Source of the DNA: Sandaracinaceae bacterium
Lineage (GTDB): Bacteria; Myxococcota_A; Polyangia; Polyangiales; Sandaracinaceae
Length of the DNA stretch: 64,000 nucleotides
Direction of reading: 5' to 3'
Assembly: GCA_044220955.1 (NCBI GenBank)
Contig: JBGAQA010000004.1
Location: 32,001-96,000 of the forward strand
Shown: one piece after another, positions 1 through 64,000 of the stretch
Layout: each line of letters begins with the position of its first letter
Numbering within the stretch: the first letter of the stretch is position 1
Made by a program: the position numbers and the translations under genes
The notes under the pieces: model-generated
The model's database searches: none
Seen by the model: the letters and a program-made list of their open reading frames with translations, nothing else
What the model was told of the DNA's origin: nothing

Positions 1-360
1 GGCCGGACCTTCGCGCGAAGCGTCCCGTATCCCGACGGGACCACTACCCGCTGGCTCGGCGCGGGCGCGGACCCGGATTGCGTCGGCGGCGCCTGGCTTC
101 CGGATCTCGACGGTGACCTGCTGGATGCGCGGCTTCGTGTCTGGGACCAGGCCGGCCAAGCGACCGGGTGGATCGAGGTGTCCTTCGAGCCGGTGGTGCT
201 GGGCGTCGGGAGCCCACCGCCCTGTCCGGCGAGGAGCTGCACCGCGACGGGCGCACGATCGCGCCCCGATGCGTTCTGCTGGGCAATCGCGCTCGCGGCG
301 TTGGTGCACCGCGGATGCCTCACGCGCTCGCGAGGGCGCGTTGCGGATCCGGGATCGTGA
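1..360 (+). CDS. Partial (5'-truncated) protein ending in a MYXO-CTERM-like sorting tail
   Basis: Frame 1 is open from base 1 to TGA 358-360. C-terminus SCTATGARSRPDAFCWAIALAALVHR..RSR = Cys, short linker, hydrophobic helix, basic tail. Confidence 0.5.
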   Translation, partial: GRTFARSVPYPDGTTTRWLGAGADPDCVGGAWLPDLDGDLLDARLRVWDQAGQATGWIEVSFEPVVLGVGSPPPCPARSCTATGARSRPDAFCWAIALAALVHRGCLTRSRGRVADPGS

Positions 361-375
361 TTCCTCGTCACCCTC

Positions 376-1884
376 TCAGTCCTTGTTGTCTTCGCTCTGC
401 CCCACGACGCCCCAGAGCGGGAAGCTCGTCTCCGGCCCGTAGGCGACGAGCGGGAGCGTCGGATCGTGGCGGTCGGGCGCGTCCGCGTGCACGAGCTTGC
501 CGCCCACGTCGCGCAGGACGGTGCGCGAGACCGGGCCGAACGCCTCGTCGGGAACGATGCGCGGCTGCTCCTGCCCGGGCTCGAAGAACGCGTGGCCGGT
601 GCCGCGGTCGGAGAGCAGCTCGGTCAGCACGGACGGCGACACCGCGGGCACGAGCGCCATCCCCGCCGGCACGTAGATGCGGTCGGCGACCTCCGAGTAG
701 AAGCGGCCGAGCGGCACCGTCTCGATGCCGCGCTGGTCGACGAGGAAGATCGCCTTCTCGGTGATCGCCATCCTCAGCGAGGCCAGCGTGTGGCTCGGCA
801 AGAGATACAGCATCTTCGAGAGCCACTCGCGCTCGGCGATGGGCACCACCGACGCGACCACGCGGCGGGCGGGCGCGAGCGTCGGCGCCAGGCGCAGCGA
901 GACGTCCACGAGCGCCGCGCGGACGCTGGCAGGCACGAGCTCGGCGACGTTGCGCGCGTCCTCCCGCGCGAGCTCGGCGCGCACGAGCGTGCGGACGGCC
1001 GAGAGCGGCGGCAGGGGGTCGAGGCTCAGGACGGTCCCGTCGCCGCGGAACATCGTGAGGCTGTTCTCGGCGAAGAGCGACGAGCACGCGTCGAGCGAGA
1101 TCGGGTGCTTGAAGCCGAGCTCCACCGCGAAGCGGCGCCCGACCGGCTCGAAGACGCTCACGCCCGGGAGCGAGCGCAGGAGGCCCAGCACGCGCGCGGG
1201 CGGGTCGTCCACGTCGAGGACGTGCAGGCGCCGCGGCCGCTCGTCGAACGCGCTCTCGCTCGGCCACTCCGCCAAGCCCACCGAAGCCTTCACGCGCCAG
1301 CGGAAGAGGTAGCCCACGATCGCGTGCCCCACGCCGGTCTCCGCGGTCACGAGCACGCGCGTCGGCGTCGTGCGCTCGCGCGGCGGGATCGAGAAGGGCT
1401 GCAGCTTCAGCACCAGCTCGCGGAACGGGATCTCGCGATCGAACGCGTACGCCTGGCGCCACGCGTCGTGGTGGAGCACCACGTCGGCGCTGCTCTCGGT
1501 CAGCGAGACCACGTCGTAGCCGAGCGGCGCCGACGCGTCGCGGTACTTCACGAAGTGGCGCGTCGTGCCGGTGAACGCCTCGCCGCCCGCCAGCCGCGCG
1601 ACCGCCGCGACGCGATCCATGCGGTAGCTCGACTCGGCCCCGAGGGAGACGAGCACCTCCTTGGTCTTGAGCGGGCTCGTCACGCGCCTGATCGAGAGGG
1701 TCGGGAGCACCTCCTCGAGCGAGCCCTCGTCGCCGTACGCGCGGAAGAACGCGACCACGCGATCGAGCGAGCTGAAGAGGAGCACGCCCTTGCTCCCGAG
1801 CACGACGCCGCGCGAGTCGGGCGCGATCCCGGGCGTGCGGAAGCGCGTCTGGTGCAGGGCCGCGCGCTCGAGGATCGGGCTCAT
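376..1884 (-). CDS. Hypothetical protein, 502 aa (possibly a ternary conflict-system-associated domain)
   Basis: Normal protein composition, GC-rich codon usage; extended -10-like TGCTACGCT 8 nt before the ATG. No catalytic motif recognised. Confidence 0.75.
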   Translation of the reverse strand: MSPILERAALHQTRFRTPGIAPDSRGVVLGSKGVLLFSSLDRVVAFFRAYGDEGSLEEVLPTLSIRRVTSPLKTKEVLVSLGAESSYRMDRVAAVARLAGGEAFTGTTRHFVKYRDASAPLGYDVVSLTESSADVVLHHDAWRQAYAFDREIPFRELVLKLQPFSIPPRERTTPTRVLVTAETGVGHAIVGYLFRWRVKASVGLAEWPSESAFDERPRRLHVLDVDDPPARVLGLLRSLPGVSVFEPVGRRFAVELGFKHPISLDACSSLFAENSLTMFRGDGTVLSLDPLPPLSAVRTLVRAELAREDARNVAELVPASVRAALVDVSLRLAPTLAPARRVVASVVPIAEREWLSKMLYLLPSHTLASLRMAITEKAIFLVDQRGIETVPLGRFYSEVADRIYVPAGMALVPAVSPSVLTELLSDRGTGHAFFEPGQEQPRIVPDEAFGPVSRTVLRDVGGKLVHADAPDRHDPTLPLVAYGPETSFPLWGVVGQSEDNKD

Positions 1885-1952
1885 CGAGCGGGAGCGTAGC
1901 AGGGCGCCGCCGCGCCCTCGACGCGGCCCACCCCGCGGGCGACGATGCGCGC

Positions 1953-2429
1953 ATGCCCACGGTGAACCCGAGCCTCGACGAGATGGCGCGCTTCGAGCGA
2001 GAGACGCCCGACGACGCGCCCATCGTGATGCTGAACCTCCTGCGCTTCCGGGACGAGGCCGACTACGGGCCCGAGGGACCGCGCGGCGTGCCCGGGAAGA
2101 AGGCGTACGCCGCCTACAGCCGCGCAGTCATGCCGCTGCTCCTCGAGGTCGGCGGGCTGCCGCTCTGGATGGGCCGCGCGCGCGCGAGCGTGATCGCGCC
2201 CGAGGACGAGACGTGGGACGAGGTGCTGCTCGTACACTACCCGTCGCGCCGGGCGTTTCTCCGGATGGTGCGCTCGCCCGCCTATCGAGAGGTCATGCGC
2301 CATCGCACGGCGGCGCTCGCGGACTCGCGCCTGGTCGAGACGCGACCTGCATTCTTGCCGCGCTGGCTCCTGCGCGCGGGCCGGCTCGCCGTGCGCGCGA
2401 AGGCGCTCGTGGCGCCCGGCGTTCGATGA
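1953..2429 (+). CDS. DUF1330 family protein
   Basis: PIVMLNLLRFR...AYAAY...WDEVLLVHYPSRRAFLRM...RHRTAALADSRL, typical of this family. Confidence 0.8.
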   Translation: MPTVNPSLDEMARFERETPDDAPIVMLNLLRFRDEADYGPEGPRGVPGKKAYAAYSRAVMPLLLEVGGLPLWMGRARASVIAPEDETWDEVLLVHYPSRRAFLRMVRSPAYREVMRHRTAALADSRLVETRPAFLPRWLLRAGRLAVRAKALVAPGVR

Positions 2430-2436
2430 CCGCGTT

Positions 2437-3618
2437 CTACCTGGGTGCAGGCTGAGCCAGGGCGCGCGCGAGGTCCGCGATCGCCGCGGCCCGACGGCCG
2501 GCGCGGCCGCGTCCCGCCGCGCGCGGCGCGAGGCCGCGCTCCTCGGACAGGCTCTCGGGCGTCCCGGTGCGGCGGTTCTCGAGCATCCGGAACACGAGCC
2601 GCAGGTCGAGCCGCTCCGGGATCGGCAGCCCCGCGCCGCGGAGCGCGTGGACGGCGTGCGTCCCCCAGTGGACCACGACGTCGCCTTCGCCGACGAGCTG
2701 GCGCCACGCGTCGAGCAGCTCCGCGCCGTCCGTGCCCGCCGCGAGCGTGTCCGCGTCGAGCTCCGCGTGGGCGGTCGTCCCGGGCGCGAGGACACCTCGC
2801 GTCCGGACCACGCGGTCGAGCCGCCGGCCGTCCTCCACGCGCTCGGCGACCAGGTGTACGAGCTCTCCGTGCGGCTCGCGGGCACGCTCCGGCGTGCCGT
2901 GCGGCCACGCGCTCGACTCGACCGACACGCACACCAGCGCATCCCGCCGCGTGAGGAGCGGCTCGGGCACGGGCGGCTTCTTGCGCTCGACCCCGCGCGG
3001 CCGTCGCGCGCGTGGCGCGTGGAGGCGGCTCGCGTGCTCGATCTGCGCGTCGATCATCGCGCGGAACGGCGCCAGCATCGCGGCGAAGCGTGCCGGGTCG
3101 TCCTCGAGCGTGCCCAGCACGTGGGCGAGCGCCTCGATCGTCGAGACGTAGTCCTCCCGCGGCTCGCGCCGGATGCGGTACTCGCTCGGGGCATGCGGGA
3201 CGAACGTCAGTCGCGGCAGCGCCGCGAGCGCGGTCGATGCGCGCACCACGTTCTTCGCGTGGGACCACGTACCGTCGACGACCACGAGCGTCCGCGGTCG
3301 CGCGTCGCCGAGCGCGGCGAGGTCGGTCGCGTCCTGCCCCGGGTAGAGGAGCGCGGCCCGCTCCGGCGACTGCCCCAGGATGCGCGCGAGCGCGTCGTCG
3401 CTCCAGCGAGCGCCGACGTGGAGCTCGGCCCCCGCGATGCAGAGGCTCGCCATGCGCGCCGTGCCGATGGCGACCCTGCGCTCGCGCGGGTGCTGCAGGA
3501 TCACGACGCGCGTGCGGGTCGCCAGCGCAGGCAGGTGCGCGCAGTAGCAGAGGCGCTCGGGGCGCAGGCACCGCGCGCAGCTCGGGCGCGGCTCGAAGCT
3601 CGACGTGCTCACGCTCAC
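2437..3618 (-). CDS. DTW-domain tRNA-uridine aminocarboxypropyltransferase with a C-terminal degenerate DEDD-exonuclease-like domain
   Basis: N-terminal CxxC..CYC, LQHPRE, GTA, VVVDGTW, Y.IR.EP and STIEA motifs; extra ~160 aa C-terminal domain. Confidence 0.85.
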   Translation of the reverse strand: MSVSTSSFEPRPSCARCLRPERLCYCAHLPALATRTRVVILQHPRERRVAIGTARMASLCIAGAELHVGARWSDDALARILGQSPERAALLYPGQDATDLAALGDARPRTLVVVDGTWSHAKNVVRASTALAALPRLTFVPHAPSEYRIRREPREDYVSTIEALAHVLGTLEDDPARFAAMLAPFRAMIDAQIEHASRLHAPRARRPRGVERKKPPVPEPLLTRRDALVCVSVESSAWPHGTPERAREPHGELVHLVAERVEDGRRLDRVVRTRGVLAPGTTAHAELDADTLAAGTDGAELLDAWRQLVGEGDVVVHWGTHAVHALRGAGLPIPERLDLRLVFRMLENRRTGTPESLSEERGLAPRAAGRGRAGRRAAAIADLARALAQPAPR

Positions 3619-3675
3619 GACGGGGAGTCCTGGGTAGTACGCCTTTCACCGTGCTCGCGGTAGTCTCCCCGCCAT

Positions 3676-4146
3676 ATGAGCGCGATCGATGCGGTCGGGA
3701 TCGAGGCGAGGCAGGTCTTGCTCGAGGTGATGATGAGCGTCGCGTGGGCCGATCGCGAGCTCGCGCCCGAGGAGCGGCAGGCGGCGAACGCGGCGGCGCT
3801 CGCGCTCGGGCTCGTCAATCCGGGCGAGCGCGACGTGATCTCGCCCGAGCGCAGGCCCATCCCGGTCGAGGAGATCGACGTCACGGCCCTCAAGGAGCGG
3901 GATCGCGAGCTCGTCTATCTCTGCGCGGCGTGGATGGCGATGGCCGACAGCATCGAGCAGTCCGAGGAGACGCAGCTCCTGGTCCGGATGCGGGAGAAGC
4001 TCGCGATCGGCGCCGAGCGCGCGGGCTGGCTGATGGCGCGCGCCGTGGACCTGCGCAAGAAGCAGGCGCTCGAGCGGGCCTCGTGGTGGCGCGCCTTCGA
4101 TCGGCTCGTCGTCGAGGCGGCGCGCGCGCTGCCCCGCTCGGGGTGA
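3676..4146 (+). CDS. TerB-like (tellurite resistance/co-chaperone-like) protein
   Basis: Two TerB-type half motifs: MSVAWADRELAPEE and MAMADSIEQSEE. Confidence 0.65.
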   Translation: MSAIDAVGIEARQVLLEVMMSVAWADRELAPEERQAANAAALALGLVNPGERDVISPERRPIPVEEIDVTALKERDRELVYLCAAWMAMADSIEQSEETQLLVRMREKLAIGAERAGWLMARAVDLRKKQALERASWWRAFDRLVVEAARALPRSG

Positions 4147-4544
4147 CGAGCTTGCGCTGGGCGCTCCTGCTCCTCTTCCTCGTCGGGGTCTCGGCGTCGC
4201 GCGTGTCGGCAGACGACGAGGCGCTGCGCGCGAGGCTCGACGCGCTCGGCACCATCGCCGAGCCCGAGGCCGATCTCGCGCGGGCCGCGCGCGCGGCGCT
4301 CGAGCGCGCCTCGGCCGACCGCTCACGCGGCGACGAGCCCGCTGCGGCGCGAGCCGAGCGGATCGCGGAGGCCACGATCGGCCTGATCGAGCGCCGGCGT
4401 GCGCGCGCGGGGGCCGAGCAGAGGCGGCGCGTGGCCGAGCGCGAGCGCGACGCGCTGCGCGCCCGGGTGGAGCAAGCGCGGGGCGCGGCCGCGAGCGATG
4501 CGCGCGAGCGCGAGCGCCTCGATCCCGCGAGGACGACGCCGTGA
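4143..4544 (+). CDS. Secreted helical protein (DUF4398-like partner of the OmpA-like gene)
   Basis: GTG overlaps the upstream stop (GTGA). Signal peptide MTSLRWALLLLFLVGVSASRVSA followed by an Ala/Arg coiled coil. It is the 3' part of ORF 3012..4544. Confidence 0.6.
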   Translation: MTSLRWALLLLFLVGVSASRVSADDEALRARLDALGTIAEPEADLARAARAALERASADRSRGDEPAAARAERIAEATIGLIERRRARAGAEQRRRVAERERDALRARVEQARGAAASDARERERLDPARTTP

Positions 4545-5692
4545 GGTGGGCGCTGGTCGCGCTGGCGCTGCTGGGCGCCTGCGGAGGCGCGCCGCGCGCC
4601 GCCGCGACGCTCGACGCGGACCTCGAGGCCATCGGTCTCGACGCCGCGAGCACGCGCGCTCCGGACCTCGCGAGCGCGGCGCGGAGCGCGGCGGACCAGG
4701 CCCGCGCGGCGGACGCACGCGGCGACGCGGCCGCGGCGGCCGACGAGGCCACGCTCGCGCGTCTGTTCGCGCAGGCGGCCGTCGAGGAGTCGGCGCGCCT
4801 GTCGGCCGACGACGCGCGTCTCGCGGCCGAGCGCGAGACGCTCGACGCGGAGGCGGCGCTGCACGCGGCGGAGGCCGGGAGCGCCGAGAGCGCCGCCGCG
4901 CTCGCCCGGCTCGCGGCGGCGCGCACGGCGCGAGAAGAGGGTGCACGGGCGCTCGCGCGCGCGGAGATCGACGAGGCGCGCCCCGGTCGCGCGCGACAGG
5001 ACTCGCTGAGCGACGCGGGCGAGATGCGCAGCGCGGCGCGGGCCATCCGCGATCGTGCGCGCCTGCTCTGGTCGGCGGCGCTCGCCCTCGGGGCCCCGCC
5101 CACGACGGAGGTGGACGATCTCATCGCCGCTTCGGACGCCGCAGACGTGCCGATCGAGCAAGTGCGGCTGGCCGACAGGGCGCACGCCGCGGCGCGCGCG
5201 CGCCTCGCCGAGGCCCGGCGCGCCCACCCCGGCGTCGACGCCGCGCGGATCGCTTCCCTCGTCGAGGCGGCCGAGAGCGAGGGCTTCCGCATCGTGCGGC
5301 TCGGCCGCGGGATGGGGATCGAGCTCGACGAGGTGTTCACGGGATCGGCCGTGCGCCCGAGCCGCGCCGCCGAGGGACGGCTCGCGAGGCTCGCGGCGCT
5401 CGTCGCGTCGTACCCGGACGGCCCCGTGCTCGTGGAGATCGACTCGCCGACCGCCGCCGACGCGTCCCGCAGCGCGCCGCAGCGCGCCGCGGCCGTCGTG
5501 CGCGCGCTGGTCGCGGGCGGTGTCGACGCCTCGCGCGTGTCGGCCGCAGATCCGATCGCACCCGACGGCGCGCCGGGCCCCACGTCGCGCGTGCGCGTCG
5601 TGCTCGTCGCCTACCTCGACGCCCTTCCTGCCTCGGGAGGGGCGATCCCGGTCACGAGCGGCGCGAGCGACGCGGACGCCGCCAGCGAGTGA
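4541..5692 (+). CDS. Lipoprotein with coiled coil and degenerate OmpA-like C-terminal domain
   Basis: Lipobox LLGAC; C-terminal QRAAAVVRALVAGGVDASRV and RVRVVL, but no GHTD motif. Confidence 0.7.
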   Translation: MRWALVALALLGACGGAPRAAATLDADLEAIGLDAASTRAPDLASAARSAADQARAADARGDAAAAADEATLARLFAQAAVEESARLSADDARLAAERETLDAEAALHAAEAGSAESAAALARLAAARTAREEGARALARAEIDEARPGRARQDSLSDAGEMRSAARAIRDRARLLWSAALALGAPPTTEVDDLIAASDAADVPIEQVRLADRAHAAARARLAEARRAHPGVDAARIASLVEAAESEGFRIVRLGRGMGIELDEVFTGSAVRPSRAAEGRLARLAALVASYPDGPVLVEIDSPTAADASRSAPQRAAAVVRALVAGGVDASRVSAADPIAPDGAPGPTSRVRVVLVAYLDALPASGGAIPVTSGASDADAASE

Positions 5693-5764
5693 TCGAGCAG
5701 GACCCTCGGTCGCGGGCGAAGGGGCACGACGCCCGCGCGACCGGTCGCGAGCGGTGAGCGCGGC

Positions 5765-6817
5765 TCAGCCGATCAGGCGCGCGATCCTCGGAGGAAGCGG
5801 CGCCGTGCTCCCGACGGGGTGCGTGCTCGAGAGGGTGTGCACGAAGAGCAGGCGCCGCCCGCGGCGGGGGCCCCGGGCCGCGCGCACGAGGCTCGCGAAG
5901 GCCTTCTCCGTGTAGGTGGCGTCGAGCGCGAGCCCGCCGACGTCCTCCGCCAGCCGTCCGGCCTCGCGGCCGCTCGGAGTGGGGATCCCGTACCCCCGGC
6001 CGATCTCCGCGTCGTCGAGGATCATGTTGTCGAGGGCGAGCTCCGCGACGTCGGGGAAGCGATCGTCGAGGGAGCGAAGGACGTCGGTCGCCGTGCGCAG
6101 GCGCGAGGCGAGCCACGCGCGGCGCACCACGCCCGCGGGCAGCACCCGGACTCCGACGACGCTCGCCATGACGCCCGCCGCGGCCAAGCCCAGCGCGAGC
6201 CCGGCGAGCGTCCCGCCGCTCCCGAGCGCCACGAAGATCGCGTCCGGCTCGGATCCCTTCGCCTCGAGCAGCTGCCCGGCGAGCTCGAGGCCCGCATCGA
6301 CGTAGCCGATGACCCCGGGGGCTTCCGAGCCGCCGGGCCCGATCACGTAGGGCCGCCTGCCTTGCGCCCGGAGCCTCAGCAAGAGCGCGGCCATCGCCGG
6401 TGCGACCGCCACGTAGACGGGCACCGGGTGGATCTCGGCGCCCGCCGCGATGCTCGCCCTCAGGGTGCTCTCGACGTGCGGCGTGCGCTTCTGCGGGACC
6501 ATCACCGCATGCACGTCCAGGCCGAGCTTGCGCCCGTAGAGGGTCGTCGCGAGCACGTGGTGAGATCCCGCAGCGCCCGTCGTCACGATCGTGTCTGCGC
6601 GCGACTCGAGGGCGTCGGCCAGCAGCCGCTCGAGCTTGCGGACCTTGTTTCCGCCGTACTGCCCGGGCGCACCGGTCAGGTCGTCGCGCTTGATCCAGAT
6701 CTCGCTCGCGAGCGCGTCCGTCAGGTGCGCGGAGCGCTCGAGCGGCGTGGGAAACGCACCGAGCGAGACGTGCGGGAGCGAGCGGAGACGGCTCCAGCGC
6801 TGGGAGAGCACGCTCAT
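5765..6817 (-). CDS. PLP-dependent D-cysteine desulfhydrase / ACC deaminase family protein
   Basis: PTPLE, IKRDD, GGNKVRKLE, GSGGT and LDATYTEKA motifs; start trimmed to ATG 6817. Confidence 0.9.
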   Translation of the reverse strand: MSVLSQRWSRLRSLPHVSLGAFPTPLERSAHLTDALASEIWIKRDDLTGAPGQYGGNKVRKLERLLADALESRADTIVTTGAAGSHHVLATTLYGRKLGLDVHAVMVPQKRTPHVESTLRASIAAGAEIHPVPVYVAVAPAMAALLLRLRAQGRRPYVIGPGGSEAPGVIGYVDAGLELAGQLLEAKGSEPDAIFVALGSGGTLAGLALGLAAAGVMASVVGVRVLPAGVVRRAWLASRLRTATDVLRSLDDRFPDVAELALDNMILDDAEIGRGYGIPTPSGREAGRLAEDVGGLALDATYTEKAFASLVRAARGPRRGRRLLFVHTLSSTHPVGSTAPLPPRIARLIG

Positions 6818-6892
6818 CGTGAGGTGGCGTCTGCTACCACCTTCGCGCGTTCGTGTCGCGTCCGTCGCGCGATTGACGTACCATGCCCGGCC

Positions 6893-7540
6893 ATGAACCG
6901 CGCTGCTCGTCTCGCTGGCTTCCTCGCGCTCGCCTCCGCAGCCTCGGCCTTCGCGGGCTGTGGCACCGCCACCACGCTCGACGAGGACGCGGGCACGGGC
7001 GGCGGCACCGACACCGGCATCACGATCGGTCGCGACACGGGCACGACGACGATGACCGACACGGGCACGACGACGCCGGCCGACACGGGCATCATCGTCA
7101 TCCCGGAGGACACGGGCCCGGGCCCGGGCCGCGACGGAGGGCCCTTCATGCGGCCCGACATGGGCCCGCCGATGCCCGGCAACGACGCGGGGACGACGAT
7201 GGGCGTGATGTGCGGCACGGCCGTCTGCGGCGCGAGCGAGATCTGCTGCGTCACGCGCGACCCGGGCGGCATGATGCTCTCGATGGCTTGCACGACCGAG
7301 GCGGCGTGCACGGGCGTGCCGGTCAGCTGCGACGGTCCCGAGGACTGCGGGGGCGGTGAGGTGTGCTGCGCGAGCGGCGGCGCCGGCGGCATGGGCAGCG
7401 CGATGTGCGCGCCCGACGCGGACTGCGGCGGCTTCACGTCGGTGCGGCTCTGCCACACGGACGGCGACTGCTCGGCGGGCGACGCGTGCTGCATGTTCAT
7501 GGGCATCAGCGCCTGCTTGCCGCCGATCGCCTGCCGCTGA
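6893..7540 (+). CDS. Cys-rich lipoprotein with DTG-repeat linker
   Basis: Lipobox AFAGC; DAG/DTG linker; C-terminal CDGPEDC..VCC, LCHTDGDC. Confidence 0.8.
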   Translation: MNRAARLAGFLALASAASAFAGCGTATTLDEDAGTGGGTDTGITIGRDTGTTTMTDTGTTTPADTGIIVIPEDTGPGPGRDGGPFMRPDMGPPMPGNDAGTTMGVMCGTAVCGASEICCVTRDPGGMMLSMACTTEAACTGVPVSCDGPEDCGGGEVCCASGGAGGMGSAMCAPDADCGGFTSVRLCHTDGDCSAGDACCMFMGISACLPPIACR

Positions 7541-7577
7541 CCCGATCCCACGGCGGGGCGCCCGTGGGCCTGGTGGC

Positions 7578-8255
7578 ATGAGCTTCGCGCGCATCCTCGA
7601 GCCCGAGCTGATGGACACCGAGGAGGAGGCCCTCGAGTACCACGCCATGGACTTCTCGGAGCCCGACGCGCGATTCGCGCGCGACGCCGTGGCGCTGCTC
7701 GGGGGACTTCCGAGGCCCGAGCTGATCGACTTCGGGGCGGGCACCGCCAAGATCCCGGTGATGATCTGCCGCGCGCGCCCCGACGCGCGGGTGCACGCGA
7801 TCGATCCGGCCGCCGAGATGCTGAAGGTCGCGGCTCGGCACGTCGCAGACGCGGGGCTCGCAGGGGCGATCACGCTCGCGCGCTCGGACGGCCGCGCGAC
7901 CAAGCTCGCTGCGGCGCGCTTCGACGCGGTGCTCTCGAACTCGACCGTGCACCACATCCACCAGCCGCTCGCGCTCTTGCGCGAGATGAAGCGTGTGCTC
8001 AAGCCCGGCGGCGCGATCCTCGTCCGTGATCTCTGCCGTCCGCGCTCGATGGACGAGGCGTGGGCGATCGTGAAGCGCGTCGCCGCCGGGGACTCCCTGC
8101 GCCAGCAGCAGCTCTTCTTCGACTCGCTCTGCGCCGCGCTGAACGTCGAAGAGGTGGAGAGGCTGCTCGCCGAGGTGGGCTGGCGCGAGCTGAAGGTGAC
8201 GATGAGCTCGGACCGCCACTGGTCGATCGAGCGCCGCGCCTCGGCGGCGCCCTGA
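7578..8255 (+). CDS. Class I SAM-dependent methyltransferase
   Basis: RILEPELMD, motif I IDFGAGTA, FDAVLSNSTVHH, LKPGG, RDLCRP. Confidence 0.9.
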   Translation: MSFARILEPELMDTEEEALEYHAMDFSEPDARFARDAVALLGGLPRPELIDFGAGTAKIPVMICRARPDARVHAIDPAAEMLKVAARHVADAGLAGAITLARSDGRATKLAAARFDAVLSNSTVHHIHQPLALLREMKRVLKPGGAILVRDLCRPRSMDEAWAIVKRVAAGDSLRQQQLFFDSLCAALNVEEVERLLAEVGWRELKVTMSSDRHWSIERRASAAP

Positions 8256-8266
8256 GGGGCCCGCGC

Positions 8267-9385
8267 TCAGGGGCAGAACGCGCGCTCCGGCAGCTCGCAC
8301 GTGAGGCTGCTGCCGCAGCGCCCGCTGTAGCACTGCTCGCTCACCGAGCAGCTCTGCCCGAGGCCCCGCATCGCCTCGCAGACGGAGAGCAGGCAGACGT
8401 GGTCGGCGACGCACGCGGCTGGATCGAAGCAGTCGCCCCCGGCGAGCTGCACCGGCGCACAGGCGAGGGGAGAGCCCTGGCAGGCATGGCCCTCGGGACA
8501 GACCCCCTGGCCGACGCAGGGCTCGCCGACGCCGGGATTCGCGGCGCAGACCGAGCCGTGGTCGTAGTCGCAGAACAGGCCCTCCGCGCACCAGCGCGCG
8601 GGGTCGACGTCGGTGGAGAAGTCGAACGGGTTCACACAGGCGTCCCCGAGCGCCGCACGTCGCAGGTCGCGCACCTCGTGGCAGGTGCCCGCCGAGCAGC
8701 GAAGCGCGCCCTCGCAGCCCGCCGCTCCACAGGCCTGGCCGAGCCCCGGGCGCGCGCTCGTGTCGGTCGCGCACACGCCCGTCGCGTCGCATCTCAGACC
8801 GCGCGCGCACGGCGCGGCCGTGCACGCCTGGCCGAGCTGGGCCTCCAGGGCGCAGCGGCCTGCACAGGTGCACACGCCCGCCGCACACTCGGCCGTCCGG
8901 GTGCACGCAGCTCCGGCGGCGACGGTGCCGTGGAGGGCGGCGCGGCACGCGTCCGGCCACTCCGTGTCGCTCGGGATCGCCCCCGAGGCGCACACGGCGT
9001 CGTCGAAGGCCATCAGACAGGCGGAGGCCATGCTCGCGTCGAACGCGACGTCGGGGGACGCGAGCAGCTCGCCGTAGCGCCCCCGCGTCACCGCCAGGCA
9101 CTGGGCGCGCGAGAGGAACCTCTGGGTGAAGTCGAGGTCCGCCAGCGCGCAGTGGAACGCGGCGTCGCATCCGAGGCTCGCCATGGCGTCCACCAGCTCG
9201 GCCGCGCTCGTGGGCAGTGCCGCGTCGAGCTGCACCCCGGAGTCGCGCGGAGCGTCGGCGTCGAGCGGAGCGCCCGTGTCGGGGAGCGCGCTCGCGTCGG
9301 CGCCCGTCGCCGCGTCGGTCGGCGCGGCGGGCGAGGGACATCCGGTCACGATCAGGGCACAGAAGAGCAGCAGGGATCGGGTCAC
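8267..9385 (-). CDS. Cys-rich (Dickkopf-like repeat) lipoprotein
   Basis: GTG start, lipobox IVTGC, repeated G..C....C..GL.C units. Confidence 0.75.
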   Translation of the reverse strand: MTRSLLLFCALIVTGCPSPAAPTDAATGADASALPDTGAPLDADAPRDSGVQLDAALPTSAAELVDAMASLGCDAAFHCALADLDFTQRFLSRAQCLAVTRGRYGELLASPDVAFDASMASACLMAFDDAVCASGAIPSDTEWPDACRAALHGTVAAGAACTRTAECAAGVCTCAGRCALEAQLGQACTAAPCARGLRCDATGVCATDTSARPGLGQACGAAGCEGALRCSAGTCHEVRDLRRAALGDACVNPFDFSTDVDPARWCAEGLFCDYDHGSVCAANPGVGEPCVGQGVCPEGHACQGSPLACAPVQLAGGDCFDPAACVADHVCLLSVCEAMRGLGQSCSVSEQCYSGRCGSSLTCELPERAFCP

Positions 9386-9407
9386 GGCGGGGCCTTTCGC
9401 GGGGGGC

Positions 9408-10370
9408 TCAGAACGCGAGCATGGTCGCGCAGTCGACGTCGCTCCCCGGCTCGACGCCGAGCAGCGTGGTGTAGCGCGCGTAGAAGCCGATGCGATCGGC
9501 GACGCGCGCATCACCCGGCATGTGGCACTCGAGGCCGCCGTTGATGATGTCGATCGTCACGCCGAAGCCGGGGCGGCGGCCGGCGGCGAGGTCGGCGGCG
9601 CTCGGCGTCCATCGGCCGGTCATCGCGTCGTGGCATGAGGGCTTGGGCGCCTGGGGCGTCATCCAGAACCAGATCGCCGTCTGCCACCCGACGACCCCGT
9701 CGCGCGTCACGAGGCCCGGGTCGTGGAGCAGGTCCAGGCCGAGCGCATCCCCGCACTGCGCGTAGTTGTAGTTCCACGAGAGCTGCAGGGGCCCACGCCC
9801 GTGGTACGTCTGCCCCGCGATGCACGGGAAGCTCGTCGCGTCGCAGTAGCCGGTGCAGCTCCCGCTGCCGCAGCCCACCTCCTCGCGGAAGCAGAGGCCC
9901 CAGGCGTGGGGGCCGTCGGGCGCGCTCGGCCAGCCGCCCGTCGTCTCGTGCGATGCGTTGGCGAGGAAGGCCGCGGCCTCGCGCCGCCGGTCGTCGAGCG
10001 AGCCGTCCGCCAGGAACGAGGGGAAGCGCGCCGCGGCGAGGACGAACGCGTCGTAGTCGTAGAGCGAGGCGTTGCAGGCCGCGTCGGTCCGGTGGAGCAA
10101 CATCGCGTCGAAGGTCGCGCGCGAGATCACGTCTCCGAGGCTCGACGGGCCGGCGTCGCTGCCCGGCGAGGCGGCGTCGCTCTCTCTCGTGCCGGTGTCG
10201 GAGCCCGCGTCCGGGGCCGGATCTGCGTCGGGTCCCGTCGCAGCATCGGGCAGCGTTCCGGTGTCCATCGCCGCCGCCCGCGCGTCCGCGCCGAGGCCCC
10301 CGTCGCTCGCCGGAGCCCCGGTCGAGCACGCGATCGCGAAGGAGCAGCAGAGGACGAGAGCGCGGCGCAT
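9408..10370 (-). CDS. GH19 chitinase, lipoprotein
   Basis: Lipobox [57 protein letters not shown]. Confidence 0.93.
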
Positions 10371-10433
10371 CGCGCGAGCATGCGACGGAAACGAACGAGG
10401 CGCCCTCCTCTCGGAGAGCGCCCCGTCGCCCGA

Positions 10434-10457
10434 CCCTCTCCCGCTCGCGGGAGAGGG
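10434..10457. repeat. REP-like palindrome CCCTCTCCCGC-TC-GCGGGAGAGGG
   Basis: Perfect 11-bp stem just downstream of the OmpA gene stop; shares the CCCTCTCCC/GGGAGAGGG core with the copy at 63308. Confidence 0.75.
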
Positions 10458-10465
10458 CTTGCCCA

Positions 10466-12781
10466 TCAGTCGTGCGCCGAGATGATGAACTGCACGCGGC
10501 GGTTGCGCGCGCGGCCCGCGGCCGTGATGTTCGGCGCGATCGGGTTCGAGTCGCCGTAGCCGTGCGGCTCGAGGCGGCTCGAGTCGACGCCGTGCGCCAC
10601 GAGCCAGTCGCGGACCGCCTCGGCGCGGCGCTGCGAGAGATCCTGGTTGTGGTCGTGGCCGCCACGGTTGTCCGTGTGCCCCTGGATCTCGATCCGCGTG
10701 ATCTCGGGGTGACGGAGCAGCACGTCCGCGATCTCGGTCAGCAGCGGCTCGCTGTCGGCGACGATCTCGGCGCTGTCGGTGACGAAGTTGATCTGGCGGC
10801 GGATGGTGATCTCGCGGGTGCCGACGCGCACGAGCGAGCGCGCGGGCCGCGCGACCAGCGTGATCTCCGGCGTCGCCTGCTCGCGCGCGACGACGGTGAA
10901 CTGCGCCTGCGTGATCAGGAAGTTCTCCGCCTCGACCCGCGCCGTGTACGTGCCCGGCGGCAGATCCTGGCGCTGGAAGTCCCCCGAGGGGCTCGTGACG
11001 ACCGTGAAGCCCTGCGGGCCGGTGACGGTCACCGTGGCGCCGCCGACGGCCGCGCCGGTGTCGCCGACGACGTGGGCGCGCACCGAGCCGACGCGCGGGA
11101 GCGCGACGAGCTCGCAGGTGACGGTCACGTCGCCGCCCTCGGCGGCCACCGTCGCCGCGCAGCTGCCGTCCTCGTAGAGCGGCGCGTGGATCGCCAGCGC
11201 GACCTCGCCGGGATCGAGCTCGTAGGTCGTGAAGTGCCCGTCCGCGCTGCCCGCGAGCGCCGTCAGGTCGCGGCCCGGGAACGAGACGATGGCGTCGGCC
11301 ACGCCCGTGGTCGTGCCCTGCTCGACGATCGTGCCCACCACGCGGCCGCGGGGCGGCGGCGGGATCTGGTGCTCGACGACGCGCTCGACCGAGACCTCCT
11401 GGATCACGGGCGGCTCCTCCATGCCGTCGAAGGCATAGGCGAGGCCGAACATCACGTTGTAGGGCGCGTTCGGCGCGAGCTCGCGGACGAACGTGTTCAT
11501 GCCCGTCGTGCCGATGTCGGCCGCGATGGTGATGGCGAGCCCGCGGAAGTCGCCGGGCGGCTGCAGGCGCAGGCCGAGGGTCAGCGTGCTCGGGTACGAG
11601 CCGAAGCCCTGGTGCGCGATGCAGCCGTCCTCGCCGGCGCGCGGCGAGCCGCTTCCGGGCGACGAGGGGATGAAGAGGCAGTTGTAGCTGCGGCTGTTGA
11701 CCGCGATGCCCACCGTCCACTCGACGATCGGCGTGATGTAGAAGTCGGGCAGGCCCGAGATCGGGACCTCGATCGGGAACTCGAGGCCGAGGCCGAGGTT
11801 GATGAAGTCCGTCCGGTTGATGCCCAGCGCGAAGCGCTCGACGCGCGAGAGCAGGTGGCGGTCCTCGTTCTGCGGCGACATGCGCGCCTCGGGGCCCGTC
11901 GTCGGCAGCGCGTTGTAGCGAGCGTTCTCGACGTCGTTGGTGAGGATGGCGGACTGATCGAACCAGTACTGCGCGTTCAAGCGCGCGATCATCGGGAACT
12001 CGACGCCCTGGATGCCGCGCAGGTCGAGCGCGCCGGCGAAGCGGACGCCGAAGCTCGTGGAGCGGGCGACGAGGCCGATGTCGCCGACGGTGTTGAGCAG
12101 GCCCACCGAGACGTCGCCGCCGATGGTGAGGCCCGGGATCACCTCGAAGTACGCCTTCACACCGAGGAGCGTGTCCCCGAGCACCTGGAACAGGCCGGGC
12201 GACTCGCGATCGTTCGAGTTGGCGGAGCTCGTCACGGACGCGAAGAACTCGAGGAAGTCGAGCGGCGTCCAGCTGAGCGAGAGCGCGCCGCCGATGTGCT
12301 GGTCGTGGTCGCCACCGACGAGCCAGTTGTTCAGGATGAAGAAGTTCGTGAGGAGGCCGACCCGGAACGACTGCGAGGGGCCCGAGCCCGCGTCCACCAC
12401 GTGGATACCGCCGGTGGGTCCGCTCCAGGTGTTGTGGAGCGTGAAGCGGCGGCGGCGCCACGCGCGGCTCCCGGAGCTCGACAGCAGATCGCCGCGCGGG
12501 TCGTAGGCGTGCCCGTCCTCGGTGCGGGGCGAGACCGTCCGCGTCGTCGACGTCGCCGCGGGCGTCGCGCCTTCGTCCGCGTCCGCGTCCGCGTCTTCGT
12601 CGCCGAATTCGTCCGACTGCGTCGTGGCCGCAGGGGTCGCCGCGGGCGTGTCGCCGCGCTCGCGGTCGTCGAACTCGTCGTCGAACTCGTCGAACGACTG
12701 CGCGGACGCGGCCAGTGGGAGAGCGCTCAGGGCGGCGGCGAGCACCAGAAACGAAATCGACCGGGTGAAGACAGTTCGCAT
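10466..12781 (-). CDS. OmpA family outer-membrane protein (beta-barrel, carboxypeptidase-regulatory-like domains, OmpA C-terminus)
   Basis: Signal peptide from ATG 12781; C-terminal [29 protein letters not shown]. Confidence 0.9.
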
Positions 12782-13023
12782 CCGATGCTCCTCGATGGCC
12801 GTGCCGTCCGAGACGCGCTCCGTGGCGCGTGCTTCATACACCATCCCACGCCGCAAGCACAAACCTCGCCGCAAGGATCGGACGCGATTCAGCGCGCTTG
12901 CGCGATCACACGGCACGAACCGGCGCAGCACGAGCGCGTCCGGGGCGCGGCTGCGTCATTCGGCGCACGGCGGTGTGCGTGTCGTCTCAGCGTGCCACGC
13001 CGTCCCCGTCGACGACGCGGCGC

Positions 13024-13392
13024 TCACTCCGGCGCGTCGGGCGCCGGGAGCTGCACGATGAGCGACACCTTTCCGCTCTCGGGGATCATGACCGCGCGCG
13101 CCCCCGAGGCGGATCCGTCGGGACCCGTCGCCTCGACCACGTGGCGGCCGGGAGCGACACCCTCGAGCTCGCACTCGCCGGCCTCGTTCGCGTCGCAGGA
13201 CGTCTCGTTCCCGGCTTCGTCGCGGATCGTCACGCGGCCCTGGGCGGGGTGCCCGTTCCGCACGACGTGCACGACGATCACCGAGTGGTCCGTCGCCGGC
13301 ACGGCCAGCTGAGCCAGCGCGTCGCCGCCGGCGCCGAGCCCGACCAGGCTCGCGGCGCCGATGGCAGCGGTGAGGCGGCGCACCGAGAACAC
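13024..13392 (-). CDS. Small secreted protein with a carboxypeptidase-regulatory-like beta-sandwich
   Basis: Signal peptide; G.P..GRVTI...DANEAGECELEGVAPGRHVVEA. TATAAC lies 6 nt before GTG 13392 (start uncertain). Confidence 0.7.
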   Translation of the reverse strand: MFSVRRLTAAIGAASLVGLGAGGDALAQLAVPATDHSVIVVHVVRNGHPAQGRVTIRDEAGNETSCDANEAGECELEGVAPGRHVVEATGPDGSASGARAVMIPESGKVSLIVQLPAPDAPE

Positions 13393-13453
13393 GAAGCCGT
13401 TATAGCCCCCGCCCGGGGCGCGGTCACGGAAGATCCGGCGGCGTGCCGCCCTC

Positions 13454-14389
13454 TCAGGCCTCTTCTTCGGCGGGGACCTCGTACTGCGAGGTCTCGTCGT
13501 TCGTCGCCGTCGCCGCGCCACTCGGTGCCATCCGGCGCGCCGGCCGGCCTGGCCCGGGGGCGGCCTGGACCCGCGCCTCCTCGGGCAGCTCCGGACGCGG
13601 CGGGTGGGCGGGCTTCGGCAGACCGCCGCGGCCGTAGTCGAACAGGCCGCTCGACGTCGCGGCGTCCGGGCGCGGCTCGGGCTGGGGGCTCCACGCCGCC
13701 GGCAAGGTCGGTCGCGTCAGGATCGTCCCGTTGAACGTGTGCGGCGACGGGAGCGCGACGGGGGCGCTCGCCGTCCCCGGCCGCGGCTTGGCCGCCGCGC
13801 CGGCGCTCGCCGCCCGCGCGGGCGGGCCCTTCGGCGGCGGCGGTCGCGAGCGGGCCGTCTCGGCGACCAGCTCGTCGAGGTTGCCTACGGCCGTCGGCTG
13901 CTGCTCGGCGAACCCGGCCGCGTCCGGCTCCGCGTCCTGCACGTCGTCGGTGACGTCCGCCTCGACGGACTCGAGCGCGTCGGCCGCTGCGGCCTGCTTC
14001 GCCGCGTGCTGCTGCTCGAGGTCCTCGATCGAGACCTCACCCGTGGCGGGCTCCGCGTTGGGCTCCCCCGACATCGAGTTCCGCGCCATGAGCAGGCGCT
14101 CGAACATCACCTCGGCCGTGCCCTCGAGCGAGAGCGACTCGACGACGACGTCGAAGCGGTACTCGGGCGGGTGCTCCTCGCCGTTGTCGTAGCTGCCCTG
14201 GCACTTGCCCGTGCCTGCGAGCGCCGTCGAGCCGTCGGAGAACAGCACCGTGAACGTGACCCACTCGCCCTCGGCGATCGGCTCGGAGTACGGGAGCATC
14301 AGTCGCTCGGTGTCCACGCGCTGCGCGAAGTTCTCGGACAGCTCGGAGAAGTCGGCGAACGGCGTGGCGATCTCGAGGGCGCGGCTCAT
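13454..14389 (-). CDS. Myxobacterial PilZ-like (TIGR02266-like) N-terminal domain with acidic/Pro-rich tail
   Basis: FADFSEL..NF...EPIAEGEWVTFTVLFSDGSTALAGTG resembles the myxobacterial PilZ-like fold; the c-di-GMP motifs are not evident. Coupled to xseB (ATGA overlap). Confidence 0.6.
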   Translation of the reverse strand: MSRALEIATPFADFSELSENFAQRVDTERLMLPYSEPIAEGEWVTFTVLFSDGSTALAGTGKCQGSYDNGEEHPPEYRFDVVVESLSLEGTAEVMFERLLMARNSMSGEPNAEPATGEVSIEDLEQQHAAKQAAAADALESVEADVTDDVQDAEPDAAGFAEQQPTAVGNLDELVAETARSRPPPPKGPPARAASAGAAAKPRPGTASAPVALPSPHTFNGTILTRPTLPAAWSPQPEPRPDAATSSGLFDYGRGGLPKPAHPPRPELPEEARVQAAPGPGRPARRMAPSGAATATNDETSQYEVPAEEEA

Positions 14390-14640
14390 GGCTTCTCCTT
14401 GGCGCTCGTGTCGTCGAGCGCGTCGATCCTGGTCGGCTTGGTGGTTCCGTTCGAGAGCAGCTGCTCGACCTTGAGCTCGGCCTGCTCGAGGCGCTCGGCG
14501 CCGAGACGGGAGAGGCGCACGCCCTCCTCGAAGAGCGCGAGCGAGTCCTCCAGCGGGAGGTCTCCCTTCTCGAGCGCCTCCACGATCTCGTTCAGCCGCG
14601 CCAGCGCGGTCTCGAAGCTCGGCTCCGCGGCGCGATCCAT
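14386..14640 (-). CDS. xseB: Exodeoxyribonuclease VII small subunit
   Basis: SFETALARLNEIVEALEKGDLPLEDSLALFEEGVRL...LEQAELKVEQL. Confidence 0.95.
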   Translation of the reverse strand: MDRAAEPSFETALARLNEIVEALEKGDLPLEDSLALFEEGVRLSRLGAERLEQAELKVEQLLSNGTTKPTRIDALDDTSAKEKP

Positions 14641-14675
14641 CCGAGCGGCAGACTGCCTCGATCGAGGGTCGAGGG

Positions 14676-16517
14676 TCAATGCCGGCCCGCGGTCCCCAGG
14701 CGCACGATCGCGGGGGCGTCGGGCACGCGGGGCACGAGGATCTCCCCGTCGACGGGCGCGAGGCGCAGCACCCGCCCGTCGGCGAGCAAGATCGTGGCCC
14801 GCACGTCGTCGGCGATGCTGGCGTCGTGGATGGCGATGCGGACGTGCAGCGGGGCCGTGGCGAGCGTGGTCCGTTCGCCGCGCAGGGCTGCCGCGACGCG
14901 GGGATCGGTCTCGATCCGAGCGCGCCCGAGCGCGCGCGGCCCGGCGAGCTGATCCGGTGGGAGCGCGAGCGCTGCCGCCAGTCGGACCTCGGGCGCCGGA
15001 TCCTCGAGCGCCGCGACGATCACCGCGCGGTGGCGCGCGCTCCCGAGCGCACCGAGCGCGCGGACGGCCTCGGCGCGCATCAGCGGGTCGTCGTGCCGTG
15101 TCGCCCGGACGAGGCGCGATACGAGCTGCCGGCGCTCGGCTGCGGACGCGACCGGCAGGGCATCGGGGATGCGGCCGATCCCGGCCAGGCACGTCTCGTC
15201 CGCGTCGAGGAGGGCCTGCGTCGCCGCGACGCTCTGCGGAGCACCGCCCGCGGCGAGCGCGAGCCAGCCGACGACGCGCGCGTCGCGCTCCGTCTCGAGC
15301 GCGCGCGCCGCGGTCTGCGCGCCGCCGGCGAGCACGAGGCAGAGCGCGCCGTCGACTCCGAGCGCAGCCTCGATGCAGCCGCGCTCGTCGACGTCGCCCG
15401 TGAGCGCGCGCGTCCACGGCGCGACGGAGCGCGCGAGGAGCGCCGCGTGCGCGTCGCCCGCCGGGTGGGCGAGCGCGAGGGCCAGGTCGGCGTCGGGCGA
15501 AGGCGGGAGCGCGGCGAGGATGTCGGCGCGGTCCCGCTCCACGAGCGCGTCGAGCGCTTCGGCACGCGTCGCGGGGACCTCGACGAAGCGCGCGATGCGC
15601 TCCCCGTCGGCGGAGACGTCGCGTTCGAGCAGCACGCCGAGCGCGCGCGCGGCCGCCTCTGCGCCGCGCGCACGCATGCGATCGAGCGCCACGTCCGCTT
15701 CGGCGGGCGCCAGGACGAGCAGCGCGCGGAGCGACGCCGTCTCGCGCGCGTCGTCGGCGTCGAGCCAGCCTCGCCATCGCTCGAGCGGAACGCGCTCCGG
15801 CGCATGCCGGGCGAGCAGGTCGAGCGCGGGCTCGATCAGCGTCGCGTCCGAGCGCGCCATCGCGGTCTCGGCCAGGGCGATCGCCTCCTCGGACGCGCTC
15901 TGCGCCCGCGCGAGCGCACGCAGCACCTCGCGCGCGACGGTCGGCTCGAGGTCGAGCCCCGCACGGACGAGCGCGGCGTCGCGTGCTGCCGAGGGCGCCG
16001 CGGACGCGATGCACGAGACGACGCGATCGCGGAGCGCGGGATCGTCGAGGGTCGCGGCGAGCCACCCGAGGCGCGCTTCGGTCCGCACGAGCGCGTCACA
16101 CGAGCGGGATCGGGCGCCCTCGCTCGCCAGGTGCTGGCGCAGGACCGGGAGCGCGGTGTCGCCTCCGATCGCGTCCAGGGCTCCGGCGATCGCACGCCGC
16201 TCCGGCACCGCTGCGCGCTCCCACGCCAGGGCGAGCGCGACCACGTCGCTCTCGTCCGCGCGGCGGGCCAGCGCCTGGATCATCGCGGCGAGCGTCTCGG
16301 GCACGGCCTCGTGCTCGATGGCGCTCCCGAGGGGCGCGGCGAGCGCGTCGTGTGGACCGACGAGCGCCAGCCGTCCGGCCGCGTCACGCCGCGTCTGCGC
16401 GTCGGCCGACGCGAGCGCGGGATCGCGCGCGGCGAGACGCGCGAAGAGCCCGTCCTGCGCGCGCGCGAGGCGTGGCCCGCACGCGAGCGCGAGCAGCGCG
16501 ACGAGCGCCCACCTCAT
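14676..16517 (-). CDS. Secreted HEAT-repeat protein
   Basis: Signal MRWALVALLALACG; HEAT-like units such as DDPLMRAEAVRALG and LEDPAPEVRLAAALAL. Confidence 0.7.
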   Translation of the reverse strand: MRWALVALLALACGPRLARAQDGLFARLAARDPALASADAQTRRDAAGRLALVGPHDALAAPLGSAIEHEAVPETLAAMIQALARRADESDVVALALAWERAAVPERRAIAGALDAIGGDTALPVLRQHLASEGARSRSCDALVRTEARLGWLAATLDDPALRDRVVSCIASAAPSAARDAALVRAGLDLEPTVAREVLRALARAQSASEEAIALAETAMARSDATLIEPALDLLARHAPERVPLERWRGWLDADDARETASLRALLVLAPAEADVALDRMRARGAEAAARALGVLLERDVSADGERIARFVEVPATRAEALDALVERDRADILAALPPSPDADLALALAHPAGDAHAALLARSVAPWTRALTGDVDERGCIEAALGVDGALCLVLAGGAQTAARALETERDARVVGWLALAAGGAPQSVAATQALLDADETCLAGIGRIPDALPVASAAERRQLVSRLVRATRHDDPLMRAEAVRALGALGSARHRAVIVAALEDPAPEVRLAAALALPPDQLAGPRALGRARIETDPRVAAALRGERTTLATAPLHVRIAIHDASIADDVRATILLADGRVLRLAPVDGEILVPRVPDAPAIVRLGTAGRH

Positions 16518-17167
16518 CCGAGGAGCCACGAGAGCAGCGCGCTCGCGCCGAGCACCAGCGCCGCCGCGCTCCGGGCGAGCGTGGCCTCCGCGCGCGGCGC
16601 GACGTGCGGATCGAGCGCCTCCCTCCGCGGGGAGACGCGCGGCGGATCCGCCCCGTCGGGGACCGGCTCGAAGAGCGTCCCTGCTCCGCGGTACGGCATC
16701 GCGCCCCGGGCGCAGATCCGGAAGCACGCGACGACCTCGACCTCTTCTCCGGCGCGGATGCGCTGCTCGACGACGAGGCCAGCCTCGCCGTGGGCGGGCG
16801 GCGCGTCCACGATCACGGTGCGTGGATCGACCTCGACGGCCCCGGTCTCGTCTTCCACGCGAAACGGGAACGCCTCCAGCGTGTGGGCCACGTCGCGCAG
16901 CACGCCCTGGCCCGGGTCGACCGACGCGCGCAGGACGTAGACGCAGCGCGCGTCGTCCACCTGGCTGGTCACCGTCTCGAGGGGCACCACGCGGCCGCGG
17001 ATGCGAAACCGCCCCTGTTCGAGCTGGGCGATCGGGCGCAGGCGCGTGCCGTCCTCGGCGGGCCGCCGCTCCGCGCGCGTCGCCCACGCCACGAGCGCGT
17101 ACGACGCGAGCCCTCCCGCTGCGAGCACCGTCACGACCACGACGAGCAGAGCATGCCGCGGGCCCAC
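16514..17167 (-). CDS. Membrane protein with GIDE-like domain
   Basis: TM helices at both ends; core IRGRVVPL..FPFRVEDETGAVEVDP..EQRIRAGEEVEV. Similar to 58985..59809. Start uncertain. Confidence 0.6.
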   Translation of the reverse strand: MGPRHALLVVVVTVLAAGGLASYALVAWATRAERRPAEDGTRLRPIAQLEQGRFRIRGRVVPLETVTSQVDDARCVYVLRASVDPGQGVLRDVAHTLEAFPFRVEDETGAVEVDPRTVIVDAPPAHGEAGLVVEQRIRAGEEVEVVACFRICARGAMPYRGAGTLFEPVPDGADPPRVSPRREALDPHVAPRAEATLARSAAALVLGASALLSWLLG

Positions 17168-17263
17168 GCTCGCGGTCGAGCCCCGCCGGCGGGCGAGGAG
17201 GCGCTGGCCCCGCCATCGCCGGGGTTGTATCCTCGCCGCCTTCTTTCGGAGCCCCACCTCGTC

Positions 17264-17683
17264 ATGACGTCCCGCCCGCTCGCTGCGCTTCTGTTCGTCG
17301 TCCTCGGGGCGATCGCCGTGCCCGGCTGCGGCCAGGGGGACGGGGGCGTCTGCCAGCTCAACAGCGACTGCGCGGCCGGCCTCGTCTGCACGTGCAAGCT
17401 CGGCGGCGGCGTCGAGGCGCGCGGTGTCTGCCGTGCGACGGAGACGACCATGTGCACCGTGACGAGCAACGACTCCGGCCCGCCGGTCGACGCCGACCGT
17501 CAGGACGGGGGCACGGACGCTTTCGTCGGCGCCGACGCCGCGAGCGACGCGGGCTCGGACGCGGGCGGCTCGGACGCGGGCTCGGACGCGGGCGGCTCGG
17601 ACGCGGCCTCGGCGGCCGACACCGGGACGGACGCTTCCACTTCCGCCGACACGGGCGCGGACGCCAACGCCGACGCCGGATGA
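17264..17683 (+). CDS. Small Cys-rich lipoprotein with DAG-repeat tail
   Basis: Lipobox VPGC; CQLNSDCAAGLVC; stop overlaps the kinase ATG. Confidence 0.75.
   Translation: MTSRPLAALLFVVLGAIAVPGCGQGDGGVCQLNSDCAAGLVCTCKLGGGVEARGVCRATETTMCTVTSNDSGPPVDADRQDGGTDAFVGADAASDAGSDAGGSDAGSDAGGSDAASAADTGTDASTSADTGADANADAG
17546..17606 (+). repeat. Coding tandem repeat, 27-bp unit GACGCGGGCTCGGACGCGGGCGGCTCG x2.3 (DAGSDAGGS)
   Basis: Read directly from the sequence. Confidence 0.85.
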
Positions 17684-19560
17684 GCACCCACGATCGCATC
17701 GGCCGCGATCCGCTCATCGGCCGGACCATCGGCGGTCGCTATCGCCTCATCCAGCGCCTCGGAACCGGCGGGATGTCGAGCGTCTACCTCGCGCGCCACG
17801 TGCTGATCGATCGCCTCATGGCGATCAAGACGCTGCGCCGCGACCTCGCGAGCGACCCCGTGCAGCGCGACCGCTTCATCCGGGAGGCGCGCGCCGTCAA
17901 CCGCATCAACCACGCGAACATCGTCGAGATCACCGACTTCGGCGAGAGCGAAGACGGTCTGGTGTACCTGGTGATGGAGTACATCGCGGGCGAGTCGCTG
18001 CTCAAGGCGATGGGCGCCGGGCCCTTCGCGCCGCTGCGCGCCCTCGACATCGCCGAGCAGGCGGGCAGCGCGCTCGCGCGGGCCCATCAGATGGGCGTGA
18101 TCCACCGGGATCTCAAGCCGGAGAACATGATCCTGGTGGAGCTGCGCGACCGGAAGGACTTCCTCAAGATCCTCGACTTCGGGATCGCCAAGATCACCGA
18201 CGCGCCGTCGCTGACGGGCTCTCAGCAGATCTTCGGCACGCCGGGCTACATCGCGCCCGAGTACATCCAGTCGACGGCGATCGACGGGCGCGCGGACCTC
18301 TACTCGCTCGGTGTGATCCTCTACGAGCTCGTCACCGGCGCGCTGCCCTTCGACTACGAGTACCCCGGCGACCTGCTCGTGAAGCACGTGACGGAGACGC
18401 CCTTCAAGCCGAGCGCGCGCAAGGCCGACGTCCCGGCGCCCATGGAGGCGTTCATCCTCCGATGCCTTCAGAAGAACCCCGACGAGCGATTCCGGGACGC
18501 GTTCCACTTCCTCGACGAGCTCCGCGCGACGCGCGAGCTGCTCGGCCCGGCGCTCTCCTGGGGCGGGCTGAACGAGGCGGACGTCCCGGTCGAAGAGGAC
18601 GACGTACCCGTCCCGATCGGCACGCCACGCCGGCCCATGTCGGCCGAGGCGCGCACGCCGCGCGACGAGGCTCGGGGCCACGACAGCACGCCGACCACCG
18701 AGCAGCTCATCGACGTGCCCGACGAGGCGCGCCGCAGCGACACCACGCTGCCGCCGCCGCCGGACCCGGGCGAGTACCCGAGCGACGGCTCGAGCCGGCC
18801 CGTGACGGCGGAGTACGTTCGTCCGGCGATCCCCGTCGCGCCCAACGACGACCTCGAGGTCGAGATCGAGGTCGAGGAGCCCGCAGGACCGCTCGAGATC
18901 CAGGAGCAGGGCGTCTCCACGGGCCTCTCGGGGGCGCGTCGGTGGCGTGAGCGCTTCGTGGCGATCCGCGCCTGCGTCGAGGAGCTCTCGGGCGGCGCGA
19001 TGCCGCCCGACGAGATCGTGCGCGCGATGGCCCTCGCCGAGCGCTCGATCGAGCAGCTCGAGGAGTCGGTGCGCAGCGCCCGGATGCACCAGCAGGCGGT
19101 CGAGGCGCTCTCCGAGCGCGCGCGCGACTTCCGCGCGACGCTCGGCAAGACGATCGACGAGCTCGCCGCCGAGCTCAGCAAGCGGCGCGGGGAGCTCACG
19201 CTGCTCGCCCAGCGACGGAGCGATCTCGCCGAGCGGCGCGACGCCGCACGGCGCGGCGTGAAGCTCGGCGGCACCACCGAGGGGCAGGCCGACGCGCTGC
19301 TCTGGGAGCTCGCGGCCGTCGAGGAGGAGCTGCGTCAGAAGGGCGGTGCGTGCGACGAGGTCGAGGCGCACCTCGGCGAGCTCCGCGCGCGCCTCGAGCG
19401 CGAGAACGAAGAGCTCGAGATCGAGCTGAGCGTGCATACCCACGTGCTCGACCAGGAGATGGTGCGCCTCTGGCCGCTCGCGACCGCGCTCCGCGATCCC
19501 CTGCAGGAGGTCGAGGACTGGGTGCGCGCGCGATGGGAAGAGAGCCCGCCAGCCTCGTGA
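17680..19560 (+). CDS. Ser/Thr protein kinase with C-terminal coiled coil
   Basis: LGTGGMSSV, AIK, HRDLKPEN, DFG, GTPGYIAPE; no TM segment. Confidence 0.95.
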   Translation: MSTHDRIGRDPLIGRTIGGRYRLIQRLGTGGMSSVYLARHVLIDRLMAIKTLRRDLASDPVQRDRFIREARAVNRINHANIVEITDFGESEDGLVYLVMEYIAGESLLKAMGAGPFAPLRALDIAEQAGSALARAHQMGVIHRDLKPENMILVELRDRKDFLKILDFGIAKITDAPSLTGSQQIFGTPGYIAPEYIQSTAIDGRADLYSLGVILYELVTGALPFDYEYPGDLLVKHVTETPFKPSARKADVPAPMEAFILRCLQKNPDERFRDAFHFLDELRATRELLGPALSWGGLNEADVPVEEDDVPVPIGTPRRPMSAEARTPRDEARGHDSTPTTEQLIDVPDEARRSDTTLPPPPDPGEYPSDGSSRPVTAEYVRPAIPVAPNDDLEVEIEVEEPAGPLEIQEQGVSTGLSGARRWRERFVAIRACVEELSGGAMPPDEIVRAMALAERSIEQLEESVRSARMHQQAVEALSERARDFRATLGKTIDELAAELSKRRGELTLLAQRRSDLAERRDAARRGVKLGGTTEGQADALLWELAAVEEELRQKGGACDEVEAHLGELRARLERENEELEIELSVHTHVLDQEMVRLWPLATALRDPLQEVEDWVRARWEESPPAS

Positions 19561-19584
19561 GGTCGAGCGGCGCGCTCGCCGCGG

Positions 19585-20865
19585 TCACCGCACGCTGGGC
19601 AGCATCGTCGGTGGGGCGACCGCCGCGGGCGCCGTCGTGAACTCGACGAAGCGCCGGATCTCGTCGGCGGCCTCCGGCCCCGGCGCGGCGAACTCGAACC
19701 CGATGGCCTGCCGGTGGCGCGCCTCGCGCTTCCAGCGCGCGACCGCGGACAGCGCGACCACGCGGCCGCTCACCGGCAGTCCCACGCGCAGCGTCACGCG
19801 CGCGCCCAGCTCGACGGGGTCGGCCAGCAGGGCCAGCAGCCCCCCCTCGCTGAGATCGGCGGTCTGCCCGTCGCGGACCGCGCCGTCGGCCGCCACCACG
19901 CGGATCGGCGCGACGTAGGGCGCGCGCGCGAAGTGGCGCCGCGGCCTGCCGGTCTCGACCGAGGGCGGGGGCGCCGCCTCGAGCACCCCGAGCGCTCCGC
20001 CGCGGATGCCGGTCGCCTCCACCAGCTCGCTCGCCATCTCCGTCGCGCTCGCGTGGCGGTCGGCCGGATCGCGCTGCAAGGCCCGCTTCATCCACCGGTC
20101 CAGCGCGTCGCAGGGACGCCCGACGGCGCTCGAGAGAGACGGGAGCGGCGATCCGGCGACGAGCGCGCGCACCAGCGCGCGCGTGCCGCCCGCGATCGGC
20201 AGCACGCCCATCAAGCACTCGTAGAACACGAGCGCGAGGGCGAACAGGTCGGCCCGGCTGTCCACGACGTCCGCGAGCAGCTGCTCGGGCGCCATGTAGT
20301 CGAGGGTCCCGATGCGGTCGCCCATGCGCGTCAGCTTCGCCGGGGCCTCGGCCGTCGAGACGAACGCGGCGACGCCGAAGTCGATCAGCTTCACCTGCTC
20401 GCGACCCGCGCGCGACCTGGTGACGAAGATGTTGGAGGGCTTGACGTCGCGATGGACCAGGCCGGCGCGGTGCACCGTCTCCAGCGCGTCGCAGACCTCG
20501 AGCGTGAGCGCCACGGTGCTCTCGAGCGGCAGCTTGGCCCGGGCGATGAGCACGGCGTCGAGCGCGCGACCGTCGAGCATCTCGAGCGCGACGTAGGGAA
20601 TCGCCCCGTCCGTGCCGGCGTCGAGCACGTCGACCACGTGCGGGCTCCGAGCGAGCTCCAGGGCGCGCGCCTCGCGCAGCAGGCGCTCGCCCAGCATGGG
20701 CGCCTCGACCAGGCTCTGATCGACGGTCTTCAGCGCGACGCGCCGGCCGAGGTGAACGTGCTCCGCCTCGAGGACGACGGCCATGCCTCCGCGCGCGATC
20801 TCGCGCCGGACGCGGAACCGATGATCGATCATCTCGCCAGGCTGGGGAACGCGGGGCTCAGGCAC
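19585..20865 (-). CDS. Ser/Thr protein kinase with C-terminal PilZ domain
   Basis: HRDVKPSN, DFG, GTLDYMAPE; PilZ motifs RRHFAR (RxxxR) and DLSEGG (DxSxxG). Confidence 0.92.
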   Translation of the reverse strand: MPEPRVPQPGEMIDHRFRVRREIARGGMAVVLEAEHVHLGRRVALKTVDQSLVEAPMLGERLLREARALELARSPHVVDVLDAGTDGAIPYVALEMLDGRALDAVLIARAKLPLESTVALTLEVCDALETVHRAGLVHRDVKPSNIFVTRSRAGREQVKLIDFGVAAFVSTAEAPAKLTRMGDRIGTLDYMAPEQLLADVVDSRADLFALALVFYECLMGVLPIAGGTRALVRALVAGSPLPSLSSAVGRPCDALDRWMKRALQRDPADRHASATEMASELVEATGIRGGALGVLEAAPPPSVETGRPRRHFARAPYVAPIRVVAADGAVRDGQTADLSEGGLLALLADPVELGARVTLRVGLPVSGRVVALSAVARWKREARHRQAIGFEFAAPGPEAADEIRRFVEFTTAPAAVAPPTMLPSVR

Positions 20866-22024
20866 GGGTCACTCCTTGGGCTGGCGTTCCTTGTCGCACG
20901 TAGGGCCCGGGCTTGGCGATCAGATAGCCCTGGACGAGATCGGCGCCGAGGTCCCGCACGCACGCCAGCTCGCCCTCCGTCTCGATGCCCTCGGCCACGA
21001 CCAGCATACCGAGGTCGTGGGCGAGGGTGCAGGTCGATCCGACGACGCGCCTGCGCACCGGATCCGTGTCCACGCCGCGCGTCAGGGACATGTCGATCTT
21101 GACCACGTCGGGCGAGATCCGCGCGAAGTAGCTGAGCCCCGCGTACCCGGCCCCGAGATCGTCGATCGCGATCCGGTATCGCAGCTTGCGCAGCGCCTCG
21201 ATCCGCGACTCCACCTCGCCGACCCCCTCGAGCGACGCCCGCTCCGTGATCTCGAGCACCACGTTGGCGGCGTGCTCGCTGAGCGGCGCGGACGGGTCGT
21301 AGAGCTGCGGGTCCGCGAGGTCGCTCGAGTGGAGGTTCACGAAGAACGCGTGGTCGAAGGGCCGTGCCTCGCGCGCCAGGCCCGCGATCATCCCGCGGAG
21401 CTGGCGCCCGAGCGCGTGGAGCCGACCGAGCAGCTCGGCTGCGCCGAGGACGGCGGGCGGGTTGGGCAGGCTCGGCTCCGACGAGCGCATCAGCGCCTCG
21501 TACCCCGACACCCTGCGTGTCGTGACGGAGACGATGGGCTGGTAGACGAGCCGAAGGCTCGACGACGCGCGCTGGAACGCCGCGTCGAGCGCCTCCCGCT
21601 CGTCGCGGCTCGGCCCGGACGCCCGGGCGCGCGTGAGGCGCCCCCACTGCACGGCCTCGCCTACCACCTCGCGGACGCGCGCCGCGTCGACCGGCTTGGC
21701 GAGGTAGCGCACCACACCCAGCTCCATCGCGCGCATCGCGTCCTCGACCTTCGGAGCGCCCGTCAGGAGCACGACCGGCACGTCCGGGTGGGTCCGGCGC
21801 AGGACCGCGAGCATCTCGAGGCCCGTCATCTCCGGCATCGAGACGTCCGAGACGATCGCGTCGACGTCCTTCATCGTCTCGAGCGCGCGAATGGCCGCCC
21901 CCGGTGACGTGAACGTCTCGACGCGGTGCCCGTGCGTCGCGAGCACGTCGGAGAGGGTCCTGGCGACCATCGGGTCGTCGTCGATCACCACCACGCGTGC
22001 GTCACTGCTCGCTCGATCATCCAT
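20858..22024 (-). CDS. Response regulator with EAL c-di-GMP phosphodiesterase domain
   Basis: REC (IDDD, SDVSMP, LAKP) followed by YQPIV, GYEALMR, FVN, EITE, IDDLGAGY, KID, AEGIE, QGY. Confidence 0.95.
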   Translation of the reverse strand: MDDRASSDARVVVIDDDPMVARTLSDVLATHGHRVETFTSPGAAIRALETMKDVDAIVSDVSMPEMTGLEMLAVLRRTHPDVPVVLLTGAPKVEDAMRAMELGVVRYLAKPVDAARVREVVGEAVQWGRLTRARASGPSRDEREALDAAFQRASSSLRLVYQPIVSVTTRRVSGYEALMRSSEPSLPNPPAVLGAAELLGRLHALGRQLRGMIAGLAREARPFDHAFFVNLHSSDLADPQLYDPSAPLSEHAANVVLEITERASLEGVGEVESRIEALRKLRYRIAIDDLGAGYAGLSYFARISPDVVKIDMSLTRGVDTDPVRRRVVGSTCTLAHDLGMLVVAEGIETEGELACVRDLGADLVQGYLIAKPGPYVRQGTPAQGVTRA

Positions 22025-24884
22025 GGTCGTTCCTCACTTCGTCGGGGCCATCGCCCTGGGGCGTCCACGCGCGGGACTGGATCAGAGCGCGGACGGCGCT
22101 CGCGTCGACCGGCTTCGGTAGCCGTGGGAATTGCGGGTCGATCCCGTCTCCGTCCCGGCTCGTGAGCAGCACCAGGCGGCTCGCGACCTCGGGTCGCCGC
22201 GCCAGCAGCCAGGGCCACCCGCCGCCCGTCCGCGAGTCACCCGCGCGCGCCTCGCAGAGCACGAGGTCGAAGCGCTCGCCGTCCTCGAGGCGTGCCCACG
22301 CCGACTCGGCCGCGTCGGTCACGACGACCTCGTGGTCGCCGCGCAGCGCTCTCGCGATGCCGTGCCTCACGAGTGGATCCCGATCCACGACCAGCAGGCG
22401 TCGTCGTCGAGCGCTCGGCGGGCTCGGGCTCGAGACCCGCGGCGGCTCGGCGCCGAGGGGTGCTCGCGCGAGCCACACGGTGAACGTCGTCCCCGCTCCG
22501 AGCGTCGACTCGCATTCGATCGTGCCGCCCGCGTCGGCGACGATGCGCTGGCTGATCGAGAGCCCGAGTCCCGTCCCCGTGCCCACCGGCTTCGTGGTGA
22601 AGAAGGGCGTGAACACGCGGCGCAGCGTGTCGGGGGTCATGCCAGGGCCGTCGTCGCAGATCGTGATCTGGGCCCCGCCGCTGCGGCCGGAGCTCGCCCG
22701 CACCCGGATCTCGCCGTGGCGTCCCGTCTCGGCGATCGCCTGCGCCGCGTTGACGATGAGGTTGACGAAGACCTGCACGAGCCGGCTCTCGGAGCCCATC
22801 GCGATCGGGACGTCCTCGATCGTGGTGTGCACCGTGGCGACCGCGCGCGTCGCCGCGTGCGAGATGCGCAGCGCCGCGTCGAGCGCGTGGCTCACGTCCA
22901 CCGGGACGATCTCGTCCCGGGGCGCCTCGCGTGAGAGCGTGCGGAGGTCGGCGACGATGGTGCGCACGCGTCGTGCGGCATCCAGCGCGGTGCGCAGGCG
23001 CCCGGCCCCCTTGCCGGTCTGCCCGATGTCCTCGAGCGCGAGCTCGATCTCGGCGACGACGGTGGTCATGGGGTTGTTGATCTCGTGCGCGATGCCGGCG
23101 GCGAGCACGCCGACGCTCGCGAGACGATCGTTGGTGATCTGCCTGACCTGTGCCTCGCGCTCCTGCGTCACGTCGCGGAGCACGGCCACGGCGCCCGCGA
23201 TCTCGCCCGCGTCGCCCTCCACGGGACGCGAGGTGACGGCGACCCAGCGCCGCTGGTTGCCCTCCGCGCGCGTGGAGATGACGCCGTCGGCGGGCTCGCC
23301 GCCGAGCGCTCTGGCCATGCTCAGATCTTGCCAGCCGCACGTCGTGACCTGACCGTCGAGACGGAGGTCGAGCCGCTCTGGCCACGCCGGTCCGGGGAGC
23401 TCCCCGATCTGCGCGACCAGCTCCCGCGCGGCCTCGTTCGCGCGGGTCAGCTTCGCGTTCCGGTCGAGCACGAGGATCGGATCCCCGATCGCATCGAGGA
23501 TCGACTCGAGCAGGTGCGCGCGCGCACGCTCGGTCTGCGAGACGTTCTCGAGCTGCTGGAACGTGCGCGCGAGCGCCAGCACGAGCGCGAGCTGCCCAGC
23601 CACGACCTCTGCGAAGTCGACGCGCTGGTCGTCGAGCGCCTCGGTGGCGTGCAGCACGATGGCGCCCAGCAGCTCGTCGCGGTGGACGACGGGCACCACG
23701 ACCGCCTCGCCCCCTTCGATGCCCACGCTGGCGCTGGTCACGCGGAGCGGAGTCCGCAGGTCCGCGCTGGCGGCCAGCTGCGCCATGAGCTGCTCGGCGG
23801 AGCTCTCCACGTCGGTGCGCGCCTCCCCGATGCTGCGGCGCACCCAGCGCGAGCCGCTCCGCACGACCACTCCGCCCCAGGCGATGCCGCCCAAGTCGAG
23901 ACACGCGTGCAGCGCGGTGTCGACGGCGCGCTCGACGTCGCCGGTCTCGGCCAGGACGCTCGTGAGACCTCCCAGCACCGCGAGCCGCGCCGAGAGCGCG
24001 GCGGTGCGCTGCGCGAGCACGGCGTTGCGCGAGAGCTGGCGATCGAGCTGGCGGGCCAAGCGCCCGGCGTGGTCGGGCGCGCCCTCGGCCGACGGCGGCG
24101 CGGGACGATTCGACCGGACCCTGCCGTTCGCGATGCGCCGGAGCTCGGGGATGGTCTCGTGGACGTCGTGCGCGCGCGCGAGGTAGGCATCCGCGCCGAC
24201 GCGCTGGGCCAGTGCGCAGTCCTCGGGCTCGAGGTCGCTGTTCGTGAGCAGCACGACCGGGATCGCGGCGAGGTCGGGGTCGGCCCGCACGCGGCTACAG
24301 AGCTCGAAGCCGTCGATGCCGGGCATCAGGACGTCGCTGACGATGAGGTGGGGGTGGTGCTCGCGCGCGGCGTGCAGCGCGGCGTGTCCGTCGGACGCGC
24401 TGATCACCTCGAAGCCGGCCTGGCCGAGGCGCAGCGCCCACAGGCGTCGCTGCGTGGCGTCGTCGTCGACCAAGAGCAGCCGAGTGCCGCGCCCGGCCGG
24501 GGGCGCGAAGCTCGCCGAGGTCGGCAGGTGCGCCTTCACGGAGTTGACGAGGCGGGGTGGGTCGATCGGCTTGGCGATCACGTCGTCGAACCCGGCCGTC
24601 GCGAGGCGCGTCTCGTCCGCGCCGGTCACCAGCCCGGTGAAGGCGAGGATCGGCACGCCGGGACCGACGCTCGCCCGCAGGGGAGCGAGCAGATCGAAGC
24701 CGTTCCCGTCGGGAAGGAGCAGGTCGAGCAAGACCAGGTCGGGACGCGCCGCCTGCGCCTCGGGGATGGCGTCCTTCGCCCGGGCGGCCTCGCTCACCGC
24801 GAGGCCCTCGGCCTCCAGCAGCGAGCGAACGAGGCGCCGGGTCCACGCGTGGTCGTCGATCAGCAGCACGCGCGCCCGGCTCAC
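22017..24884 (-). CDS. Cytoplasmic hybrid histidine kinase (REC-REC-GAF-PAS-HisKA-HATPase-degenerate REC)
   Basis: Two N-terminal REC domains; AHEINNP H-box; NLIVNAAQ, DDGPG, FFTTK, GTGLGL. GTG start at 24884. Confidence 0.93.
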   Translation of the reverse strand: MSRARVLLIDDHAWTRRLVRSLLEAEGLAVSEAARAKDAIPEAQAARPDLVLLDLLLPDGNGFDLLAPLRASVGPGVPILAFTGLVTGADETRLATAGFDDVIAKPIDPPRLVNSVKAHLPTSASFAPPAGRGTRLLLVDDDATQRRLWALRLGQAGFEVISASDGHAALHAAREHHPHLIVSDVLMPGIDGFELCSRVRADPDLAAIPVVLLTNSDLEPEDCALAQRVGADAYLARAHDVHETIPELRRIANGRVRSNRPAPPSAEGAPDHAGRLARQLDRQLSRNAVLAQRTAALSARLAVLGGLTSVLAETGDVERAVDTALHACLDLGGIAWGGVVVRSGSRWVRRSIGEARTDVESSAEQLMAQLAASADLRTPLRVTSASVGIEGGEAVVVPVVHRDELLGAIVLHATEALDDQRVDFAEVVAGQLALVLALARTFQQLENVSQTERARAHLLESILDAIGDPILVLDRNAKLTRANEAARELVAQIGELPGPAWPERLDLRLDGQVTTCGWQDLSMARALGGEPADGVISTRAEGNQRRWVAVTSRPVEGDAGEIAGAVAVLRDVTQEREAQVRQITNDRLASVGVLAAGIAHEINNPMTTVVAEIELALEDIGQTGKGAGRLRTALDAARRVRTIVADLRTLSREAPRDEIVPVDVSHALDAALRISHAATRAVATVHTTIEDVPIAMGSESRLVQVFVNLIVNAAQAIAETGRHGEIRVRASSGRSGGAQITICDDGPGMTPDTLRRVFTPFFTTKPVGTGTGLGLSISQRIVADAGGTIECESTLGAGTTFTVWLARAPLGAEPPRVSSPSPPSARRRRLLVVDRDPLVRHGIARALRGDHEVVVTDAAESAWARLEDGERFDLVLCEARAGDSRTGGGWPWLLARRPEVASRLVLLTSRDGDGIDPQFPRLPKPVDASAVRALIQSRAWTPQGDGPDEVRNDHG

Positions 24885-24896
24885 GCGCAGGGTCGA

Positions 24897-24910
24897 GCAT
24901 GGCCCGTGCC
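24897..24910 (-). promoter_or_regulatory. sigma54 -24/-12 promoter of the hybrid kinase/EAL/kinase-PilZ operon
   Basis: Minus strand cGG-CACGGGCCAT-GCt with exact 10-nt spacing; predicted +1 ~24885, immediately before GTG 24884. Confidence 0.7.
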
Positions 24911-24950
24911 GCGCGGGACCGGTCGCCCACGACCCGAGCGGGCGCGGAGT

Positions 24951-24988
24951 TGGTCCATTTCGTCCACCCACCTGGCCGAAATGGACCA
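24951..24988. promoter_or_regulatory. Paired inverted 16-bp sites, putative enhancer (UAS) for a sigma54 activator
   Basis: TGGTCCATTTCGTCCA (24951-24966) and TGGCCGAAATGGACCA (24973-24988) are reverse complements at 15/16 positions; each is TGG-N10-CCA. Confidence 0.65.
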
Positions 24989-25049
24989 CCTCGCGCTGGC
25001 CCGAATGACACCGTCGGCCGGCACGCCTCGTGTAACACTGGCACCTGCG

Positions 25050-27353
25050 ATGAGCGCTGCCGTCCCGCGCATCCTGGTGGGCATCGTGCTCGCCGCGGCC
25101 TTGCTCGTCGCCAGCGCGCTCGCCGCATCGCGGGCGTACGGGACGGCCTTCCCTTCGCTCTTCGTCGATCCGTTCGGTGGCTTCTCCGCGGTGACGCTTC
25201 CGGCCTGGGGCGACGGGCTCGACGTGGAGATCGGCGCGCCCGTCACTCCGTCGGAGGACGGGGCGGACGCGAGCTCGCTGCCGGCGGAGCGCCTCTCGGC
25301 GGCTGCGGCCGCAGCCGAGGCGCGGGGCGACACTTCGCTCCGCGTCGTGATCGGCGCGCCTCCTGCGGCCCGGCAGGTATCACTTCCTCTGCGCCGGCTG
25401 GGCGCCGCCGAGATCCTCTGGCTCTACGGGCTCTACGTGCTCGCCGGCCTGCTGCTCCTGTGGTCGGGGATGATGGTCGGGGTCGTCGCGGGCGAGCAGG
25501 CGGGGGGGCGCGCGTACGTCGCGCTCGCGCTCGTCGCGTTCGTCTTCCTGGTGACGTTCCTCGACTACCACACCACTCGTTGGCTCGCGCCGCTGTTCGC
25601 GGCCGCCACCGTCGGGAACTCGGTCGCGCTCTTCGGCCTCGCCTGGCACTTCCCCGAGGCACCCGCGGTCGGTCCGACGGCCCGCCGGATCGCCGCGCTG
25701 GCGCTCTGGATCGGCGTCGCCTTCTCGATCGCCCTCGCGCTCTGCGTCGCGCTCGGGATCGACTTCCGAGCCGGCCGACGGCTCGCGGACCTCCTCGCCC
25801 CGTGCGCGCTCTTCGCGCCCATCGTCGGCGTGCTGCTGCGGATGTATCGACGCGACGCGCAGGGCGCGCGCAAGCAGGTCAGGTCGGCGGCGCTGGCGCT
25901 GCTCGCCGTGCCCATCACGCTCGCCGTGGCGTTCGCCGTGCTCCTGTCGCTGGGACGGCTCGCGGTGTTTCCCGCGGCGCTGCCGTTCGTATCGTTCGCG
26001 GTCCCGGGGGCGATCGGCACCGCCCTCATCCGTCACAACGCGCTCGGCGTTCGTCGGGTGGTCACCCAGCGCCTGCTCTACCCGCCGATCGGCCTGATCG
26101 CGTGCACTCTCGCTGCCGCCTTCGCGCAGCCCTTGTGGGCTCCCGGGACCTGGGTCCAGTCGATCGCGGTCGGCGCTTCGGTCGGCGTCGCGTTCTCGCT
26201 GCTCGCCGTGACCTTCGTCGCCCGCGTGTTCGGGCGCGCCACCGCGACGTTCCAGCCCACCCTCGAGGGGCTCGCCGACGAGGTCGCGGCGCTGCGCAGG
26301 CCCGATGCCATCCGTGGGCGCCTGGCGGAGCTGGTCCACCGGTGCCTCCCCTCGCGCGACGTGCGCAGCGTGTCGGCGAGCGAGCTCGACTCGCTTCGCT
26401 TGACCGAGATCGATCGCCGAAGGCTCGCGGCCGGCCAGACCGTCTGGACGGATCCGGCACAGAGCGCGCCCGAGCCCTCGCTCGTCGCGCCGCTCCGGTT
26501 CGGTGGACAGGCGCTCGGCGCGCTGATCGTGTCGCCTCGCGCAGGGGACGGCTTGTTCACGGACGCCGAGATCCGCATGTTCCAGACGATGGTGAGCCTC
26601 GGCGCGCTCGCGCTCCACCACGCGGAGCTGCTGCGCGAGGTCGAGGAGCGGCGGGCGATCGAGGTGGCGGCGACGCGCGGCGACGGCCGACGCGCCGTCG
26701 ACGCCATCGCCGCCGAGATCGCGCACGAGCTCTCGTATCCCATCACCTTCTTCCGGCACACGCTCAACCAGGTGGCGGCCGGACGGCTGAGTCACGACAT
26801 CGTGGAGGTCGGCAAGGACGAGGTGGAGCGCCTCGAGCGCATGCTCGCCTGGGTCCGCAAGCTGCAGGTGCCGGTGCCGGAGGTGGGGCGGGTGCGCGTG
26901 CGCCTCGTGGTGGGTCACGCGCTCGTGCTGCTGCAGAGCGAGCTCGAAGCCCGGCACATCACCTGCGACGTGGACGTCCCCGCGGAGCTCGAGGTCGCGG
27001 CGGAGCAGGACGCCCTGCTCCAGCTGGTGGCGAATCTGCTCCGAAACGCCATCCGCGCGGCGCGATCCCGCGTCGGCGTCGCGATCCGGGACGAGCGAGG
27101 GCTGCCCGAGCTCGCGGTCTGGGACGACGGTCCGGGCGTCCCCGCGGATCTCGTCGAGCGGATCTTCGATCCGTCCTTCACCACGCAGAGCGACGTCGAG
27201 GGGCACGGGCTCGGCCTCGCGGTCGCCCAGCGCGTGGTCACGGGGTTCGGCTGGAGCATCGACGTGCGTCGCGAGGACCAACGAACGGTGTTCGCCGTCT
27301 CCATGAGGCAGCGCGGCGCGCGCGCCGACGTCCTCAAGCGGGTCGCGTCGTGA
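25050..27353 (+). CDS. Multi-TM sensor histidine kinase with GAF domain
   Basis: N-terminal TM, periplasmic loop, several TM helices, GAF-like segment, AHELSYP H-box, NLLRNA, DDGPG, GHGLGL. Confidence 0.9.
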   Translation: MSAAVPRILVGIVLAAALLVASALAASRAYGTAFPSLFVDPFGGFSAVTLPAWGDGLDVEIGAPVTPSEDGADASSLPAERLSAAAAAAEARGDTSLRVVIGAPPAARQVSLPLRRLGAAEILWLYGLYVLAGLLLLWSGMMVGVVAGEQAGGRAYVALALVAFVFLVTFLDYHTTRWLAPLFAAATVGNSVALFGLAWHFPEAPAVGPTARRIAALALWIGVAFSIALALCVALGIDFRAGRRLADLLAPCALFAPIVGVLLRMYRRDAQGARKQVRSAALALLAVPITLAVAFAVLLSLGRLAVFPAALPFVSFAVPGAIGTALIRHNALGVRRVVTQRLLYPPIGLIACTLAAAFAQPLWAPGTWVQSIAVGASVGVAFSLLAVTFVARVFGRATATFQPTLEGLADEVAALRRPDAIRGRLAELVHRCLPSRDVRSVSASELDSLRLTEIDRRRLAAGQTVWTDPAQSAPEPSLVAPLRFGGQALGALIVSPRAGDGLFTDAEIRMFQTMVSLGALALHHAELLREVEERRAIEVAATRGDGRRAVDAIAAEIAHELSYPITFFRHTLNQVAAGRLSHDIVEVGKDEVERLERMLAWVRKLQVPVPEVGRVRVRLVVGHALVLLQSELEARHITCDVDVPAELEVAAEQDALLQLVANLLRNAIRAARSRVGVAIRDERGLPELAVWDDGPGVPADLVERIFDPSFTTQSDVEGHGLGLAVAQRVVTGFGWSIDVRREDQRTVFAVSMRQRGARADVLKRVAS

Positions 27354-28726
27354 GCATCCTGGTCGTCGACGATCAGCGCACCGCGCGGGTGATCCTGCGG
27401 GACATCCTGGCCGACGAGGGGCTCGCGGTCCTCGAGGCGGAGAACGCAGCGGAGGCGCGCCGGCTCAGCGCGGAGCACGCGATCTCGCTCGCCTTCGTCG
27501 ACATCCGGCTCTCCAGCGATCCACGAGATCGCAGCGGGCTTGAGCTCGTACGCGAGCTGCGCGAGACCAGCGGCGCCTCGGTCGTCGTCGTCTCCGGGCT
27601 GCGAGAGACGCACGAGGTCCGCGCGGCCTTCCGCTTCGGAGCCGACGACTACCTGCTCAAGGACGAGATCGCCGAGGAGACGCTTCGCCCGATCGTCGCC
27701 CGCGTGCGCGAGCGCGCTCAGCTCCTCGCGGAGGTCCACGCGCTCCGAGCGCGGGTCTCGGGTCGTCCGCGCGAGGTCACGAGCATCGTCGGCACCTCGG
27801 CGCCGATCCGCGCGCTGCGCGAGCGGATCCGCCGCGTCGCCAGCTCCGCGCGCCCCGTCCTGGTGAGAGGCCCCTCGGGCTGCGGCAAGGAGCTGGTCGT
27901 CCGCGAGATCCACGCGCTCGGCCCGGCGCCGGACGCGCCGCTCTTCGACGTCAACTGCGCGGCCCTCCCGGAGTCGCTCGTCGAGTCCTACCTCTTCGGC
28001 CACGAGCGCGGCGCCTTCACGGGGGCCGATCGGCGCATGCCGGGTGCGTTCGGAGCCGTCGGAAGCGGCACGCTGTTCCTCGACGAGGTCGCGGAGCTGT
28101 CGCCGACGATGCAGGCGAAGCTCCTGCGCGTCCTGGAGTCGAACCGCTACCGAGCCATCGGCTCGACGCGCGACCAGTCCTTCACCGGACGTATCGTCGC
28201 CGCCACACACGCGGACCTCGAGGCGCAGGTGAAGGTGGGCCGCTTCCGGGAGGATCTCTATCACCGGCTCGACGTGCTCGTGGTCCGCGTGCCCCCGCTC
28301 GGCGCGCGCAGGGAGGACATCGCCTCGCTCGTCGCGCACTTCGCTCGGCAGCAGCCCCGCGTGCTCCGGTTCACCGAGGAGGCTCTCGGAGCGCTCGAGC
28401 GCGCCGAGTGGCCGGGCCACGTTCGACAGCTACGAAACGTGATCGATCGCCTGGCGGTGCTGCACGAGGACGACCCCATCACGGCTGACACGGTGCACGC
28501 CGAGCTCGGCGTCGTGGACGAGAGCCCTGAGCTCTCGACCTTGGCCCGCCTCGCGCTGGCGCGGCCCGGGCCCAACCGGCTCGAGGCGCTCGAGCGCGCG
28601 CTCATCGAGGAGGCCCTGCGCATGTCGCGCGGGAGCCACTCCGAAGCCGCGCGCCTTCTCGGCGTCCACCGAAAGCGCATCGCGCGCCGGGTCGGACGGA
28701 GCGAGTGGCCGACCGAAGCGGACTGA
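27350..28726 (+). CDS. sigma54-dependent response regulator (REC-AAA+-HTH, NtrC family)
   Basis: ILVVDD, FVDIRL; GPSGCGKE, GAFTGA, FLDE, FREDLYHRL, WPGHVRQL; C-terminal HTH. GTGA overlap with the kinase. Confidence 0.95.
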   Translation: MSILVVDDQRTARVILRDILADEGLAVLEAENAAEARRLSAEHAISLAFVDIRLSSDPRDRSGLELVRELRETSGASVVVVSGLRETHEVRAAFRFGADDYLLKDEIAEETLRPIVARVRERAQLLAEVHALRARVSGRPREVTSIVGTSAPIRALRERIRRVASSARPVLVRGPSGCGKELVVREIHALGPAPDAPLFDVNCAALPESLVESYLFGHERGAFTGADRRMPGAFGAVGSGTLFLDEVAELSPTMQAKLLRVLESNRYRAIGSTRDQSFTGRIVAATHADLEAQVKVGRFREDLYHRLDVLVVRVPPLGARREDIASLVAHFARQQPRVLRFTEEALGALERAEWPGHVRQLRNVIDRLAVLHEDDPITADTVHAELGVVDESPELSTLARLALARPGPNRLEALERALIEEALRMSRGSHSEAARLLGVHRKRIARRVGRSEWPTEAD

Positions 28727-28770
28727 GCGCCCCGGACGACGAGCGCTCACATGCGCGGGTGATGAGGGTT

Positions 28771-28784
28771 GGTGTGCGGAATGC
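28771..28784 (+). promoter_or_regulatory. sigma54 -24/-12 promoter of the cyclase/GNAT/UbiA operon
   Basis: ttGG-TGTGCGGAAT-GCa with 10-nt spacing; predicted +1 ~28796, ATG at 28799. Confidence 0.55.
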
Positions 28785-28798
28785 AAGGGGCCGCACCC

Positions 28799-29764
28799 AT
28801 GACCTCCACCCTCCGAACCTCCGAGCCCCTTCGTCTCCTCGAATCGACACGCGCGCGCGCGCGCCCCGCGCGAGCGATCGCGGCGTCGCTGCGCGCTGCG
28901 ATCGGCGCCTCGTGGTCTGCCCACGAGCGCGCCTTCCCGCTGCACCAGAGCGACTCCATCACCTTCGACCGCACCGAGCCCGTCGAGACCGAGTGCTTCT
29001 CGATCGCGACGATCCTCGATCTGTGCGGCCACCACGTGGACGCTCCGACGCGGCGCGCCGCGCAGCGGAGCCTGCTCGACGACCTCGCGCGCAGCGGCGA
29101 CCTCGTCCGCTTCTTCCGGTCCGAGCGCCTCCCTCCGGACGCCGACTGCACGGCCGTCGCCGCCCTCGCCTTGTGGGAGCTCGGCGCGCTCGACACGCGC
29201 CGCGCACGCTCGATCGCGTCGCGCTTGCTCGACCATCGCACGCGAGACGGCCGGATCTCGGTCTACTTCGACGACGAGGGGGAGCGCGCCGAGCGCGTCG
29301 ACGCCGTCGTGACGTGCAACGTCCTGCGCTTCGCGACCCAGGTCGGCATCGCCGAGCGCTCGGCGAGCGACGTCGAGCAGATCCGGGCGGCGCTCGGCAG
29401 CCCCACGCGGTACTACCCGGCCGACGTGCTGCTCTTCGCGGCGGCGCGGCTCGTCCACGCTCGCGCCGACCTCGCGCCCGCGCTCGCACCGATGCTGCGC
29501 GAGGCGCTCGCGGCGAGGCGCGCGTCCGAGGCGACGTCCCTGGAGCAGGCGTGCCGGGCCGCCGCGGCGTTCTACGCCGGGCTCGAGGCCGAGCACGTGC
29601 TCGAGCTCGCGCTTCCGCTGCGCGACGTGTCCCGGCCGTTGCGGCCGGAGCCGTTCTTCTCGCTGGGACGTCGTGCGTCGTACTTCGGATCGACGCCGCT
29701 CACGGCCGCGTTCCGACTTCACGCGATCACCCTCGGGGCCTCCGTCGGAGCGGGCCATGACTGA
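28799..29764 (+). CDS. Putative monodomain class II terpene cyclase (beta-domain)
   Basis: RFF...LPPDADCTAVA (DxDxT acid motif, 29138-29152), DGRISVYFD..RVDAVVTCNVL, TRYY, YFGSTPLTAA. This pattern matches the cyclase domain of HAD-fused drimenol-type cyclases. Sits in an operon with UbiA. Confidence 0.65.
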   Translation: MTSTLRTSEPLRLLESTRARARPARAIAASLRAAIGASWSAHERAFPLHQSDSITFDRTEPVETECFSIATILDLCGHHVDAPTRRAAQRSLLDDLARSGDLVRFFRSERLPPDADCTAVAALALWELGALDTRRARSIASRLLDHRTRDGRISVYFDDEGERAERVDAVVTCNVLRFATQVGIAERSASDVEQIRAALGSPTRYYPADVLLFAAARLVHARADLAPALAPMLREALAARRASEATSLEQACRAAAAFYAGLEAEHVLELALPLRDVSRPLRPEPFFSLGRRASYFGSTPLTAAFRLHAITLGASVGAGHD

Positions 29765-30893
29765 GCCCGTCGAGCACTTCCGGGGCGCTGCTGGAGCGGC
29801 GCGCCTCGAGGGCGATCGCCATGGGGCCCGCGGTCGCTACCTCGCGGCGCTCGTGCGCGGTCCGCTGCGCCAGTACGCCGACAACGTCGGAGACGTCCGG
29901 ATGGAGGTCGTCGCGGTCGGCGAGACGCTGGTGCCGATCCTGCTGAACGACGGTGGGGACACGGACTGCTACCTGACCTCTCCGATCGGCTACTACGTCC
30001 GCTACGTACGAGACGAGATCCCGCGTCTGCGACAGGACGCCTTCACGCGGGTCTTCGACAAGGTGATCGCGGGGCTCGAGCACCCGCTGCGCTGGTCGTC
30101 GTTCAATCGTGTCGCGTACGTGAATCACTGGCTCATGAGCACCTCGCCGCGCGTGCGCTTCGACCGCTCGAGCCTCGAGGCGCTCACGCGCCACCTCGAG
30201 CGCGAGTACCCGACGCACACCCTCGTGTTTCGCGGTCTGACGCGCGACGAGACGGAGCACTGCTCGAGCTTCGCGGCGGCGGGCTACGAGCTCGTGGTGA
30301 GCCGTCCGATCCACGTGTGGAGCAGCGATCGCCGGGTGGAGTCTCGCGACACGCGGCGCCAGCGCGTCTGCGACGCGCGCGCCGTCGAGCGCTTCGTCGT
30401 CGGACACGAGCCCTCCGCGCACGACCTCGACGCCATCCCGGCGCTCTATCGCAGGCTCTACGTGGAGAAGTACTCGCGGATGAACCCGGCGTACACGCGC
30501 GCGTACTTCGCGCACCTGCTCGACTCCGGCTGGGGCGCGGTGACGATGCTCCACTCGGACGGCGCGCTGGTCGGCTTCGTGACCCACGCGATCGACGCCG
30601 ACGGTGCGCTGCTCGGCCTGAGCGTGGGGCACGATCCGGCCGTCTCCCAGCGGGACCTGCCCGTCTACCGCGCGCTCGTCTCGACCCTCTTCCAGCGCGC
30701 CGAGCGCGAGCAGAGAGCGCTCTTCCTCAGCACCGGGGTGTCCGACTTCAAGCGGCGGCGCGGCGCGGTCGAGCTGCTCGAGTTCGACGCGGTGCGCGCG
30801 GCGCACGCGCCTTGGCCCGCGCGCGCGGCCTGGTGGACGGTCGGGAGCGCCTTCGATCTGGCGATCCAGAACATCGACACGAGGCAGGTATGA
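29757..30893 (+). CDS. GNAT-fold (Fem/Acetyltransf_6-like) protein
   Basis: YLTSPIGYYVRY, VNHWLMST, LYRRLYVEKYSRMNPAYT, STGVSDFKRRRGA; overlaps both neighbours. Confidence 0.7.
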   Translation: MTEPVEHFRGAAGAARLEGDRHGARGRYLAALVRGPLRQYADNVGDVRMEVVAVGETLVPILLNDGGDTDCYLTSPIGYYVRYVRDEIPRLRQDAFTRVFDKVIAGLEHPLRWSSFNRVAYVNHWLMSTSPRVRFDRSSLEALTRHLEREYPTHTLVFRGLTRDETEHCSSFAAAGYELVVSRPIHVWSSDRRVESRDTRRQRVCDARAVERFVVGHEPSAHDLDAIPALYRRLYVEKYSRMNPAYTRAYFAHLLDSGWGAVTMLHSDGALVGFVTHAIDADGALLGLSVGHDPAVSQRDLPVYRALVSTLFQRAEREQRALFLSTGVSDFKRRRGAVELLEFDAVRAAHAPWPARAAWWTVGSAFDLAIQNIDTRQV

Positions 30894-31780
30894 GCGCGCA
30901 CGCCAGCACGCTGCGCGTGGGCCTACGCGACGTGGTTCGCACGGCGCGCCTCCCCAAGATCGCGCCGGTGCCGCTGCTCGCGTGGAGCGGCTACGCGCTC
31001 CGCCACGGACGGGACGTCCTGCCGCTGGCCTGGGTCACGCTCGCGGTCGTCGCGGTCACGCTCCTGGTGACCCGCCTCAACGTGCTCACCGACGAGTCGC
31101 TCGACCTTGCGAGCCGCCCCGAGCTCGCGCGCGGCCTGCGGCGCAGCGCGCGGTTCGTCGTCGGCGCGAGCGTGGTCGAGGTCGCGCTGCTCTGCGTCGC
31201 GTTGCTCGCGGTGGACGGCGACGCTCGTCTCGCGCTCGTCGCGCTGCTCGCGTTCGGCGTGCTCTACTCGTTCAACTTCCTGTCGCCGCATCCGGTGCGC
31301 TCGCGCTGGAAGGCCCACTGGCTCGGCCACGCCGCGGCGTTCGTCGGGAGCTATGCCGCGCTCTGGGCCGCGGGAGCCGGCGCGGCCGGGCACGGCGGCG
31401 GGGCGCTCGTGCTGCTCGTGGCGCTCGCCACCGGCGTCGTCGACTACGCCGTGTACGTCGGCGAATGCGCGATCGACCACGACGAAGAGGCCTCCGCGGG
31501 CCTGCGCACGGCGGCGGCGCTGCTCGGCCCGCGCACGTCGTCCGTGCTCGCGCTCGTCCTGTTCGGCGCCGGTGCCTGCCTCCATGCCAGCTGGATCACC
31601 ACCGCGCTGGCCGCGGCGTTCGTGCCGCCGCTCGCGCTGCGAGGCACGTTCCTCGTGGCACTCGCCGCCGCGGAGCTCGGAGGCCACCGGGATCGCGCTC
31701 ACGCGCTGCGCTCGCGCGCGGCCGACGCCGTGTTCCTCGCGACGCGCCTCTGGACCTTCTTCGCGCTCGCGCTCGCCTGA
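30890..31780 (+). CDS. UbiA family membrane prenyltransferase
   Basis: Multiple TM helices; motif I RLNVLTDESLD (NxxxDxxxD), LYS, R.K, motif II IDHDEEASAGLRT. ATGA overlap. Confidence 0.8.
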   Translation: MSAHASTLRVGLRDVVRTARLPKIAPVPLLAWSGYALRHGRDVLPLAWVTLAVVAVTLLVTRLNVLTDESLDLASRPELARGLRRSARFVVGASVVEVALLCVALLAVDGDARLALVALLAFGVLYSFNFLSPHPVRSRWKAHWLGHAAAFVGSYAALWAAGAGAAGHGGGALVLLVALATGVVDYAVYVGECAIDHDEEASAGLRTAAALLGPRTSSVLALVLFGAGACLHASWITTALAAAFVPPLALRGTFLVALAAAELGGHRDRAHALRSRAADAVFLATRLWTFFALALA

Positions 31781-31786
31781 GCGTCG

Positions 31787-32245
31787 TCAGTACGTGCGGA
31801 CGCCCGAGAGGAGCCAGCCCTGGCCCTCGCGGCGGAGCGTCAGCGTGACGTGCACGCGCTCGCCGTCGACGCGCGCGCCGACCGAGACCGTGCCCGTCTC
31901 GCCGCGGACGTCGACCTCGTCCTGCACGATCTCCACGTGACCGTCGCGGTCGAGCGGCTCGAGCGCGTCGTGCAGGACGTCGGGCAGCGCCGCTTCGTCG
32001 TCGATGCGCCAGTGCGCACGGCCCGCGCTCACGTACACCGGCTCGCGCGACGGAGCGGCCCAGGCGAGCAGCCCGTCGACCCGACGATCGGCGCCGTCGA
32101 GCGTGAGGACCCGGGCGACCTCCTCCAGGCGCTCCGTGTCCGTCTCGACCATCGCGTCCGCGACGGCGGTGCCGAGGGCGAGCGTCACCAACAAGGCCGA
32201 AGACCAGAGCGCGACCTGCGCGCGGGTGAGACCGAAGAGCTCCAT
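31787..32245 (-). CDS. Membrane-anchored protein with NTF2-like C-terminus
   Basis: N-terminal TM, VETDTERL, C-terminal beta strands ending LRREGQGWLL. Confidence 0.7.
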   Translation of the reverse strand: MELFGLTRAQVALWSSALLVTLALGTAVADAMVETDTERLEEVARVLTLDGADRRVDGLLAWAAPSREPVYVSAGRAHWRIDDEAALPDVLHDALEPLDRDGHVEIVQDEVDVRGETGTVSVGARVDGERVHVTLTLRREGQGWLLSGVRTY

Positions 32246-32259
32246 GAGCGCACCCTGCA

Positions 32260-32273
32260 GCAGGGTCCGTGCC
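32260..32273 (-). promoter_or_regulatory. Possible sigma54 -24/-12 element
   Basis: Minus strand cGG-CACGGACCCT-GCt, 14 nt before ATG 32245. Confidence 0.45.
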
Positions 32274-32378
32274 GCGTCGGGCAGCCCAGGTTTCGCGGGA
32301 GATCCGAGGCTCCGGCGCCGCTCGAGTGACAGTCTGTCATCGACCGTCGCGCGATCGACGGTCTCGCGTGACAGCCGA

Positions 32379-32690
32379 TCAGGGCGGCGCCTCGCTCGAT
32401 CCGAGCAGCGCGCGGACGTCTCCGGGCCGCACGCCCATCACCTCGACCCGCTTGCGCCGAGACCTCTGTCCTGCCGTGATGCGCACCTCGCGCCTGGCCA
32501 CGCGCAGGGCCTTGGCGACGAACGCGATCAGCGCCTCGTTCGCCGCTCCATCGACCGGCGGGGCCGTCAGCGCGACCTTGAGCGCGCCATCGTGCGTGCC
32601 GATCACCGTCTCGCGGCTCGCCCGCGGCGCGACGAGCACCCCGAAGCGCACGCCGCCGACGATCTCCTCGATCGCGACCTCGCTCGACAT
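32379..32690 (-). CDS. DUF167 (YggU/UPF0235) family protein
   Basis: V.V.PRASR...LKVALTAPPVDGAANEAL...G..SRRK; TAGGCT 7 nt before the ATG. Confidence 0.92.
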   Translation of the reverse strand: MSSEVAIEEIVGGVRFGVLVAPRASRETVIGTHDGALKVALTAPPVDGAANEALIAFVAKALRVARREVRITAGQRSRRKRVEVMGVRPGDVRALLGSSEAPP

Positions 32691-32723
32691 CGCACGGAGC
32701 CTAGCGACATTCTCCCCTCTCCG

Positions 32724-34910
32724 GTGCGACAGCCTGCGTCCGATCTCGCGACCCTCGTGCTCGCCGTCGTGATCGCGGCGCTCGCGCGGGTCGACGGCGC
32801 CGCGGGCCTCGTCCTCGCGTACGCGGGAGCCTGGGCGCTCGTGAACGCTGCGCGCGTCGCCGGCTGGCCCCCGCAGGCCACCGCGATCCCGCGACTGCAC
32901 CTCGCCCTCGGCGTCGCGCTCGTGCTCGTGGTCCCCGCCCGCGACCTGCTCGCGCGCTGGCGCACGATCGTGGAGCACGAGGGGCTCGGCGATCCGCTCG
33001 AGCACCTCGGCGATCGGCTCGCGCTCGACGCCGACCCCGCGATCGCGCCGCGCCTCGTCTCGGCCGATCGCCCACAGACCTTCTTCGTTCGGGCGTCGGG
33101 CGCGCACGTGCGGGTGCGGCTGGGCCCGAGGGTGGAGTGGATCGACGCCGAGGGCATGGGGCACGGCGTGTTCCGTGTGGACTACGACCCTCGGTCGGCT
33201 GGGCCGCCGCCGCCGCGCGTGTCGCGCGCGACCATCGAGGTGGACGGGATCGCGCACGAGCGGACACTGCTCGCGGCGACACCGGCTGCGCACCCGCGCT
33301 GGCTCCGCACCTCGCCCGACCGGACGCACGCGTGCGTGCCGAGCGAGGAGACCGACGAGGTGGTCGTGCTCTCGGTGGGCGGCGAGCCGGAGCGGATCGG
33401 CACGCTCGACGGCCCGACCGACTGCGCGATCTACGACGACGGTTCGCTGTTCGTCGTGCACCGCTTCGCGCGCCGCGTCCTACACCTCGACGCCGCGCGC
33501 AGGCGGCAGACCGCGGACGCCGGGGGCCCGGGAGCCACGGCGCTCGCAGAGCTCGAAGGGCAGCCTTGCCATGCGCGCGAAGGACCGGACGCCGAGGTCC
33601 GCTGCTCGGGCCCGTCGCCGGCCCGGCTCTCGATCGAGGGGAGCCCGCTCTTCCTCGCGGGCGTGCCGGGACAAGCGGCGTTGATCCTCGCGACGCGGAG
33701 CCCTGCGGCGCTCGTTCGCATCGAGCGGGCGGGCGGTACGCTCGTCGCTCGGGCATCGCGGGCGCTCGCGATGCCGGCCGCGCATCTCGCGGTCGATCCC
33801 TCCGGCGCGCGCGTCGTCGTCGCCCTCGGCGATCTCGACGAGGACGGGGCGTCGCGGCTCGGCAATCACTTCGCGCAGGATCGCCTCGCCTCGTTCGACA
33901 CGGCGACGCTCGCGCTCGTCGAGGACCGCCTGACTGCGTTCCGCACCGATCGCCAGGATCACGCGGGTGACGTGGATCGAGGGGCGAGCCCGATGGGGAT
34001 CGCGTTCGCGGCCGACGGTCGACTGCTGGTGGCGTTCGCGGGAACCGACGAGATCGAGGAGATCGGTGGCGCCGCGCCTCGCGTCGTGGACACGGCGGCG
34101 CTCGGGGTGTCCGCGCCCTTCTCGGCGGTCGAGCTCGCCGACGGATCGCGCGTGATCACGTCGCCCTCGAGCGCCCTCGTGGTGGTCCTCGACGTGCGCG
34201 GCGCGCCGTCGCGCACGATCGCGCTCGCGGCGCGCGACCGCGAGCTCTTGGCCACCGACCCGTCCGCGCTCCAGCTGCGCTTCGGCGAGCGTGCGTTCTA
34301 CGAGGCGACGCGCTCGGGCGTGTCCTGTCAGAGCTGCCACCTGCACGGCGGCACCGACGGCGCCGCGCACAACATCGGCGGAAGGGTGCTCGCGCCGACC
34401 CTCGACGTGCGCGGCCTGACCGGCACCTCGCCCTACCTGCGTGACGGGAGCTACCCGCGCCTGCGCGATCTGCACGAGGTGGCGGTGACCGAGTACCGCG
34501 GCTACCGGGAGTCCGCCGGGGACCGGGGCGCCAACGTCGAGGCGTGGCTCGAGACGCTGCCGCCGCCTCCCACGTTCGTCGCGCGCGAGGCCGCGCTCGA
34601 GCGCGAGGGGCTCGACGTCTTCTTCGGCGCCGGCTGCCCCGATTGCCACGCGCCGCCCGCGTTCACGTCGCTGGGGCTGCACGCGATCGACGCCGTCTTC
34701 CCGGAGGAGCACGGCGAGGCGGACGCCCGCTTGCTCGACGTCCCCTCGCTGCGCTCGGTCGCCGCGAGCGCTCCTTATCTCTACGACGGCCGCGCATCGA
34801 CGCTGGCGAGCCTGCTCGCCGAGCACAACAGCGCCGACCGCCACGGCCACACGCGCGGGCTCGACGAGCACGCCCGGCGCGCGCTGGTGGCGTTCCTGAG
34901 GTCCCTGTGA
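32724..34910 (+). CDS. Membrane-anchored beta-propeller plus di-heme cytochrome c peroxidase-like protein
   Basis: N-terminal TMs, YncE-like repeats, SCQSCH and CPDCH heme motifs, PYLRDGS, DVPSLR...PYLYDG. Confidence 0.8.
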   Translation: MRQPASDLATLVLAVVIAALARVDGAAGLVLAYAGAWALVNAARVAGWPPQATAIPRLHLALGVALVLVVPARDLLARWRTIVEHEGLGDPLEHLGDRLALDADPAIAPRLVSADRPQTFFVRASGAHVRVRLGPRVEWIDAEGMGHGVFRVDYDPRSAGPPPPRVSRATIEVDGIAHERTLLAATPAAHPRWLRTSPDRTHACVPSEETDEVVVLSVGGEPERIGTLDGPTDCAIYDDGSLFVVHRFARRVLHLDAARRRQTADAGGPGATALAELEGQPCHAREGPDAEVRCSGPSPARLSIEGSPLFLAGVPGQAALILATRSPAALVRIERAGGTLVARASRALAMPAAHLAVDPSGARVVVALGDLDEDGASRLGNHFAQDRLASFDTATLALVEDRLTAFRTDRQDHAGDVDRGASPMGIAFAADGRLLVAFAGTDEIEEIGGAAPRVVDTAALGVSAPFSAVELADGSRVITSPSSALVVVLDVRGAPSRTIALAARDRELLATDPSALQLRFGERAFYEATRSGVSCQSCHLHGGTDGAAHNIGGRVLAPTLDVRGLTGTSPYLRDGSYPRLRDLHEVAVTEYRGYRESAGDRGANVEAWLETLPPPPTFVAREAALEREGLDVFFGAGCPDCHAPPAFTSLGLHAIDAVFPEEHGEADARLLDVPSLRSVAASAPYLYDGRASTLASLLAEHNSADRHGHTRGLDEHARRALVAFLRSL

Positions 34911-35512
34911 GAGCGCTGGATCAGCGACTCACCGTCGCCGCGCTCGGCCTCGCCGCGCTCGCCGGGGTGTGGGCGGCGACGCTCGCCCGGCCCGGCCACG
35001 GGCTGGCGCGCGGGACCGGGACGGTGGCGATCGTGCTGCTGCTCCTCGCGCTCGCGTCGAGCCCGGCCGCCCCGTGGCTCGCTCCTGCGCGCGCGGTGGC
35101 GCTGCGCGTGGGTCGCCGGCGCGTCGGGATCGCGGCCGCGCTGGTCGCGCTCGGGCACGCCTGCATCGCGCTGTCGAGCTACGTCTCGCCGCTCGTCCTG
35201 AGCCCGATCGCCGCCGTCCCGTGGCTGCGCCACGGGGCGCTGGCGCTCGGGATCCTGGCGGCGCTGCTGCTCACCTCGTTCGCGGCGGTCCAGCGAGCGC
35301 TCCGTGTGCGGGCCTGGTCCGCGCTGCACCGGCTGGTCTACGCGGCGGCCATCCTCGCGTCGCTGCACGCGCTCGGTGTCCCGTTCGGGTCGGGCCTTCC
35401 GGGGGCGGCGGCGCTGCTCGTCACGGCGCTCTCGCTCCTCGCTCGCCCGGCCTCTCGGCTCGCGCGACGTCGGCGCCCGCCGGCCGCGCCCGAGACGGGC
35501 GCCGACGGATGA
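34907..35512 (+). CDS. MsrQ-like ferric reductase-type heme-b membrane protein
   Basis: RRRVG.......H, LLLTS, WSALHRLVY...LH; GTGA overlap with the upstream gene. Confidence 0.8.
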   Translation: MRALDQRLTVAALGLAALAGVWAATLARPGHGLARGTGTVAIVLLLLALASSPAAPWLAPARAVALRVGRRRVGIAAALVALGHACIALSSYVSPLVLSPIAAVPWLRHGALALGILAALLLTSFAAVQRALRVRAWSALHRLVYAAAILASLHALGVPFGSGLPGAAALLVTALSLLARPASRLARRRRPPAAPETGADG

Positions 35513-35683
35513 GCCTCACTCCGGCTCCACGTCCCCGGCCGCGCGAGACGAGGGCCGGGTGAGGCGGCCCGCGCAATTGTTTCGTCACGGCGCGCGGCCC
35601 CCCTTGTGCCCGGACGGGGTGCTGGCACATTGTTGCGACCACAAGCGTTGCCGAGGCAATCAACCTCGCCCGTGGGGACTCCC

Positions 35684-36685
35684 GTGACCGCTCACCGCTT
35701 CGACCCCGACTCTCTCGAGAACCGCGACCCCGCCCACATCGCGGCGTTCTTCGGCCGGCTCGATCCGATCCTCGAGAGGTTCTTCTCGCCCAGGGTCTCC
35801 GGCCTCGGCCGCATCCCGGCGGGGCCCGCGCTCTACGTCGCGAACCACAACGCGGGCCTCTTGATGCCCGACGTCTTCATCCTCGGCAGCGCCATCTTCC
35901 GCGCGCGCGGGATGAACGACATGCCCTACGGGCTCGCGCACGATCTGGCGCTCAGGCCGCCGGCGCTGAACCGCCTCCTGTGCCCGGTCGGCGCCGTTCG
36001 CGCGCGTCCCGGCACCGCCGAGCGCATCTTCGCGCGCGGCAGCAAGGCGCTCGTCTACCCCGGCGGCGACGTCGAGGTCATGCGGCCCTTCTCGCAGCGC
36101 GACCGCATCGTGTTCGGTGGCCGACGCGGCTACGTGAAGCTCGCGCTGCGGGCCGGCGTGCCGATCTCGCCGATCGTCACCGCGGGCGCGCACTCGGGGT
36201 TCGTGGTCCTCGACGACGGTGGTCGCGTCGCCAAGGCGCTCGGGCTGCCGCGCTGGGCGCGCGTGAACGTCCTGCCGACGGTGCTCTCGTTCCCGTGGGG
36301 CCTCACGGTCGGCTTCCCGCCCCCCTACGTGCCGATGCCGACCCGCATCTACTCGGAGGTGCTCTCGCCGATCCACTTCGCCTGGACCGGCGAGGACGCG
36401 GCGGCGGACGAGAAGTGGGTGGAGCAGTGCCACGAGCGCGTCGTGGGTACGATGCAGGACGCGCTCACCCGCCTGGCGCGGACGCGGCGCGAGGATCGCC
36501 GCCACGACGCGATCGACGGCGTGAGCCACGCGCTCCACAGGGTGCTCGACGTCCTCGGTCTCGAGCCCGCACAGGTCGCGCGGGTGGCAGACGCGGACGA
36601 GGCCGACGACATGACGGGGCTCGACCGTCTCGTCGTGCCGGAGCCGGCGCGAGCGCCCGTCGAGCCGGTTCGCATCGCCGCCTGA
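35684..36685 (+). CDS. Lysophospholipid/diacylglycerol acyltransferase family protein
   Basis: LYVANHNAGLLMPD, LVYPGGD.E, GYVKLAL.AGVPI.P. Confidence 0.9.
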   Translation: MTAHRFDPDSLENRDPAHIAAFFGRLDPILERFFSPRVSGLGRIPAGPALYVANHNAGLLMPDVFILGSAIFRARGMNDMPYGLAHDLALRPPALNRLLCPVGAVRARPGTAERIFARGSKALVYPGGDVEVMRPFSQRDRIVFGGRRGYVKLALRAGVPISPIVTAGAHSGFVVLDDGGRVAKALGLPRWARVNVLPTVLSFPWGLTVGFPPPYVPMPTRIYSEVLSPIHFAWTGEDAAADEKWVEQCHERVVGTMQDALTRLARTRREDRRHDAIDGVSHALHRVLDVLGLEPAQVARVADADEADDMTGLDRLVVPEPARAPVEPVRIAA

Positions 36686-36724
36686 CGGCGGTTCGCGCCT
36701 CGGTCCGCCGGCGCGCGCTCGCCC

Positions 36725-38587
36725 TCAGAGCGTCTCGAGGTACGCGACGAGGTCGTCGACCCGCGGATCGCTCGCCGACGAGATCGCGCCGTGCGCGGAC
36801 CCACCGCAGCGGGGCTCGAAGCGCTCGCGCAGCGTTCGCGCGCAGCCGTCGTGCATCACCGGGAGCGCGCGGGAGACGCCCACGAGCGAAGGGACCTGGA
36901 ACGCTCCCCGGGTGCCCACGTCCACGGTCTCGTTGTTCGTGAGCATCGCCCCCGAGTGGCAGCTCGCGCAGCCCGCCTCGACGAAGACCTGCGCACCGCG
37001 CGAGGCCGCGTCACCACGCGCCATGCGCGGTGCGTCGGTCGGCCGCGTGTCGAGCCAGCCGCCGATCGCCTCGATGTGGCGCGCGTCGACGGTCGGGCCG
37101 CCCATGCGCTGCGTGAACACCGTCCCCATCAGGTGCGAGAGGTCGGGCAGGTCGCCGCTCCAGTGAAAGGGCGCGGTGTCGAGGAAGCCGGCCGGCACCG
37201 TCGGCGTGCGGCGCGGGCCGACGTCGGCGAAGGTCCACACCCGGCCGTCGTCGCCGCCCTCGGGGTGACACGACGCGCACGCCGTTCCATGGCCAGCGTC
37301 GCCGTGGAAGAACGCGTGGCCCGTGTCGAACGCCGCGCCGCCGCCGAGGCTGATCACGCGGCTCTCGATCCGGATCTGCGCCGGCTCCCGCCCCTGGACC
37401 ACGAGGCGTCCGTCCGGGAGGTAGGCGACGGCGATCGCGTTCGGGGTGTGCTCGGCGTCGGCGCCCGTGTCGCCGTAGCTGCTCGCGTAGTCCTGGATGC
37501 AGCCGCCGGAGCCGTAGCCGTAGGGCGATCCGGAGTCGAGCGAGGCCTGCTCGATGCGCGTGACGCTCGGGTGGAACTCGGTGCTCTCGACCCCGGCGCC
37601 CACGATCGCGACCTCGCCGGTCGTCGCGCTCACCGCGATGTCCACCGGCAGCGTCGCGCCCGCGATGTTCGGCGAGTCGACCGCCTCGAGCGCGTCGCCG
37701 TGGAAGATGGTCGCGGCGGACTGCACGATCGAGCCGCTGCAGACGCCCGTGTCGTAGTACGCGCCGGGCGCGAGCTGGAGGTCGCCGTCGCTCGAGCGCT
37801 GGTGGGAGACGAGGATTCCGTCGCCGAGCGGGATCGCGCGCCACGCCACCGAGGGCTGGAACTGCGCGGGCGAGCCGTCGCTGCGCACCGACGTCGGCGA
37901 GATGCTCGCCGTCGGCTGGACGCGGCCGAGCTCGACGCCGTTCTGGTCCAAGCGGATGATCTCCGCGCTCCGGAAGCGCGTCACGACGAGCTCGTCGCCG
38001 CGGACGATCACGTCGCGCAGGTCGTCGATGCCGGTGTCGAGCAGCGAGGGAGGCGTGCTCGAGGAGGGATCGAACGTGGCGATCTCGCCGTCGCGGCACG
38101 CGACGCGCACCTGGCCGCGCGTCGCGTCGACGGCGATGCCGCGGGGCGCCGCGCACACGGTCCGGCGCGTGATGGTCGGCGTGCCGCCGAGCCCGACCGA
38201 TGCGACCTCGCCGCTGCCGCGGAGCACCACGTGCGCGACGCGGTTCTCCTCGTCCACCGCGACGCGGCCCGGCTCCGAGCCCTCCGGGACGCGGACCGTC
38301 GTGACCTCGCTCGACGCGACGTCCACGAGGAGGATCCGGTCGCGGTCGGGGTCGGCCGCGATGATCTGCGTGCCGTCGTGCGTGACGGCCAGCGTGCCGC
38401 CCGAGATCGGGGGGAGCGGGTGCGAGGAGGTGATCACCGACGCGGCGCGCGGGTCGATGTACTCGCCGGTGGCCGCCGGGGGCGTCGGGAAGTAGTCGTA
38501 GGGCGAGCTCGGCGGGCTCAGCGGGTCGGGGGCGCGGCAGCCGCCGAGCAGGCCGAGGACGCACGCGAGGGCGATGGAGTTGCGCAT
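36725..38587 (-). CDS. Lipoprotein, beta-propeller plus di-heme cytochrome c peroxidase-like
   Basis: Lipobox LLGGC; ACASCHPEG.DDG, RRTP, APFHWSG, second CASCH, VPSL.G...P.MHDG. Confidence 0.85.
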   Translation of the reverse strand: MRNSIALACVLGLLGGCRAPDPLSPPSSPYDYFPTPPAATGEYIDPRAASVITSSHPLPPISGGTLAVTHDGTQIIAADPDRDRILLVDVASSEVTTVRVPEGSEPGRVAVDEENRVAHVVLRGSGEVASVGLGGTPTITRRTVCAAPRGIAVDATRGQVRVACRDGEIATFDPSSSTPPSLLDTGIDDLRDVIVRGDELVVTRFRSAEIIRLDQNGVELGRVQPTASISPTSVRSDGSPAQFQPSVAWRAIPLGDGILVSHQRSSDGDLQLAPGAYYDTGVCSGSIVQSAATIFHGDALEAVDSPNIAGATLPVDIAVSATTGEVAIVGAGVESTEFHPSVTRIEQASLDSGSPYGYGSGGCIQDYASSYGDTGADAEHTPNAIAVAYLPDGRLVVQGREPAQIRIESRVISLGGGAAFDTGHAFFHGDAGHGTACASCHPEGGDDGRVWTFADVGPRRTPTVPAGFLDTAPFHWSGDLPDLSHLMGTVFTQRMGGPTVDARHIEAIGGWLDTRPTDAPRMARGDAASRGAQVFVEAGCASCHSGAMLTNNETVDVGTRGAFQVPSLVGVSRALPVMHDGCARTLRERFEPRCGGSAHGAISSASDPRVDDLVAYLETL

Positions 38588-38601
38588 GGGGGCCTCCCCA
38601 A

Positions 38602-38615
38602 GCAGCGGGCGTGCC
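38602..38615 (-). promoter_or_regulatory. Possible sigma54 -24/-12 element
   Basis: Minus strand cGG-CACGCCCGCT-GCt, 14 nt before ATG 38587. An SD-like GGGGAGG lies in between, so the call is ambiguous. Confidence 0.4.
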
Positions 38616-38731
38616 GGAATTGGCAGCGGGTTGATCCAGCGCAATTCGCGCCCTCGGGCCGCGCCAGCACGTGCCACCGGGCAACGGAGTGCACGGGGGT
38701 GTGCCCCGCGAGCACGCCCTTCGCGCTGGCG

Positions 38732-39277
38732 TCAGCGACGCTTCCCCGCCTGCGGCGTGGGCTCCTCGCCTCGTCGCAGCCACATCAGCACCATGACGAT
38801 GCCTCCGGCGAAGAGGCAGACCCCCACGGCCCCCGTGAAGACCGCGGACGGCGCGCCAGACACGATGGCGAGCAGCGCACACGCGGCCGCCCACGCGCTC
38901 AGACCGGCGCCCAGCGCCGCGCGGACGGCGAACGCGCGCCACGTCTTCGTCGTCAGCGCCGCGTGGATCCACAGCGGCACGGCCACGGCGGCGGCCGCGA
39001 GCGTCGGGATCCTCAGGCCGGCCTGGGCGAGCGTCGGCCAGGCGAGCGCGCCGAGCGCGAGCACGAGCGCACAGAGCCCGATCGCGACGACGAGCGCGGT
39101 GCCGCGGCGCGCGGTGTCGCTCTGCGAGTGGTCCCCGGCTGCGAGGCGCGCGGCCTCGCTCGACGACGCGCGCTCGCCCTCCGCGCGCACGCTGCTCTTG
39201 CGCAGGCACCTCGGGCAGCGCGCGTCGCCGCTCTCGAACGCATGCCCGCACCGGTCGCAGACGTAGCGCGCGCTCAT
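38732..39277 (-). CDS. Zn-ribbon membrane protein
   Basis: YVCDRCG..CPRC followed by about four hydrophobic helices. Confidence 0.65.
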   Translation of the reverse strand: MSARYVCDRCGHAFESGDARCPRCLRKSSVRAEGERASSSEAARLAAGDHSQSDTARRGTALVVAIGLCALVLALGALAWPTLAQAGLRIPTLAAAAVAVPLWIHAALTTKTWRAFAVRAALGAGLSAWAAACALLAIVSGAPSAVFTGAVGVCLFAGGIVMVLMWLRRGEEPTPQAGKRR

Positions 39278-39278
39278 G

Positions 39279-39746
39279 TCAATGGAGCACGAGCTCGTGT
39301 GCGTCCGGCTCTCGCGCCTTCTCGGCGACCAGCAGGGGGACCATCTTGTCGAAACAAGTCGCGTCCACGCGCACGCCTCGCTCGGGCAGCCCGACCTTGG
39401 CGCCCTCGAGCTCGGGCACGAAGAGAATGGGCTGCGCCGCGCCGTCGTAGCCCAGCTGGACCAGGAGCGAGGCCTCGAAGAGGCGGCACTTCTTCTCGCA
39501 GCAGTGGAAGGCCTCCGTGACGCAATAGAACCCCTCGGCCGCCAGCGGCTCGAGCGCGGCGGCGCTGGCCTCGCTCGGCAGGGAGTGCCCGTTCGCGGAG
39601 AAGCGCGCCCGGTTTCCTTCCCAGCGCTCGGGGAGATAGAGGCCCGCGCCCGGGTTGCCGTGGTTGTGGAAGTAGACGAGGCGTCCGGCCGGGATCGGTC
39701 CGATGGCCTCGCGGGTCCGGTACATGCCGCAGGGGGGAAGAGCCAT
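39279..39746 (-). CDS. Hypothetical protein
   Basis: Clean 155-aa ORF (LVYFHNHGNPG, FHCCEKKC, LVQLGY) directly upstream of the Zn-ribbon gene. Confidence 0.75.
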   Translation of the reverse strand: MALPPCGMYRTREAIGPIPAGRLVYFHNHGNPGAGLYLPERWEGNRARFSANGHSLPSEASAAALEPLAAEGFYCVTEAFHCCEKKCRLFEASLLVQLGYDGAAQPILFVPELEGAKVGLPERGVRVDATCFDKMVPLLVAEKAREPDAHELVLH

Positions 39747-39787
39747 GCGCGGGAGGATGGGGCCGCCCGAGGAAAACGTCGATGGGG

Positions 39788-39813
39788 TGTAAGGCCGGCC
39801 GGCTCGCTCCGTT
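39788..39813 (+). promoter_or_regulatory. Putative ECF sigma promoter TGTAAG-N16-CGTT (vWA/ECF operon)
   Basis: The same motif and spacing recur at 44044-44069; followed by GGAGG and GTG 39832. Confidence 0.65.
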
Positions 39814-39831
39814 CTTCGGGTGGAGGTGCCC

Positions 39832-41295
39832 GTGCGTCACTCCCCGGCTCTCGCGTTCGTCCTCGCCCTCTTCTCCGCCAGCGGATGCGGCGGCAGCAGC
39901 GCCTCGTACGCGCGCTTCCGCCGCGCGGCGACGGAGGGCGCGATCGTGCGCGCCGAGGAGGTGCGCGCCGCGGACTTCATCGACGTACACGCGGAAGAGG
40001 ACGCGCCGCGGCCGCCGATCGGGGCGACGAGCACGCTCCCCGTGCTGCTCGACGCGCGCCTCGGGTCCTCGACCCTCGCGGCGAGCGGCGGTCGCGCGAT
40101 CGTCCAGGTCTCGATCCGCGGCGGCACATCCCTCGTGCGGGAGGCCGCCAACGTCGTGGTCGTGATCGACGTCTCCGGCTCGATGCAGGAGGACGACAAG
40201 ATCGGCGCGGTCCGCCAGGCGCTCGCGCGCTTCGTCGAAGGGCTCGACCCGCGCGATCGCATCGCGATCGTGACCTTCGCCGACGACGCCTTCGTCGCGC
40301 TGCCGCCCGCCGACGTCGGCGCGGCGCGCGCGACCATCCTCGGCGCGATCGGGGGCCTGCGCGCGTACGGCGCCACCAACCTCGGCGCGGGCCTCGAGCG
40401 CGGGCTCGCGATCGCCCAGGCGATGCAGGCGCAGACCGGCGCGCCCGTGACGCGCGTCGTGCTCCTCTCGGATGGTGTGGCGACGGTCGGGCAGACGCGG
40501 CCCGACGTGCTCGCGCGCTACGCCGATGCCGCGCGCGCGCGGACGATCGCGCTCACCACGATCGGCCTGGGCGAGCAGATCGACTTCGGGCTCCTCGAGT
40601 CCCTCGCGAACGGCGCGGGCGGCGCCTTCCACTACGTCGACCGGCCGGCGGAGGTCGAGCGCGTGTTCGGCCGCGAGCTCTCGGCGCTCACCGGGATCGC
40701 GGCGCGCGACGCGCACGTACGCGTCACGCTTCCGCCGGGCGCCGTGCTCGCGCGCAGCTACGACGAGCGGACGCGCCTCGAGGGGAACGTGCTCGACACC
40801 GCGCTCGGCGACGTGGCCGCGGACGAGGCGCTCGTGATCGTGCACGAGATCGATCTGCCGCCGGGAGCCGGCATGGTGGCGATCCCGGTCGACGTCGCGC
40901 TCGGCTCGCTCGACCGCTCGGCGGCGGCGGTCGCAGAGACCTCGCTCGTGCTCACGCAGAACGGCTCGGCCACGAGCCCGCCCCTCGACGCGTCGGTGCT
41001 CCGCAACGTCACGCTCGGGCGCATCGCGTGGTCGGTGCGCGAGGCGAGCCACCTCGTCGACCTCGGCGACTCGGTCCGGGCCGGCGGCTTCGCGCACGGC
41101 GCGCTCGCGGAGGCGCGGGCGGCACAGGCCACGCTGCGGGCGATGGGCGAGGTGGCGCGCGCTGCGTCGCTCGACGAGCCCATCGCGCTGCTCGAGCGCA
41201 CGGCAGCGCTCCTGCCCGACCCGACCGCGAGCCCGGCGGCCTCCGGGGGGTGGACCGTGGCGCCGGTGAGCGCGTCGTTCGCCGGCTGGCGGTGA
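39832..41295 (+). CDS. vWA-domain lipoprotein
   Basis: Lipobox ASGC; MIDAS DVSGSM, GATN, VVLLSDG. Confidence 0.9.
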   Translation: MRHSPALAFVLALFSASGCGGSSASYARFRRAATEGAIVRAEEVRAADFIDVHAEEDAPRPPIGATSTLPVLLDARLGSSTLAASGGRAIVQVSIRGGTSLVREAANVVVVIDVSGSMQEDDKIGAVRQALARFVEGLDPRDRIAIVTFADDAFVALPPADVGAARATILGAIGGLRAYGATNLGAGLERGLAIAQAMQAQTGAPVTRVVLLSDGVATVGQTRPDVLARYADAARARTIALTTIGLGEQIDFGLLESLANGAGGAFHYVDRPAEVERVFGRELSALTGIAARDAHVRVTLPPGAVLARSYDERTRLEGNVLDTALGDVAADEALVIVHEIDLPPGAGMVAIPVDVALGSLDRSAAAVAETSLVLTQNGSATSPPLDASVLRNVTLGRIAWSVREASHLVDLGDSVRAGGFAHGALAEARAAQATLRAMGEVARAASLDEPIALLERTAALLPDPTASPAASGGWTVAPVSASFAGWR

Positions 41296-41329
41296 GCACC
41301 TGCTTCTGGCCTATCCTCGCCCCGCACGC

Positions 41330-41935
41330 GTGGGGCCCCCGAGCACGAACGACGAGTGGGACGTCGCGCGCGAGCGCGATCTCTGCGGGCGCGCCATCGC
41401 CGGCGACGCCGCCGCGCTCCGCGCGCTGCTCGATCACTTCTCCGGACCGCTCCACGACGCCATCATCCTGCCGCGCGTGGGATCGCGCGCCGACGCGGGC
41501 GAGATCCTCGAGGACACGCTCTCGCGCGCGGTGGAGCGCATCGCCGACTTCCGCTGGGACGAGGGGCGCGGGATGTGGCCCTGGCTTCGCCGGATCGCGA
41601 TCCACCGCATCGTGGACGGCGCGCGAAGGCGGAGCGCGGAGCGGCGCATGACCGAGCGCTACGAGGCCGAGGTGGCGGTGCTGCCGCCCCGCATCGAGGC
41701 GGGCGCCGAGGCGGAGCTGATCGAGGCCGAGGAGCTGCGCGCGCGGGAGGTGCGCCTGCGTGCGGCGCTCGACGCGCTGAACGAGCGCTACCGCCGCGCG
41801 ATCGAGCTGCGCATCTTCGACGATCGGAGCCGCGAGGCGTGCGCGGAGGCGCTCGGCGTGACGGTGCCGACGTTCGACGTCGTGCTCCACCGCGCGCTCG
41901 CCGCGTTGAAGAAGAGCTTCGGAGCCCTCACATGA
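41330..41935 (+). CDS. ECF RNA polymerase sigma factor
   Basis: GDAAAL..L, DAGEILEDT, PWLRRIA.H..D, region 4 AIELR....REACAEALG......LHRA. Confidence 0.9.
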   Translation: MGPPSTNDEWDVARERDLCGRAIAGDAAALRALLDHFSGPLHDAIILPRVGSRADAGEILEDTLSRAVERIADFRWDEGRGMWPWLRRIAIHRIVDGARRRSAERRMTERYEAEVAVLPPRIEAGAEAELIEAEELRAREVRLRAALDALNERYRRAIELRIFDDRSREACAEALGVTVPTFDVVLHRALAALKKSFGALT

Positions 41936-41948
41936 AGAGGAGTGAGCC

Positions 41949-42428
41949 ATGAGCGCGATCGACGACGAGCCCGAGCCGACCGAGGAGGAGCTGCGCGCCG
42001 CCGCCGAGCTCGCGCGCGCGCTGGACGCGAAGCGGGACCCCGCGCCGGGCTCCGACGCGGCGTTCGCGGCCGCGCTGAAGGCGACGCGGAGACCGGAGCC
42101 GCTCGCCGGTGAGCGGAAGGCGCAGGCGATCGAGCGTGCGATGGTCCGGGGGGCGTCCGCGTCGCGGGCGCGCACGCGCAGCCGCTGGCTGGCCGCCGCG
42201 GCCGCCGTGCTGCTCGCGGCCTCGCTCCCGATCGGCTGGGCGCTGAGCGGCGTCGGCGCGCGGGAAGGGGCGGGGAGCACCGCTCCGATCGCGGCGTTCG
42301 GCGGGCCGACCGATGCGCTCTTCGCCGCGCCGTTCCCCGACGAGCAGCGCGCGAGCGAGCGCATGGATCGCATCGCGACGGCGCGCGCGCACGACTACTT
42401 CGCGGTCCTCGCGGCAGGTGCCCGATGA
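41949..42428 (+). CDS. Putative single-TM anti-sigma factor
   Basis: Follows the ECF gene; acidic N-terminus and one TM (RWLAAAAAVLLAA). Confidence 0.6.
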   Translation: MSAIDDEPEPTEEELRAAAELARALDAKRDPAPGSDAAFAAALKATRRPEPLAGERKAQAIERAMVRGASASRARTRSRWLAAAAAVLLAASLPIGWALSGVGAREGAGSTAPIAAFGGPTDALFAAPFPDEQRASERMDRIATARAHDYFAVLAAGAR

Positions 42429-42976
42429 GGGCGCTGGTGGTCCTCGGGGTCGGGCTCGCCGTCGCCGTCGTCGGCTGCGCGGAGCAGCGCAGCGGCGGGG
42501 CTCCGGGGAGGCCCTCGCAGGGGCTGCTCTCGGCGATCGGCACGGCGCAGGCGCTCCAGCACGAGTCCGACGAGCTCGAGGCGCGCGGCGAGCTCCCGGG
42601 CGCGATCGCGGCCGCACGGCGGATCCTCGACGTCCCCTTCCCCCCGGACGCGGCGGAGCGCGAGGACGTGCGGCTCGACGCCTACGGGCGCATCGCGGAG
42701 CTCGAGCTCGCCCGCGAGGACACGGCCGCGGCCGAGGCGCAGGCCGACGCGGGCCTGCGCGAGTCCACGCGCGACAGCTACTTCCGCGCGCGCCTGCACG
42801 TCGTGCTCGGCCGGGTGCACCAGAGCCGCGCCGCCCACCTGCGCGACACCGGAGACGCGACCGGCGCGCGCACCGAGTCGGAGGCGGCGATCGACGAGCT
42901 CGAGCGCAGCATCGCCATCAACCGCGTCGTGCTCGGCCTCACCGCCGCGCCCGACGCTCCGGGAGGAACGCCATGA
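42425..42976 (+). CDS. TPR-like helical lipoprotein
   Basis: Lipobox VVGC; helical repeats; ATGA overlaps on both sides. Confidence 0.7.
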   Translation: MRALVVLGVGLAVAVVGCAEQRSGGAPGRPSQGLLSAIGTAQALQHESDELEARGELPGAIAAARRILDVPFPPDAAEREDVRLDAYGRIAELELAREDTAAAEAQADAGLRESTRDSYFRARLHVVLGRVHQSRAAHLRDTGDATGARTESEAAIDELERSIAINRVVLGLTAAPDAPGGTP

Positions 42977-43410
42977 TCCGCTCGCTCGCTCGCTACGCTC
43001 CCTGGCTCGCCCTGCTCGTGCTCCCGTTCGTGGCCTCGTGCGGCGGCGCCTCGACGCTGCAGCGCCCCGACGCGCGGCCCGATCCGCTGCGCGAGATGGA
43101 CGCGCAGGAGGCGCGCCTGCACGCCGCCGAGCAGGCGCTCGAGGAGGCCGGGCCCGCGTGCGAGCAGCGCTGCCACGCGGGCACGTCCATCTGCGACGCC
43201 GCGCGGCGGATCTGCCAGCTCGCGGACGAGCTCGGCGACGAGCGCTCTCACGGGCGCTGCGAGCGCGCCCAGTCTTCGTGCGGCGAGGCGACCACGCGCG
43301 TCTCGGAGTGCGCATGCGCGCCGGCCGACGCGGACGCCGGTCGCGCGTCGGTCGAGCGCCCCGCTCAGGGGCAGGGGTTGGCGGCGTCGTGCGCCTCGAC
43401 CGAGGGGTAG
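42973..43410 (+). CDS. Small Cys-rich helical lipoprotein
   Basis: Lipobox VASC; CEQRC..ICDAARRIC..CERAQSSC..CAC; SD GGAGG. Confidence 0.75.
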   Translation: MIRSLARYAPWLALLVLPFVASCGGASTLQRPDARPDPLREMDAQEARLHAAEQALEEAGPACEQRCHAGTSICDAARRICQLADELGDERSHGRCERAQSSCGEATTRVSECACAPADADAGRASVERPAQGQGLAASCASTEG

Positions 43411-44024
43411 TAGCCCTCGGCGAAGCGATAGACGTCGGCGCAGCCGGTCGCGGAGAGCGTCTCGTAGCCGGTGCGGTGACCGCAGTAGAGGCGCGTGACC
43501 GAGGTCGCGAAGTGCCACTCGCAGCTCGCGTCGCACGTGGCGTCCGACGCGATCGCCGCGGCGGTGTTCGGGAAGTGCGCGCCGTCCGGATCGAACGCGT
43601 AGAAGGGCGGGCAGCGAGGGGCGTCGCTCGTGAAGTGGCTGACGAAGACGTAGTCCGCGCCGCAGAGCACGACGACCTCGTCGACGGCGACGTAGCTGCA
43701 CGCCGCGATGTCCGCGTCCCCGCCGGCGGCGGCGTCGTGCGTGTTGAACGCGTCGATCGTGCTGCCGGTGTCGGCGCCGCCGCCGGAGTCGCGGGCGAGC
43801 GCGGCGTCGTCCGTGGCTCCGGTGTCGCTCCCCGACGCGGCGTCGGTCCCGGCGTCGCCGGTCGTGGTCCCGGTGTCGGAGGTCGAGCCTGCGTCGATGA
43901 CCGAGCCCGCGTCGCTTCCGGACGCGGCGTCGGTGCCCGGGGTCGCGCCTCCGCCGCATCCGGCGGGCAGGGCGAGCAGGGCGAGCACGAGAGAGGAGGA
44001 AACGGCGATCGGTCTGGAAGTCAT
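43365..44024 (-). CDS. Cys-containing lipoprotein with DAG/DTG linker
   Basis: Lipobox LPAGC; its 3' end overlaps the convergent gene by 46 bp. Confidence 0.75.
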   Translation of the reverse strand: MTSRPIAVSSSLVLALLALPAGCGGGATPGTDAASGSDAGSVIDAGSTSDTGTTTGDAGTDAASGSDTGATDDAALARDSGGGADTGSTIDAFNTHDAAAGGDADIAACSYVAVDEVVVLCGADYVFVSHFTSDAPRCPPFYAFDPDGAHFPNTAAAIASDATCDASCEWHFATSVTRLYCGHRTGYETLSATGCADVYRFAEGYYPSVEAHDAANPCP

Positions 44025-44043
44025 ATCCCCGAGGGATGACCGG

Positions 44044-44069
44044 TGTAAGGCCGGCGCGCCACGTCCGTT
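44044..44069 (+). promoter_or_regulatory. Putative ECF sigma promoter TGTAAG-N16-CGTT (beta-barrel gene)
   Basis: GGTGTAAGGCCGGC is identical to the 39786-39799 site, with CGTT at the same spacing. Confidence 0.65.
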
Positions 44070-44103
44070 GTTCCCGTGACCGCGCGCAGACCGCGCGCCG
44101 GAG

Positions 44104-44892
44104 GTGAACGTGACGCGACTGGCTCTCCCGGCCTTCTCCTTTCTTCTGTTCCCGCTGCTGCTCGGCTCGGCCGCTCCGCAGGTCGTCACCGAGCCCGCCG
44201 GCTGCCGCGACGCGACGGGCGAGCCGATCCCCTGCGCCGCGACCTCGCCGCCGCCTCCCCCCGCGCCCGCGGGCGATGCCCACACCCACCGGGGGAGCGA
44301 GGCGGGCTACGTCGATGTCTATCCGTATCTCGACGTGATCGACCTCGGCAACGTCCGCTTCACCCCGGACACTCCGCACTCGGTCCCCGAGATCGAGCGC
44401 GGCTCGCACCTCGAGGGCTTCGCGCACGACTTCGATCAGGGGATGGGCGGGATCACGCTCGGCTTCGGCTACCGGCCCGTGCCCTGGCTACGCCTCCCGG
44501 ACGCACGCTTCACGTTCGGCTACGGCGACTTCGCCGCGGGCTCGGTCGACGTGGTCGGCGGTGCGCAGGCGCTCACCGCGGCGCTCCACGACTGCTGGAT
44601 GGTCCGCGCCCAGATCGGCGGCGGCGTCGACATCGACGTCGACCCGGTGCGCTTCTACGCGCTCGGCCACGTCTCGGTCGGCGGCTACTTCCTCCAGGTG
44701 GACGTGAACGGCAGCTCGATCGGCAGCCTCGGGAGCGACACGTACTCGGCCACCTCGCTCGAGGCCGGCTGGACCGCGGGCATCGAGATGGAGCTCGACC
44801 CGGACATCGCCTACACGTTCGGCTACCGCCACGTGCACACGGGCGTCGAGCAGAACACGTTCTTCTTCGGCGTGAACATCCGCATCCGGTGA
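44104..44892 (+). CDS. Outer-membrane beta-barrel protein
   Basis: Signal peptide, alternating amphipathic strands, C-terminal FFFGVNIRIR. Confidence 0.75.
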   Translation: MNVTRLALPAFSFLLFPLLLGSAAPQVVTEPAGCRDATGEPIPCAATSPPPPPAPAGDAHTHRGSEAGYVDVYPYLDVIDLGNVRFTPDTPHSVPEIERGSHLEGFAHDFDQGMGGITLGFGYRPVPWLRLPDARFTFGYGDFAAGSVDVVGGAQALTAALHDCWMVRAQIGGGVDIDVDPVRFYALGHVSVGGYFLQVDVNGSSIGSLGSDTYSATSLEAGWTAGIEMELDPDIAYTFGYRHVHTGVEQNTFFFGVNIRIR

Positions 44893-44954
44893 GCGATCGC
44901 TCGCTCGTTTTCCTTTCTCGGGCAACGAAATCCGGCTAGATCGCTCCCGCCCCG

Positions 44955-45347
44955 ATGATCTGGCTCGTGCGCTCGGCGATGTGCGCCTTCTACCCGCGGA
45001 CCGACGATCTGCCCGGCCTCGAGGACGTGGGCATCGACGCGTTCCTGGTGCAGTTCAAGCGCGAGACCACGTTCCTCATGTGGCTCGGCACGGTGCTCGG
45101 CGCGCTCGTCTATCACCTCTCGCCGCTCCTCACGATCTTCGTCCCGCTGCCGGCGCTGCTCCTCACGAAGCGCCTGCGCGACGAGCACGCGCACAAGCTC
45201 GGCGCGCACCCGATCTACCTGGTGCGGCAGACCGCGATGCTCGTGAAGCTGCCGGCGGGTCTCTGCTGGGGGCGGCACCCCGACGTGCGGAAGAAGTTCG
45301 CGCTGCCGGTGCTGCCGCCGGATCCCGACACGTGGAGGACGAGTTGA
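44955..45347 (+). CDS. Small partner subunit of the GMC oxidoreductase (gluconate dehydrogenase subunit 3-like)
   Basis: 130 aa directly upstream of the GMC gene; YLVRQ...LVKL.A.LCW...P.V. Confidence 0.65.
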   Translation: MIWLVRSAMCAFYPRTDDLPGLEDVGIDAFLVQFKRETTFLMWLGTVLGALVYHLSPLLTIFVPLPALLLTKRLRDEHAHKLGAHPIYLVRQTAMLVKLPAGLCWGRHPDVRKKFALPVLPPDPDTWRTS

Positions 45348-45448
45348 ATTGCATCGGCTCGCCTCTGCGGTCCCTCCCGTCCGCGCCCGTGCGGGCGCTC
45401 CCGTCCGGGCCCTCCGCGGCGAGCACTCCGGTGGACACGTGGAGGACG
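45327..45448. mobile_element. 92-bp palindromic insertion flanked by a 15-bp direct repeat (MITE/REP-like)
   Basis: GACACGTGGAGGACG at 45327-45341 and 45434-45448; internal inverted repeat GCTCGCC/GGCGAGC, hairpin GCGCCCG-TG-CGGGCGC, and CTCCCGTCCG twice. Confidence 0.6.
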
Positions 45449-45450
45449 TC

Positions 45451-46980
45451 GTGAGCCACGTCTCCTTCCGCGAGCGCGGCGAGCCGCCCTACGAGGCCGA
45501 CGTCGACTACGTGGTGATCGGCAGCGGCGCGGGCGGCGCAGCGGCGGCCTCCACGCTCAGCCGCGCGGGCGCGAGCGTCGCGATCGTGGAGGCCGGCGCG
45601 TGGCGCGATCCGGGCGACTACCCGCACTCGACGTACGGCTCCTTCCGCGACCTGATGGACGACTGGGGCGCGCAGCTGGCGATGGGCCGCGCCATCTGGC
45701 CGATCGTGCAGGCGCGCTGCATGGGCGGCACCACGGTCATCAACTCCGCCATCTGCGTGCGCACGCCCGGCGACGTGTTCGACCGCTGGGAGCGCGAGGC
45801 GGGGATCGGGGGCGCCGCGGGCGGCCGCGGCACGCTGCGCGACCGGGTGTGGGCGCACCAGGACGCGCTCGAGCGCGAGCTCTCCGTCGAGGAGGTGCCG
45901 GCGGCGGCGCGCGGACGCTCGAACGAGCTGGCGTTCCTCGGCGGCGAGCGCGCGGGCTTCCCCGAGAGCCACTACATGCGCCGCTACGTGAAGGGCTGCA
46001 TCGGCTCGGGCCAGTGCCTGCAGGGCTGCCGCGCGCTCAAGAAGCAGAGCACCAACATCACGCTCGTTCCCGAGGTCGAGGCCCAGGGCCTCGTCGTCTC
46101 GTCGGCGCCGGTCGAGCGCATCGTGATCGACGGCCGGCGCGCGACCGGCGTGCGCGGTCACTTCGTGCACCCGCGTACGCGCGCGCGGGGCGCCACGTTC
46201 CACGTGCGCGCGAAGAAGGCCGTGCTCGTCGCGGCTTCCGTCACGCACACGCCGGTGATCCTCATGGCGTCCGGCGTGAAGAGCCGAGCGCTCGGCAAGT
46301 TCTTCCGCGCGCACCCGGGCACGGGGGTCTTCGGCTGCTACGACGACCCCGTCGACCAGAACGTGGGCGCGACGCAGGGCTGGGCGTCGACGGGCTTCCG
46401 CGAGCATCCCGGCCTGAAGCTCGAGACGCTCGCGATCCCGCTCGAGCTCGTCGCGTCGCGCTTCTCGGGCGGCGGCGTCGAGCTGATGAAGCGCATCTCG
46501 CAGTACCGCCACGTCGCGATGTGGTGCCACGCCGTGCGCGCCGAGTCGGTCGGCTCGGTGAGCCGCTCGATGCTCACGGGCAAGCCCGTCGTCCGCTACG
46601 GCCTCGACCAGGCCGACATGCTGAAGTTCCGGGAGGGCATGTACCTGCTCGGCAAGCAGCACGTGGCCGCGGGCGCCAAGGAGCTGATCACGGGCATCGC
46701 GGGCTGGCCCTTCAAGACGAGGGCGGACGAGGTCGAGAAGCTCAAGGGCGCGCCGCTCGATCCGCGCGCGTACATCGCGATCCTCTCGCACCTCTTCGGC
46801 GGGGCCGTGATGGGCAGCGATCCGACGCGGGCGGTCACCGACGGCCGCGGTCGCGTGCACGGCTACGAGGGCCTCGTCGTCTGCGACGCGTCGGTCATCC
46901 CGTCGAACCTCGGGGTGAACCCGCAGCACACGATCATGGGGCTCGCCCGCACGTTCGCGGAGGATCTGCTCGAGGCGTAG
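45451..46980 (+). CDS. GMC family oxidoreductase
   Basis: DYVVIGSGAGG, GGTTVINS, C.GSG.C..GC, SHLFG, DASVIPSNLGVNP..TIM. GTG 45451 after GGAGG. Confidence 0.93.
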   Translation: MSHVSFRERGEPPYEADVDYVVIGSGAGGAAAASTLSRAGASVAIVEAGAWRDPGDYPHSTYGSFRDLMDDWGAQLAMGRAIWPIVQARCMGGTTVINSAICVRTPGDVFDRWEREAGIGGAAGGRGTLRDRVWAHQDALERELSVEEVPAAARGRSNELAFLGGERAGFPESHYMRRYVKGCIGSGQCLQGCRALKKQSTNITLVPEVEAQGLVVSSAPVERIVIDGRRATGVRGHFVHPRTRARGATFHVRAKKAVLVAASVTHTPVILMASGVKSRALGKFFRAHPGTGVFGCYDDPVDQNVGATQGWASTGFREHPGLKLETLAIPLELVASRFSGGGVELMKRISQYRHVAMWCHAVRAESVGSVSRSMLTGKPVVRYGLDQADMLKFREGMYLLGKQHVAAGAKELITGIAGWPFKTRADEVEKLKGAPLDPRAYIAILSHLFGGAVMGSDPTRAVTDGRGRVHGYEGLVVCDASVIPSNLGVNPQHTIMGLARTFAEDLLEA

Positions 46981-47148
46981 GCTCGCGGGGTGCGTGAGCG
47001 GCTGCGTCTCGATGCCCACGCCGCGGGCTTCACCTCCGCGCGAGGGTCGCCGGAGGCGGATCCGGCCTTCCCGTCGGCGGTGAGCGGCGGTTGACGCGTT
47101 TGTGCCGCGCACTCGACAATATCGAATGCGTTCGCCGCACGCGGCCTC

Positions 47149-47370
47149 GTGGTCCTGCGCGCCGCGAGGGAACATGGCGTGAGGCTGGTCACGATCACGC
47201 CGGTCGTGGCCGAGGGGTGGCGAGGCCGATCCCAGGTCCGCGATCGCGTCCGTCGCGTCGTCGCGCTCGTTCCGCGTCCCGTCGCGGCCGCCGAGGCCGC
47301 GGGCGTCGACCTCGCAGATCTCGAGCGGATCGGTGCCAGCTTCCCCTCCGTGCGCGTCCGGCGGACATGA
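47149..47370 (+). CDS. Possible small hypothetical protein
   Basis: 73-aa ORF whose stop overlaps the next ATG (ATGA); start uncertain. Confidence 0.3.
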   Translation: MVLRAAREHGVRLVTITPVVAEGWRGRSQVRDRVRRVVALVPRPVAAAEAAGVDLADLERIGASFPSVRVRRT

Positions 47371-48017
47371 AACGACCCCGCGTGACGCTCGAGCTCTCGT
47401 CGCCCTGGTTCGACCCGCTGCGTCCGATGCTGGCGCGCGTGAGCGTCGATCCGCTGCCGGACGCGGGCGCGCTGCAGGCGGCGCTCGGGGCGTTCGTCGC
47501 GCCGGAGCGGTTCGAGCCGCAGACGAAGAAGCGCTCGCGCGGCGTGCCGCTCTCGCTCGACGACCTCTACGAAGCGCGCATCGCGCGCCTCGGCGCGATC
47601 CCGACGCGCACGCACGCCCACGATCTGATGAACGCGCTCGTGTGGGCGACCTTCCCGCGCAGCAAGCGCGCGCTGGCTCAGCGCCAGTACCGGGCGCTCG
47701 TCGATCAGATCGGCGAGCGTCCGAGGAGGCTCCCGAACGCTCGGACGCGCGCGCGCGACGTGCTCGCGATGGTGGACGAGGGGGGCGTGCTCCTCTTGCG
47801 CGACCAGCCCATCGTCTTCGGTCACGCGATCCACGAGCACCTCGCGCAGCTGGAGGCGCCCGTGCGCGGCTACCCGATCCCGCTCGATCTCGAGCCTTCG
47901 TCGCCCGCCGCGGTGATCGACGCCGCGCTCGCTGCGTGGCTCGAGCGCCTCGACTGCGAGGCGGCGCGCCCCGACGCGGTCACGCTCGCGCGAGCGGAGC
48001 CGGGGGGCGCCCGCTGA
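47367..48017 (+). CDS. DUF3025 family protein
   Basis: YEARI...G.IPTR...HDLMNALVW..FP.SK, RD.L..VDEGG, FGHAI.E. Confidence 0.85.
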   Translation: MKRPRVTLELSSPWFDPLRPMLARVSVDPLPDAGALQAALGAFVAPERFEPQTKKRSRGVPLSLDDLYEARIARLGAIPTRTHAHDLMNALVWATFPRSKRALAQRQYRALVDQIGERPRRLPNARTRARDVLAMVDEGGVLLLRDQPIVFGHAIHEHLAQLEAPVRGYPIPLDLEPSSPAAVIDAALAAWLERLDCEAARPDAVTLARAEPGGAR

Positions 48018-48080
48018 GGGGCCTCGCTGTGCAACTCGTGCGCAGCGCGCACCCTTCGTACACGGCGCAGCGGTGGCCGC

Positions 48081-48737
48081 TCAGGTCGCGTCGGGACCGC
48101 ACTCCGCGTGGACGACCGCCTGCAGCATCGCGCGGAACGCCGCGGTCGCCTCGGGGGCGGTCGACTCGTTCACGTGTACGACGCCCGCCCCGTCGGGCGC
48201 GGGGAGCGCCATGACGGTGACCGCCTGGACCGGGTCGCCGAGCGCGAGATCCACGTTCATCCGCACCATGCCCGTCGTGCTGACCGCGGCGCCGTGCTCG
48301 CAGCGCGCGCTCAGGACGAGCGGCTCGTTCGTCGCGATGTCCAGCGTCGGACCGTGCTCGAGGGTCGTCACGAGCTCGAGGGCGGGGCCGCTCGCGTCCG
48401 GGGCGAGCTCCAGCACCACGGCCGAGTACAGCGCGGGGGGCACCTCGCCGATGGCGATCTCGAAGGGCACGGTCCCGACCGAAACCAGGCCGATCCCCTC
48501 GGCGCGCGGGTCGAGCTCGGGACCGCGGTCGCCCACCATGCGCACGGCGGCGATGCGCAGATCGAGCCGCTCCACCGGCGTGGGCGGCCCCTCCGTCGCG
48601 CCCGGCAGGATCGCCACCGTCCCGGGCACTCCGGGCCCGCTTCCGTCGCCGGCGGAGCCGCCGTCGGGCATCGCCGGCGTGGGCCCACATGCGGCGAGCC
48701 CGAGCGACACGAGCGCCAGGGTGAGCGTTCGCCGCAC
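48081..48737 (-). CDS. Lipoprotein
   Basis: GTG 48737, lipobox LAAC, beta-rich body. Confidence 0.65.
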   Translation of the reverse strand: MRRTLTLALVSLGLAACGPTPAMPDGGSAGDGSGPGVPGTVAILPGATEGPPTPVERLDLRIAAVRMVGDRGPELDPRAEGIGLVSVGTVPFEIAIGEVPPALYSAVVLELAPDASGPALELVTTLEHGPTLDIATNEPLVLSARCEHGAAVSTTGMVRMNVDLALGDPVQAVTVMALPAPDGAGVVHVNESTAPEATAAFRAMLQAVVHAECGPDAT

Positions 48738-48808
48738 ATTCCCGCGATCGCGCCGAGCCGTCACGGCCGAGGATGGATGCGAGGACGAGGCCAACGGCGC
48801 TCCGGGGT

Positions 48809-50086
48809 TCATCCGCGCCTCTTGAGGCCGTAGCGCTCCATCTTGTAGATGAGTCCCCGCCGCGAGATGCCGAGGCGAGCCGCCGCGTGCGTCTGGTTGC
48901 CGCCCGTCGCGGCGAGCGCTTCTTCGATGGCCTGGCGCTCGGTGTCCCCGATCCTGCCGCGCAGCGGGCCCTCCGCTTTTCCCGCGCCGCGCGGCAAGAG
49001 GCTCTCGATCGCATGCCGGTCGAGCGCGTCGCCGTCGACGATGGCCGAGGTGCGCGACAGGATGTTGCGTAGCTCGCGCACGTTGCCGGGGAAGGGGTAG
49101 TTGGCGAGCGCGTCGAGCGCGTCGTCGGTGAGCGTCTTGCCCGGTGCGATGTCGGCGAGGATCGCCCGGGCGAGCCCGGGCAGCTCGTCGAGCCTCGCGC
49201 GCAGCGGGGGGATCTCGATCCGGAACACGTCGAGGCGATAGAGCAGATCTCGCCGGAACGCGTCGTCGGCGGTCGCGCGGTCGAGGTCCCTGTGCGTCGC
49301 GGCGATCACGCGCACGTCGAGCGGCACCGGCTTGGTCCCCCCGACGCGCGTGACGGATCGCTCCTCGAGCGCGCGCAGCAGGCGCACCTGGTTCGAGGAG
49401 CGGAGCTCGCCCACCTCGTCGAGGAACACGGTGCCTCCGTTCGCCGCCTCGAGCACGCCGTCGCGGCGTGCGTCGGCGCCGGTGAACGCGCCCTTCTCGT
49501 GCCCGAAGAGCATCGACTCGGCGAGGGTCTCGGGGATCGCGCCGCAGTGCAGCGCGACGAAGGGCCCCTTGGCGCGCGCGCTCGTCTCGTGGATGCGGCG
49601 CGCGAGCACCTCCTTGCCGACGCCCGTCTCTCCGAGGAGCAGCACGTTCAGATCACAGCGCGCGGCGCGATCGGCGAGCGCCAGCGCGTGCTGCATCGAG
49701 CCGCGCGCTCCCAGCGGCCGCGCCTCGGCCGGGGGAAGGAGCAGCACGAACGAGGACGGCCCGACGTGCACCACGTCGTTGTGCGCGGCGAACGTCTCGC
49801 CCGACACGCGGCGCGAGCCGACGCGCGTGCCGTTGCGGCTCCCGTGGTCGGTGACGCGGACGCTCGACTTGCCGTCCCAGGTCAAGGTCGCGTGCAGGCG
49901 GCTCACCGCGGGGTCGTCGACGCGGATCTCCGAGCCGCGGCTTCGTCCGATCGCGACCGGGACCCCGGGACCGAGCTCGAAGATCCCGCGCGCGGGCCCC
50001 TCGACGCCGACGGCGCACGCGCTGCTCTGCTGCGCGGCGCGCCGCGCCGCTTCGGGGACGTCGATGGTGGTGGCTTCGTGGGTCAT
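48809..50086 (-). CDS. FHA-domain sigma54 enhancer-binding protein (FHA-AAA+-HTH)
   Basis: FHA: IGR, VSRLHA, GSRNGT. AAA+: GETGVGKE, GAFTGA, FLDE, FPGNVREL. Fis-type HTH GGNQTHAA. Confidence 0.95.
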   Translation of the reverse strand: MTHEATTIDVPEAARRAAQQSSACAVGVEGPARGIFELGPGVPVAIGRSRGSEIRVDDPAVSRLHATLTWDGKSSVRVTDHGSRNGTRVGSRRVSGETFAAHNDVVHVGPSSFVLLLPPAEARPLGARGSMQHALALADRAARCDLNVLLLGETGVGKEVLARRIHETSARAKGPFVALHCGAIPETLAESMLFGHEKGAFTGADARRDGVLEAANGGTVFLDEVGELRSSNQVRLLRALEERSVTRVGGTKPVPLDVRVIAATHRDLDRATADDAFRRDLLYRLDVFRIEIPPLRARLDELPGLARAILADIAPGKTLTDDALDALANYPFPGNVRELRNILSRTSAIVDGDALDRHAIESLLPRGAGKAEGPLRGRIGDTERQAIEEALAATGGNQTHAAARLGISRRGLIYKMERYGLKRRG

Positions 50087-50121
50087 CGTTGGCAGGAGCG
50101 CCCGGCTCGGCCGGGCCGAGG

Positions 50122-51522
50122 TCACTCGCCGCGTGGAGAGAAGTAGAGAGAGAGTGCGCCGTCGGAGGACACGAGGAAAGTGTGGTCCGAGAGCGGCGCG
50201 GCGGCCGTGACGTTTCCGGCGCTCGCGAGCGTGCCCGTGAGCACGACGCTTCCCGGCAGTGAGTCCAGCTGGATCTCGGCGATCTCGGCCTCGGCGACGG
50301 GGGCGGCTGCGGCGTCGCGCCCTGCCACGATCAGGGCCAGCCCCGGCCCGAGCGCGATCGCGCCGGCCGACTCCCGCGCTCGGAAGAGCGGCGGCGGCGC
50401 GGGAGACAGCGCGGCGATCGGGTCGCTGCCGGGCGCGGCGTCGGGCTGCACGACGAGCAGCGTCAGCTGACCGGTCGCCGCTCCCGTCGCGTCCACGCCT
50501 CCTGCCAGCAAGACCAGGCCCGTGTCGAGCGCGCACGCGGCGGCCCGGACGGCCAGACCCGGCACCACGACGGAGCGCGGCGCGTCCTGCCCGCTCGGGT
50601 CGAGCAGCACGAGGTCCGGCGCGGCGGAGGCCGCTCGCCGGCCGTCGAGGACGAGCACGCGCGGCTCCGGCGTGGCGCGTCGCCGCGCCAGCAGCGGGAC
50701 GGCGCGCGCGGCCGTGCGCGCGTGCTGCAAGGGAGCGAGCGCCGTCGCGATCAGGTGCGCGCCGTCCCACTCCACGCGCGTCACGTCCGGGGCGAGCGAT
50801 CCGTCGCTGCGCGTGCCACCGACGACGAGCACGGTCGCCGCGTCGACCGACGCGATCGCGGCGCCGTCGACGATCGGCAGCTCCGCTCCGGCGATCTCGG
50901 CGATCACGGCGCCTCGCGCATCGACGAGCGACGCGCCCGGCGCTGCACCGCCGACGACGAGCACGTGGCGGTCGAGGGCGACGGCCGCGCCGCCGATTCG
51001 CGGAGCGGGCCATGGCGTGCGCGCCTCGATGGCAGGCAGGCCGCCCGGGCCGTGCGCGACGAAGCGCGTGAGCCCGGCCGCGGAGGCGAGCAGCGCGCCG
51101 TCCGCGCTCGGCACGACGGCGAGGTAGGGATCGCTCGCGTCACCGGTCGCCACCGGCGCGAAGCGTCCGAGGACGCCGAGCGACACGTCCGGGGAGTGGC
51201 TGGCGCCTGCCGGCGAGACGTCGAACGGAAACGATCGACCGCGCGCGAGCACGAGCCCCGAGAGCTCGGTCTCGACGATGACCGCGTAGCCGTTGCCGAA
51301 GGGCATCGGGGGAAGGGTCAGCGCCGTCGCGTCGGGAGCGAAGCGCACCGTCGTGCCCGGCTCGCGCACGCCGTCTCGCTCCATGGTCACGGCGATCGCG
51401 GTCGCCGTTCCCGCGAAGAAGGGGTCGTCGCCGAGCGCCACGACGCGGAAGGGCACGCTCGCTCTCGAGGTGCAGGCGCCCAGGGCGAGCAGAGCGCACG
51501 CGAGCTGCAGGCGCTCGCTCAA
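50122..51522 (-). CDS. Kelch-like beta-propeller lipoprotein
   Basis: TTG start overlapping the upstream stop; lipobox LGAC; repeats PRIGG..VLVVGG, ART, LLAGG, ARES. Confidence 0.7.
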   Translation of the reverse strand: MSERLQLACALLALGACTSRASVPFRVVALGDDPFFAGTATAIAVTMERDGVREPGTTVRFAPDATALTLPPMPFGNGYAVIVETELSGLVLARGRSFPFDVSPAGASHSPDVSLGVLGRFAPVATGDASDPYLAVVPSADGALLASAAGLTRFVAHGPGGLPAIEARTPWPAPRIGGAAVALDRHVLVVGGAAPGASLVDARGAVIAEIAGAELPIVDGAAIASVDAATVLVVGGTRSDGSLAPDVTRVEWDGAHLIATALAPLQHARTAARAVPLLARRRATPEPRVLVLDGRRAASAAPDLVLLDPSGQDAPRSVVVPGLAVRAAACALDTGLVLLAGGVDATGAATGQLTLLVVQPDAAPGSDPIAALSPAPPPLFRARESAGAIALGPGLALIVAGRDAAAAPVAEAEIAEIQLDSLPGSVVLTGTLASAGNVTAAAPLSDHTFLVSSDGALSLYFSPRGE

Positions 51523-52562
51523 GGCCGGATGACCTCTCCGACGCCGATCCAGCCCGGGGTCGAGGGCGCGAGCGCGACGCCGATCCCGATCGCGATCGCG
51601 GCCGCGACGGCCGCGCCGACGCCGACGCCGACGCCGACGACGACGGCGGTGTCGGGGCCGGTGTCGATCGGGGCGAGCAGGGCGGCGGCCAGCTCGTCGG
51701 GCGTCGCCGATCCGGCCGCGCGCACGCTGCGAGCGCCGAGCACCGCATGGAGGCCGCCCCCTGGCTCGCGCGTCAGGTCGAGCACGCGGAGCCTGCGGCC
51801 GAGGGCAGCGGCGCCGCGCTCGACCAGGGGATCGATCGGGGCGCCAGGCGGGCCGCTCGCCGCGAGCGCGGCGGCCGGATCGACCGCCAGCGCGACGGCA
51901 AGCGCGGCCGGCCCCTCGCCGACCCCCAGCACCACGCGTCTCGTGCTGCTCGCGAACCCGGTGCGCGAGACCGTGACCCAGTGCATGCCGCAGCCGAGCT
52001 CGGGGGGCATCGCCCGCTGCACGCCGTCGACCGCGACCGCGGCGTCGCTCGGATCGACCGTCAGCGTGACGGCACAGCCGGGGATCGCCGCTCGCGCCGC
52101 CTCGACGCGCGCCGCGAGCGTCGGCGGGTAGCGCTCCGGATCCACGGCGAGGGCGGGATCGATCGCGAGCGCGTGACGCACCGCCTCGTTCGCGCGCGCA
52201 TCGTCGCCCATGGCGCCGTGCACCATCGCGCGCAGCAGCATCACCGCCACGATCTCGGCCGGTGAGCGGACCCCCTCCGCGTCCGCCGCCTCGAGCGCGG
52301 CGTCGAGGTCCCGCTCGGCGTCGGTGAGCGCGAGCGCGGCGAACGCCTCGTCCGCCCGCAGCGTGGCCTCGGCCACGCCGCCCCGCGGTGTCTCCGCGCT
52401 CGCGGGCGCGGGCGCGCGCACGATGTCGACGCCCTCCGCGGTGCGTCGCTCGACGATGCGATCCGCCAATGCGCTGGCCTCCCGGGCCAGCGCCTCGCTC
52501 GCGCGAACCACCAACACCTCGCGCGGCTCCTGCGCGAACGCCGGGGTCGCGAGTGCGGTCAG
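51519..52562 (-). CDS. Secreted TPR + PEGA-like protein with C-terminal TM
   Basis: TPAFA-Q signal end; ALAIDP...DPERYPP; LTVDPSDAAVAVDG (PEGA); C-terminal VVVGVGVGVG. No clear ATG/GTG, so the start is approximate. Confidence 0.65.
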   Translation of the reverse strand: MTALATPAFAQEPREVLVVRASEALAREASALADRIVERRTAEGVDIVRAPAPASAETPRGGVAEATLRADEAFAALALTDAERDLDAALEAADAEGVRSPAEIVAVMLLRAMVHGAMGDDARANEAVRHALAIDPALAVDPERYPPTLAARVEAARAAIPGCAVTLTVDPSDAAVAVDGVQRAMPPELGCGMHWVTVSRTGFASSTRRVVLGVGEGPAALAVALAVDPAAALAASGPPGAPIDPLVERGAAALGRRLRVLDLTREPGGGLHAVLGARSVRAAGSATPDELAAALLAPIDTGPDTAVVVGVGVGVGAAVAAAIAIGIGVALAPSTPGWIGVGEVIRP

Positions 52563-52592
52563 GGCGAAAACGAGGCAAGATCGAGCGCTGGC

Positions 52593-54161
52593 GTGGACGA
52601 AGTGCTCTCGGGGCGTCTGGGTCGATACGCGCTCCTCGGCCGGGTCGGCCGCGGGGGGATGGGCGAGGTGCATCGCGCGCGCGCCTTCGGTGCCGCGGGC
52701 GTCACCAAGGAGCTCTGCATCAAGCGCATTCGCTGCGAGCGCCTGGCCGATCCGGCGTCGCTCGGGCGCTTCGTCGCCGAGGCGCGCGTCTCGATGAGGC
52801 TCTCGCACGCGAACATCGTATCCGTCTTCGATTTCGGGCGCAGCGAGAACGACTACTACCTCGCGATGGAGTGGGTCGATGGCTGCGATCTGCGACAGAT
52901 GATCGCCGCCGTGGAGGCGCGCGGGGAGCGCCTGCCGGAGGACGTCGCGCTCTTCGTCGCGGCCGAGATCGCGCGCGGGCTGGCCTACGTGCACGGCCTG
53001 CCCGACGAGCGGCGCCTCGCGCACTGCGATCTCAAGCCCGCCAACGTCCTGGTCTCTCGCGCAGGCGAGGTGAAGCTCGCCGACTTCGGCGTCGCGGTGC
53101 ACGAGGCGAGCACGGGAGGCGCGGGCGGGACTCGGCGCTACATGGCGCCCGAGCAGCGCTCCGGCGTCTCGGTCGGTCCGGCGGTGGATCTCTACGCGCT
53201 CGGTCTCGTGCTCGACGAGCTGCTCGGGGGGAGGTTCAACGAGCGACCGATCCCCGACGACGCGGCCGCAGGAGACGACTACGTCGCGCCGGCCGACGTC
53301 TCGCCGAGCGTCGGGGCGCTGCTCTTGCGGCTGTGCGCGCGCGAGCCCGAGGCCCGCCCCGCGAACGCCGGCGAGGTGGTCGACGCCCTCGAGGCGCTCC
53401 TCGCGGAGGCGCGCGTGCGCAGCAAGCGCTCGCCGCGCGATCTGCTCGCGCGCGAGGCGAGCGCGCTGGCGTCGGCGGCCAAGGGGGCGGCCACCGAGTC
53501 CGTCGAGGAGTTCCGGACGGATGCCTCGTACGTCACCGAGGGCGAGAGCGAGACGTTCGCGCGTCGCATGCGGCCCGACGCGTCGCCCCGGTCGCAGTCG
53601 CGCACCACGCCGCTGCCACCAGGACCTCCTCCGTCGCGGAGCCCCGGACGCGTGGTCGCCATCGGCGCCGCGATCGCGCTCGGCCTCTTCCTCTTCTCTC
53701 TCCCTCGCCGGCCGGTGCCGGCCCCCGTGGCGCTCGAGGCGACAGGGGCGCCCGCCGCATCTGCCGCTCCGGTCGTCGATCGCGGCCGGGCCCCCGCCTC
53801 CGTCCCCGCCGTCGGCCCGGCCCTCGTCCCCGTCGCCGCCCCCGGCGTCGCTTCCGCCTCGCGTCACCCGCCGCGTCCACCCTCCACGCGGCTCGAGGCT
53901 CCTCTCACGCCGGCTGCCGCGCCGCCGGCTCCCGCGCCCGCCGCTCCAGCGCTGGTGCGTCTGAACGCGCGTCCGTGGGCGGACGTCACGATCGACGGCG
54001 AGGCGCGCGGCGTCACGCCGCTCGTCGGGGTCGCGCTCGCGCCGGGGGCGCACGACATCGTCTTCTCGAACCCCGCCCTCGACGTCACGCGCACCGAGCA
54101 CGTGGAGCTGGCGGCCGGCGAGCGCCGCGACGTGATCGTGGATCTGCGCAGCGGGCGCTGA
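52593..54161 (+). CDS. Membrane Ser/Thr kinase with extracytoplasmic PEGA domain
   Basis: GRGGMGEV, CIK, HCDLKPAN, DFG, YMAPE; TM; Pro-rich linker; NARPWADVTIDG..GVTP. Confidence 0.93.
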   Translation: MDEVLSGRLGRYALLGRVGRGGMGEVHRARAFGAAGVTKELCIKRIRCERLADPASLGRFVAEARVSMRLSHANIVSVFDFGRSENDYYLAMEWVDGCDLRQMIAAVEARGERLPEDVALFVAAEIARGLAYVHGLPDERRLAHCDLKPANVLVSRAGEVKLADFGVAVHEASTGGAGGTRRYMAPEQRSGVSVGPAVDLYALGLVLDELLGGRFNERPIPDDAAAGDDYVAPADVSPSVGALLLRLCAREPEARPANAGEVVDALEALLAEARVRSKRSPRDLLAREASALASAAKGAATESVEEFRTDASYVTEGESETFARRMRPDASPRSQSRTTPLPPGPPPSRSPGRVVAIGAAIALGLFLFSLPRRPVPAPVALEATGAPAASAAPVVDRGRAPASVPAVGPALVPVAAPGVASASRHPPRPPSTRLEAPLTPAAAPPAPAPAAPALVRLNARPWADVTIDGEARGVTPLVGVALAPGAHDIVFSNPALDVTRTEHVELAAGERRDVIVDLRSGR

Positions 54162-54172
54162 CCCTCCGCGGC

Positions 54173-54922
54173 TCAGGGGCAGGCGCCGCCGCCGTCGACG
54201 CAGACCGGCACTCCGACTCCGGGATACGCGCAGCACGGTGCGGCGCCACAGCCGTCGCACGGGCAGCTCGTGCAGCCTCCGGGCACGAAGACGTCGCGGC
54301 AGTTGCCGGCCGCGCACACCTGGTTGCCGCGGCAGGCGCGCCCGCAGTCGCCACAGTTCCCTGGGTCGCGGCGCAGATCCACGCAGGCGCCGTCGCAGCT
54401 GGTCGTCGCGCCGGGGCAGTCCATCCGGATGCAGACCCCGCCGGCACAGCGGTCGGGGCACGCGTGGCCGGGCGCGCCGCAGTTGTCGGGATCGGACGCG
54501 AGATCGATGCACCGGCCGCCGACGTCGGTGTAGGGCGGGCGGCAGACGCACGCGCCCGACACACAGACCTGGAGCGCGGCGCAGCTCGCGTGCGAAGCGC
54601 CGCAGTCGCCCGGGTTGCCGAGCGGGCCACCGTTGCTCCCGCTGCAGACGCCGGAGACGCACGCCTCGGTCGTCCCGCATCCGTGCCCGCAGCCCCCGCA
54701 GTTCCGCGGGTCCGACGCGAGCTGTGCACAGGTGCCGCCGCAGTCCACGAGCCCCGCGCCGCAGCTCGTCGCCGAGTCGGTGCCCGGAACGACGGCCGCG
54801 TCGCGTCCGCTGGCGGGACCTCCGTCGCCCCCCAGCCGCCCCGGGTCCGGCGACACGACCGCCGAGCAGCCAGAGCTGGAGAGCACGAGAGCGATCGAGG
54901 TGAGCGCGGCGCATCGAAGCAT
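54173..54922 (-). CDS. Cys-rich Stig1/MXAN_6577-like repeat lipoprotein (4 repeats)
   Basis: Lipobox SSGC; C.DL.SDP.NCG.CG..C repeats; cap CTSCPC..CC.Y..VCVDGG.ACP. Confidence 0.85.
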   Translation of the reverse strand: MLRCAALTSIALVLSSSGCSAVVSPDPGRLGGDGGPASGRDAAVVPGTDSATSCGAGLVDCGGTCAQLASDPRNCGGCGHGCGTTEACVSGVCSGSNGGPLGNPGDCGASHASCAALQVCVSGACVCRPPYTDVGGRCIDLASDPDNCGAPGHACPDRCAGGVCIRMDCPGATTSCDGACVDLRRDPGNCGDCGRACRGNQVCAAGNCRDVFVPGGCTSCPCDGCGAAPCCAYPGVGVPVCVDGGGACP

Positions 54923-55076
54923 GCCGGTACGCGTGCAAGGATCGCGCGCGCCGACGCGCCTCGCGAAGCACCGTGCGCGCGCCGCCGCGCTGTGCAGCGC
55001 AGTGCGCACTGCGCATCGGCCGTACGGCATCTGGAAGTTGCGGCCCGAAAACAAGCCGAGTTCAGCCGCGCGGCTG

Positions 55077-55090
55077 GGCGCGCTCCTTGC
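55077..55090 (+). promoter_or_regulatory. sigma54 -24/-12 promoter upstream of the Cys-rich lipoprotein genes
   Basis: gGG-CGCGCTCCTT-GCg with 10-nt spacing; followed by SD GAGGAGG and ATG 55124. Confidence 0.6.
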
Positions 55091-55123
55091 GTTGGAGGTG
55101 CGGTCCAACCGAGGAGGACGCGG

Positions 55124-56557
55124 ATGACGCATCGAGGATTGGCTTGGTCTTGCCTGTGTACGAGCGCGCTCGCGCTCGCGCTCCTGTCGATCGGCTGCAG
55201 CGCCAGCGAGAGCAACCCCGCCACCGACGGCGGCGCCGGCGGCAACGACGCGAACACCGCTGGGCGCGACACGGGCGTGTCCGGTCGGGACACCGGCCCG
55301 GCCGTCCCCGACACCGGCCCCGCGGTCTGCACCGCTCCGCTGAGCACGTGCGGCCCGGCGTGCGTGAACCTGCAGACCGACGGCGCCAACTGCGGCGGCT
55401 GCTTGCACGCGTGCGCGACGAACCAGACCTGCAGCTCCGGCGTCTGCGCGTGCAGCACGGGCCTGGTGACCTGCGGCCCCGACTGCGCCGATCTCTCGAG
55501 CGACACGCAGCACTGCGGCTCGTGCCCCAACCGATGCGACACGGGCGAGGCGTGCGTCTCGGGCGCGTGCACCTGCCTTTCGCCGGCGATCACCTGCCCC
55601 GGCGGCTGCTTCGACGTCTCGAGCGATCCGCAGCACTGCGGCACGTGCGGCAACGCGTGCGGCTCGGGCGCGATCTGCACCTCGGGCGCGTGCGCGTGCC
55701 CGAGCGGCACCACGTCGTGCGGCGCGGGCGCGGGCTGCACCACCGACACGACCTTCCAGAACGACCCGCTGAACTGCGGCACCTGCGGTCACGCATGCGC
55801 GACCGGACAGACGTGCACGGCTGGCGTGTGCGCGTGCCCGGGCAGCGGGATCGTGTGCGGCGGCGCGTGCGTGGACGTCTCCACCGACCCGAGCAACTGC
55901 GGCACCTGCGGTCGTGACTGCGGTGCCGGCAACACGTGTGTCTCCGGCAACTGCGTGTGCGGCGGCGGGCTCACCAGCTGTCCCGTGGGCGGCGGCGGCA
56001 GCGTCTGCACCGACACGCAGACCGATCCGCGTCACTGCGGCACGTGCGCCATGCGCTGCAACTTCGGGGAGGCGTGCGTCGCGGGCGCGTGCCAGGTGAA
56101 CACCACCTCCGACCCCACGAACTGCGGCACGGTGGGCCACACCTGCGCGGACACCGAGTACTGCTCGGCCGGCGCGTGCGTCTGCCGACCGGGTCTCACC
56201 GACGTCGGCGGCAACTGCGTCGACCTGCAGACCGATCCGACGAATTGCGGCACCGTCGGCAACGCGTGCGGCGGCGCGACGCCGGTCTGCCGGGCGGGGA
56301 GCTGCGTCGGCACGGGGATGTGCGGCGGCGGCGGCAGCCCCATGCGCGTCTGCGACGGCGCTTGCGTCGACATCCGCACCGACCCGCTGAACTGCGACGG
56401 TTGCGGCAACGTCTGCGGCGTGGACCAGGTGTGCGATGGCGGTTGCCAGGACTACGTCCCGACGACGTGCACCACCTGCCCCTGCACGACGTGCATGGGC
56501 GGCGGCGGTTTCACCTGCACGACGTACGGCACCGGCGTGATCTGCGTCGGCGGCTGA
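55124..56557 (+). CDS. Cys-rich Stig1/MXAN_6577-like repeat lipoprotein (9 repeats)
   Basis: Lipobox SIGC; DTG linker; 9 (N/H)CG-type repeats; same C-terminal cap. Confidence 0.9.
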   Translation: MTHRGLAWSCLCTSALALALLSIGCSASESNPATDGGAGGNDANTAGRDTGVSGRDTGPAVPDTGPAVCTAPLSTCGPACVNLQTDGANCGGCLHACATNQTCSSGVCACSTGLVTCGPDCADLSSDTQHCGSCPNRCDTGEACVSGACTCLSPAITCPGGCFDVSSDPQHCGTCGNACGSGAICTSGACACPSGTTSCGAGAGCTTDTTFQNDPLNCGTCGHACATGQTCTAGVCACPGSGIVCGGACVDVSTDPSNCGTCGRDCGAGNTCVSGNCVCGGGLTSCPVGGGGSVCTDTQTDPRHCGTCAMRCNFGEACVAGACQVNTTSDPTNCGTVGHTCADTEYCSAGACVCRPGLTDVGGNCVDLQTDPTNCGTVGNACGGATPVCRAGSCVGTGMCGGGGSPMRVCDGACVDIRTDPLNCDGCGNVCGVDQVCDGGCQDYVPTTCTTCPCTTCMGGGGFTCTTYGTGVICVGG

Positions 56558-56677
56558 GCCGACCTCGACCGCCGCGGAGCCTCGCCGACAAGGACGGGGC
56601 TCCGCGCGCGTCTGCCTCGCAACCTCGACTCGAACCGTCTCTGTCTCCCGGACCGCTCGCCCCAAGGAGGATCGCTC

Positions 56678-58960
56678 ATGGCTCGACTTCACACGCGCGT
56701 TCTCGCGCTCGGAGCTCTCGGTGCGCTCGCTCTGGCGGGCTGCTCCGGGAGCGACACGCCTGCGCCCGGCACCGACGGAGGGTCGTCGATGGACTCCGGC
56801 GGCGGGATGACCGACACCGGGCTGCCACGCCCCGACACGGGGGTCGACGGAGCAGGTCCGGGGGTGGACGGCGGGTGCACCGCCGGCTCGATGCTCTGCG
56901 GTGGTGCGTGCGTCGACGTCACGACGAGCACGACGAACTGCGGCTCGTGCGGTCACGCGTGCCCGACCGGCCAGTCGTGCACCGCGGGCGCGTGCGCGTG
57001 CCCGGGCGCACAGGTGACGTGCGGGACCGCGTGCGCGGACCTCTCGACGAGCATGGCGAACTGCGGCACCTGCGGTCACGCCTGCCCTGCGGCGTCGACC
57101 TGCGTGAGCGGCGCGTGCACGTGCGCGACGGGCTCGATGCTCTGCGGAGGGGCCTGCGCCGACGTGGCGATTGACACGATGAACTGCGGCGTCTGCGGCA
57201 ACGTCTGCGGCACGGGCGCGACGTGCACCGCGGGCATGTGCTCGGCGTGTCCGAGCGGACGCACGCTTTGCAACGGGCTCTGCGTCGACGTCACGAGCGA
57301 CGGCGCGCACTGCGGCACTTGCACGAACGCGTGTCCCGCGACGGCGACGTGCACCGCGGGGGCCTGCGTGTGCCCGACCGGGCAGATCGACTGCGGTGGC
57401 ACCTGCGCCGACGTGTCGTCGGACTCGGCGAACTGCGGCACCTGCGGCCACACGTGCGCCGCGGGCGCGACGTGCGTCTCGGGCGCGTGCGTGTGCCCGG
57501 CCGGGACTCCGATGATCTGCGGCGGCGGCTGCGTCGACACGCAGGTCGACACCAACAACTGCGGCTCGTGCGGCAACGCTTGTCCGTCGACGGCGACCTG
57601 CACGGCCGGCACGTGCGTCTGCAACCCTGGCCTGGTGAACTGTGCACCGGCCGGGGCGCCGGTGTGTGCGGACCTCTCTGCCGACCCCAACCACTGCGGC
57701 AGCTGCGCGGGCGCGAACCACCAGTGCCTGACGGGCGCGACGTGCGTCTCGGGCGTCTGCCAGGCGTGCCCTGCGGCGAGCCCCGACCAGTGCGGCGGCA
57801 GCTGCGTGAACCGGCAGACGGACGAGAACAATTGCGGCGCGTGCGGCCGTGTCTGTCCGACGGGATCGACCTGCACGGCGGGCGCGTGCATGTGTCCCGC
57901 GGGCGACGTCGCGTGTCCCGGCGGCTTCGGCTCGCCGGGCGTCTGCGCGGATCTCTCGGCCGACCCGCTCCACTGCGGCACGTGCGGCACGGCATGCCCG
58001 ACGGGCGCCTCGTGTGTCTCGGGCGTCTGCCAGTGCCCTCCGGGGGACGTCGCGTGCACCGGCTTCGGGCGCAACGAGTGCGCGGACCTCTCGAGCGATC
58101 CGCGCAACTGTGGGATGTGCGGCCGGAGCTGCGCGACGGGCGCGACGTGCGTCTCCGGTGTCTGCAACTGCCCCCTGGGCCAGGTCTCGTGCGGCGGCGG
58201 CGGCGGTGGTGGCGGCGGCGTCTGCTCGGACCTCTCGAGCGATCCGCTGCACTGCGGTACGTGCGCGACGACCTGCCCGGCGGGCGACGTCTGCGTCTCG
58301 GGCGTCTGCACCTGCCCGCCCGGCAACACGATGTGCGGCGGGCGCTGCGTGAACACGATGACCGATCCCCGCGCGTGCGGCACCTGCGGCACGCAGTGCC
58401 CCGCCGGCGACACCTGCGTGGCCGGCGCGTGCACGTGCAGCGGCACCACGTGCGGCACCGGTCCGGGCGCGACGTGTGTCTCGACGATGACGTCGGGGCT
58501 CGACTGCGGCGGCTGCAACATGCCCTGCGGCGACGCGGAGTACTGCGCCGGAGGCACGTGCAGCTGCGACCCGGGGCTCACCTCTTGCGGCGGCAACTGC
58601 ACGCACCTCACGACGGACGTGCAGAACTGCGGCAGCTGTGGTCGCACCTGTCTCGGCATGGGCCTCGGCAACCCGCGGTGCATCTCCGGCGAGTGCCGCG
58701 ACACCACGTGCGGCGCGGTGGGCCTCACCTTCTGCAACGGCAGCTGCCTCGAGCGCGGAGCCTTCACGAGCGATCCGCTGAACTGCGGCGGATGCGGCAA
58801 CGTCTGCGCGGCCGGCGAGGTCTGCGCGAACGGCATGTGCCAGGCGTACATCCAGCCCCCCTCGTGCACGACGTGCCCCTGCGCCGCGTGCGGTGCGGGC
58901 ACGCGCTGCTGCACATACGCGTCGCAGGCCATCTGCGTCGACGGCGGCAGCTGCCCCTGA
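56678..58960 (+). CDS. Cys-rich Stig1/MXAN_6577-like repeat lipoprotein (15 repeats)
   Basis: SD AAGGAGG; lipobox LAGC; 15 repeats of about 40 aa; same cap CTTCPC..CCTY..ICVDGGSCP. Confidence 0.9.
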   Translation: MARLHTRVLALGALGALALAGCSGSDTPAPGTDGGSSMDSGGGMTDTGLPRPDTGVDGAGPGVDGGCTAGSMLCGGACVDVTTSTTNCGSCGHACPTGQSCTAGACACPGAQVTCGTACADLSTSMANCGTCGHACPAASTCVSGACTCATGSMLCGGACADVAIDTMNCGVCGNVCGTGATCTAGMCSACPSGRTLCNGLCVDVTSDGAHCGTCTNACPATATCTAGACVCPTGQIDCGGTCADVSSDSANCGTCGHTCAAGATCVSGACVCPAGTPMICGGGCVDTQVDTNNCGSCGNACPSTATCTAGTCVCNPGLVNCAPAGAPVCADLSADPNHCGSCAGANHQCLTGATCVSGVCQACPAASPDQCGGSCVNRQTDENNCGACGRVCPTGSTCTAGACMCPAGDVACPGGFGSPGVCADLSADPLHCGTCGTACPTGASCVSGVCQCPPGDVACTGFGRNECADLSSDPRNCGMCGRSCATGATCVSGVCNCPLGQVSCGGGGGGGGGVCSDLSSDPLHCGTCATTCPAGDVCVSGVCTCPPGNTMCGGRCVNTMTDPRACGTCGTQCPAGDTCVAGACTCSGTTCGTGPGATCVSTMTSGLDCGGCNMPCGDAEYCAGGTCSCDPGLTSCGGNCTHLTTDVQNCGSCGRTCLGMGLGNPRCISGECRDTTCGAVGLTFCNGSCLERGAFTSDPLNCGGCGNVCAAGEVCANGMCQAYIQPPSCTTCPCAACGAGTRCCTYASQAICVDGGSCP

Positions 58961-58984
58961 GCTCGGCCCGCCGAAGGGCGGGCC

Positions 58985-59809
58985 GTGGACGATCGCCCGC
59001 GCCGCGCGCACAGTCGTCTCGACGTGGACACGGACGGGCTCGGCTTCGTGATGCTCTTCCTCGGCGCGGTGACGGCGCTGCCGACCCTCGTGCTCCTCTA
59101 CTTCACGCTGACGGACGACGGCGCCCTCGCTCGGTTCCACGCCACGCCGCGCCAGCCCATCCGAGGCGCGCGGTCCGGCGACGCGCTCAAGATCGCCGGC
59201 GTCGCCGCTGCGCTCGAGCCGCTCGTCGGGCCCTTCACGGGCCGTGACGCGGTCTGGTACGCCCTCGTGGTGACGGAGACGGAGCGCTCGTTCGACGGAA
59301 CGCACCTGCGCGAGCGCGTCACGCGCCATCTCGCGGAGCAGAGCCGCGCGCCCTTCGTGGTCACGGACGACTCGGGAACGTCGGCGCGCATCGTGGTGGA
59401 CGGCGAGGAGCTGCTGCCGAACGTCACCAGCGAGACGTTCGAGCCCCCGCTCCCCGCGCGCGTGCGGCAGGCACTCGAGGCCCGGGGCATCCCGACGCGC
59501 GCGAAGGGCGGCGAGCCGAGGCACCTCGTCTGCATCGAGCGCGCGATCGCGCCGGCAGACCCCGTGGTCGCGATCGGTCCGGCGCGGCGCGTGACGAGCG
59601 GGAGCGGCGAGGCGACGAGCTACCGCGACGCCCCGACCGAGCTCGTCCTCGGCGAGCGCGCCGCGTCCGGAGCGCGCATGTTCGTGCTGACGAACCGCCC
59701 CGAGCGGGAGCTCGGCGCGGGCGAGCGTCGCTTGACCCAGATCACCTGGGCGCTCGCCGCCTCCACGCTCGCGCTGCTCGGCGGCGGCGCGTGGCTCTTC
59801 TTCGGGTGA
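58985..59809 (+). CDS. Membrane protein with GIDE-like domain
   Basis: TMs at both ends; KIAG...PLVGPFTGRDAVWY, PFVVTDDSG.ARI, ERAIAPADPVVAIG. Start may be 59024 or 59051. Confidence 0.7.
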   Translation: MDDRPRRAHSRLDVDTDGLGFVMLFLGAVTALPTLVLLYFTLTDDGALARFHATPRQPIRGARSGDALKIAGVAAALEPLVGPFTGRDAVWYALVVTETERSFDGTHLRERVTRHLAEQSRAPFVVTDDSGTSARIVVDGEELLPNVTSETFEPPLPARVRQALEARGIPTRAKGGEPRHLVCIERAIAPADPVVAIGPARRVTSGSGEATSYRDAPTELVLGERAASGARMFVLTNRPERELGAGERRLTQITWALAASTLALLGGGAWLFFG

Positions 59810-59897
59810 CGCAGCCGCTTTCTTCGTTGCGCCCCGCGGAGCGCCCGGATAGCGTGCCCCCCCGACCGCGCCGGTTTTTCGCGCGGGGGAGTGATCG

Positions 59898-60728
59898 ATG
59901 GCCGAAGCCGTTGCCGGAGGCAGCGCAGGGGACAAGCCCCGCAGGCGCCGCCTGCGCGTGTACATGGAGACCCGCCGCAAGGACACGTGGTGGGCGCCGC
60001 AGCTCCTGACCTTCGTGGTCTTCACGTCGTTCATCGTCTACGCGACGTGGGCCGCCTTCCAGGGCGAGTACTACACGAGCGGGCCCTACCTCTCGCCGTT
60101 CTACGCGCCCGAGCTCTGGGGCACCTCGCACCACGCGTGGTTCGGGCCGCCGCCGGACTGGATCCCCGCCTGGATCCCCTTCACGCCCGCGCTCCTGATC
60201 CTCCCGTTCCCCGGGGGCTTCCGCTTCACCTGCTACTACTACCGCGGCGCCTACTACAAGGCGTTCTGGCAGGACCCGCCGAGCTGCGCCGTCGGCGAGG
60301 CGCGCGGCAAGAGCTTCTGGGGCGAGAACTCGCTCCCGCTGATCCTGCAGAACGTGCACCGCTACTTCATGTACGCGGCCGTCGTGTTCATCTTCTTGCT
60401 GAGCTACGACGTGTGGCTCGCGATGTGGTTCCCGGACGCGGCGGGCGTCGAGCACTTCGGCATCGGCGTCGGCACCATCATCATGTTCGTCAACGTGTGC
60501 CTGCTCGCCAGCTACACGTTCGGCTGCCACTCGCTCCGGCACCTCATCGGCGGCGGCAAGGACGCGCTCCCGAAGGGAGGCCTCGGTGCCGCTTGCTACG
60601 ACGGCTGCTCCAAGCTCAACACCAAGCACCAGCTCTTCGCCTGGTGCTCTCTCTTTTCCGTCGCGCTGACGGACGTCTACATCCGCCTCTGCTCGATGGG
60701 CATCATCACCGACTTCAGGATCATCTGA
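59898..60728 (+). CDS. Succinate dehydrogenase membrane anchor, Sdh1 (Rv0249c)-like
   Basis: YLSPFY.P, FRFTCYYYR.AYYK.FW.DPP.CAV, QNVHRY, GCHSLRH, H..FAW.SL; first gene of the sdh operon. Confidence 0.85.
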   Translation: MAEAVAGGSAGDKPRRRRLRVYMETRRKDTWWAPQLLTFVVFTSFIVYATWAAFQGEYYTSGPYLSPFYAPELWGTSHHAWFGPPPDWIPAWIPFTPALLILPFPGGFRFTCYYYRGAYYKAFWQDPPSCAVGEARGKSFWGENSLPLILQNVHRYFMYAAVVFIFLLSYDVWLAMWFPDAAGVEHFGIGVGTIIMFVNVCLLASYTFGCHSLRHLIGGGKDALPKGGLGAACYDGCSKLNTKHQLFAWCSLFSVALTDVYIRLCSMGIITDFRII

Positions 60729-62542
60729 TGGCTACGGAGTACCAGACACACGAGCACGACGTGATCGTGCTCGGAGCCGGCGGCGCGGGTCTGCGCGCGG
60801 CGATCGAAGCTTCGGCAGTCGGCGTCCGCGTCGCCGTCCTCACCAAGTCGCTGCTCGGCAAGGCGCACACCGTCATGGCCGAGGGCGGCATGGCGGCGGC
60901 GATGGGCAACGTGGACGACCGCGACAACTGGAAGGTGCACTTCGCCGACACGATGCGTGGCGGGCAGTACCTGAACCAGTGGCGCATGGCCGAGCTCCAC
61001 GCGAAGGAGGCGCCCGAGCGCGTCAAGGAGCTCGAGGCGTGGGGAGCCGTCTTCGATCGCACCAAGGACGGCCGCATCCTCCAGCGCAACTTCGGCGGGC
61101 ACCGCTATCCGCGCCTCGCGCACGTCGGCGACCGCACGGGCCTCGAGCTGATCCGCACGCTGCAGGACCACGGCGTCCACAAGGGCATCGACTTCTTCAT
61201 GGAGGTCACGGCCGTCCGCCTGCTGAAGGACGGGGACCGCGTCGCGGGCGTGTTCGCGTATGACCGCGAGCGCGGACGCTTCCGCGTCTTCAAGGCCAAG
61301 GCCGTCGTCCTCGCCACGGGCGGTATCGGCCGCGCCTACAAGATCACCAGCAACAGCTGGGAGTACACCGGCGACGGTCAGTCGCTCGCGTACCACGCGG
61401 GCGCGACGCTGATGGACATGGAGTTCGTCCAGTTCCACCCGACGGGCATGGTGTGGCCGCCGAGCGTGCGCGGCATCCTCGTGACCGAAGGCGTGCGGGG
61501 CGAGGGCGGCGTCCTCCGGAACAAGGAGGGCAAGCGCTTCATGTTCGACGACATCCCCGAGAACTACAAGTCGAGCACGTCCGACAACGAGGAAGAGGGC
61601 TGGCGCTACGTCACCGGCGACAAGGGCGCGCGCCGCCCGCCCGAGCTGCTCACGCGCGACCACGTCGCGCGCTGCATCCGCCGCGAGGTGAAGGCGGGAC
61701 GAGGGTCGCCGCACGGCGGCGTGTTCCTCGACATCGCGTGGATCAAGGAGAAGGTCCCGAACGCGCCCGAGCACATCAAGCGCAAGCTGCCCAGCATGTA
61801 CCACCAGTTCATGCAGCTCGCGGGCGTCGACATCACCAAGGAGGCGATGGAGGTCGGCCCGACGACGCACTACATCATGGGCGGTGTGCAGGTGGACTCG
61901 GACACGCAGATGTCCGCGGTGCCGGGCCTCTTCGCGGCGGGCGAGGTCGGCGCCGGGCTGCACGGCGCGAACCGCCTGGGCGGCAACTCGCTCTCGGACC
62001 TCATCGTCTTCGGCAAGCGCGCGGGCGAGTACGCCGCGAAGTACGCGAAGGACAACGCGGACGTCTCGGTGGCGAGCGATCAGATCGACGAGATCGCCAA
62101 GCTCGCGCTCGCGCCCTTCGAGCGGGACGCGAAGGAAGGCCCCTACGACGTCCAGTACGCGCTGCAGGACATGATGCAGGACCTCGTCGGCATCGTCCGC
62201 GTCGAGGACGAGATGAAGAAGGCGCTCGAGGGCCTCGAGGAGCTGAAGGCGCGCGCGGTGAAGGTCGGCGTGCACGGCAACCGCGAGTACAACCCCGGCT
62301 GGCACACGGCGCTCGACCTCGACAACCTGCTCACGGTCAGCGAGGCGATCACGCGCGCTGCGATCGAGCGCAAGGAGTCGCGCGGCGGCCACTTCCGCGA
62401 CGACTACCCGGAGAAGGCCGCCGAGTTCTCGAAGTTCAACGTCGTGATCAAGAAGGGCAAGGGCGGCGAGATGGAGGTCTCGCGCCAGAACCTCACTCCG
62501 ATGCGTGATGACCTCGCCAAGGTCATCGAGGAGAACAAGTAG
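60728..62542 (+). CDS. sdhA: Succinate dehydrogenase/fumarate reductase flavoprotein subunit
   Basis: GAGGAG, KAHTVMAEGG (FAD-His), QFHPT, TEGVRGEG, HYIMGG, HGANRLGGNSL, ESRGGH. Confidence 0.95.
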   Translation: MATEYQTHEHDVIVLGAGGAGLRAAIEASAVGVRVAVLTKSLLGKAHTVMAEGGMAAAMGNVDDRDNWKVHFADTMRGGQYLNQWRMAELHAKEAPERVKELEAWGAVFDRTKDGRILQRNFGGHRYPRLAHVGDRTGLELIRTLQDHGVHKGIDFFMEVTAVRLLKDGDRVAGVFAYDRERGRFRVFKAKAVVLATGGIGRAYKITSNSWEYTGDGQSLAYHAGATLMDMEFVQFHPTGMVWPPSVRGILVTEGVRGEGGVLRNKEGKRFMFDDIPENYKSSTSDNEEEGWRYVTGDKGARRPPELLTRDHVARCIRREVKAGRGSPHGGVFLDIAWIKEKVPNAPEHIKRKLPSMYHQFMQLAGVDITKEAMEVGPTTHYIMGGVQVDSDTQMSAVPGLFAAGEVGAGLHGANRLGGNSLSDLIVFGKRAGEYAAKYAKDNADVSVASDQIDEIAKLALAPFERDAKEGPYDVQYALQDMMQDLVGIVRVEDEMKKALEGLEELKARAVKVGVHGNREYNPGWHTALDLDNLLTVSEAITRAAIERKESRGGHFRDDYPEKAAEFSKFNVVIKKGKGGEMEVSRQNLTPMRDDLAKVIEENK

Positions 62543-63298
62543 ATGGCCGGCAAGGTCACGCTCAAGATCTGGCGCGGCGGCGTCGACGGCGAGTTCAAGG
62601 AGTACACGGTCGACGCGGACGACGGCATGGTCGTCCTCGACGTCGTGCACAAGGTCCAGGCCGAGCAGGCCAACGACCTCGCGGTGCGCTGGAATTGCAA
62701 GGCCGGCAAGTGCGGCAGCTGCTCGGCCGAGATCAACGGCATGCCGCGCCTCATGTGCATGACGCGCCTGGACACCATCGACACGACGCAGCCGATCACC
62801 GTCGAGCCGATCGCGAGCTTCCCGCTCGTCCGGGATCTCGTGACCGACGTGTCGTGGAACTACGAGGCGAAGAAGAAGATCAAGCCGTTCAAGCCGCGCA
62901 AGCCGGACGCGGAGGACGGCACGTGGCGGATGGACCAGCGCGACGTCGATCGCGTCCAGGAATTCCGCAAGTGCATCGAGTGCTACCTCTGCCAGAACGT
63001 GTGTCACGTCATCCGCGACCACGACAAGCACGTCGAAGGGAAGGACGGAGTCGGATTCGTCGGGCCCCGCTACTTCGTGTACGCCGCGGCGCTCGAGATG
63101 CATCCGCTCGACACCGAGGACCGCGAGCCCGACCTCAAGGAAGCGCACGCCATCGGCTACTGCAACATCACGAAGTGCTGCACGGTCGTGTGTCCCGAGC
63201 ACATCACGATCACCGACAACGCGATCATCCCGCTCAAGGAGCGGGTCGCGGACCGGTTCTACGATCCGATCCGGCGCATGTTCCGCATCGTGAGGTGA
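62543..63298 (+). CDS. sdhB: Succinate dehydrogenase iron-sulfur subunit
   Basis: CKAGKCGSC..C, CIECYLCQNVC, CNITKCCTVVCP. Confidence 0.95.
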   Translation: MAGKVTLKIWRGGVDGEFKEYTVDADDGMVVLDVVHKVQAEQANDLAVRWNCKAGKCGSCSAEINGMPRLMCMTRLDTIDTTQPITVEPIASFPLVRDLVTDVSWNYEAKKKIKPFKPRKPDAEDGTWRMDQRDVDRVQEFRKCIECYLCQNVCHVIRDHDKHVEGKDGVGFVGPRYFVYAAALEMHPLDTEDREPDLKEAHAIGYCNITKCCTVVCPEHITITDNAIIPLKERVADRFYDPIRRMFRIVR

Positions 63299-63307
63299 CG
63301 AGAAATT

Positions 63308-63342
63308 CCCTCTCCCACTTCGTGGGAGAGGGTTAGGGTGAG
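63308..63342. repeat. REP-like palindrome CCCTCTCCCAC-TTC-GTGGGAGAGGG plus TTAGGGTGAG tail
   Basis: Perfect 11-bp stem directly after the sdhB stop; related to 10434-10457. Confidence 0.8.
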
Positions 63343-63357
63343 CCTGGGGAGGCACGA

Positions 63358-63864
63358 ATGGCTCGTCATCACCTGAAGTCGATCGCGAAGGAGTCGGTCC
63401 CGCGGGCGCTCGAGAAGGCGGAGCGTTACCGCTTGCTGAACGAGCCCTTCCTCGCCGAGAGCATCTGCCTCGACATCCTCGCGATCGAGCCGGAGAACGA
63501 GGCGGCGCTCGTCTGCTACGTGCTCTCGCTCACCGACCAGTTCGGCGCGGGCCCAGGCGGGAGCGTGAAGAAGGCGCGCGCCGCGGTCGCCAAGCTGAGG
63601 ACCGAGTACCAGCGGCACTACTACTCGGGTCTCATCTGCGAGCGCCGCGGTCAGGCCTACGCCGAGAGCAACGCGATGGGATCGCGCGACGCCGCCTGGG
63701 ATTACATCGCGGAGGCGATGGAGTGCTACGAGCGGGCGGCCGCGGACACGCACGAGAAGGGCAACGACGACCCGATCCTGCGGTGGAACACCTGCGTCCG
63801 GCTCATCGAGGCCCACGGCCTGGTCGAGCCCAGCGTCGAGCGCAGCGAGCACCCGCTCGAGTAG
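63358..63864 (+). CDS. Hypothetical TPR-like helical protein
   Basis: SD GGGGAGG; ALEKAERYRLLNEP..AESIC, YY.G.ICERR, ILRWNTC. Confidence 0.8.
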   Translation: MARHHLKSIAKESVPRALEKAERYRLLNEPFLAESICLDILAIEPENEAALVCYVLSLTDQFGAGPGGSVKKARAAVAKLRTEYQRHYYSGLICERRGQAYAESNAMGSRDAAWDYIAEAMECYERAAADTHEKGNDDPILRWNTCVRLIEAHGLVEPSVERSEHPLE

Positions 63865-63885
63865 CCGAGCGTCGGGCCTCGGGAG

Positions 63886-64000
63886 ATGGTGTTCGATCCC
63901 TTCTCGGCGTCTCCGGGCAAGCGTGCCGTGGAGCGCGCGTGGCTCGCGTACACCCCCGTCTGGGGCGCGATCACGGGCGTGATCATGCTCGGGGGCTTCG
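63886..64000 (+). CDS. Partial (3'-truncated) membrane protein, possible cycloeucalenol cycloisomerase (CPI1-like)
   Basis: MVFDPFSASPGKRAVERAWLAYTPVWGAITG resembles the P.KR..E...L.YTP.W N-terminus of plant CPI1; only 38 aa are visible. Confidence 0.45.
   Translation, partial: MVFDPFSASPGKRAVERAWLAYTPVWGAITGVIMLGGF

Follow-up and report, generated by a model that had tools for sequence, protein, structure and literature searches.

Several described systems come close to the locus presented here. In ComQXPA of Bacillus, one operon encodes a transferase of isoprenyl-synthase fold, a variable precursor that has a near-C-terminal Trp, a kinase and a regulator (PMC4008528, PMC9620489), and the kinase ComP, 763 aa long, has ten helices with a PDZ loop after TM1 (PMC9620489). 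The ComQXPA census of 2013 holds no case outside Firmicutes. PalQ/PalX/PalP of Paenibacillus alvei combines a precursor with C-terminal Trp and an NHLP leader, a trans-IDS-like transferase and a clustered histidine kinase; the consulted part of its description reports no signalling role (PMC10853753). Trp prenyltransferases carry a Gln before SARM, and in ChrPC/NctPC the prenylation of Trp on a ribosomal peptide is followed by class II cyclisation, with both enzymes fused (PMC13290415). The class II cyclase AsDMS has a DxDTT motif with the catalytic D333 (PMC9128629) and, like AstC, belongs to HAD-like cyclases with a fused HAD domain; MstE, judging by PDB titles, is a monodomain cyclase acting on a prenylated aromatic acid. 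As far as the literature searched goes, Firmicutes are the only group for which quorum sensing by prenylated peptides has been demonstrated.

The window, i.e., the whole stretch of 64,000 nucleotides that was analysed, belongs to a 7.5-Mb genome (G000) assembled in 301 contigs and 87.9% complete. An earlier note on this DNA had proposed that eight genes form a terpenoid signal-response island. All eight were found as intact open reading frames with GC3 of 0.91-0.95, carrying the proposed domains according to Pfam or, for the cyclase, to AsDMS sequence and fold (Table 1). The block is missing at the syntenic site in three of five congeners, where the flanking genes are adjacent (15 nt apart in G301, ~145 nt in G303 and ~710 nt in G304), and the remaining two were uninformative. 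Its composition does not set it apart (72-74% GC vs 72.5% genome-wide), so the GC profile fails as a mark of an island. Contigs from a second sequencing run span positions 18336-22776, 23078-28021 and 28066-34000 with 6-11 letter differences each. Judged from these contigs, whose run may itself be a source of the assembly, the linkage of the two halves is not an assembly artefact. No frameshifts were seen in the block in long contigs of two runs, and the plasmid collection searched gave no match to the receptor or to the prenyltransferase Y described below.

Table 1. Features of the inserted block, in positions of the window.
Feature	Position	Strand	Remarks
Insertion with both halves	19561..31786	.	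lineage-specific; site compared in 5 congeners
Ser/Thr kinase with PilZ	19585..20865	-	Pfam Pkinase E 6e-37, PilZ E 2e-15
REC-EAL phosphodiesterase	20858..22024	-	Pfam EAL E 4e-51, Response_reg E 3e-26
Hybrid histidine kinase	22017..24884	-	REC-REC-GAF-PAS-HisKA-HATPase-REC; Pfam
Sigma54-type -24/-12 element	24896..24911	-	12 nt before start codon of minus-strand operon
Tandem dyad TGGNC-N6-GNCCA x2	24947..24992	.	predicted enhancer of activator; inverted repeat
ComP-like receptor kinase	25050..27353	+	TM1, PDZ-like loop, 7-9 further membrane helices, GAF, His559 kinase core
NtrC-type sigma54 activator	27350..28726	+	Pfam REC and sigma54 AAA+ with HTH_8
Weak sigma54-like element	28770..28785	+	before cyclase; function doubtful
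Class II terpene cyclase beta domain	28799..29764	+	stand-alone, AsDMS-like; sequence and fold
Double-GNAT (Acetyltransf_6/FemAB-like) protein	29757..30893	+	Pfam Acetyltransf_6 E 2e-7
Divergent UbiA-family prenyltransferase	30890..31780	+	Pfam E 6e-6; N..TD..LD and E.A.D..E motifs

The chief discovery is the receptor family itself. Homologous receptors were found at 46 loci in 43 genomes of myxobacteria, Sorangium cellulosum So ce56 among them; duplicates, 19 metagenome loci (counted apart) and the distant receptors L104-L107, L127 and L128 are left out of this count, and only full-length matches were kept, as generic kinase cores had flooded the class-wide search. The neighbours comprised a ComQ/PalQ-like prenyltransferase, Y (42 loci), the activator (43), a small Trp/Tyr-tailed precursor, X (35, by profile), an S8 peptidase (28) and a class II cyclase (6). 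Y has the trans-isoprenyl-synthase fold (40 of 40 PDB rows were polyprenyl synthases, best E 4e-5) and an invariant Q..DD..D; a Gln stands directly before its second Asp-rich motif in 55 of the 56 loci with a Y match, duplicates included, as in Trp prenyltransferases of the isoprenoid synthase superfamily. All 35 precursors found by profile have a Trp within the last eight residues and end in Trp (14), Tyr (20) or Asn (1); for comparison, only 44 and 27 of 3415 genes in the genome of the window end in Trp and Tyr, respectively. X of four loci (L173, L174, L179 and L181) ends in Tyr without a tail Trp. The helical leader of X had no match in Pfam or NCBIfam, and prediction of the Y-X complex from L054/L055 alignments scored 0.02 and gave no answer. 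In So ce56 (NC_010162.1), the precursor ending in Trp (4473920-4474441) is followed by the transferase (4474428-4475360) and then by S8 peptidase, kinase and activator, ending at 4481226.

By analogy to Bacillus, the neighbour genes of these relatives likely make a lipid-tagged peptide pheromone, and a myxobacterial ComQXPA-like system is a probable reading of the family. The relatives share with ComQXPA the transferase fold, the precursor type and the operon with kinase and regulator. They differ in the Gram-negative host, in a regulator with Sigma54_activat and HTH_8 instead of ComA (PF00196), in a HisKA-like kinase core instead of HisKA_3 (PF07730), in precursors of ~100-200 aa vs 52-73, and in the linked peptidase and the enhancer before the precursor (PMC4008528, PMC9620489). 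From PalQ/PalX/PalP the family is set apart by the unrelated leader of its precursors, the sigma54 activator, the peptidase and tailoring by cyclase or methyltransferase (PMC10853753). For L045-L047, L174, L179 and L181, where the class II cyclase is predicted to cyclise, the same order of reactions is expected as in ChrPC/NctPC, with the enzymes as separate genes tied to receptor and activator instead of fused (PMC13290415). The earlier note knew of no described system with such a layout; this was not supported, since ComQXPA/PalQXP work in the same manner as the receptor module. The family was not found in the literature searched, and further papers on such prenyltransferases and cyclases, or their supplements, may already list these clusters; the main text of PMC13445942 contains neither 'prenyl', 'ComQ' nor 'quorum'. 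Through this family, So ce56, which is in culture, supplies a specific candidate for prenyl-peptide signalling outside Firmicutes. Few diffusible self-signals of myxobacteria are known in chemical terms.

The receptor of the window resembles ComP in its layout of 8-10 membrane helices with a PDZ loop after TM1: eight hydrophobic segments appeared in the hydropathy plot and ten long helices in the structure model (pLDDT 89.6). Pfam recognised GAF and HATPase, and 128 relatives remained at 50% clustering. The loop profile matched PDZ-bearing proteins in 28 of 28 PDB rows, at weak E values of 0.13-0.98, and PDZ_6 was found in 2 of 57 family members; PF00512 covered the kinase core in 17 of 57, and PF07730 was not among the matches. 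Foldseek gave no match to the receptor fold at E 0.001. GPCR-like seven-helix bundles proposed by VIA-align (Z 10-12, rmsd ~5) were not used, because they lay below the level exceeding a common helix arrangement. In a quick tree search with SH-aLRT support only, the window copy grouped with L046 and P0007 (SH-aLRT 96), the latter being the closest receptor (48%), on a longer branch (1.05 vs 0.52-0.71). In the window copy and P0007, the PDZ loop has lost its D-R-L..DG core; the window copy retains 10 of 17 PDZ-motif positions (family range 6-16) and, of the family core, 14 of 16 positions at the loop start and 49 of 67 in the membrane part. L046, L045 and L047, which are closest to the window copy among receptors of known context, each have X, Y and class II cyclase genes as neighbours, which suggests that the window copy may keep prenyl transfer and class II cyclisation by means of other enzymes. 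Since almost all other loci of the receptor family link the receptor to prenyl chemistry, the prenylated ligand that had been suggested for the kinase is likely. In the activator, GAFTGA is intact, and its recognition helix GVHRK.I.RR is common to activators of the core family (14 family activators were compared with the next-best activators of the genome).

The palindrome that had been noticed between the two operons was confirmed as two 20-nt arms, 24947-24966 and 24973-24992, with 90% complementarity, which equal two tandem dyads. It is the sole 16/16 site in the genome for a pattern that was derived from the window's own site. The 16/16 dyad also occurs in L046, L101 and L178, and a score of at least 14/16 was reached in front of the precursor gene at 12 of 35 loci of the family vs 6 of 583 control windows. 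Judged from this recurrence, the tandem dyad is very likely the enhancer of the adjacent activator, with binding itself predicted, and the receptor family assignment and the enhancer are, taken jointly, held with good confidence. The enhancer is oriented to the operon of hybrid kinase, EAL protein and kinase-PilZ and not to the trio of cyclase, GNAT and UbiA, which upholds the proposal that the activator's site faces the c-di-GMP/kinase operon. Its position before the precursor gene in relatives predicts positive feedback there. The window thereby defines an enhancer motif usable in regulon searches.

GG-N10-GC elements, which the earlier note had placed before both operons, are indeed present at both. 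The one on the minus strand stood up: it has 9 of 11 consensus positions and lies 77 nt from the start of the dyad, compared with 79-80 nt in L047, L045 and L119, and sigma54 enhancer-promoter spacing is usually 80-150 bp (PMC7910581). A REC-AAA+(GAFTGA)-HTH activator with a tandem site upstream of a -24/-12 promoter, the arrangement of a sigma54 two-component system, is thus found here. The element before the cyclase, at 28771-28784, has fewer than 8 of 11 positions and no dyad near it or before the trio, and a second promoter that would place the cyclase operon directly under sigma54 was not supported. Transcription of the trio by read-through from the kinase-activator transcript, across a gap of 72 nt, is more likely than from an own promoter. 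A plus-strand candidate promoter of the kinase, GG-N10-GT at ~25019, scored under the threshold. Bare GG-N10-GC was discarded as promoter evidence, being uninformative at 13.5 occurrences per kb per strand; the fuller sigma54 consensus with two mismatches matched 27 times vs 41 by chance.

The window differs from ComQXPA in having neither precursor nor transferase. It had escaped the earlier note that the relatives encode a peptide signal, which the window copy is without. Y was not found in the window, and a PF05952 search gave no match, with a model that matched no control either. We tentatively favour the reading that a ComQXPA-like sensing module was inserted without the genes for peptide and peptide prenyltransferase, its ligand being a cyclised prenylated small molecule made by the trio. 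Alternatively, X and Y could lie in sequence that the assembly lacks, and the locus would be a normal family member with its genes split. This we consider quite improbable: two of the four receptors without linked Y do have X-Y elsewhere in the genome (G116 and G971), and the assembly is incomplete and fragmented, but profile searches of G000 found neither X nor Y, no full Y was found in 32 genomes of the host's family, with three partial matches of ~30 bits among the 31 others, and the block is a local insertion.

The cyclase, a single domain of 321 aa bounded by its neighbours and without the HAD domain, had no match in Pfam or NCBIfam. It matched the class II beta domain of the drimenol synthase AsDMS by sequence (E 8e-14) and fold (TM 0.78-0.79, Foldseek E 4e-15; MstE, TM 0.67), and its Asp116 aligns with the protonating D333 of AsDMS (PMC9128629). 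Its motif is DADCT instead of DxDTT, and it has a GNAT partner. It belongs to a stand-alone DADCT subfamily unlike the receptor family's own cyclases, and such class II cyclases occur in only 10 of 301 genomes of the class. The C-terminal Q..DG.W motif is lost, the sole case among 14 aligned, which may mean decay. The UbiA protein scored 26 in Pfam vs a cut-off of 34 bits, with its two Asp-rich motifs present but altered relative to three homologues, and all 30 Atlas matches were UbiA. The GNAT protein is predicted from its sequence to be an acyl or aminoacyl transferase; the closest homologue overall is P0003 (74%), and the nearest with context (40% and 36%) adjoin a UbiA homologue in G946 and G692. 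In these two genomes the pair has no receptor nearby, and neither cyclase nor Y was found, so it can function outside the receptor system. Membership of the GNAT in KAS III/epimerase/MBL clusters was dropped, because the homologues in them match less closely (25-36%) than those linked to UbiA. The PDB sequence search gave no match for GNAT or UbiA, and the word-index search returned merely 1, 4 and 1 proteins for cyclase, GNAT and UbiA. With the cyclase motif lost, the receptor branch long and every module occurring separately elsewhere, one may ask whether three modules were captured at one site and the circuit reduced to the activator-driven minus-strand operon, with receptor or cyclase drifting. 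We find this unlikely, as none of the eight frames is interrupted and their GC3 is high, no frameshift is seen in long contigs from two runs, and the perfect dyad with its correctly spaced promoter is retained.

Under the favoured reading of a terpenoid ligand in place of the peptide, UbiA would attach farnesyl or geranylgeranyl to a small acceptor, GNAT would acylate or aminoacylate it, and the cyclase would close the prenyl chain to give a mimic of the cyclised prenyl-Trp tail expected in the nearest relatives; MstE serves as the model for UbiA and cyclase. The lipid signal would bind the membrane bundle of the kinase, which would phosphorylate the activator, and the latter would bind the dyad and fire the promoter 77 nt off, which drives the precursor gene in relatives and the minus-strand operon here. 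The hybrid kinase would then phosphorylate REC-EAL, c-di-GMP would fall, and the PilZ-bearing kinase would read this out. Counted for such a swap were the longer receptor branch, the lost D-R-L..DG core and the lack of X/Y in G000. Counted against it was, firstly, its single instance: GNAT, UbiA or hybrid kinase homologues occur at none of the 46 receptor loci (EAL at 1, Ser/Thr kinase at 1), which does not support co-occurrence of the eight genes, and GNAT or UbiA at none of the 19 metagenome loci. Secondly, the cyclase is not the family's own and lacks its late Q/W motif, UbiA-GNAT stands alone elsewhere, the trio has a weak promoter and no dyad, PDZ-motif retention is within the family range, Y-less receptor loci and unlinked X-Y exist, and G000 is incomplete. 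If the swap is true, it would reveal how a receptor can pass from one class of ligand to another. The wider scenario, in which a widespread myxobacterial ComQXPA-like system varies its signal by cyclising or methylating the prenyl chain and the window receptor dropped the peptide for a c-di-GMP-wired terpenoid, is possible but doubtful.

The same receptor could instead listen to prenyl-Trp peptides of other myxobacteria and switch on the c-di-GMP/kinase operon, with the trio as output or passenger. The conserved family core, the enhancer directed away from the trio, UbiA-GNAT being a separate module, and receptor loci without findable Y in G773 (98% complete) and G331 (93%) agree with this. 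We hold it rather unlikely, since it gives no reason for the presence of a prenyltransferase and a rare class II cyclase directly behind a receptor whose nearest kin pair with the same chemistries, and the PDZ core is shortened.

Both the peptide-free terpenoid circuit and the listening receptor would act through the minus-strand operon. REC-EAL, with catalytic motifs intact, is predicted to degrade c-di-GMP, and kinase-PilZ, in which HRD, DFG, RxxxR and DxSxxG are all intact, is a predicted c-di-GMP-sensing kinase; this pair was found again elsewhere in the genus. The hybrid kinase likely starts with GTG at 24884, and in its last receiver Glu replaces Asp. EspC/EspA are closest to it in NCBIfam, under the cut-off, and its homologues of 47-51% in congeners lie at different loci.

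All eight genes that the earlier note had named, from the minus-strand hybrid kinase, REC-EAL and kinase-PilZ genes (the output operon) to the plus-strand receptor kinase, activator, cyclase, GNAT and UbiA genes, have intact reading frames and contain the domains ascribed to them. Both junctions and the divergent promoter were spanned by contigs from other public runs; the runs containing block DNA were sludge and bioreactor metagenomes. The genes flanking the block adjoin in three of five congeners, with gaps of 15 to ~710 nt, and the block is therefore one unit as an insertion. As a conserved co-occurring system the eight genes did not hold, since GNAT, UbiA and the hybrid kinase were found in none of 46 homologous receptor loci. 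Homologues of the minus-strand genes occur at other places in the genus, the REC-EAL and kinase-PilZ pair repeatedly, and this pair is a predicted recurring c-di-GMP output module of the genus. The GC drop near the window's end, over housekeeping-looking genes (succinate dehydrogenase-like by reading), probably reflects high expression and not transfer.

Coordinates of features in the window and in gene loci (L) from genomes or metagenomes; G000 is the window's own genome, X a precursor peptide gene, Y a ComQ/PalQ-like prenyltransferase gene
Feature	Location	Remark
Eight-gene block	window:19561..31786	
Cyclase-GNAT-UbiA trio	window:28799..31780	+ strand
Sigma54-like elements	window:24884-24911; window:28771-28799	each 12-15 nt before start codon
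GC drop	window:59000-64000	down to 66-70%
Paralogous REC-EAL and kinase-PilZ pair	L196 (G000:C265:94-4142); L200; L205	near sigma54 activators
SAM methyltransferase	L162:1019-1909; L164:5442-6605	beside Y
X-Y-S8 peptidase-kinase-activator cassette, So ce56	L054:6404-13710 = NC_010162.1 4473920-4481226; also L055	complete
Class II cyclase, class I terpene synthase, P450-like gene	L014:6874-10368; L019:7057-10415	cyclase stand-alone, DADCT or DVDT
UbiA-GNAT pair	L228:9031-16398; L229:9090-11176; L227:3499-10007 (including the same UbiA type in G971)	

The window receptor was modelled as TM1, a beta-rich loop and nine more long helices. A profile of the loop retrieved PDZ-bearing proteins only (28 of 28 rows, every match weak), and the same arrangement of TM1, PDZ-like loop and further helices is reported for ComP of Bacillus (PMC9620489). 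The membrane part defines a varied family of 128 clusters when grouped at 50% identity; within the order, 29 of 401 genomes encode it. The 46 distinct loci came from 43 genomes and include kin that are not independent. Y was present in 42, the activator in 43, an S8 peptidase in 28 and a class II cyclase in 6; X was found by a profile in 35, a partly circular count, since 12 X sequences had gone into the profile, and four further X were recognised by eye. Some other loci contained clostripain-like or C39-like peptidases. Methyltransferases in some loci had geranyl diphosphate methyltransferase as best, sub-threshold match (the 2-C-methyltransferase for L162, under the cut-off), and those of L162 and L164 possibly tailor the prenyl chain.

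Y carries a trans-isoprenyl synthase signature with an invariant Q..DD..D, in agreement with the mark named for Trp prenyltransferases, a Gln preceding the second Asp-rich motif (PMC13290415). X is ~100-200 aa long with a variable tail. The 35 profile-found X end in Trp (14), Tyr (20) or Asn (1), and all have Trp within the last eight residues, while 1.3% of all genes in the window's genome end in Trp and 0.8% in Tyr. PalQ prenylates a terminal Trp of this kind on its precursor and is adjoined by a histidine kinase (PMC10853753). Contrary to the Trp rule, four X have a terminal Tyr and lack Trp in the tail; L173, L174, L179 and L181 form a sub-family with such precursors and a clostripain-like gene (class II cyclase in three of four), and their Y is a candidate Tyr-acting trans-IDS prenyltransferase. 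Tail types track the clades of the receptor tree; pherotypes would give this pattern, and so would plain descent. In a sister family (L096-L103, L161, L165-L180) the tail SPWKESNxY is nearly invariant across genera, in contrast to the hypervariable Trp-ended tails, and is possibly a shared interspecies signal.

The palindrome described in the earlier note is present, and was treated as a pair of TGGNC-N6-GNCCA dyads; the pattern derives from the window alone. Of 35 loci, 12 have a site scoring at least 14/16 upstream of X, compared with 6 of 583 control windows; when the limit is lowered to 13/16, the counts are 22 and 27, respectively. None of 30 unrelated loci reached 15. The activator's recognition helix is common to core-family members and absent from other activators of the genome. 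Given this enrichment and the family-specific helix, the dyad is very likely the enhancer that the activator is predicted to bind; for the relatives, signal production would accordingly be under feedback. We hold the family assignment together with the enhancer with good confidence. In several relatives' loci the dyad start is 79-126 nt from a sigma54-like element, and many loci have no such element at the threshold used. The window promoter, at +77, is directed to the minus strand, where the output operon occupies the slot held by the precursor gene in relatives. Both proposed GG-N10-GC elements exist, but the bare pattern has a frequency of 13.5 per kb on each strand, so that they need context. 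The one preceding the cyclase is weak and without a dyad, and the trio is more likely expressed by read-through over the 72-nt gap than from its own promoter. From the positions of the two elements, transcripts would be nearly leaderless; in relatives, by contrast, a ribosome site comes after the promoter. Further dyads just downstream of the activator gene in L095, L113 and L119 suggest a second regulated promoter.

Neither X nor Y was found in the window's genome. Among 31 other genomes of the organism's taxonomic family no full Y was found, with three weak partial matches, one in genome G326, which carries an unpublished flag. Four other receptors lack a linked Y: in G116 and G971 X and Y lie elsewhere, and in G773 and G331 no such pair was found. 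That the window's organism has its own X and Y, missing from the assembly, we regard as improbable. That its receptor senses foreign peptides is rather doubtful; L170 (G773) and L183 (G331), receptor-activator pairs in genomes 98% and 93% complete, are candidate listeners of this sort, and G773 retains a precursor. The window receptor groups in a quick tree with L046 and its closest homologue P0007 (SH-aLRT 96), close to L045 and L047, and all three context-known neighbours have X, Y and a cyclase. The window would retain prenyl transfer and class II cyclisation, a predicted chemistry, through other enzymes than its relatives. Our tentative reading, at somewhat less than even confidence, is that the receptor would sense a cyclised prenyl small molecule made by the trio, and that the activator would drive the c-di-GMP/kinase operon. 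The receptor's branch is longer than its neighbours' and the PDZ core strand is lost in it and in P0007; its overall motif retention is within the family range, which counts against this reading.

The window cyclase, without a family match, consists of a class II beta domain alone and most resembles the drimenol synthase AsDMS (E 8e-14; TM 0.78-0.79), and its DADCT motif retains the Asp corresponding to that essential in AsDMS (PMC9128629). It lacks one motif that 13 other aligned cyclases retain, a loss that also counts against a small-molecule signal. That the block is a decaying mosaic is regarded as unlikely. Its closest kin also stand alone; counting the window's own genome, genes of this type are present in 10 of 301 genomes of the class. 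In two of nine cyclase-kin loci read, the neighbours are a P450-like gene and a class I terpene synthase, and L014 and L019 show this arrangement, a predicted compact terpene pathway. The UbiA-GNAT pair recurs in two genomes, G946 and G692, away from any receptor gene, and neither genome yielded a cyclase. B12 radical SAM genes adjoin the pair in G946, and a CADD-like and a P450-like gene adjoin the same UbiA type in G971.

The window module would work like ComQXPA yet is not a member, because its kinase core and regulator are of other kinds and counterparts of ComQ and ComX are absent. A census to 2013 did not find comQXPA outside Firmicutes (PMC4008528). Our literature search found no myxobacterial case; ChrPC/NctPC reports, a 2026 review and their supplements may already list such clusters. 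The interest rests mainly on the receptor family and its testable copy in a cultured strain, Sorangium cellulosum So ce56. In that strain the cassette is followed, on the same strand, by caspase-TIR and TIR-like genes.

Follow-up and report, generated by a model that had tools for sequence, protein, structure and literature searches.

We found that a 12.2-kb island in the 64-kb window (the whole stretch of DNA analysed) carries a class II terpene cyclase, a double-GNAT transferase and a UbiA-family prenyltransferase, and that this trio closes a five-gene run opened by a membrane histidine kinase and a sigma54 activator. Our preferred reading, to which we give a probability of roughly 0.4, is that the island works as a signalling cassette complete in itself, with a non-ribosomal terpenoid module in the position that a peptide precursor and a ComQ/PalQ-like prenyltransferase occupy in related cassettes. 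That is, the trio may make a cyclic terpenyl-aminoacyl small molecule that replaces a prenylated peptide as the ligand of the kinase. The original prediction described the trio as a minimal meroterpenoid cluster. This description understates the unit, because the orthologues of the kinase/sigma54 pair belong to ComQX-like prenyl-peptide cassettes, and the trio shares its island with this pair. The features are listed in Table 1.

Table 1. Features of the island, with positions counted from the first letter of the window
Position	Strand	Feature	Basis
19560..31786	.	Island, 12.2 kb, eight genes in two divergent runs	Flanks compared across congeners
19585..20865	-	Ser/Thr kinase, PilZ domain at the C terminus; closes the run predicted as activator target	Pfam Pkinase E 5.6e-37, PilZ 2e-15
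20858..22024	-	Receiver-EAL protein, c-di-GMP phosphodiesterase-like	Pfam EAL 4.2e-51, Response_reg 2.7e-26
22017..24869	-	Hybrid histidine kinase (receivers, GAF, PAS, HisKA, HATPase)	Pfam
24896..24911	-	Sigma54 -24/-12-like site, facing the hybrid kinase	Ad hoc score 13.7
24951..24988	.	Paired palindromic enhancer-like sites TGGwC-N6-GkmCA, 22 bp apart	Motif search
25019..25034	+	Imperfect sigma54-like site, facing the kinase-to-UbiA run	By eye, unscored
25050..27353	+	Membrane sensor histidine kinase, about 9 TM, GAF, HATPase	Pfam; orthology
27350..28726	+	NtrC-like sigma54 response regulator	Pfam Sigma54_activat 2.8e-57
28770..28785	+	Weak sigma54-like site, immediately ahead of the cyclase gene	Score 12.4, p about 0.02
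28799..29764	+	Class II terpene cyclase beta domain, 321 aa, stand-alone	Motifs, homology, fold
29757..30893	+	Double-GNAT transferase, 378 aa, FemX/Sbb17-like	Pfam Acetyltransf_6, model
30890..31780	+	Divergent UbiA-family intramembrane prenyltransferase, 296 aa	Pfam UbiA, ESM Atlas

The island was absent at the equivalent site in three of five congeners. Its flanks were joined over 15 bp in G151, over 145 bp in G175, and over about 730 bp containing one small gene in G143. In G131 the right flank was retained with different neighbours, and in G127 the two flanks lay on separate contigs. A 10-bp word is common to both island junctions; at 73% GC, it was not counted as a target duplication. 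The three genes of the trio overlap, as had been noticed at first: they are co-directional, with overlaps of 8 bp (cyclase/GNAT) and 4 bp (GNAT/UbiA). The lack of a polyprenyl synthase, which had also been pointed out, holds for the locus only, since three such synthases are encoded elsewhere in the genome (7.5 Mb, 87.9% complete). No aromatic acceptor pathway, and no acceptor pathway of any kind, was found encoded, and searches for a sigma70 promoter and an intrinsic terminator found none. A search of the host genome for class I synthases with PF19086 gave no match and was uninformative, as its control also matched nowhere.

The combination of an aminoacyl-tRNA-type transferase, a class II cyclase and a UbiA enzyme was not found elsewhere in the searches run, and these returned no second copy of the trio. 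No GNAT gene adjoined any of the cyclase loci compared, which were loci other than those of P0008 and P0005, the nearest relatives, and no cyclase adjoined any of the eight other GNAT loci. Metagenome scans gave no locus with the GNAT alignment and one short locus, without a cyclase, with P0158. The cyclase, kinase and UbiA queries matched none of the 31 family genomes.

The membrane kinase is present in a single copy in the genome and shows 42-44% full-length identity to kinases of G152 and G012; the kinases most similar to it come from cyclase-bearing cassettes. The response regulator is sister to the regulator of the G152 cyclase cassette (support 100/99). By these comparisons, we assign the membrane kinase as an orthologue of the kinases in ComQX-like prenyl-peptide cassettes. 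Among 26 related kinase loci, a ComQ/PalQ-like (IDS-like) prenyltransferase was found in 24, a precursor-like tail in 22, and a class II cyclase of a different kind in six. In this tally two G112 kinase places were counted once, the E cut was chosen after a gap in the scores was seen, and 30 weaker class-level sensor matches (E 1e-56 or worse), which contained no prenyltransferase match, were excluded. From this gene content we infer that the kin cassettes produce prenylated peptides and respond to them.

These kin cassettes resemble ComQXPA of Bacillus and PalQ/PalX/PalP of Paenibacillus (PMC10853753, PMC13290415) in having a trans-IDS-fold prenyltransferase, a small precursor with an aromatic end and a membrane kinase. 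They differ in their sigma54 activator output and in their extra S8- or clostripain-like proteases, methyltransferases or class II cyclases. The present locus, in contrast, has the membrane kinase and its cognate regulator but neither the precursor nor the IDS-like enzyme. The prenyltransferase profile built from the kin loci gave no match in the host genome (best E 1.1); a periplasmic binding protein of L092 was left out of this profile but stayed in one searched alignment. The precursor profile also gave no match in the genome, and no tail pattern was found on the host contig. Both absences may be an assembly gap, because the genome is 87.9% complete. The seven cyclases of the kin cassettes form a separate clade without the RYY and Arg residues, and the cyclase of the present locus is thus a replacement, not a descendant, of a kin-cassette cyclase.

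The enhancer-like pair was the best in the 7.5-Mb genome (34.9; the next, 23.7) with a motif trained only on 10 kin upstream regions, and it is the predicted binding site of the sigma54 activator. The canonical sigma54-like site lies 39 bp from this pair, similar to the enhancer-promoter spacing of 41-42 bp before the precursor gene in L058 and L061, and its score was reached in only one of 300 Markov simulations. The first gene behind it is the hybrid histidine kinase, whose start was placed by gene calling and by where its receiver domain begins. The site facing the kinase-to-UbiA run has a perfect -24 element and GT at -12, and is not canonical. As for the weak site before the cyclase, the window holds 12 sites as good, and no enhancer match was found within 28300-28800. 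Because the canonical site faces away from the synthase genes, autoinduction would rest on the imperfect site.

The main rival of our reading keeps the chemistry, with a product that is merely cargo, either a common secondary metabolite or a membrane lipid, and the kinase/regulator pair is an orphan that hears the prenyl-peptides of other myxobacteria after loss of the precursor and prenyltransferase, unless those genes are simply unassembled. The canonical promoter serving the signalling run and not the synthases would fit such an orphan, as would the uniqueness of the trio, the unrelated contexts in which relatives of each gene occur and the incomplete genome. In addition, the kin locus of G203, which has ample flanks, also lacks a prenyltransferase within 18 kb. 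The rival nevertheless requires a coincidence, that is, a prenyl-transfer and class II cyclase module in the run of a kinase whose nearest kin adjoin a prenyltransferase and a class II cyclase, and everything travels as one island. We consider it somewhat unlikely.

We then consider the enzymes. The identification of the second gene product as a GNAT-fold transferase was borne out (Pfam Acetyltransf_6, E 1.8e-7). Its AF2 model (pLDDT 90.6) has a double-GNAT fold, for which FemX (7Z5Y; rmsd 3.9, 282 aligned) and Sbb17 (rmsd 3.4, 253 aligned) rank first with Z 17.1 each (VIA). The lipid-aminoacylating domains of MprF/A-PGS gave Z 13.3-15.0, and CoA-dependent tandem GNATs gave Z 13.9 or less. The pair F331-K332 is invariant in 14 rows and is placed where the essential F328/K329 of DhpH-C and K305 of FemX lie, an equivalence taken from the aligned ranges. 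Thus, of the two activities first proposed, acyl or aminoacyl transfer, the model argues for the latter: the enzyme is probably dependent on aminoacyl-tRNA rather than acyl-CoA. It shares the double-GNAT fold, the C-terminal Phe-Lys pair and a basic helix with FemX, Sbb17/Sba18, DhpH-C and VlmA (PMC12945691), whereas its identity to such enzymes is only 13-14%, and its family is uncharacterised and usually found in TIGR02304 clusters. A word-indexed search gave three relatives, and a close relative is 74% identical; other homologues lie in TIGR02304/KAS III/ATP-grasp clusters, next to KAS III and adenylating enzymes, or have DUF3419 as a neighbour, and none of these contexts is linked to terpenes. 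The GNAT profile gave only two meaningless matches among PDB sequences, and the literature searched turned up no terpenoid role of FemX-type transferases.

The third product is, by its matches, a divergent but recognisable UbiA-family transferase, as predicted. Its Pfam UbiA match (E 5.5e-6, 26.3 bits) is below the cut-off of 34.2, while all 30 ESM Atlas matches were UbiA (score 0.94), and hydropathy gave six TM segments. The Asp motifs that had been reported are present in a slightly degenerate form, N64-V-L-T-D68-x3-D72 and D196-x3-E200; the available text of PMC9835599 gives the consensus Mg-binding motifs as NDXXDXXXD and DXXXD. No homologue was obtained at E up to 0.001, where the word-indexed search returned only the protein itself, nor in the 31 family genomes, and no PDB sequence matched. 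The cyclase was matched in only two of 301 planctomycete-class genomes, and a UbiA gene adjoins the cyclase homologue at both loci. The UbiA encoded at L018 showed no significant similarity when compared directly with the present one, so that its pairing with a cyclase is independent and not orthologous.

In another interpretation, this protein is a UbiA-type class I synthase or a diphosphate-displacing enzyme without a foreign acceptor, and the terpenol that it forms from the cyclic diphosphate is O-aminoacylated by the FemX/MprF-like enzyme to give an aminoacyl terpenol acting as a signal or membrane modifier. No acceptor pathway would then be necessary, the Z values of the MprF/A-PGS domains are compatible with it, and UbiA would fill the slot of the class I synthase or phosphatase that is the usual partner in the cyclase family. 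UbiA-type terpene synthases do exist, according to the available text of PMC9835599. We think this interpretation improbable, as the motifs N-x3-D-x3-D and D-x3-E are prenyltransferase-like, against N-x3-(G/A)-x3-D and QD-x2-D-x3-D given for the fungal UbiA-type synthases in the available text.

The motifs of the cyclase are those originally noticed, PDADCT (residues 113-118), VYFD..RVDAVVTCNVL (155-176) and TRYY (203-206), in a single-domain protein of 321 aa without a HAD or second domain. These motifs are not due to chance, because the protein matches drimenol synthase 9MHS (phmmer E 7.7e-14) and D114, D116, D168, N174, Y205 and Y206 show 91-99% conservation in an alignment of 151 rows. In the HMMER alignment D114, D116 and Y206 are the equivalents of the catalytic D331/D333/Y427 of AsDMS, which places the DxD acid on D333. 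The AsDMS diphosphate ligands Y373, R378, R380, R425, Y426 and R513 have the counterparts Y156, R163/R166, R204, Y205 and R291; Y156, R166, R204, Y205 and R291 are directly aligned with ligands, and R378 is matched only by R163, across a three-residue insertion (R at 71% in the family). The roles of the AsDMS residues are those in the available text of PMC12365925.

The comparison with MstE and drimenol synthase that had been suggested was performed by Foldseek. The AF2 model (pLDDT 93.6) has the expected (alpha/alpha)6 beta-domain fold, which is closer to AsDMS (9M7E/9MHS; E 5e-14 to 2e-13, TMq 0.77-0.79) than to MstE (6SBB-6SBG; E 1e-4 to 4e-4, TMq 0.67-0.70). The predicted class II identity thus held, and the protein is a stand-alone beta-domain cyclase of the AsDMS type rather than the MstE type. 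It gave no match in the local Pfam or NCBIfam copies, and a 99%-identical protein bears a precomputed PF28380 tag. The word-indexed search returned only itself, and a profile-free HMMER library search was needed to find relatives; a close one is 57% identical and shares some odd substitutions. The cyclase (P0001) lacks several family-conserved residues (G202, F211, L271, G277 and W279). Of 36 longer homologues scanned, 14 were fused to a class I synthase, eight to HAD and one to a histidine phosphatase, and a class I synthase lay nearby in seven of 14 genome loci.

These residues bear on the order of the steps, for which two possibilities had been offered. Transfer of a pre-cyclised diphosphate fits the data. 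In the MstE-like order, UbiA would first attach a linear chain to an acceptor, either aromatic or an amino acid, before the cyclase folds this chain and GNAT decorates the product. This order is disfavoured by the retention of the diphosphate-binding residues and by a fold nearer to AsDMS (TM 0.79, E 5e-14) than to MstE (0.70, E 1e-4). Monodomain class II cyclases acting after prenylation are known (MstE; NctPC, ChrPC), and the UbiA enzyme PlaT3 works ahead of its cyclase (PMC11317874); the same paper contradicts the idea that the phenalinolactone UbiA uses a pre-cyclised diphosphate. The available text of PMC12365925 likens substrate binding in AsDMS to merosterolic acid synthase and gives three of the arginines as dispensable, and P0001 lies on a long branch with P0008 at the edge of the AsDMS-type clade. 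On the other hand, the ligands that this text gives as essential in AsDMS (Y373, Y426 and probably R378) are retained here, the seven cassette cyclases, presumed to use prenylated peptides, lack the RYY and Arg set, and phmmer found no match to MstE at E up to 10. MstE shares the monodomain class II architecture and the barrel, while its structures contain prenylated dihydroxybenzoate. We judge this order quite improbable.

That the three genes are unrelated or decaying passengers of the island with no joint product is hardly credible, since the frames are all intact and translationally coupled, GC3 is host-like (0.92-0.94), all catalytic residues are retained and the cyclase and GNAT have close relatives, even if no second trio was found, the homologue searches above gave none for UbiA and the cyclase has lost some structural consensus residues.

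From the observed genes, folds, residues, island, neighbourhood statistics and motif we infer the following chemistry and ligand-receptor link for the signalling cassette. As catalytic and diphosphate-binding residues are retained, the cyclase most likely acts first: D116, aided by Y206, would with high probability protonate the terminal alkene of housekeeping FPP or GGPP and release a cyclic diphosphate, perhaps monocyclic because of the DxDC motif. UbiA would then probably ionise this diphosphate and, within the membrane, attach its cyclic prenyl moiety to a small acceptor, and the FemX-like enzyme may well add an amino acid from aminoacyl-tRNA, either building the acceptor or capping the product. 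The lipophilic terpenyl-aminoacyl product might, more tentatively, be the ligand of the neighbouring kinase, whereupon the phosphorylated sigma54 activator would bind the enhancer pair and switch on the run of hybrid kinase, EAL protein and Ser/Thr kinase, and perhaps also the run to which it belongs itself.

Parts of this route have precedents. In phenazinomycin biosynthesis a DXDC class II cyclase, Pzm1, makes a cyclic prenyl diphosphate and the prenyltransferase PzmP then transfers it (PMC11776366), as proposed here. However, Pzm1 resembles beta-gamma didomain cyclases whereas the present cyclase is a single beta domain, and PzmP resembles PpzP/EpzP, with a known phenazine acceptor, whereas the locus has a membrane UbiA and no acceptor pathway. 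A mono-beta terpene synthase of Sorangium cellulosum cyclises FPP and retains the diphosphate (bioRxiv 10.1101/2025.09.20.677545), so that the stand-alone architecture is not new; there are also 181 related clusters. Our cyclase shares this architecture with the Sorangium enzyme, and with AsDMS TC-beta (9MHS, 9M7F) it has in common the fold (TM 0.79), the catalytic D/D/Y, the ligands of the diphosphate and the aromatic residues of the cavity. The differences are the lack of a HAD domain, DADCT instead of DLDTT or DxDVT, a long-branch lineage of its own with P0008, and the UbiA and FemX-like partners in a signalling island. A thallusin/ebo preprint is, by its available text, unrelated.

Taken comprehensively, the cassette reading is favoured by relatives that pair the cyclase domain with enzymes consuming a cyclic diphosphate, by the presence of sensor, synthases and predicted targets on one island, and by a genome with no prenyltransferase or precursor match that yet retains the enhancer pair. 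Against it stand the single occurrence of the trio, the UbiA score below the Pfam cut-off, the missing acceptor pathway and family-conserved cyclase residues, the order of action of PlaT3, the GNAT homologues without a terpene link, the direction of the canonical sigma54 site, the incomplete genome and the separate clade of the kin cyclases.

The trio suggests how three enzymes could make a terpene-amino acid hybrid that is probably new. The comparison also exposes a recurring ComQX-like cassette with sigma54 output, for which a ligand precursor, a receptor, an enhancer and a promoter can be predicted, and these kin cassettes make diffusible cell-cell signalling in these bacteria directly testable. 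As a broader and still doubtful speculation, myxobacterial-type sigma54 quorum-sensing-like cassettes might use prenylated, sometimes cyclised, ribosomal peptides as pheromones, and here the receptor and enhancer might have been kept while the pheromone was swapped for a non-ribosomal cyclic terpenyl-amino acid mimic, which a diphosphate-type cyclase, UbiA and an aminoacyl-tRNA transferase would produce and which would be connected, within a single island, to outputs through c-di-GMP and a Ser/Thr kinase. Should the ligand come from the trio, the island would be a natural example of a retained receptor whose signal synthase has switched between ribosomal and non-ribosomal chemistries.

We consider that the trio of cyclase (P0001), double-GNAT (P0002) and UbiA (P0003) genes may make a cyclic terpenyl-aminoacyl product that acts as a kinase ligand instead of a prenylated peptide, and we give this reading a probability of about 40%. 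The three overlapping genes were found where the original prediction had placed them, all co-directional, and every sequence motif quoted for them was present. The GC content was 73-75% across most of the window, and the GC3 of the trio (0.92-0.94) was host-like. The genome bearing the window is 7.5 Mb with a completeness of 87.9%, and its gene content suggests a myxobacterium-like host; no other genome or locus searched had all three genes together.

Features of the island and its right-hand neighbors in the window
Feature	Position	Strand	Remark
Island	19560-31786		12.2 kb
Canonical sigma54 site	24896-24911	-	39 bp from motif pair
Motif pair	24951-24988
Imperfect sigma54-like site	25019-25034	+	sole plus-strand one beside motif pair
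Inverted repeat TGAGCGC...GCGCTCA	28725-28749		directly past regulator stop codon
P0001, cyclase	28799-29764	+	321 aa
P0002, GNAT	29757-30893	+	378 aa
P0003, UbiA	30890-31780	+	296 aa
First cytochrome c peroxidase-like gene	32757-35512		outside island
Second cytochrome c peroxidase-like gene	36728-38644		outside island

The flanks of the island were joined in three of five congeners, with gaps of 15 bp, 145 bp and about 730 bp; of the remaining two, one had the right flank alone in place and the other was interrupted by contig ends. Because the flanks are joined in congeners, the sensor, regulator, enhancer, predicted targets and trio are one inserted unit. Outside it lie the two genes whose Pfam matches are cytochrome c peroxidase-like, the first of which is kept in all five congeners, and a ferric reductase-like membrane gene.

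P0001 had no match in Pfam or NCBIfam profiles. By sequence it is related to Aquimarina drimenol synthase (AsDMS), whose beta domain it matches (E 7.7e-14). The original prediction had proposed a Foldseek comparison with drimenol synthase beta domains and with MstE (merosterolic acid synthase), and the AF2 model (pLDDT 93.6) matched both, AsDMS being closer (TMq 0.77-0.79, E 5e-14) than MstE (TMq 0.67-0.70, E about 1e-4). In the sequence alignment, the catalytic D331/D333/Y427 of AsDMS correspond to D114/D116/Y206, and its diphosphate ligands Y373, R380, R425, Y426 and R513 to Y156, R166, R204, Y205 and R291; for R378 the sole counterpart is R163, reached across an insertion. The residue roles come from mutagenesis (part of PMC12365925, whose numbers are those in part of PMC12232559 plus 10). 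P0001 lacks the consensus residues G202, F211, L271, G277 and W279. In a FastTree tree, P0001 and P0008, its closest relative (57%), share a long branch that is the sister of the AsDMS-type clade.

The cyclase profile matched none of 31 family members, and 13 places in 12 other genomes among 301 genomes of the order. Seven of the 13 adjoin orthologues of the upstream kinase or sigma54 regulator of the window, their cyclases forming a separate clade without the RYY and Arg residues. For this reason the sensor region of the kinase was taken as the next query. Within the order it matched 17 of 301 genomes, and within the class at least 43 of 331. We tallied the 17 order-level loci and nine new class-level loci with E <1e-69, leaving out 30 weaker matches, all without a prenyltransferase. 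Among these 26 loci, which are related to one another so that the counts are descriptive, we found the sigma54 regulator at 24, a protein of trans-IDS fold bearing the motifs DRVxDGQ and LQxxDDxxD at 24, a protein with a (S/A/R)P(W/Y/F)...W/Y C-terminus at 22, a class II cyclase at six and the P0002-type GNAT at none; S8 proteases or methyltransferases also occur at several. The gene logic is that of PalP/PalX/PalQ and ComQX (parts of PMC10853753 and PMC13290415), and we infer that these cassettes prenylate peptides. Their recurring parts (L058, L061, L059/L151, L057/L089, L062, L063/L099, L086-L097, L132-L140) are a precursor-like small protein ending (S/A)P(W/Y)...W/Y, the trans-IDS-fold enzyme, a membrane kinase, the sigma54 regulator, an S8- or clostripain-like protease or methyltransferase, an optional class II cyclase and a paired TGGwC-N6-GkmCA motif; no description of such a cassette was found in the literature searched. 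The same sensor region occurs without the prenyltransferase cassette in about 30 proteins of 700-970 aa (L141-L150, L152-L171), probably fused to other output domains.

The repeated palindrome was first spotted by eye in the upstream regions of these loci, and a 16-bp motif was trained on ten regions, some picked after that sighting; its information was 15.5 bits vs 12.5-13.4 in six shuffles. Pairs spaced 21-22 bp scored at least 28.8 in eight of the ten training loci, and seven of 16 held-out cassette loci exceeded the maximum of 30 control loci (21.4). The best pair in the entire genome bearing the window is that in the island (34.9; runner-up 23.7). The canonical sigma54 site beside it faces the genes of a hybrid kinase, a protein with receiver and EAL domains and one that joins a Ser/Thr kinase to PilZ; at L058 and L061 the enhancer-promoter distance is 41-42 bp, ahead of the precursor gene. 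The sigma54-like site ahead of the cyclase is weak and without an enhancer, and the inverted repeat is a possible hairpin between regulator and cyclase.

The window kinase is closest to the kinases of cyclase-bearing cassettes (42-44% identity), with no resolved order among them in the tree, and its regulator is sister to that of genome G152 (support 100/99). Prenyltransferase and precursor profiles had no match in the 87.9% complete genome. A somewhat less probable alternative to our preferred reading is that the product is a cargo metabolite and the kinase an orphan receptor.

P0003 fell below the Pfam UbiA cut-off; all 30 of its ESM Atlas matches were UbiA clusters, and it has N64-x3-D68-x3-D72 and D196-x3-E200 motifs and six hydropathy peaks. 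UbiA-type terpene synthases are known (part of PMC9835599), and it is possible, albeit unlikely, that P0003 is a class I-like enzyme and the product an aminoacyl terpenol, which could likewise be the signal. The P0002 model is a double GNAT fold (pLDDT 90.6) that is structurally closest to FemX and to Sbb17/Sba18, which are aminoacyl-tRNA-dependent synthases (Z 17.0-17.1), followed by FemA and MprF (Z 13.3-15.2), vs Z up to 13.9 for CoA-dependent enzymes. Its F331-K332, invariant in 14 aligned rows, falls by aligned ranges at the place of FemX K305 and DhpH-C F328/K329 (part of PMC12945691). Homologues occur in eight of 400 other genomes, beside KAS III/ATP-grasp/TIGR02304 genes at four loci (in clusters with metallo-hydrolase; L030, L031, L032, L035), DUF3419 at two (L033, L036) and uninformative neighbors at two; none of the eight adjoins a cyclase. 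The modeled FemX-like fold suggests that these orphan clusters use aminoacyl-tRNA.

The P0001 family is large: with an E cut-off of 0.001 it numbers 181 clusters, many of them about 300 aa in length, and DxDC is its norm, since Cys follows the catalytic acid in 82 of 145 aligned rows. By Pfam, 36 longer homologues comprised fusions to class I synthase (14), HAD (8), histidine phosphatase (1) and methyltransferase (1), none to UbiA, and 12 without a match; a class I synthase was among the scanned neighbors at seven of 14 cyclase genome loci. Stand-alone DxDC beta cyclases adjoining or fused with class I synthases in either order (L008, L010, L012, L013, L015, L017, L019, L056; P0013, P0017, P0036 and others) are an unexplored two-step terpene route. 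Three longer proteins (L065:6883-9070, L066:7024-9151, L064:5670-7436) carry a class II beta domain at the C-terminus and resemble peptide prenyltransferase-cyclase fusions; L064 has a weak polyprenyl synthase match, and L065 adjoins a Frankia-type precursor peptide, an M50 peptidase, an adenylate/guanylate cyclase and an Acetyltransf_6 gene.

UbiA lay immediately downstream of the cyclase at one of the 14 loci (L018), and at the single further match in 301 planctomycete-class genomes (L173) the cyclase is accompanied by a UbiA-like gene, recognized by its Asp motifs, and by a P450-like gene. At both loci (L018:2428-4532, L173:451-3686) the beta cyclase is RYY-type and a GNAT is absent; they are candidate cyclise-then-transfer clusters. 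We favor this order for the trio because the family partners mostly consume cyclic diphosphate. The MstE order of steps, in which transfer would precede cyclisation, is quite improbable, although the UbiA PlaT3 works ahead of its cyclase (part of PMC11317874). That the three genes lack a joint function is very unlikely.

A stand-alone beta cyclase like P0001 has been published from Sorangium cellulosum, cyclising FPP and needing a phosphatase for alcohol release (part of bioRxiv 10.1101/2025.09.20.677545), and P0001 is a further member of this known kind. Cyclise-then-transfer chemistry is also known: Pzm1, with a DXDC motif, forms monocyclofarnesyl diphosphate, which is passed to a prenyltransferase (part of PMC11776366). 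Neither a cyclase/UbiA pair with a FemX-like enzyme nor the setting of such a group in a ComQX-like sigma54 cassette was found in the literature searched, which covered few subscription papers. Most probably the cyclase draws on the housekeeping supply (three polyprenyl synthases lie elsewhere in the genome) to form a C15 or C20 cyclic diphosphate, UbiA then transfers its terpenyl group, and the FemX-like enzyme adds an amino acid. In our preferred reading, the product may then stand in for the prenylated peptide as the ligand of the kinase.
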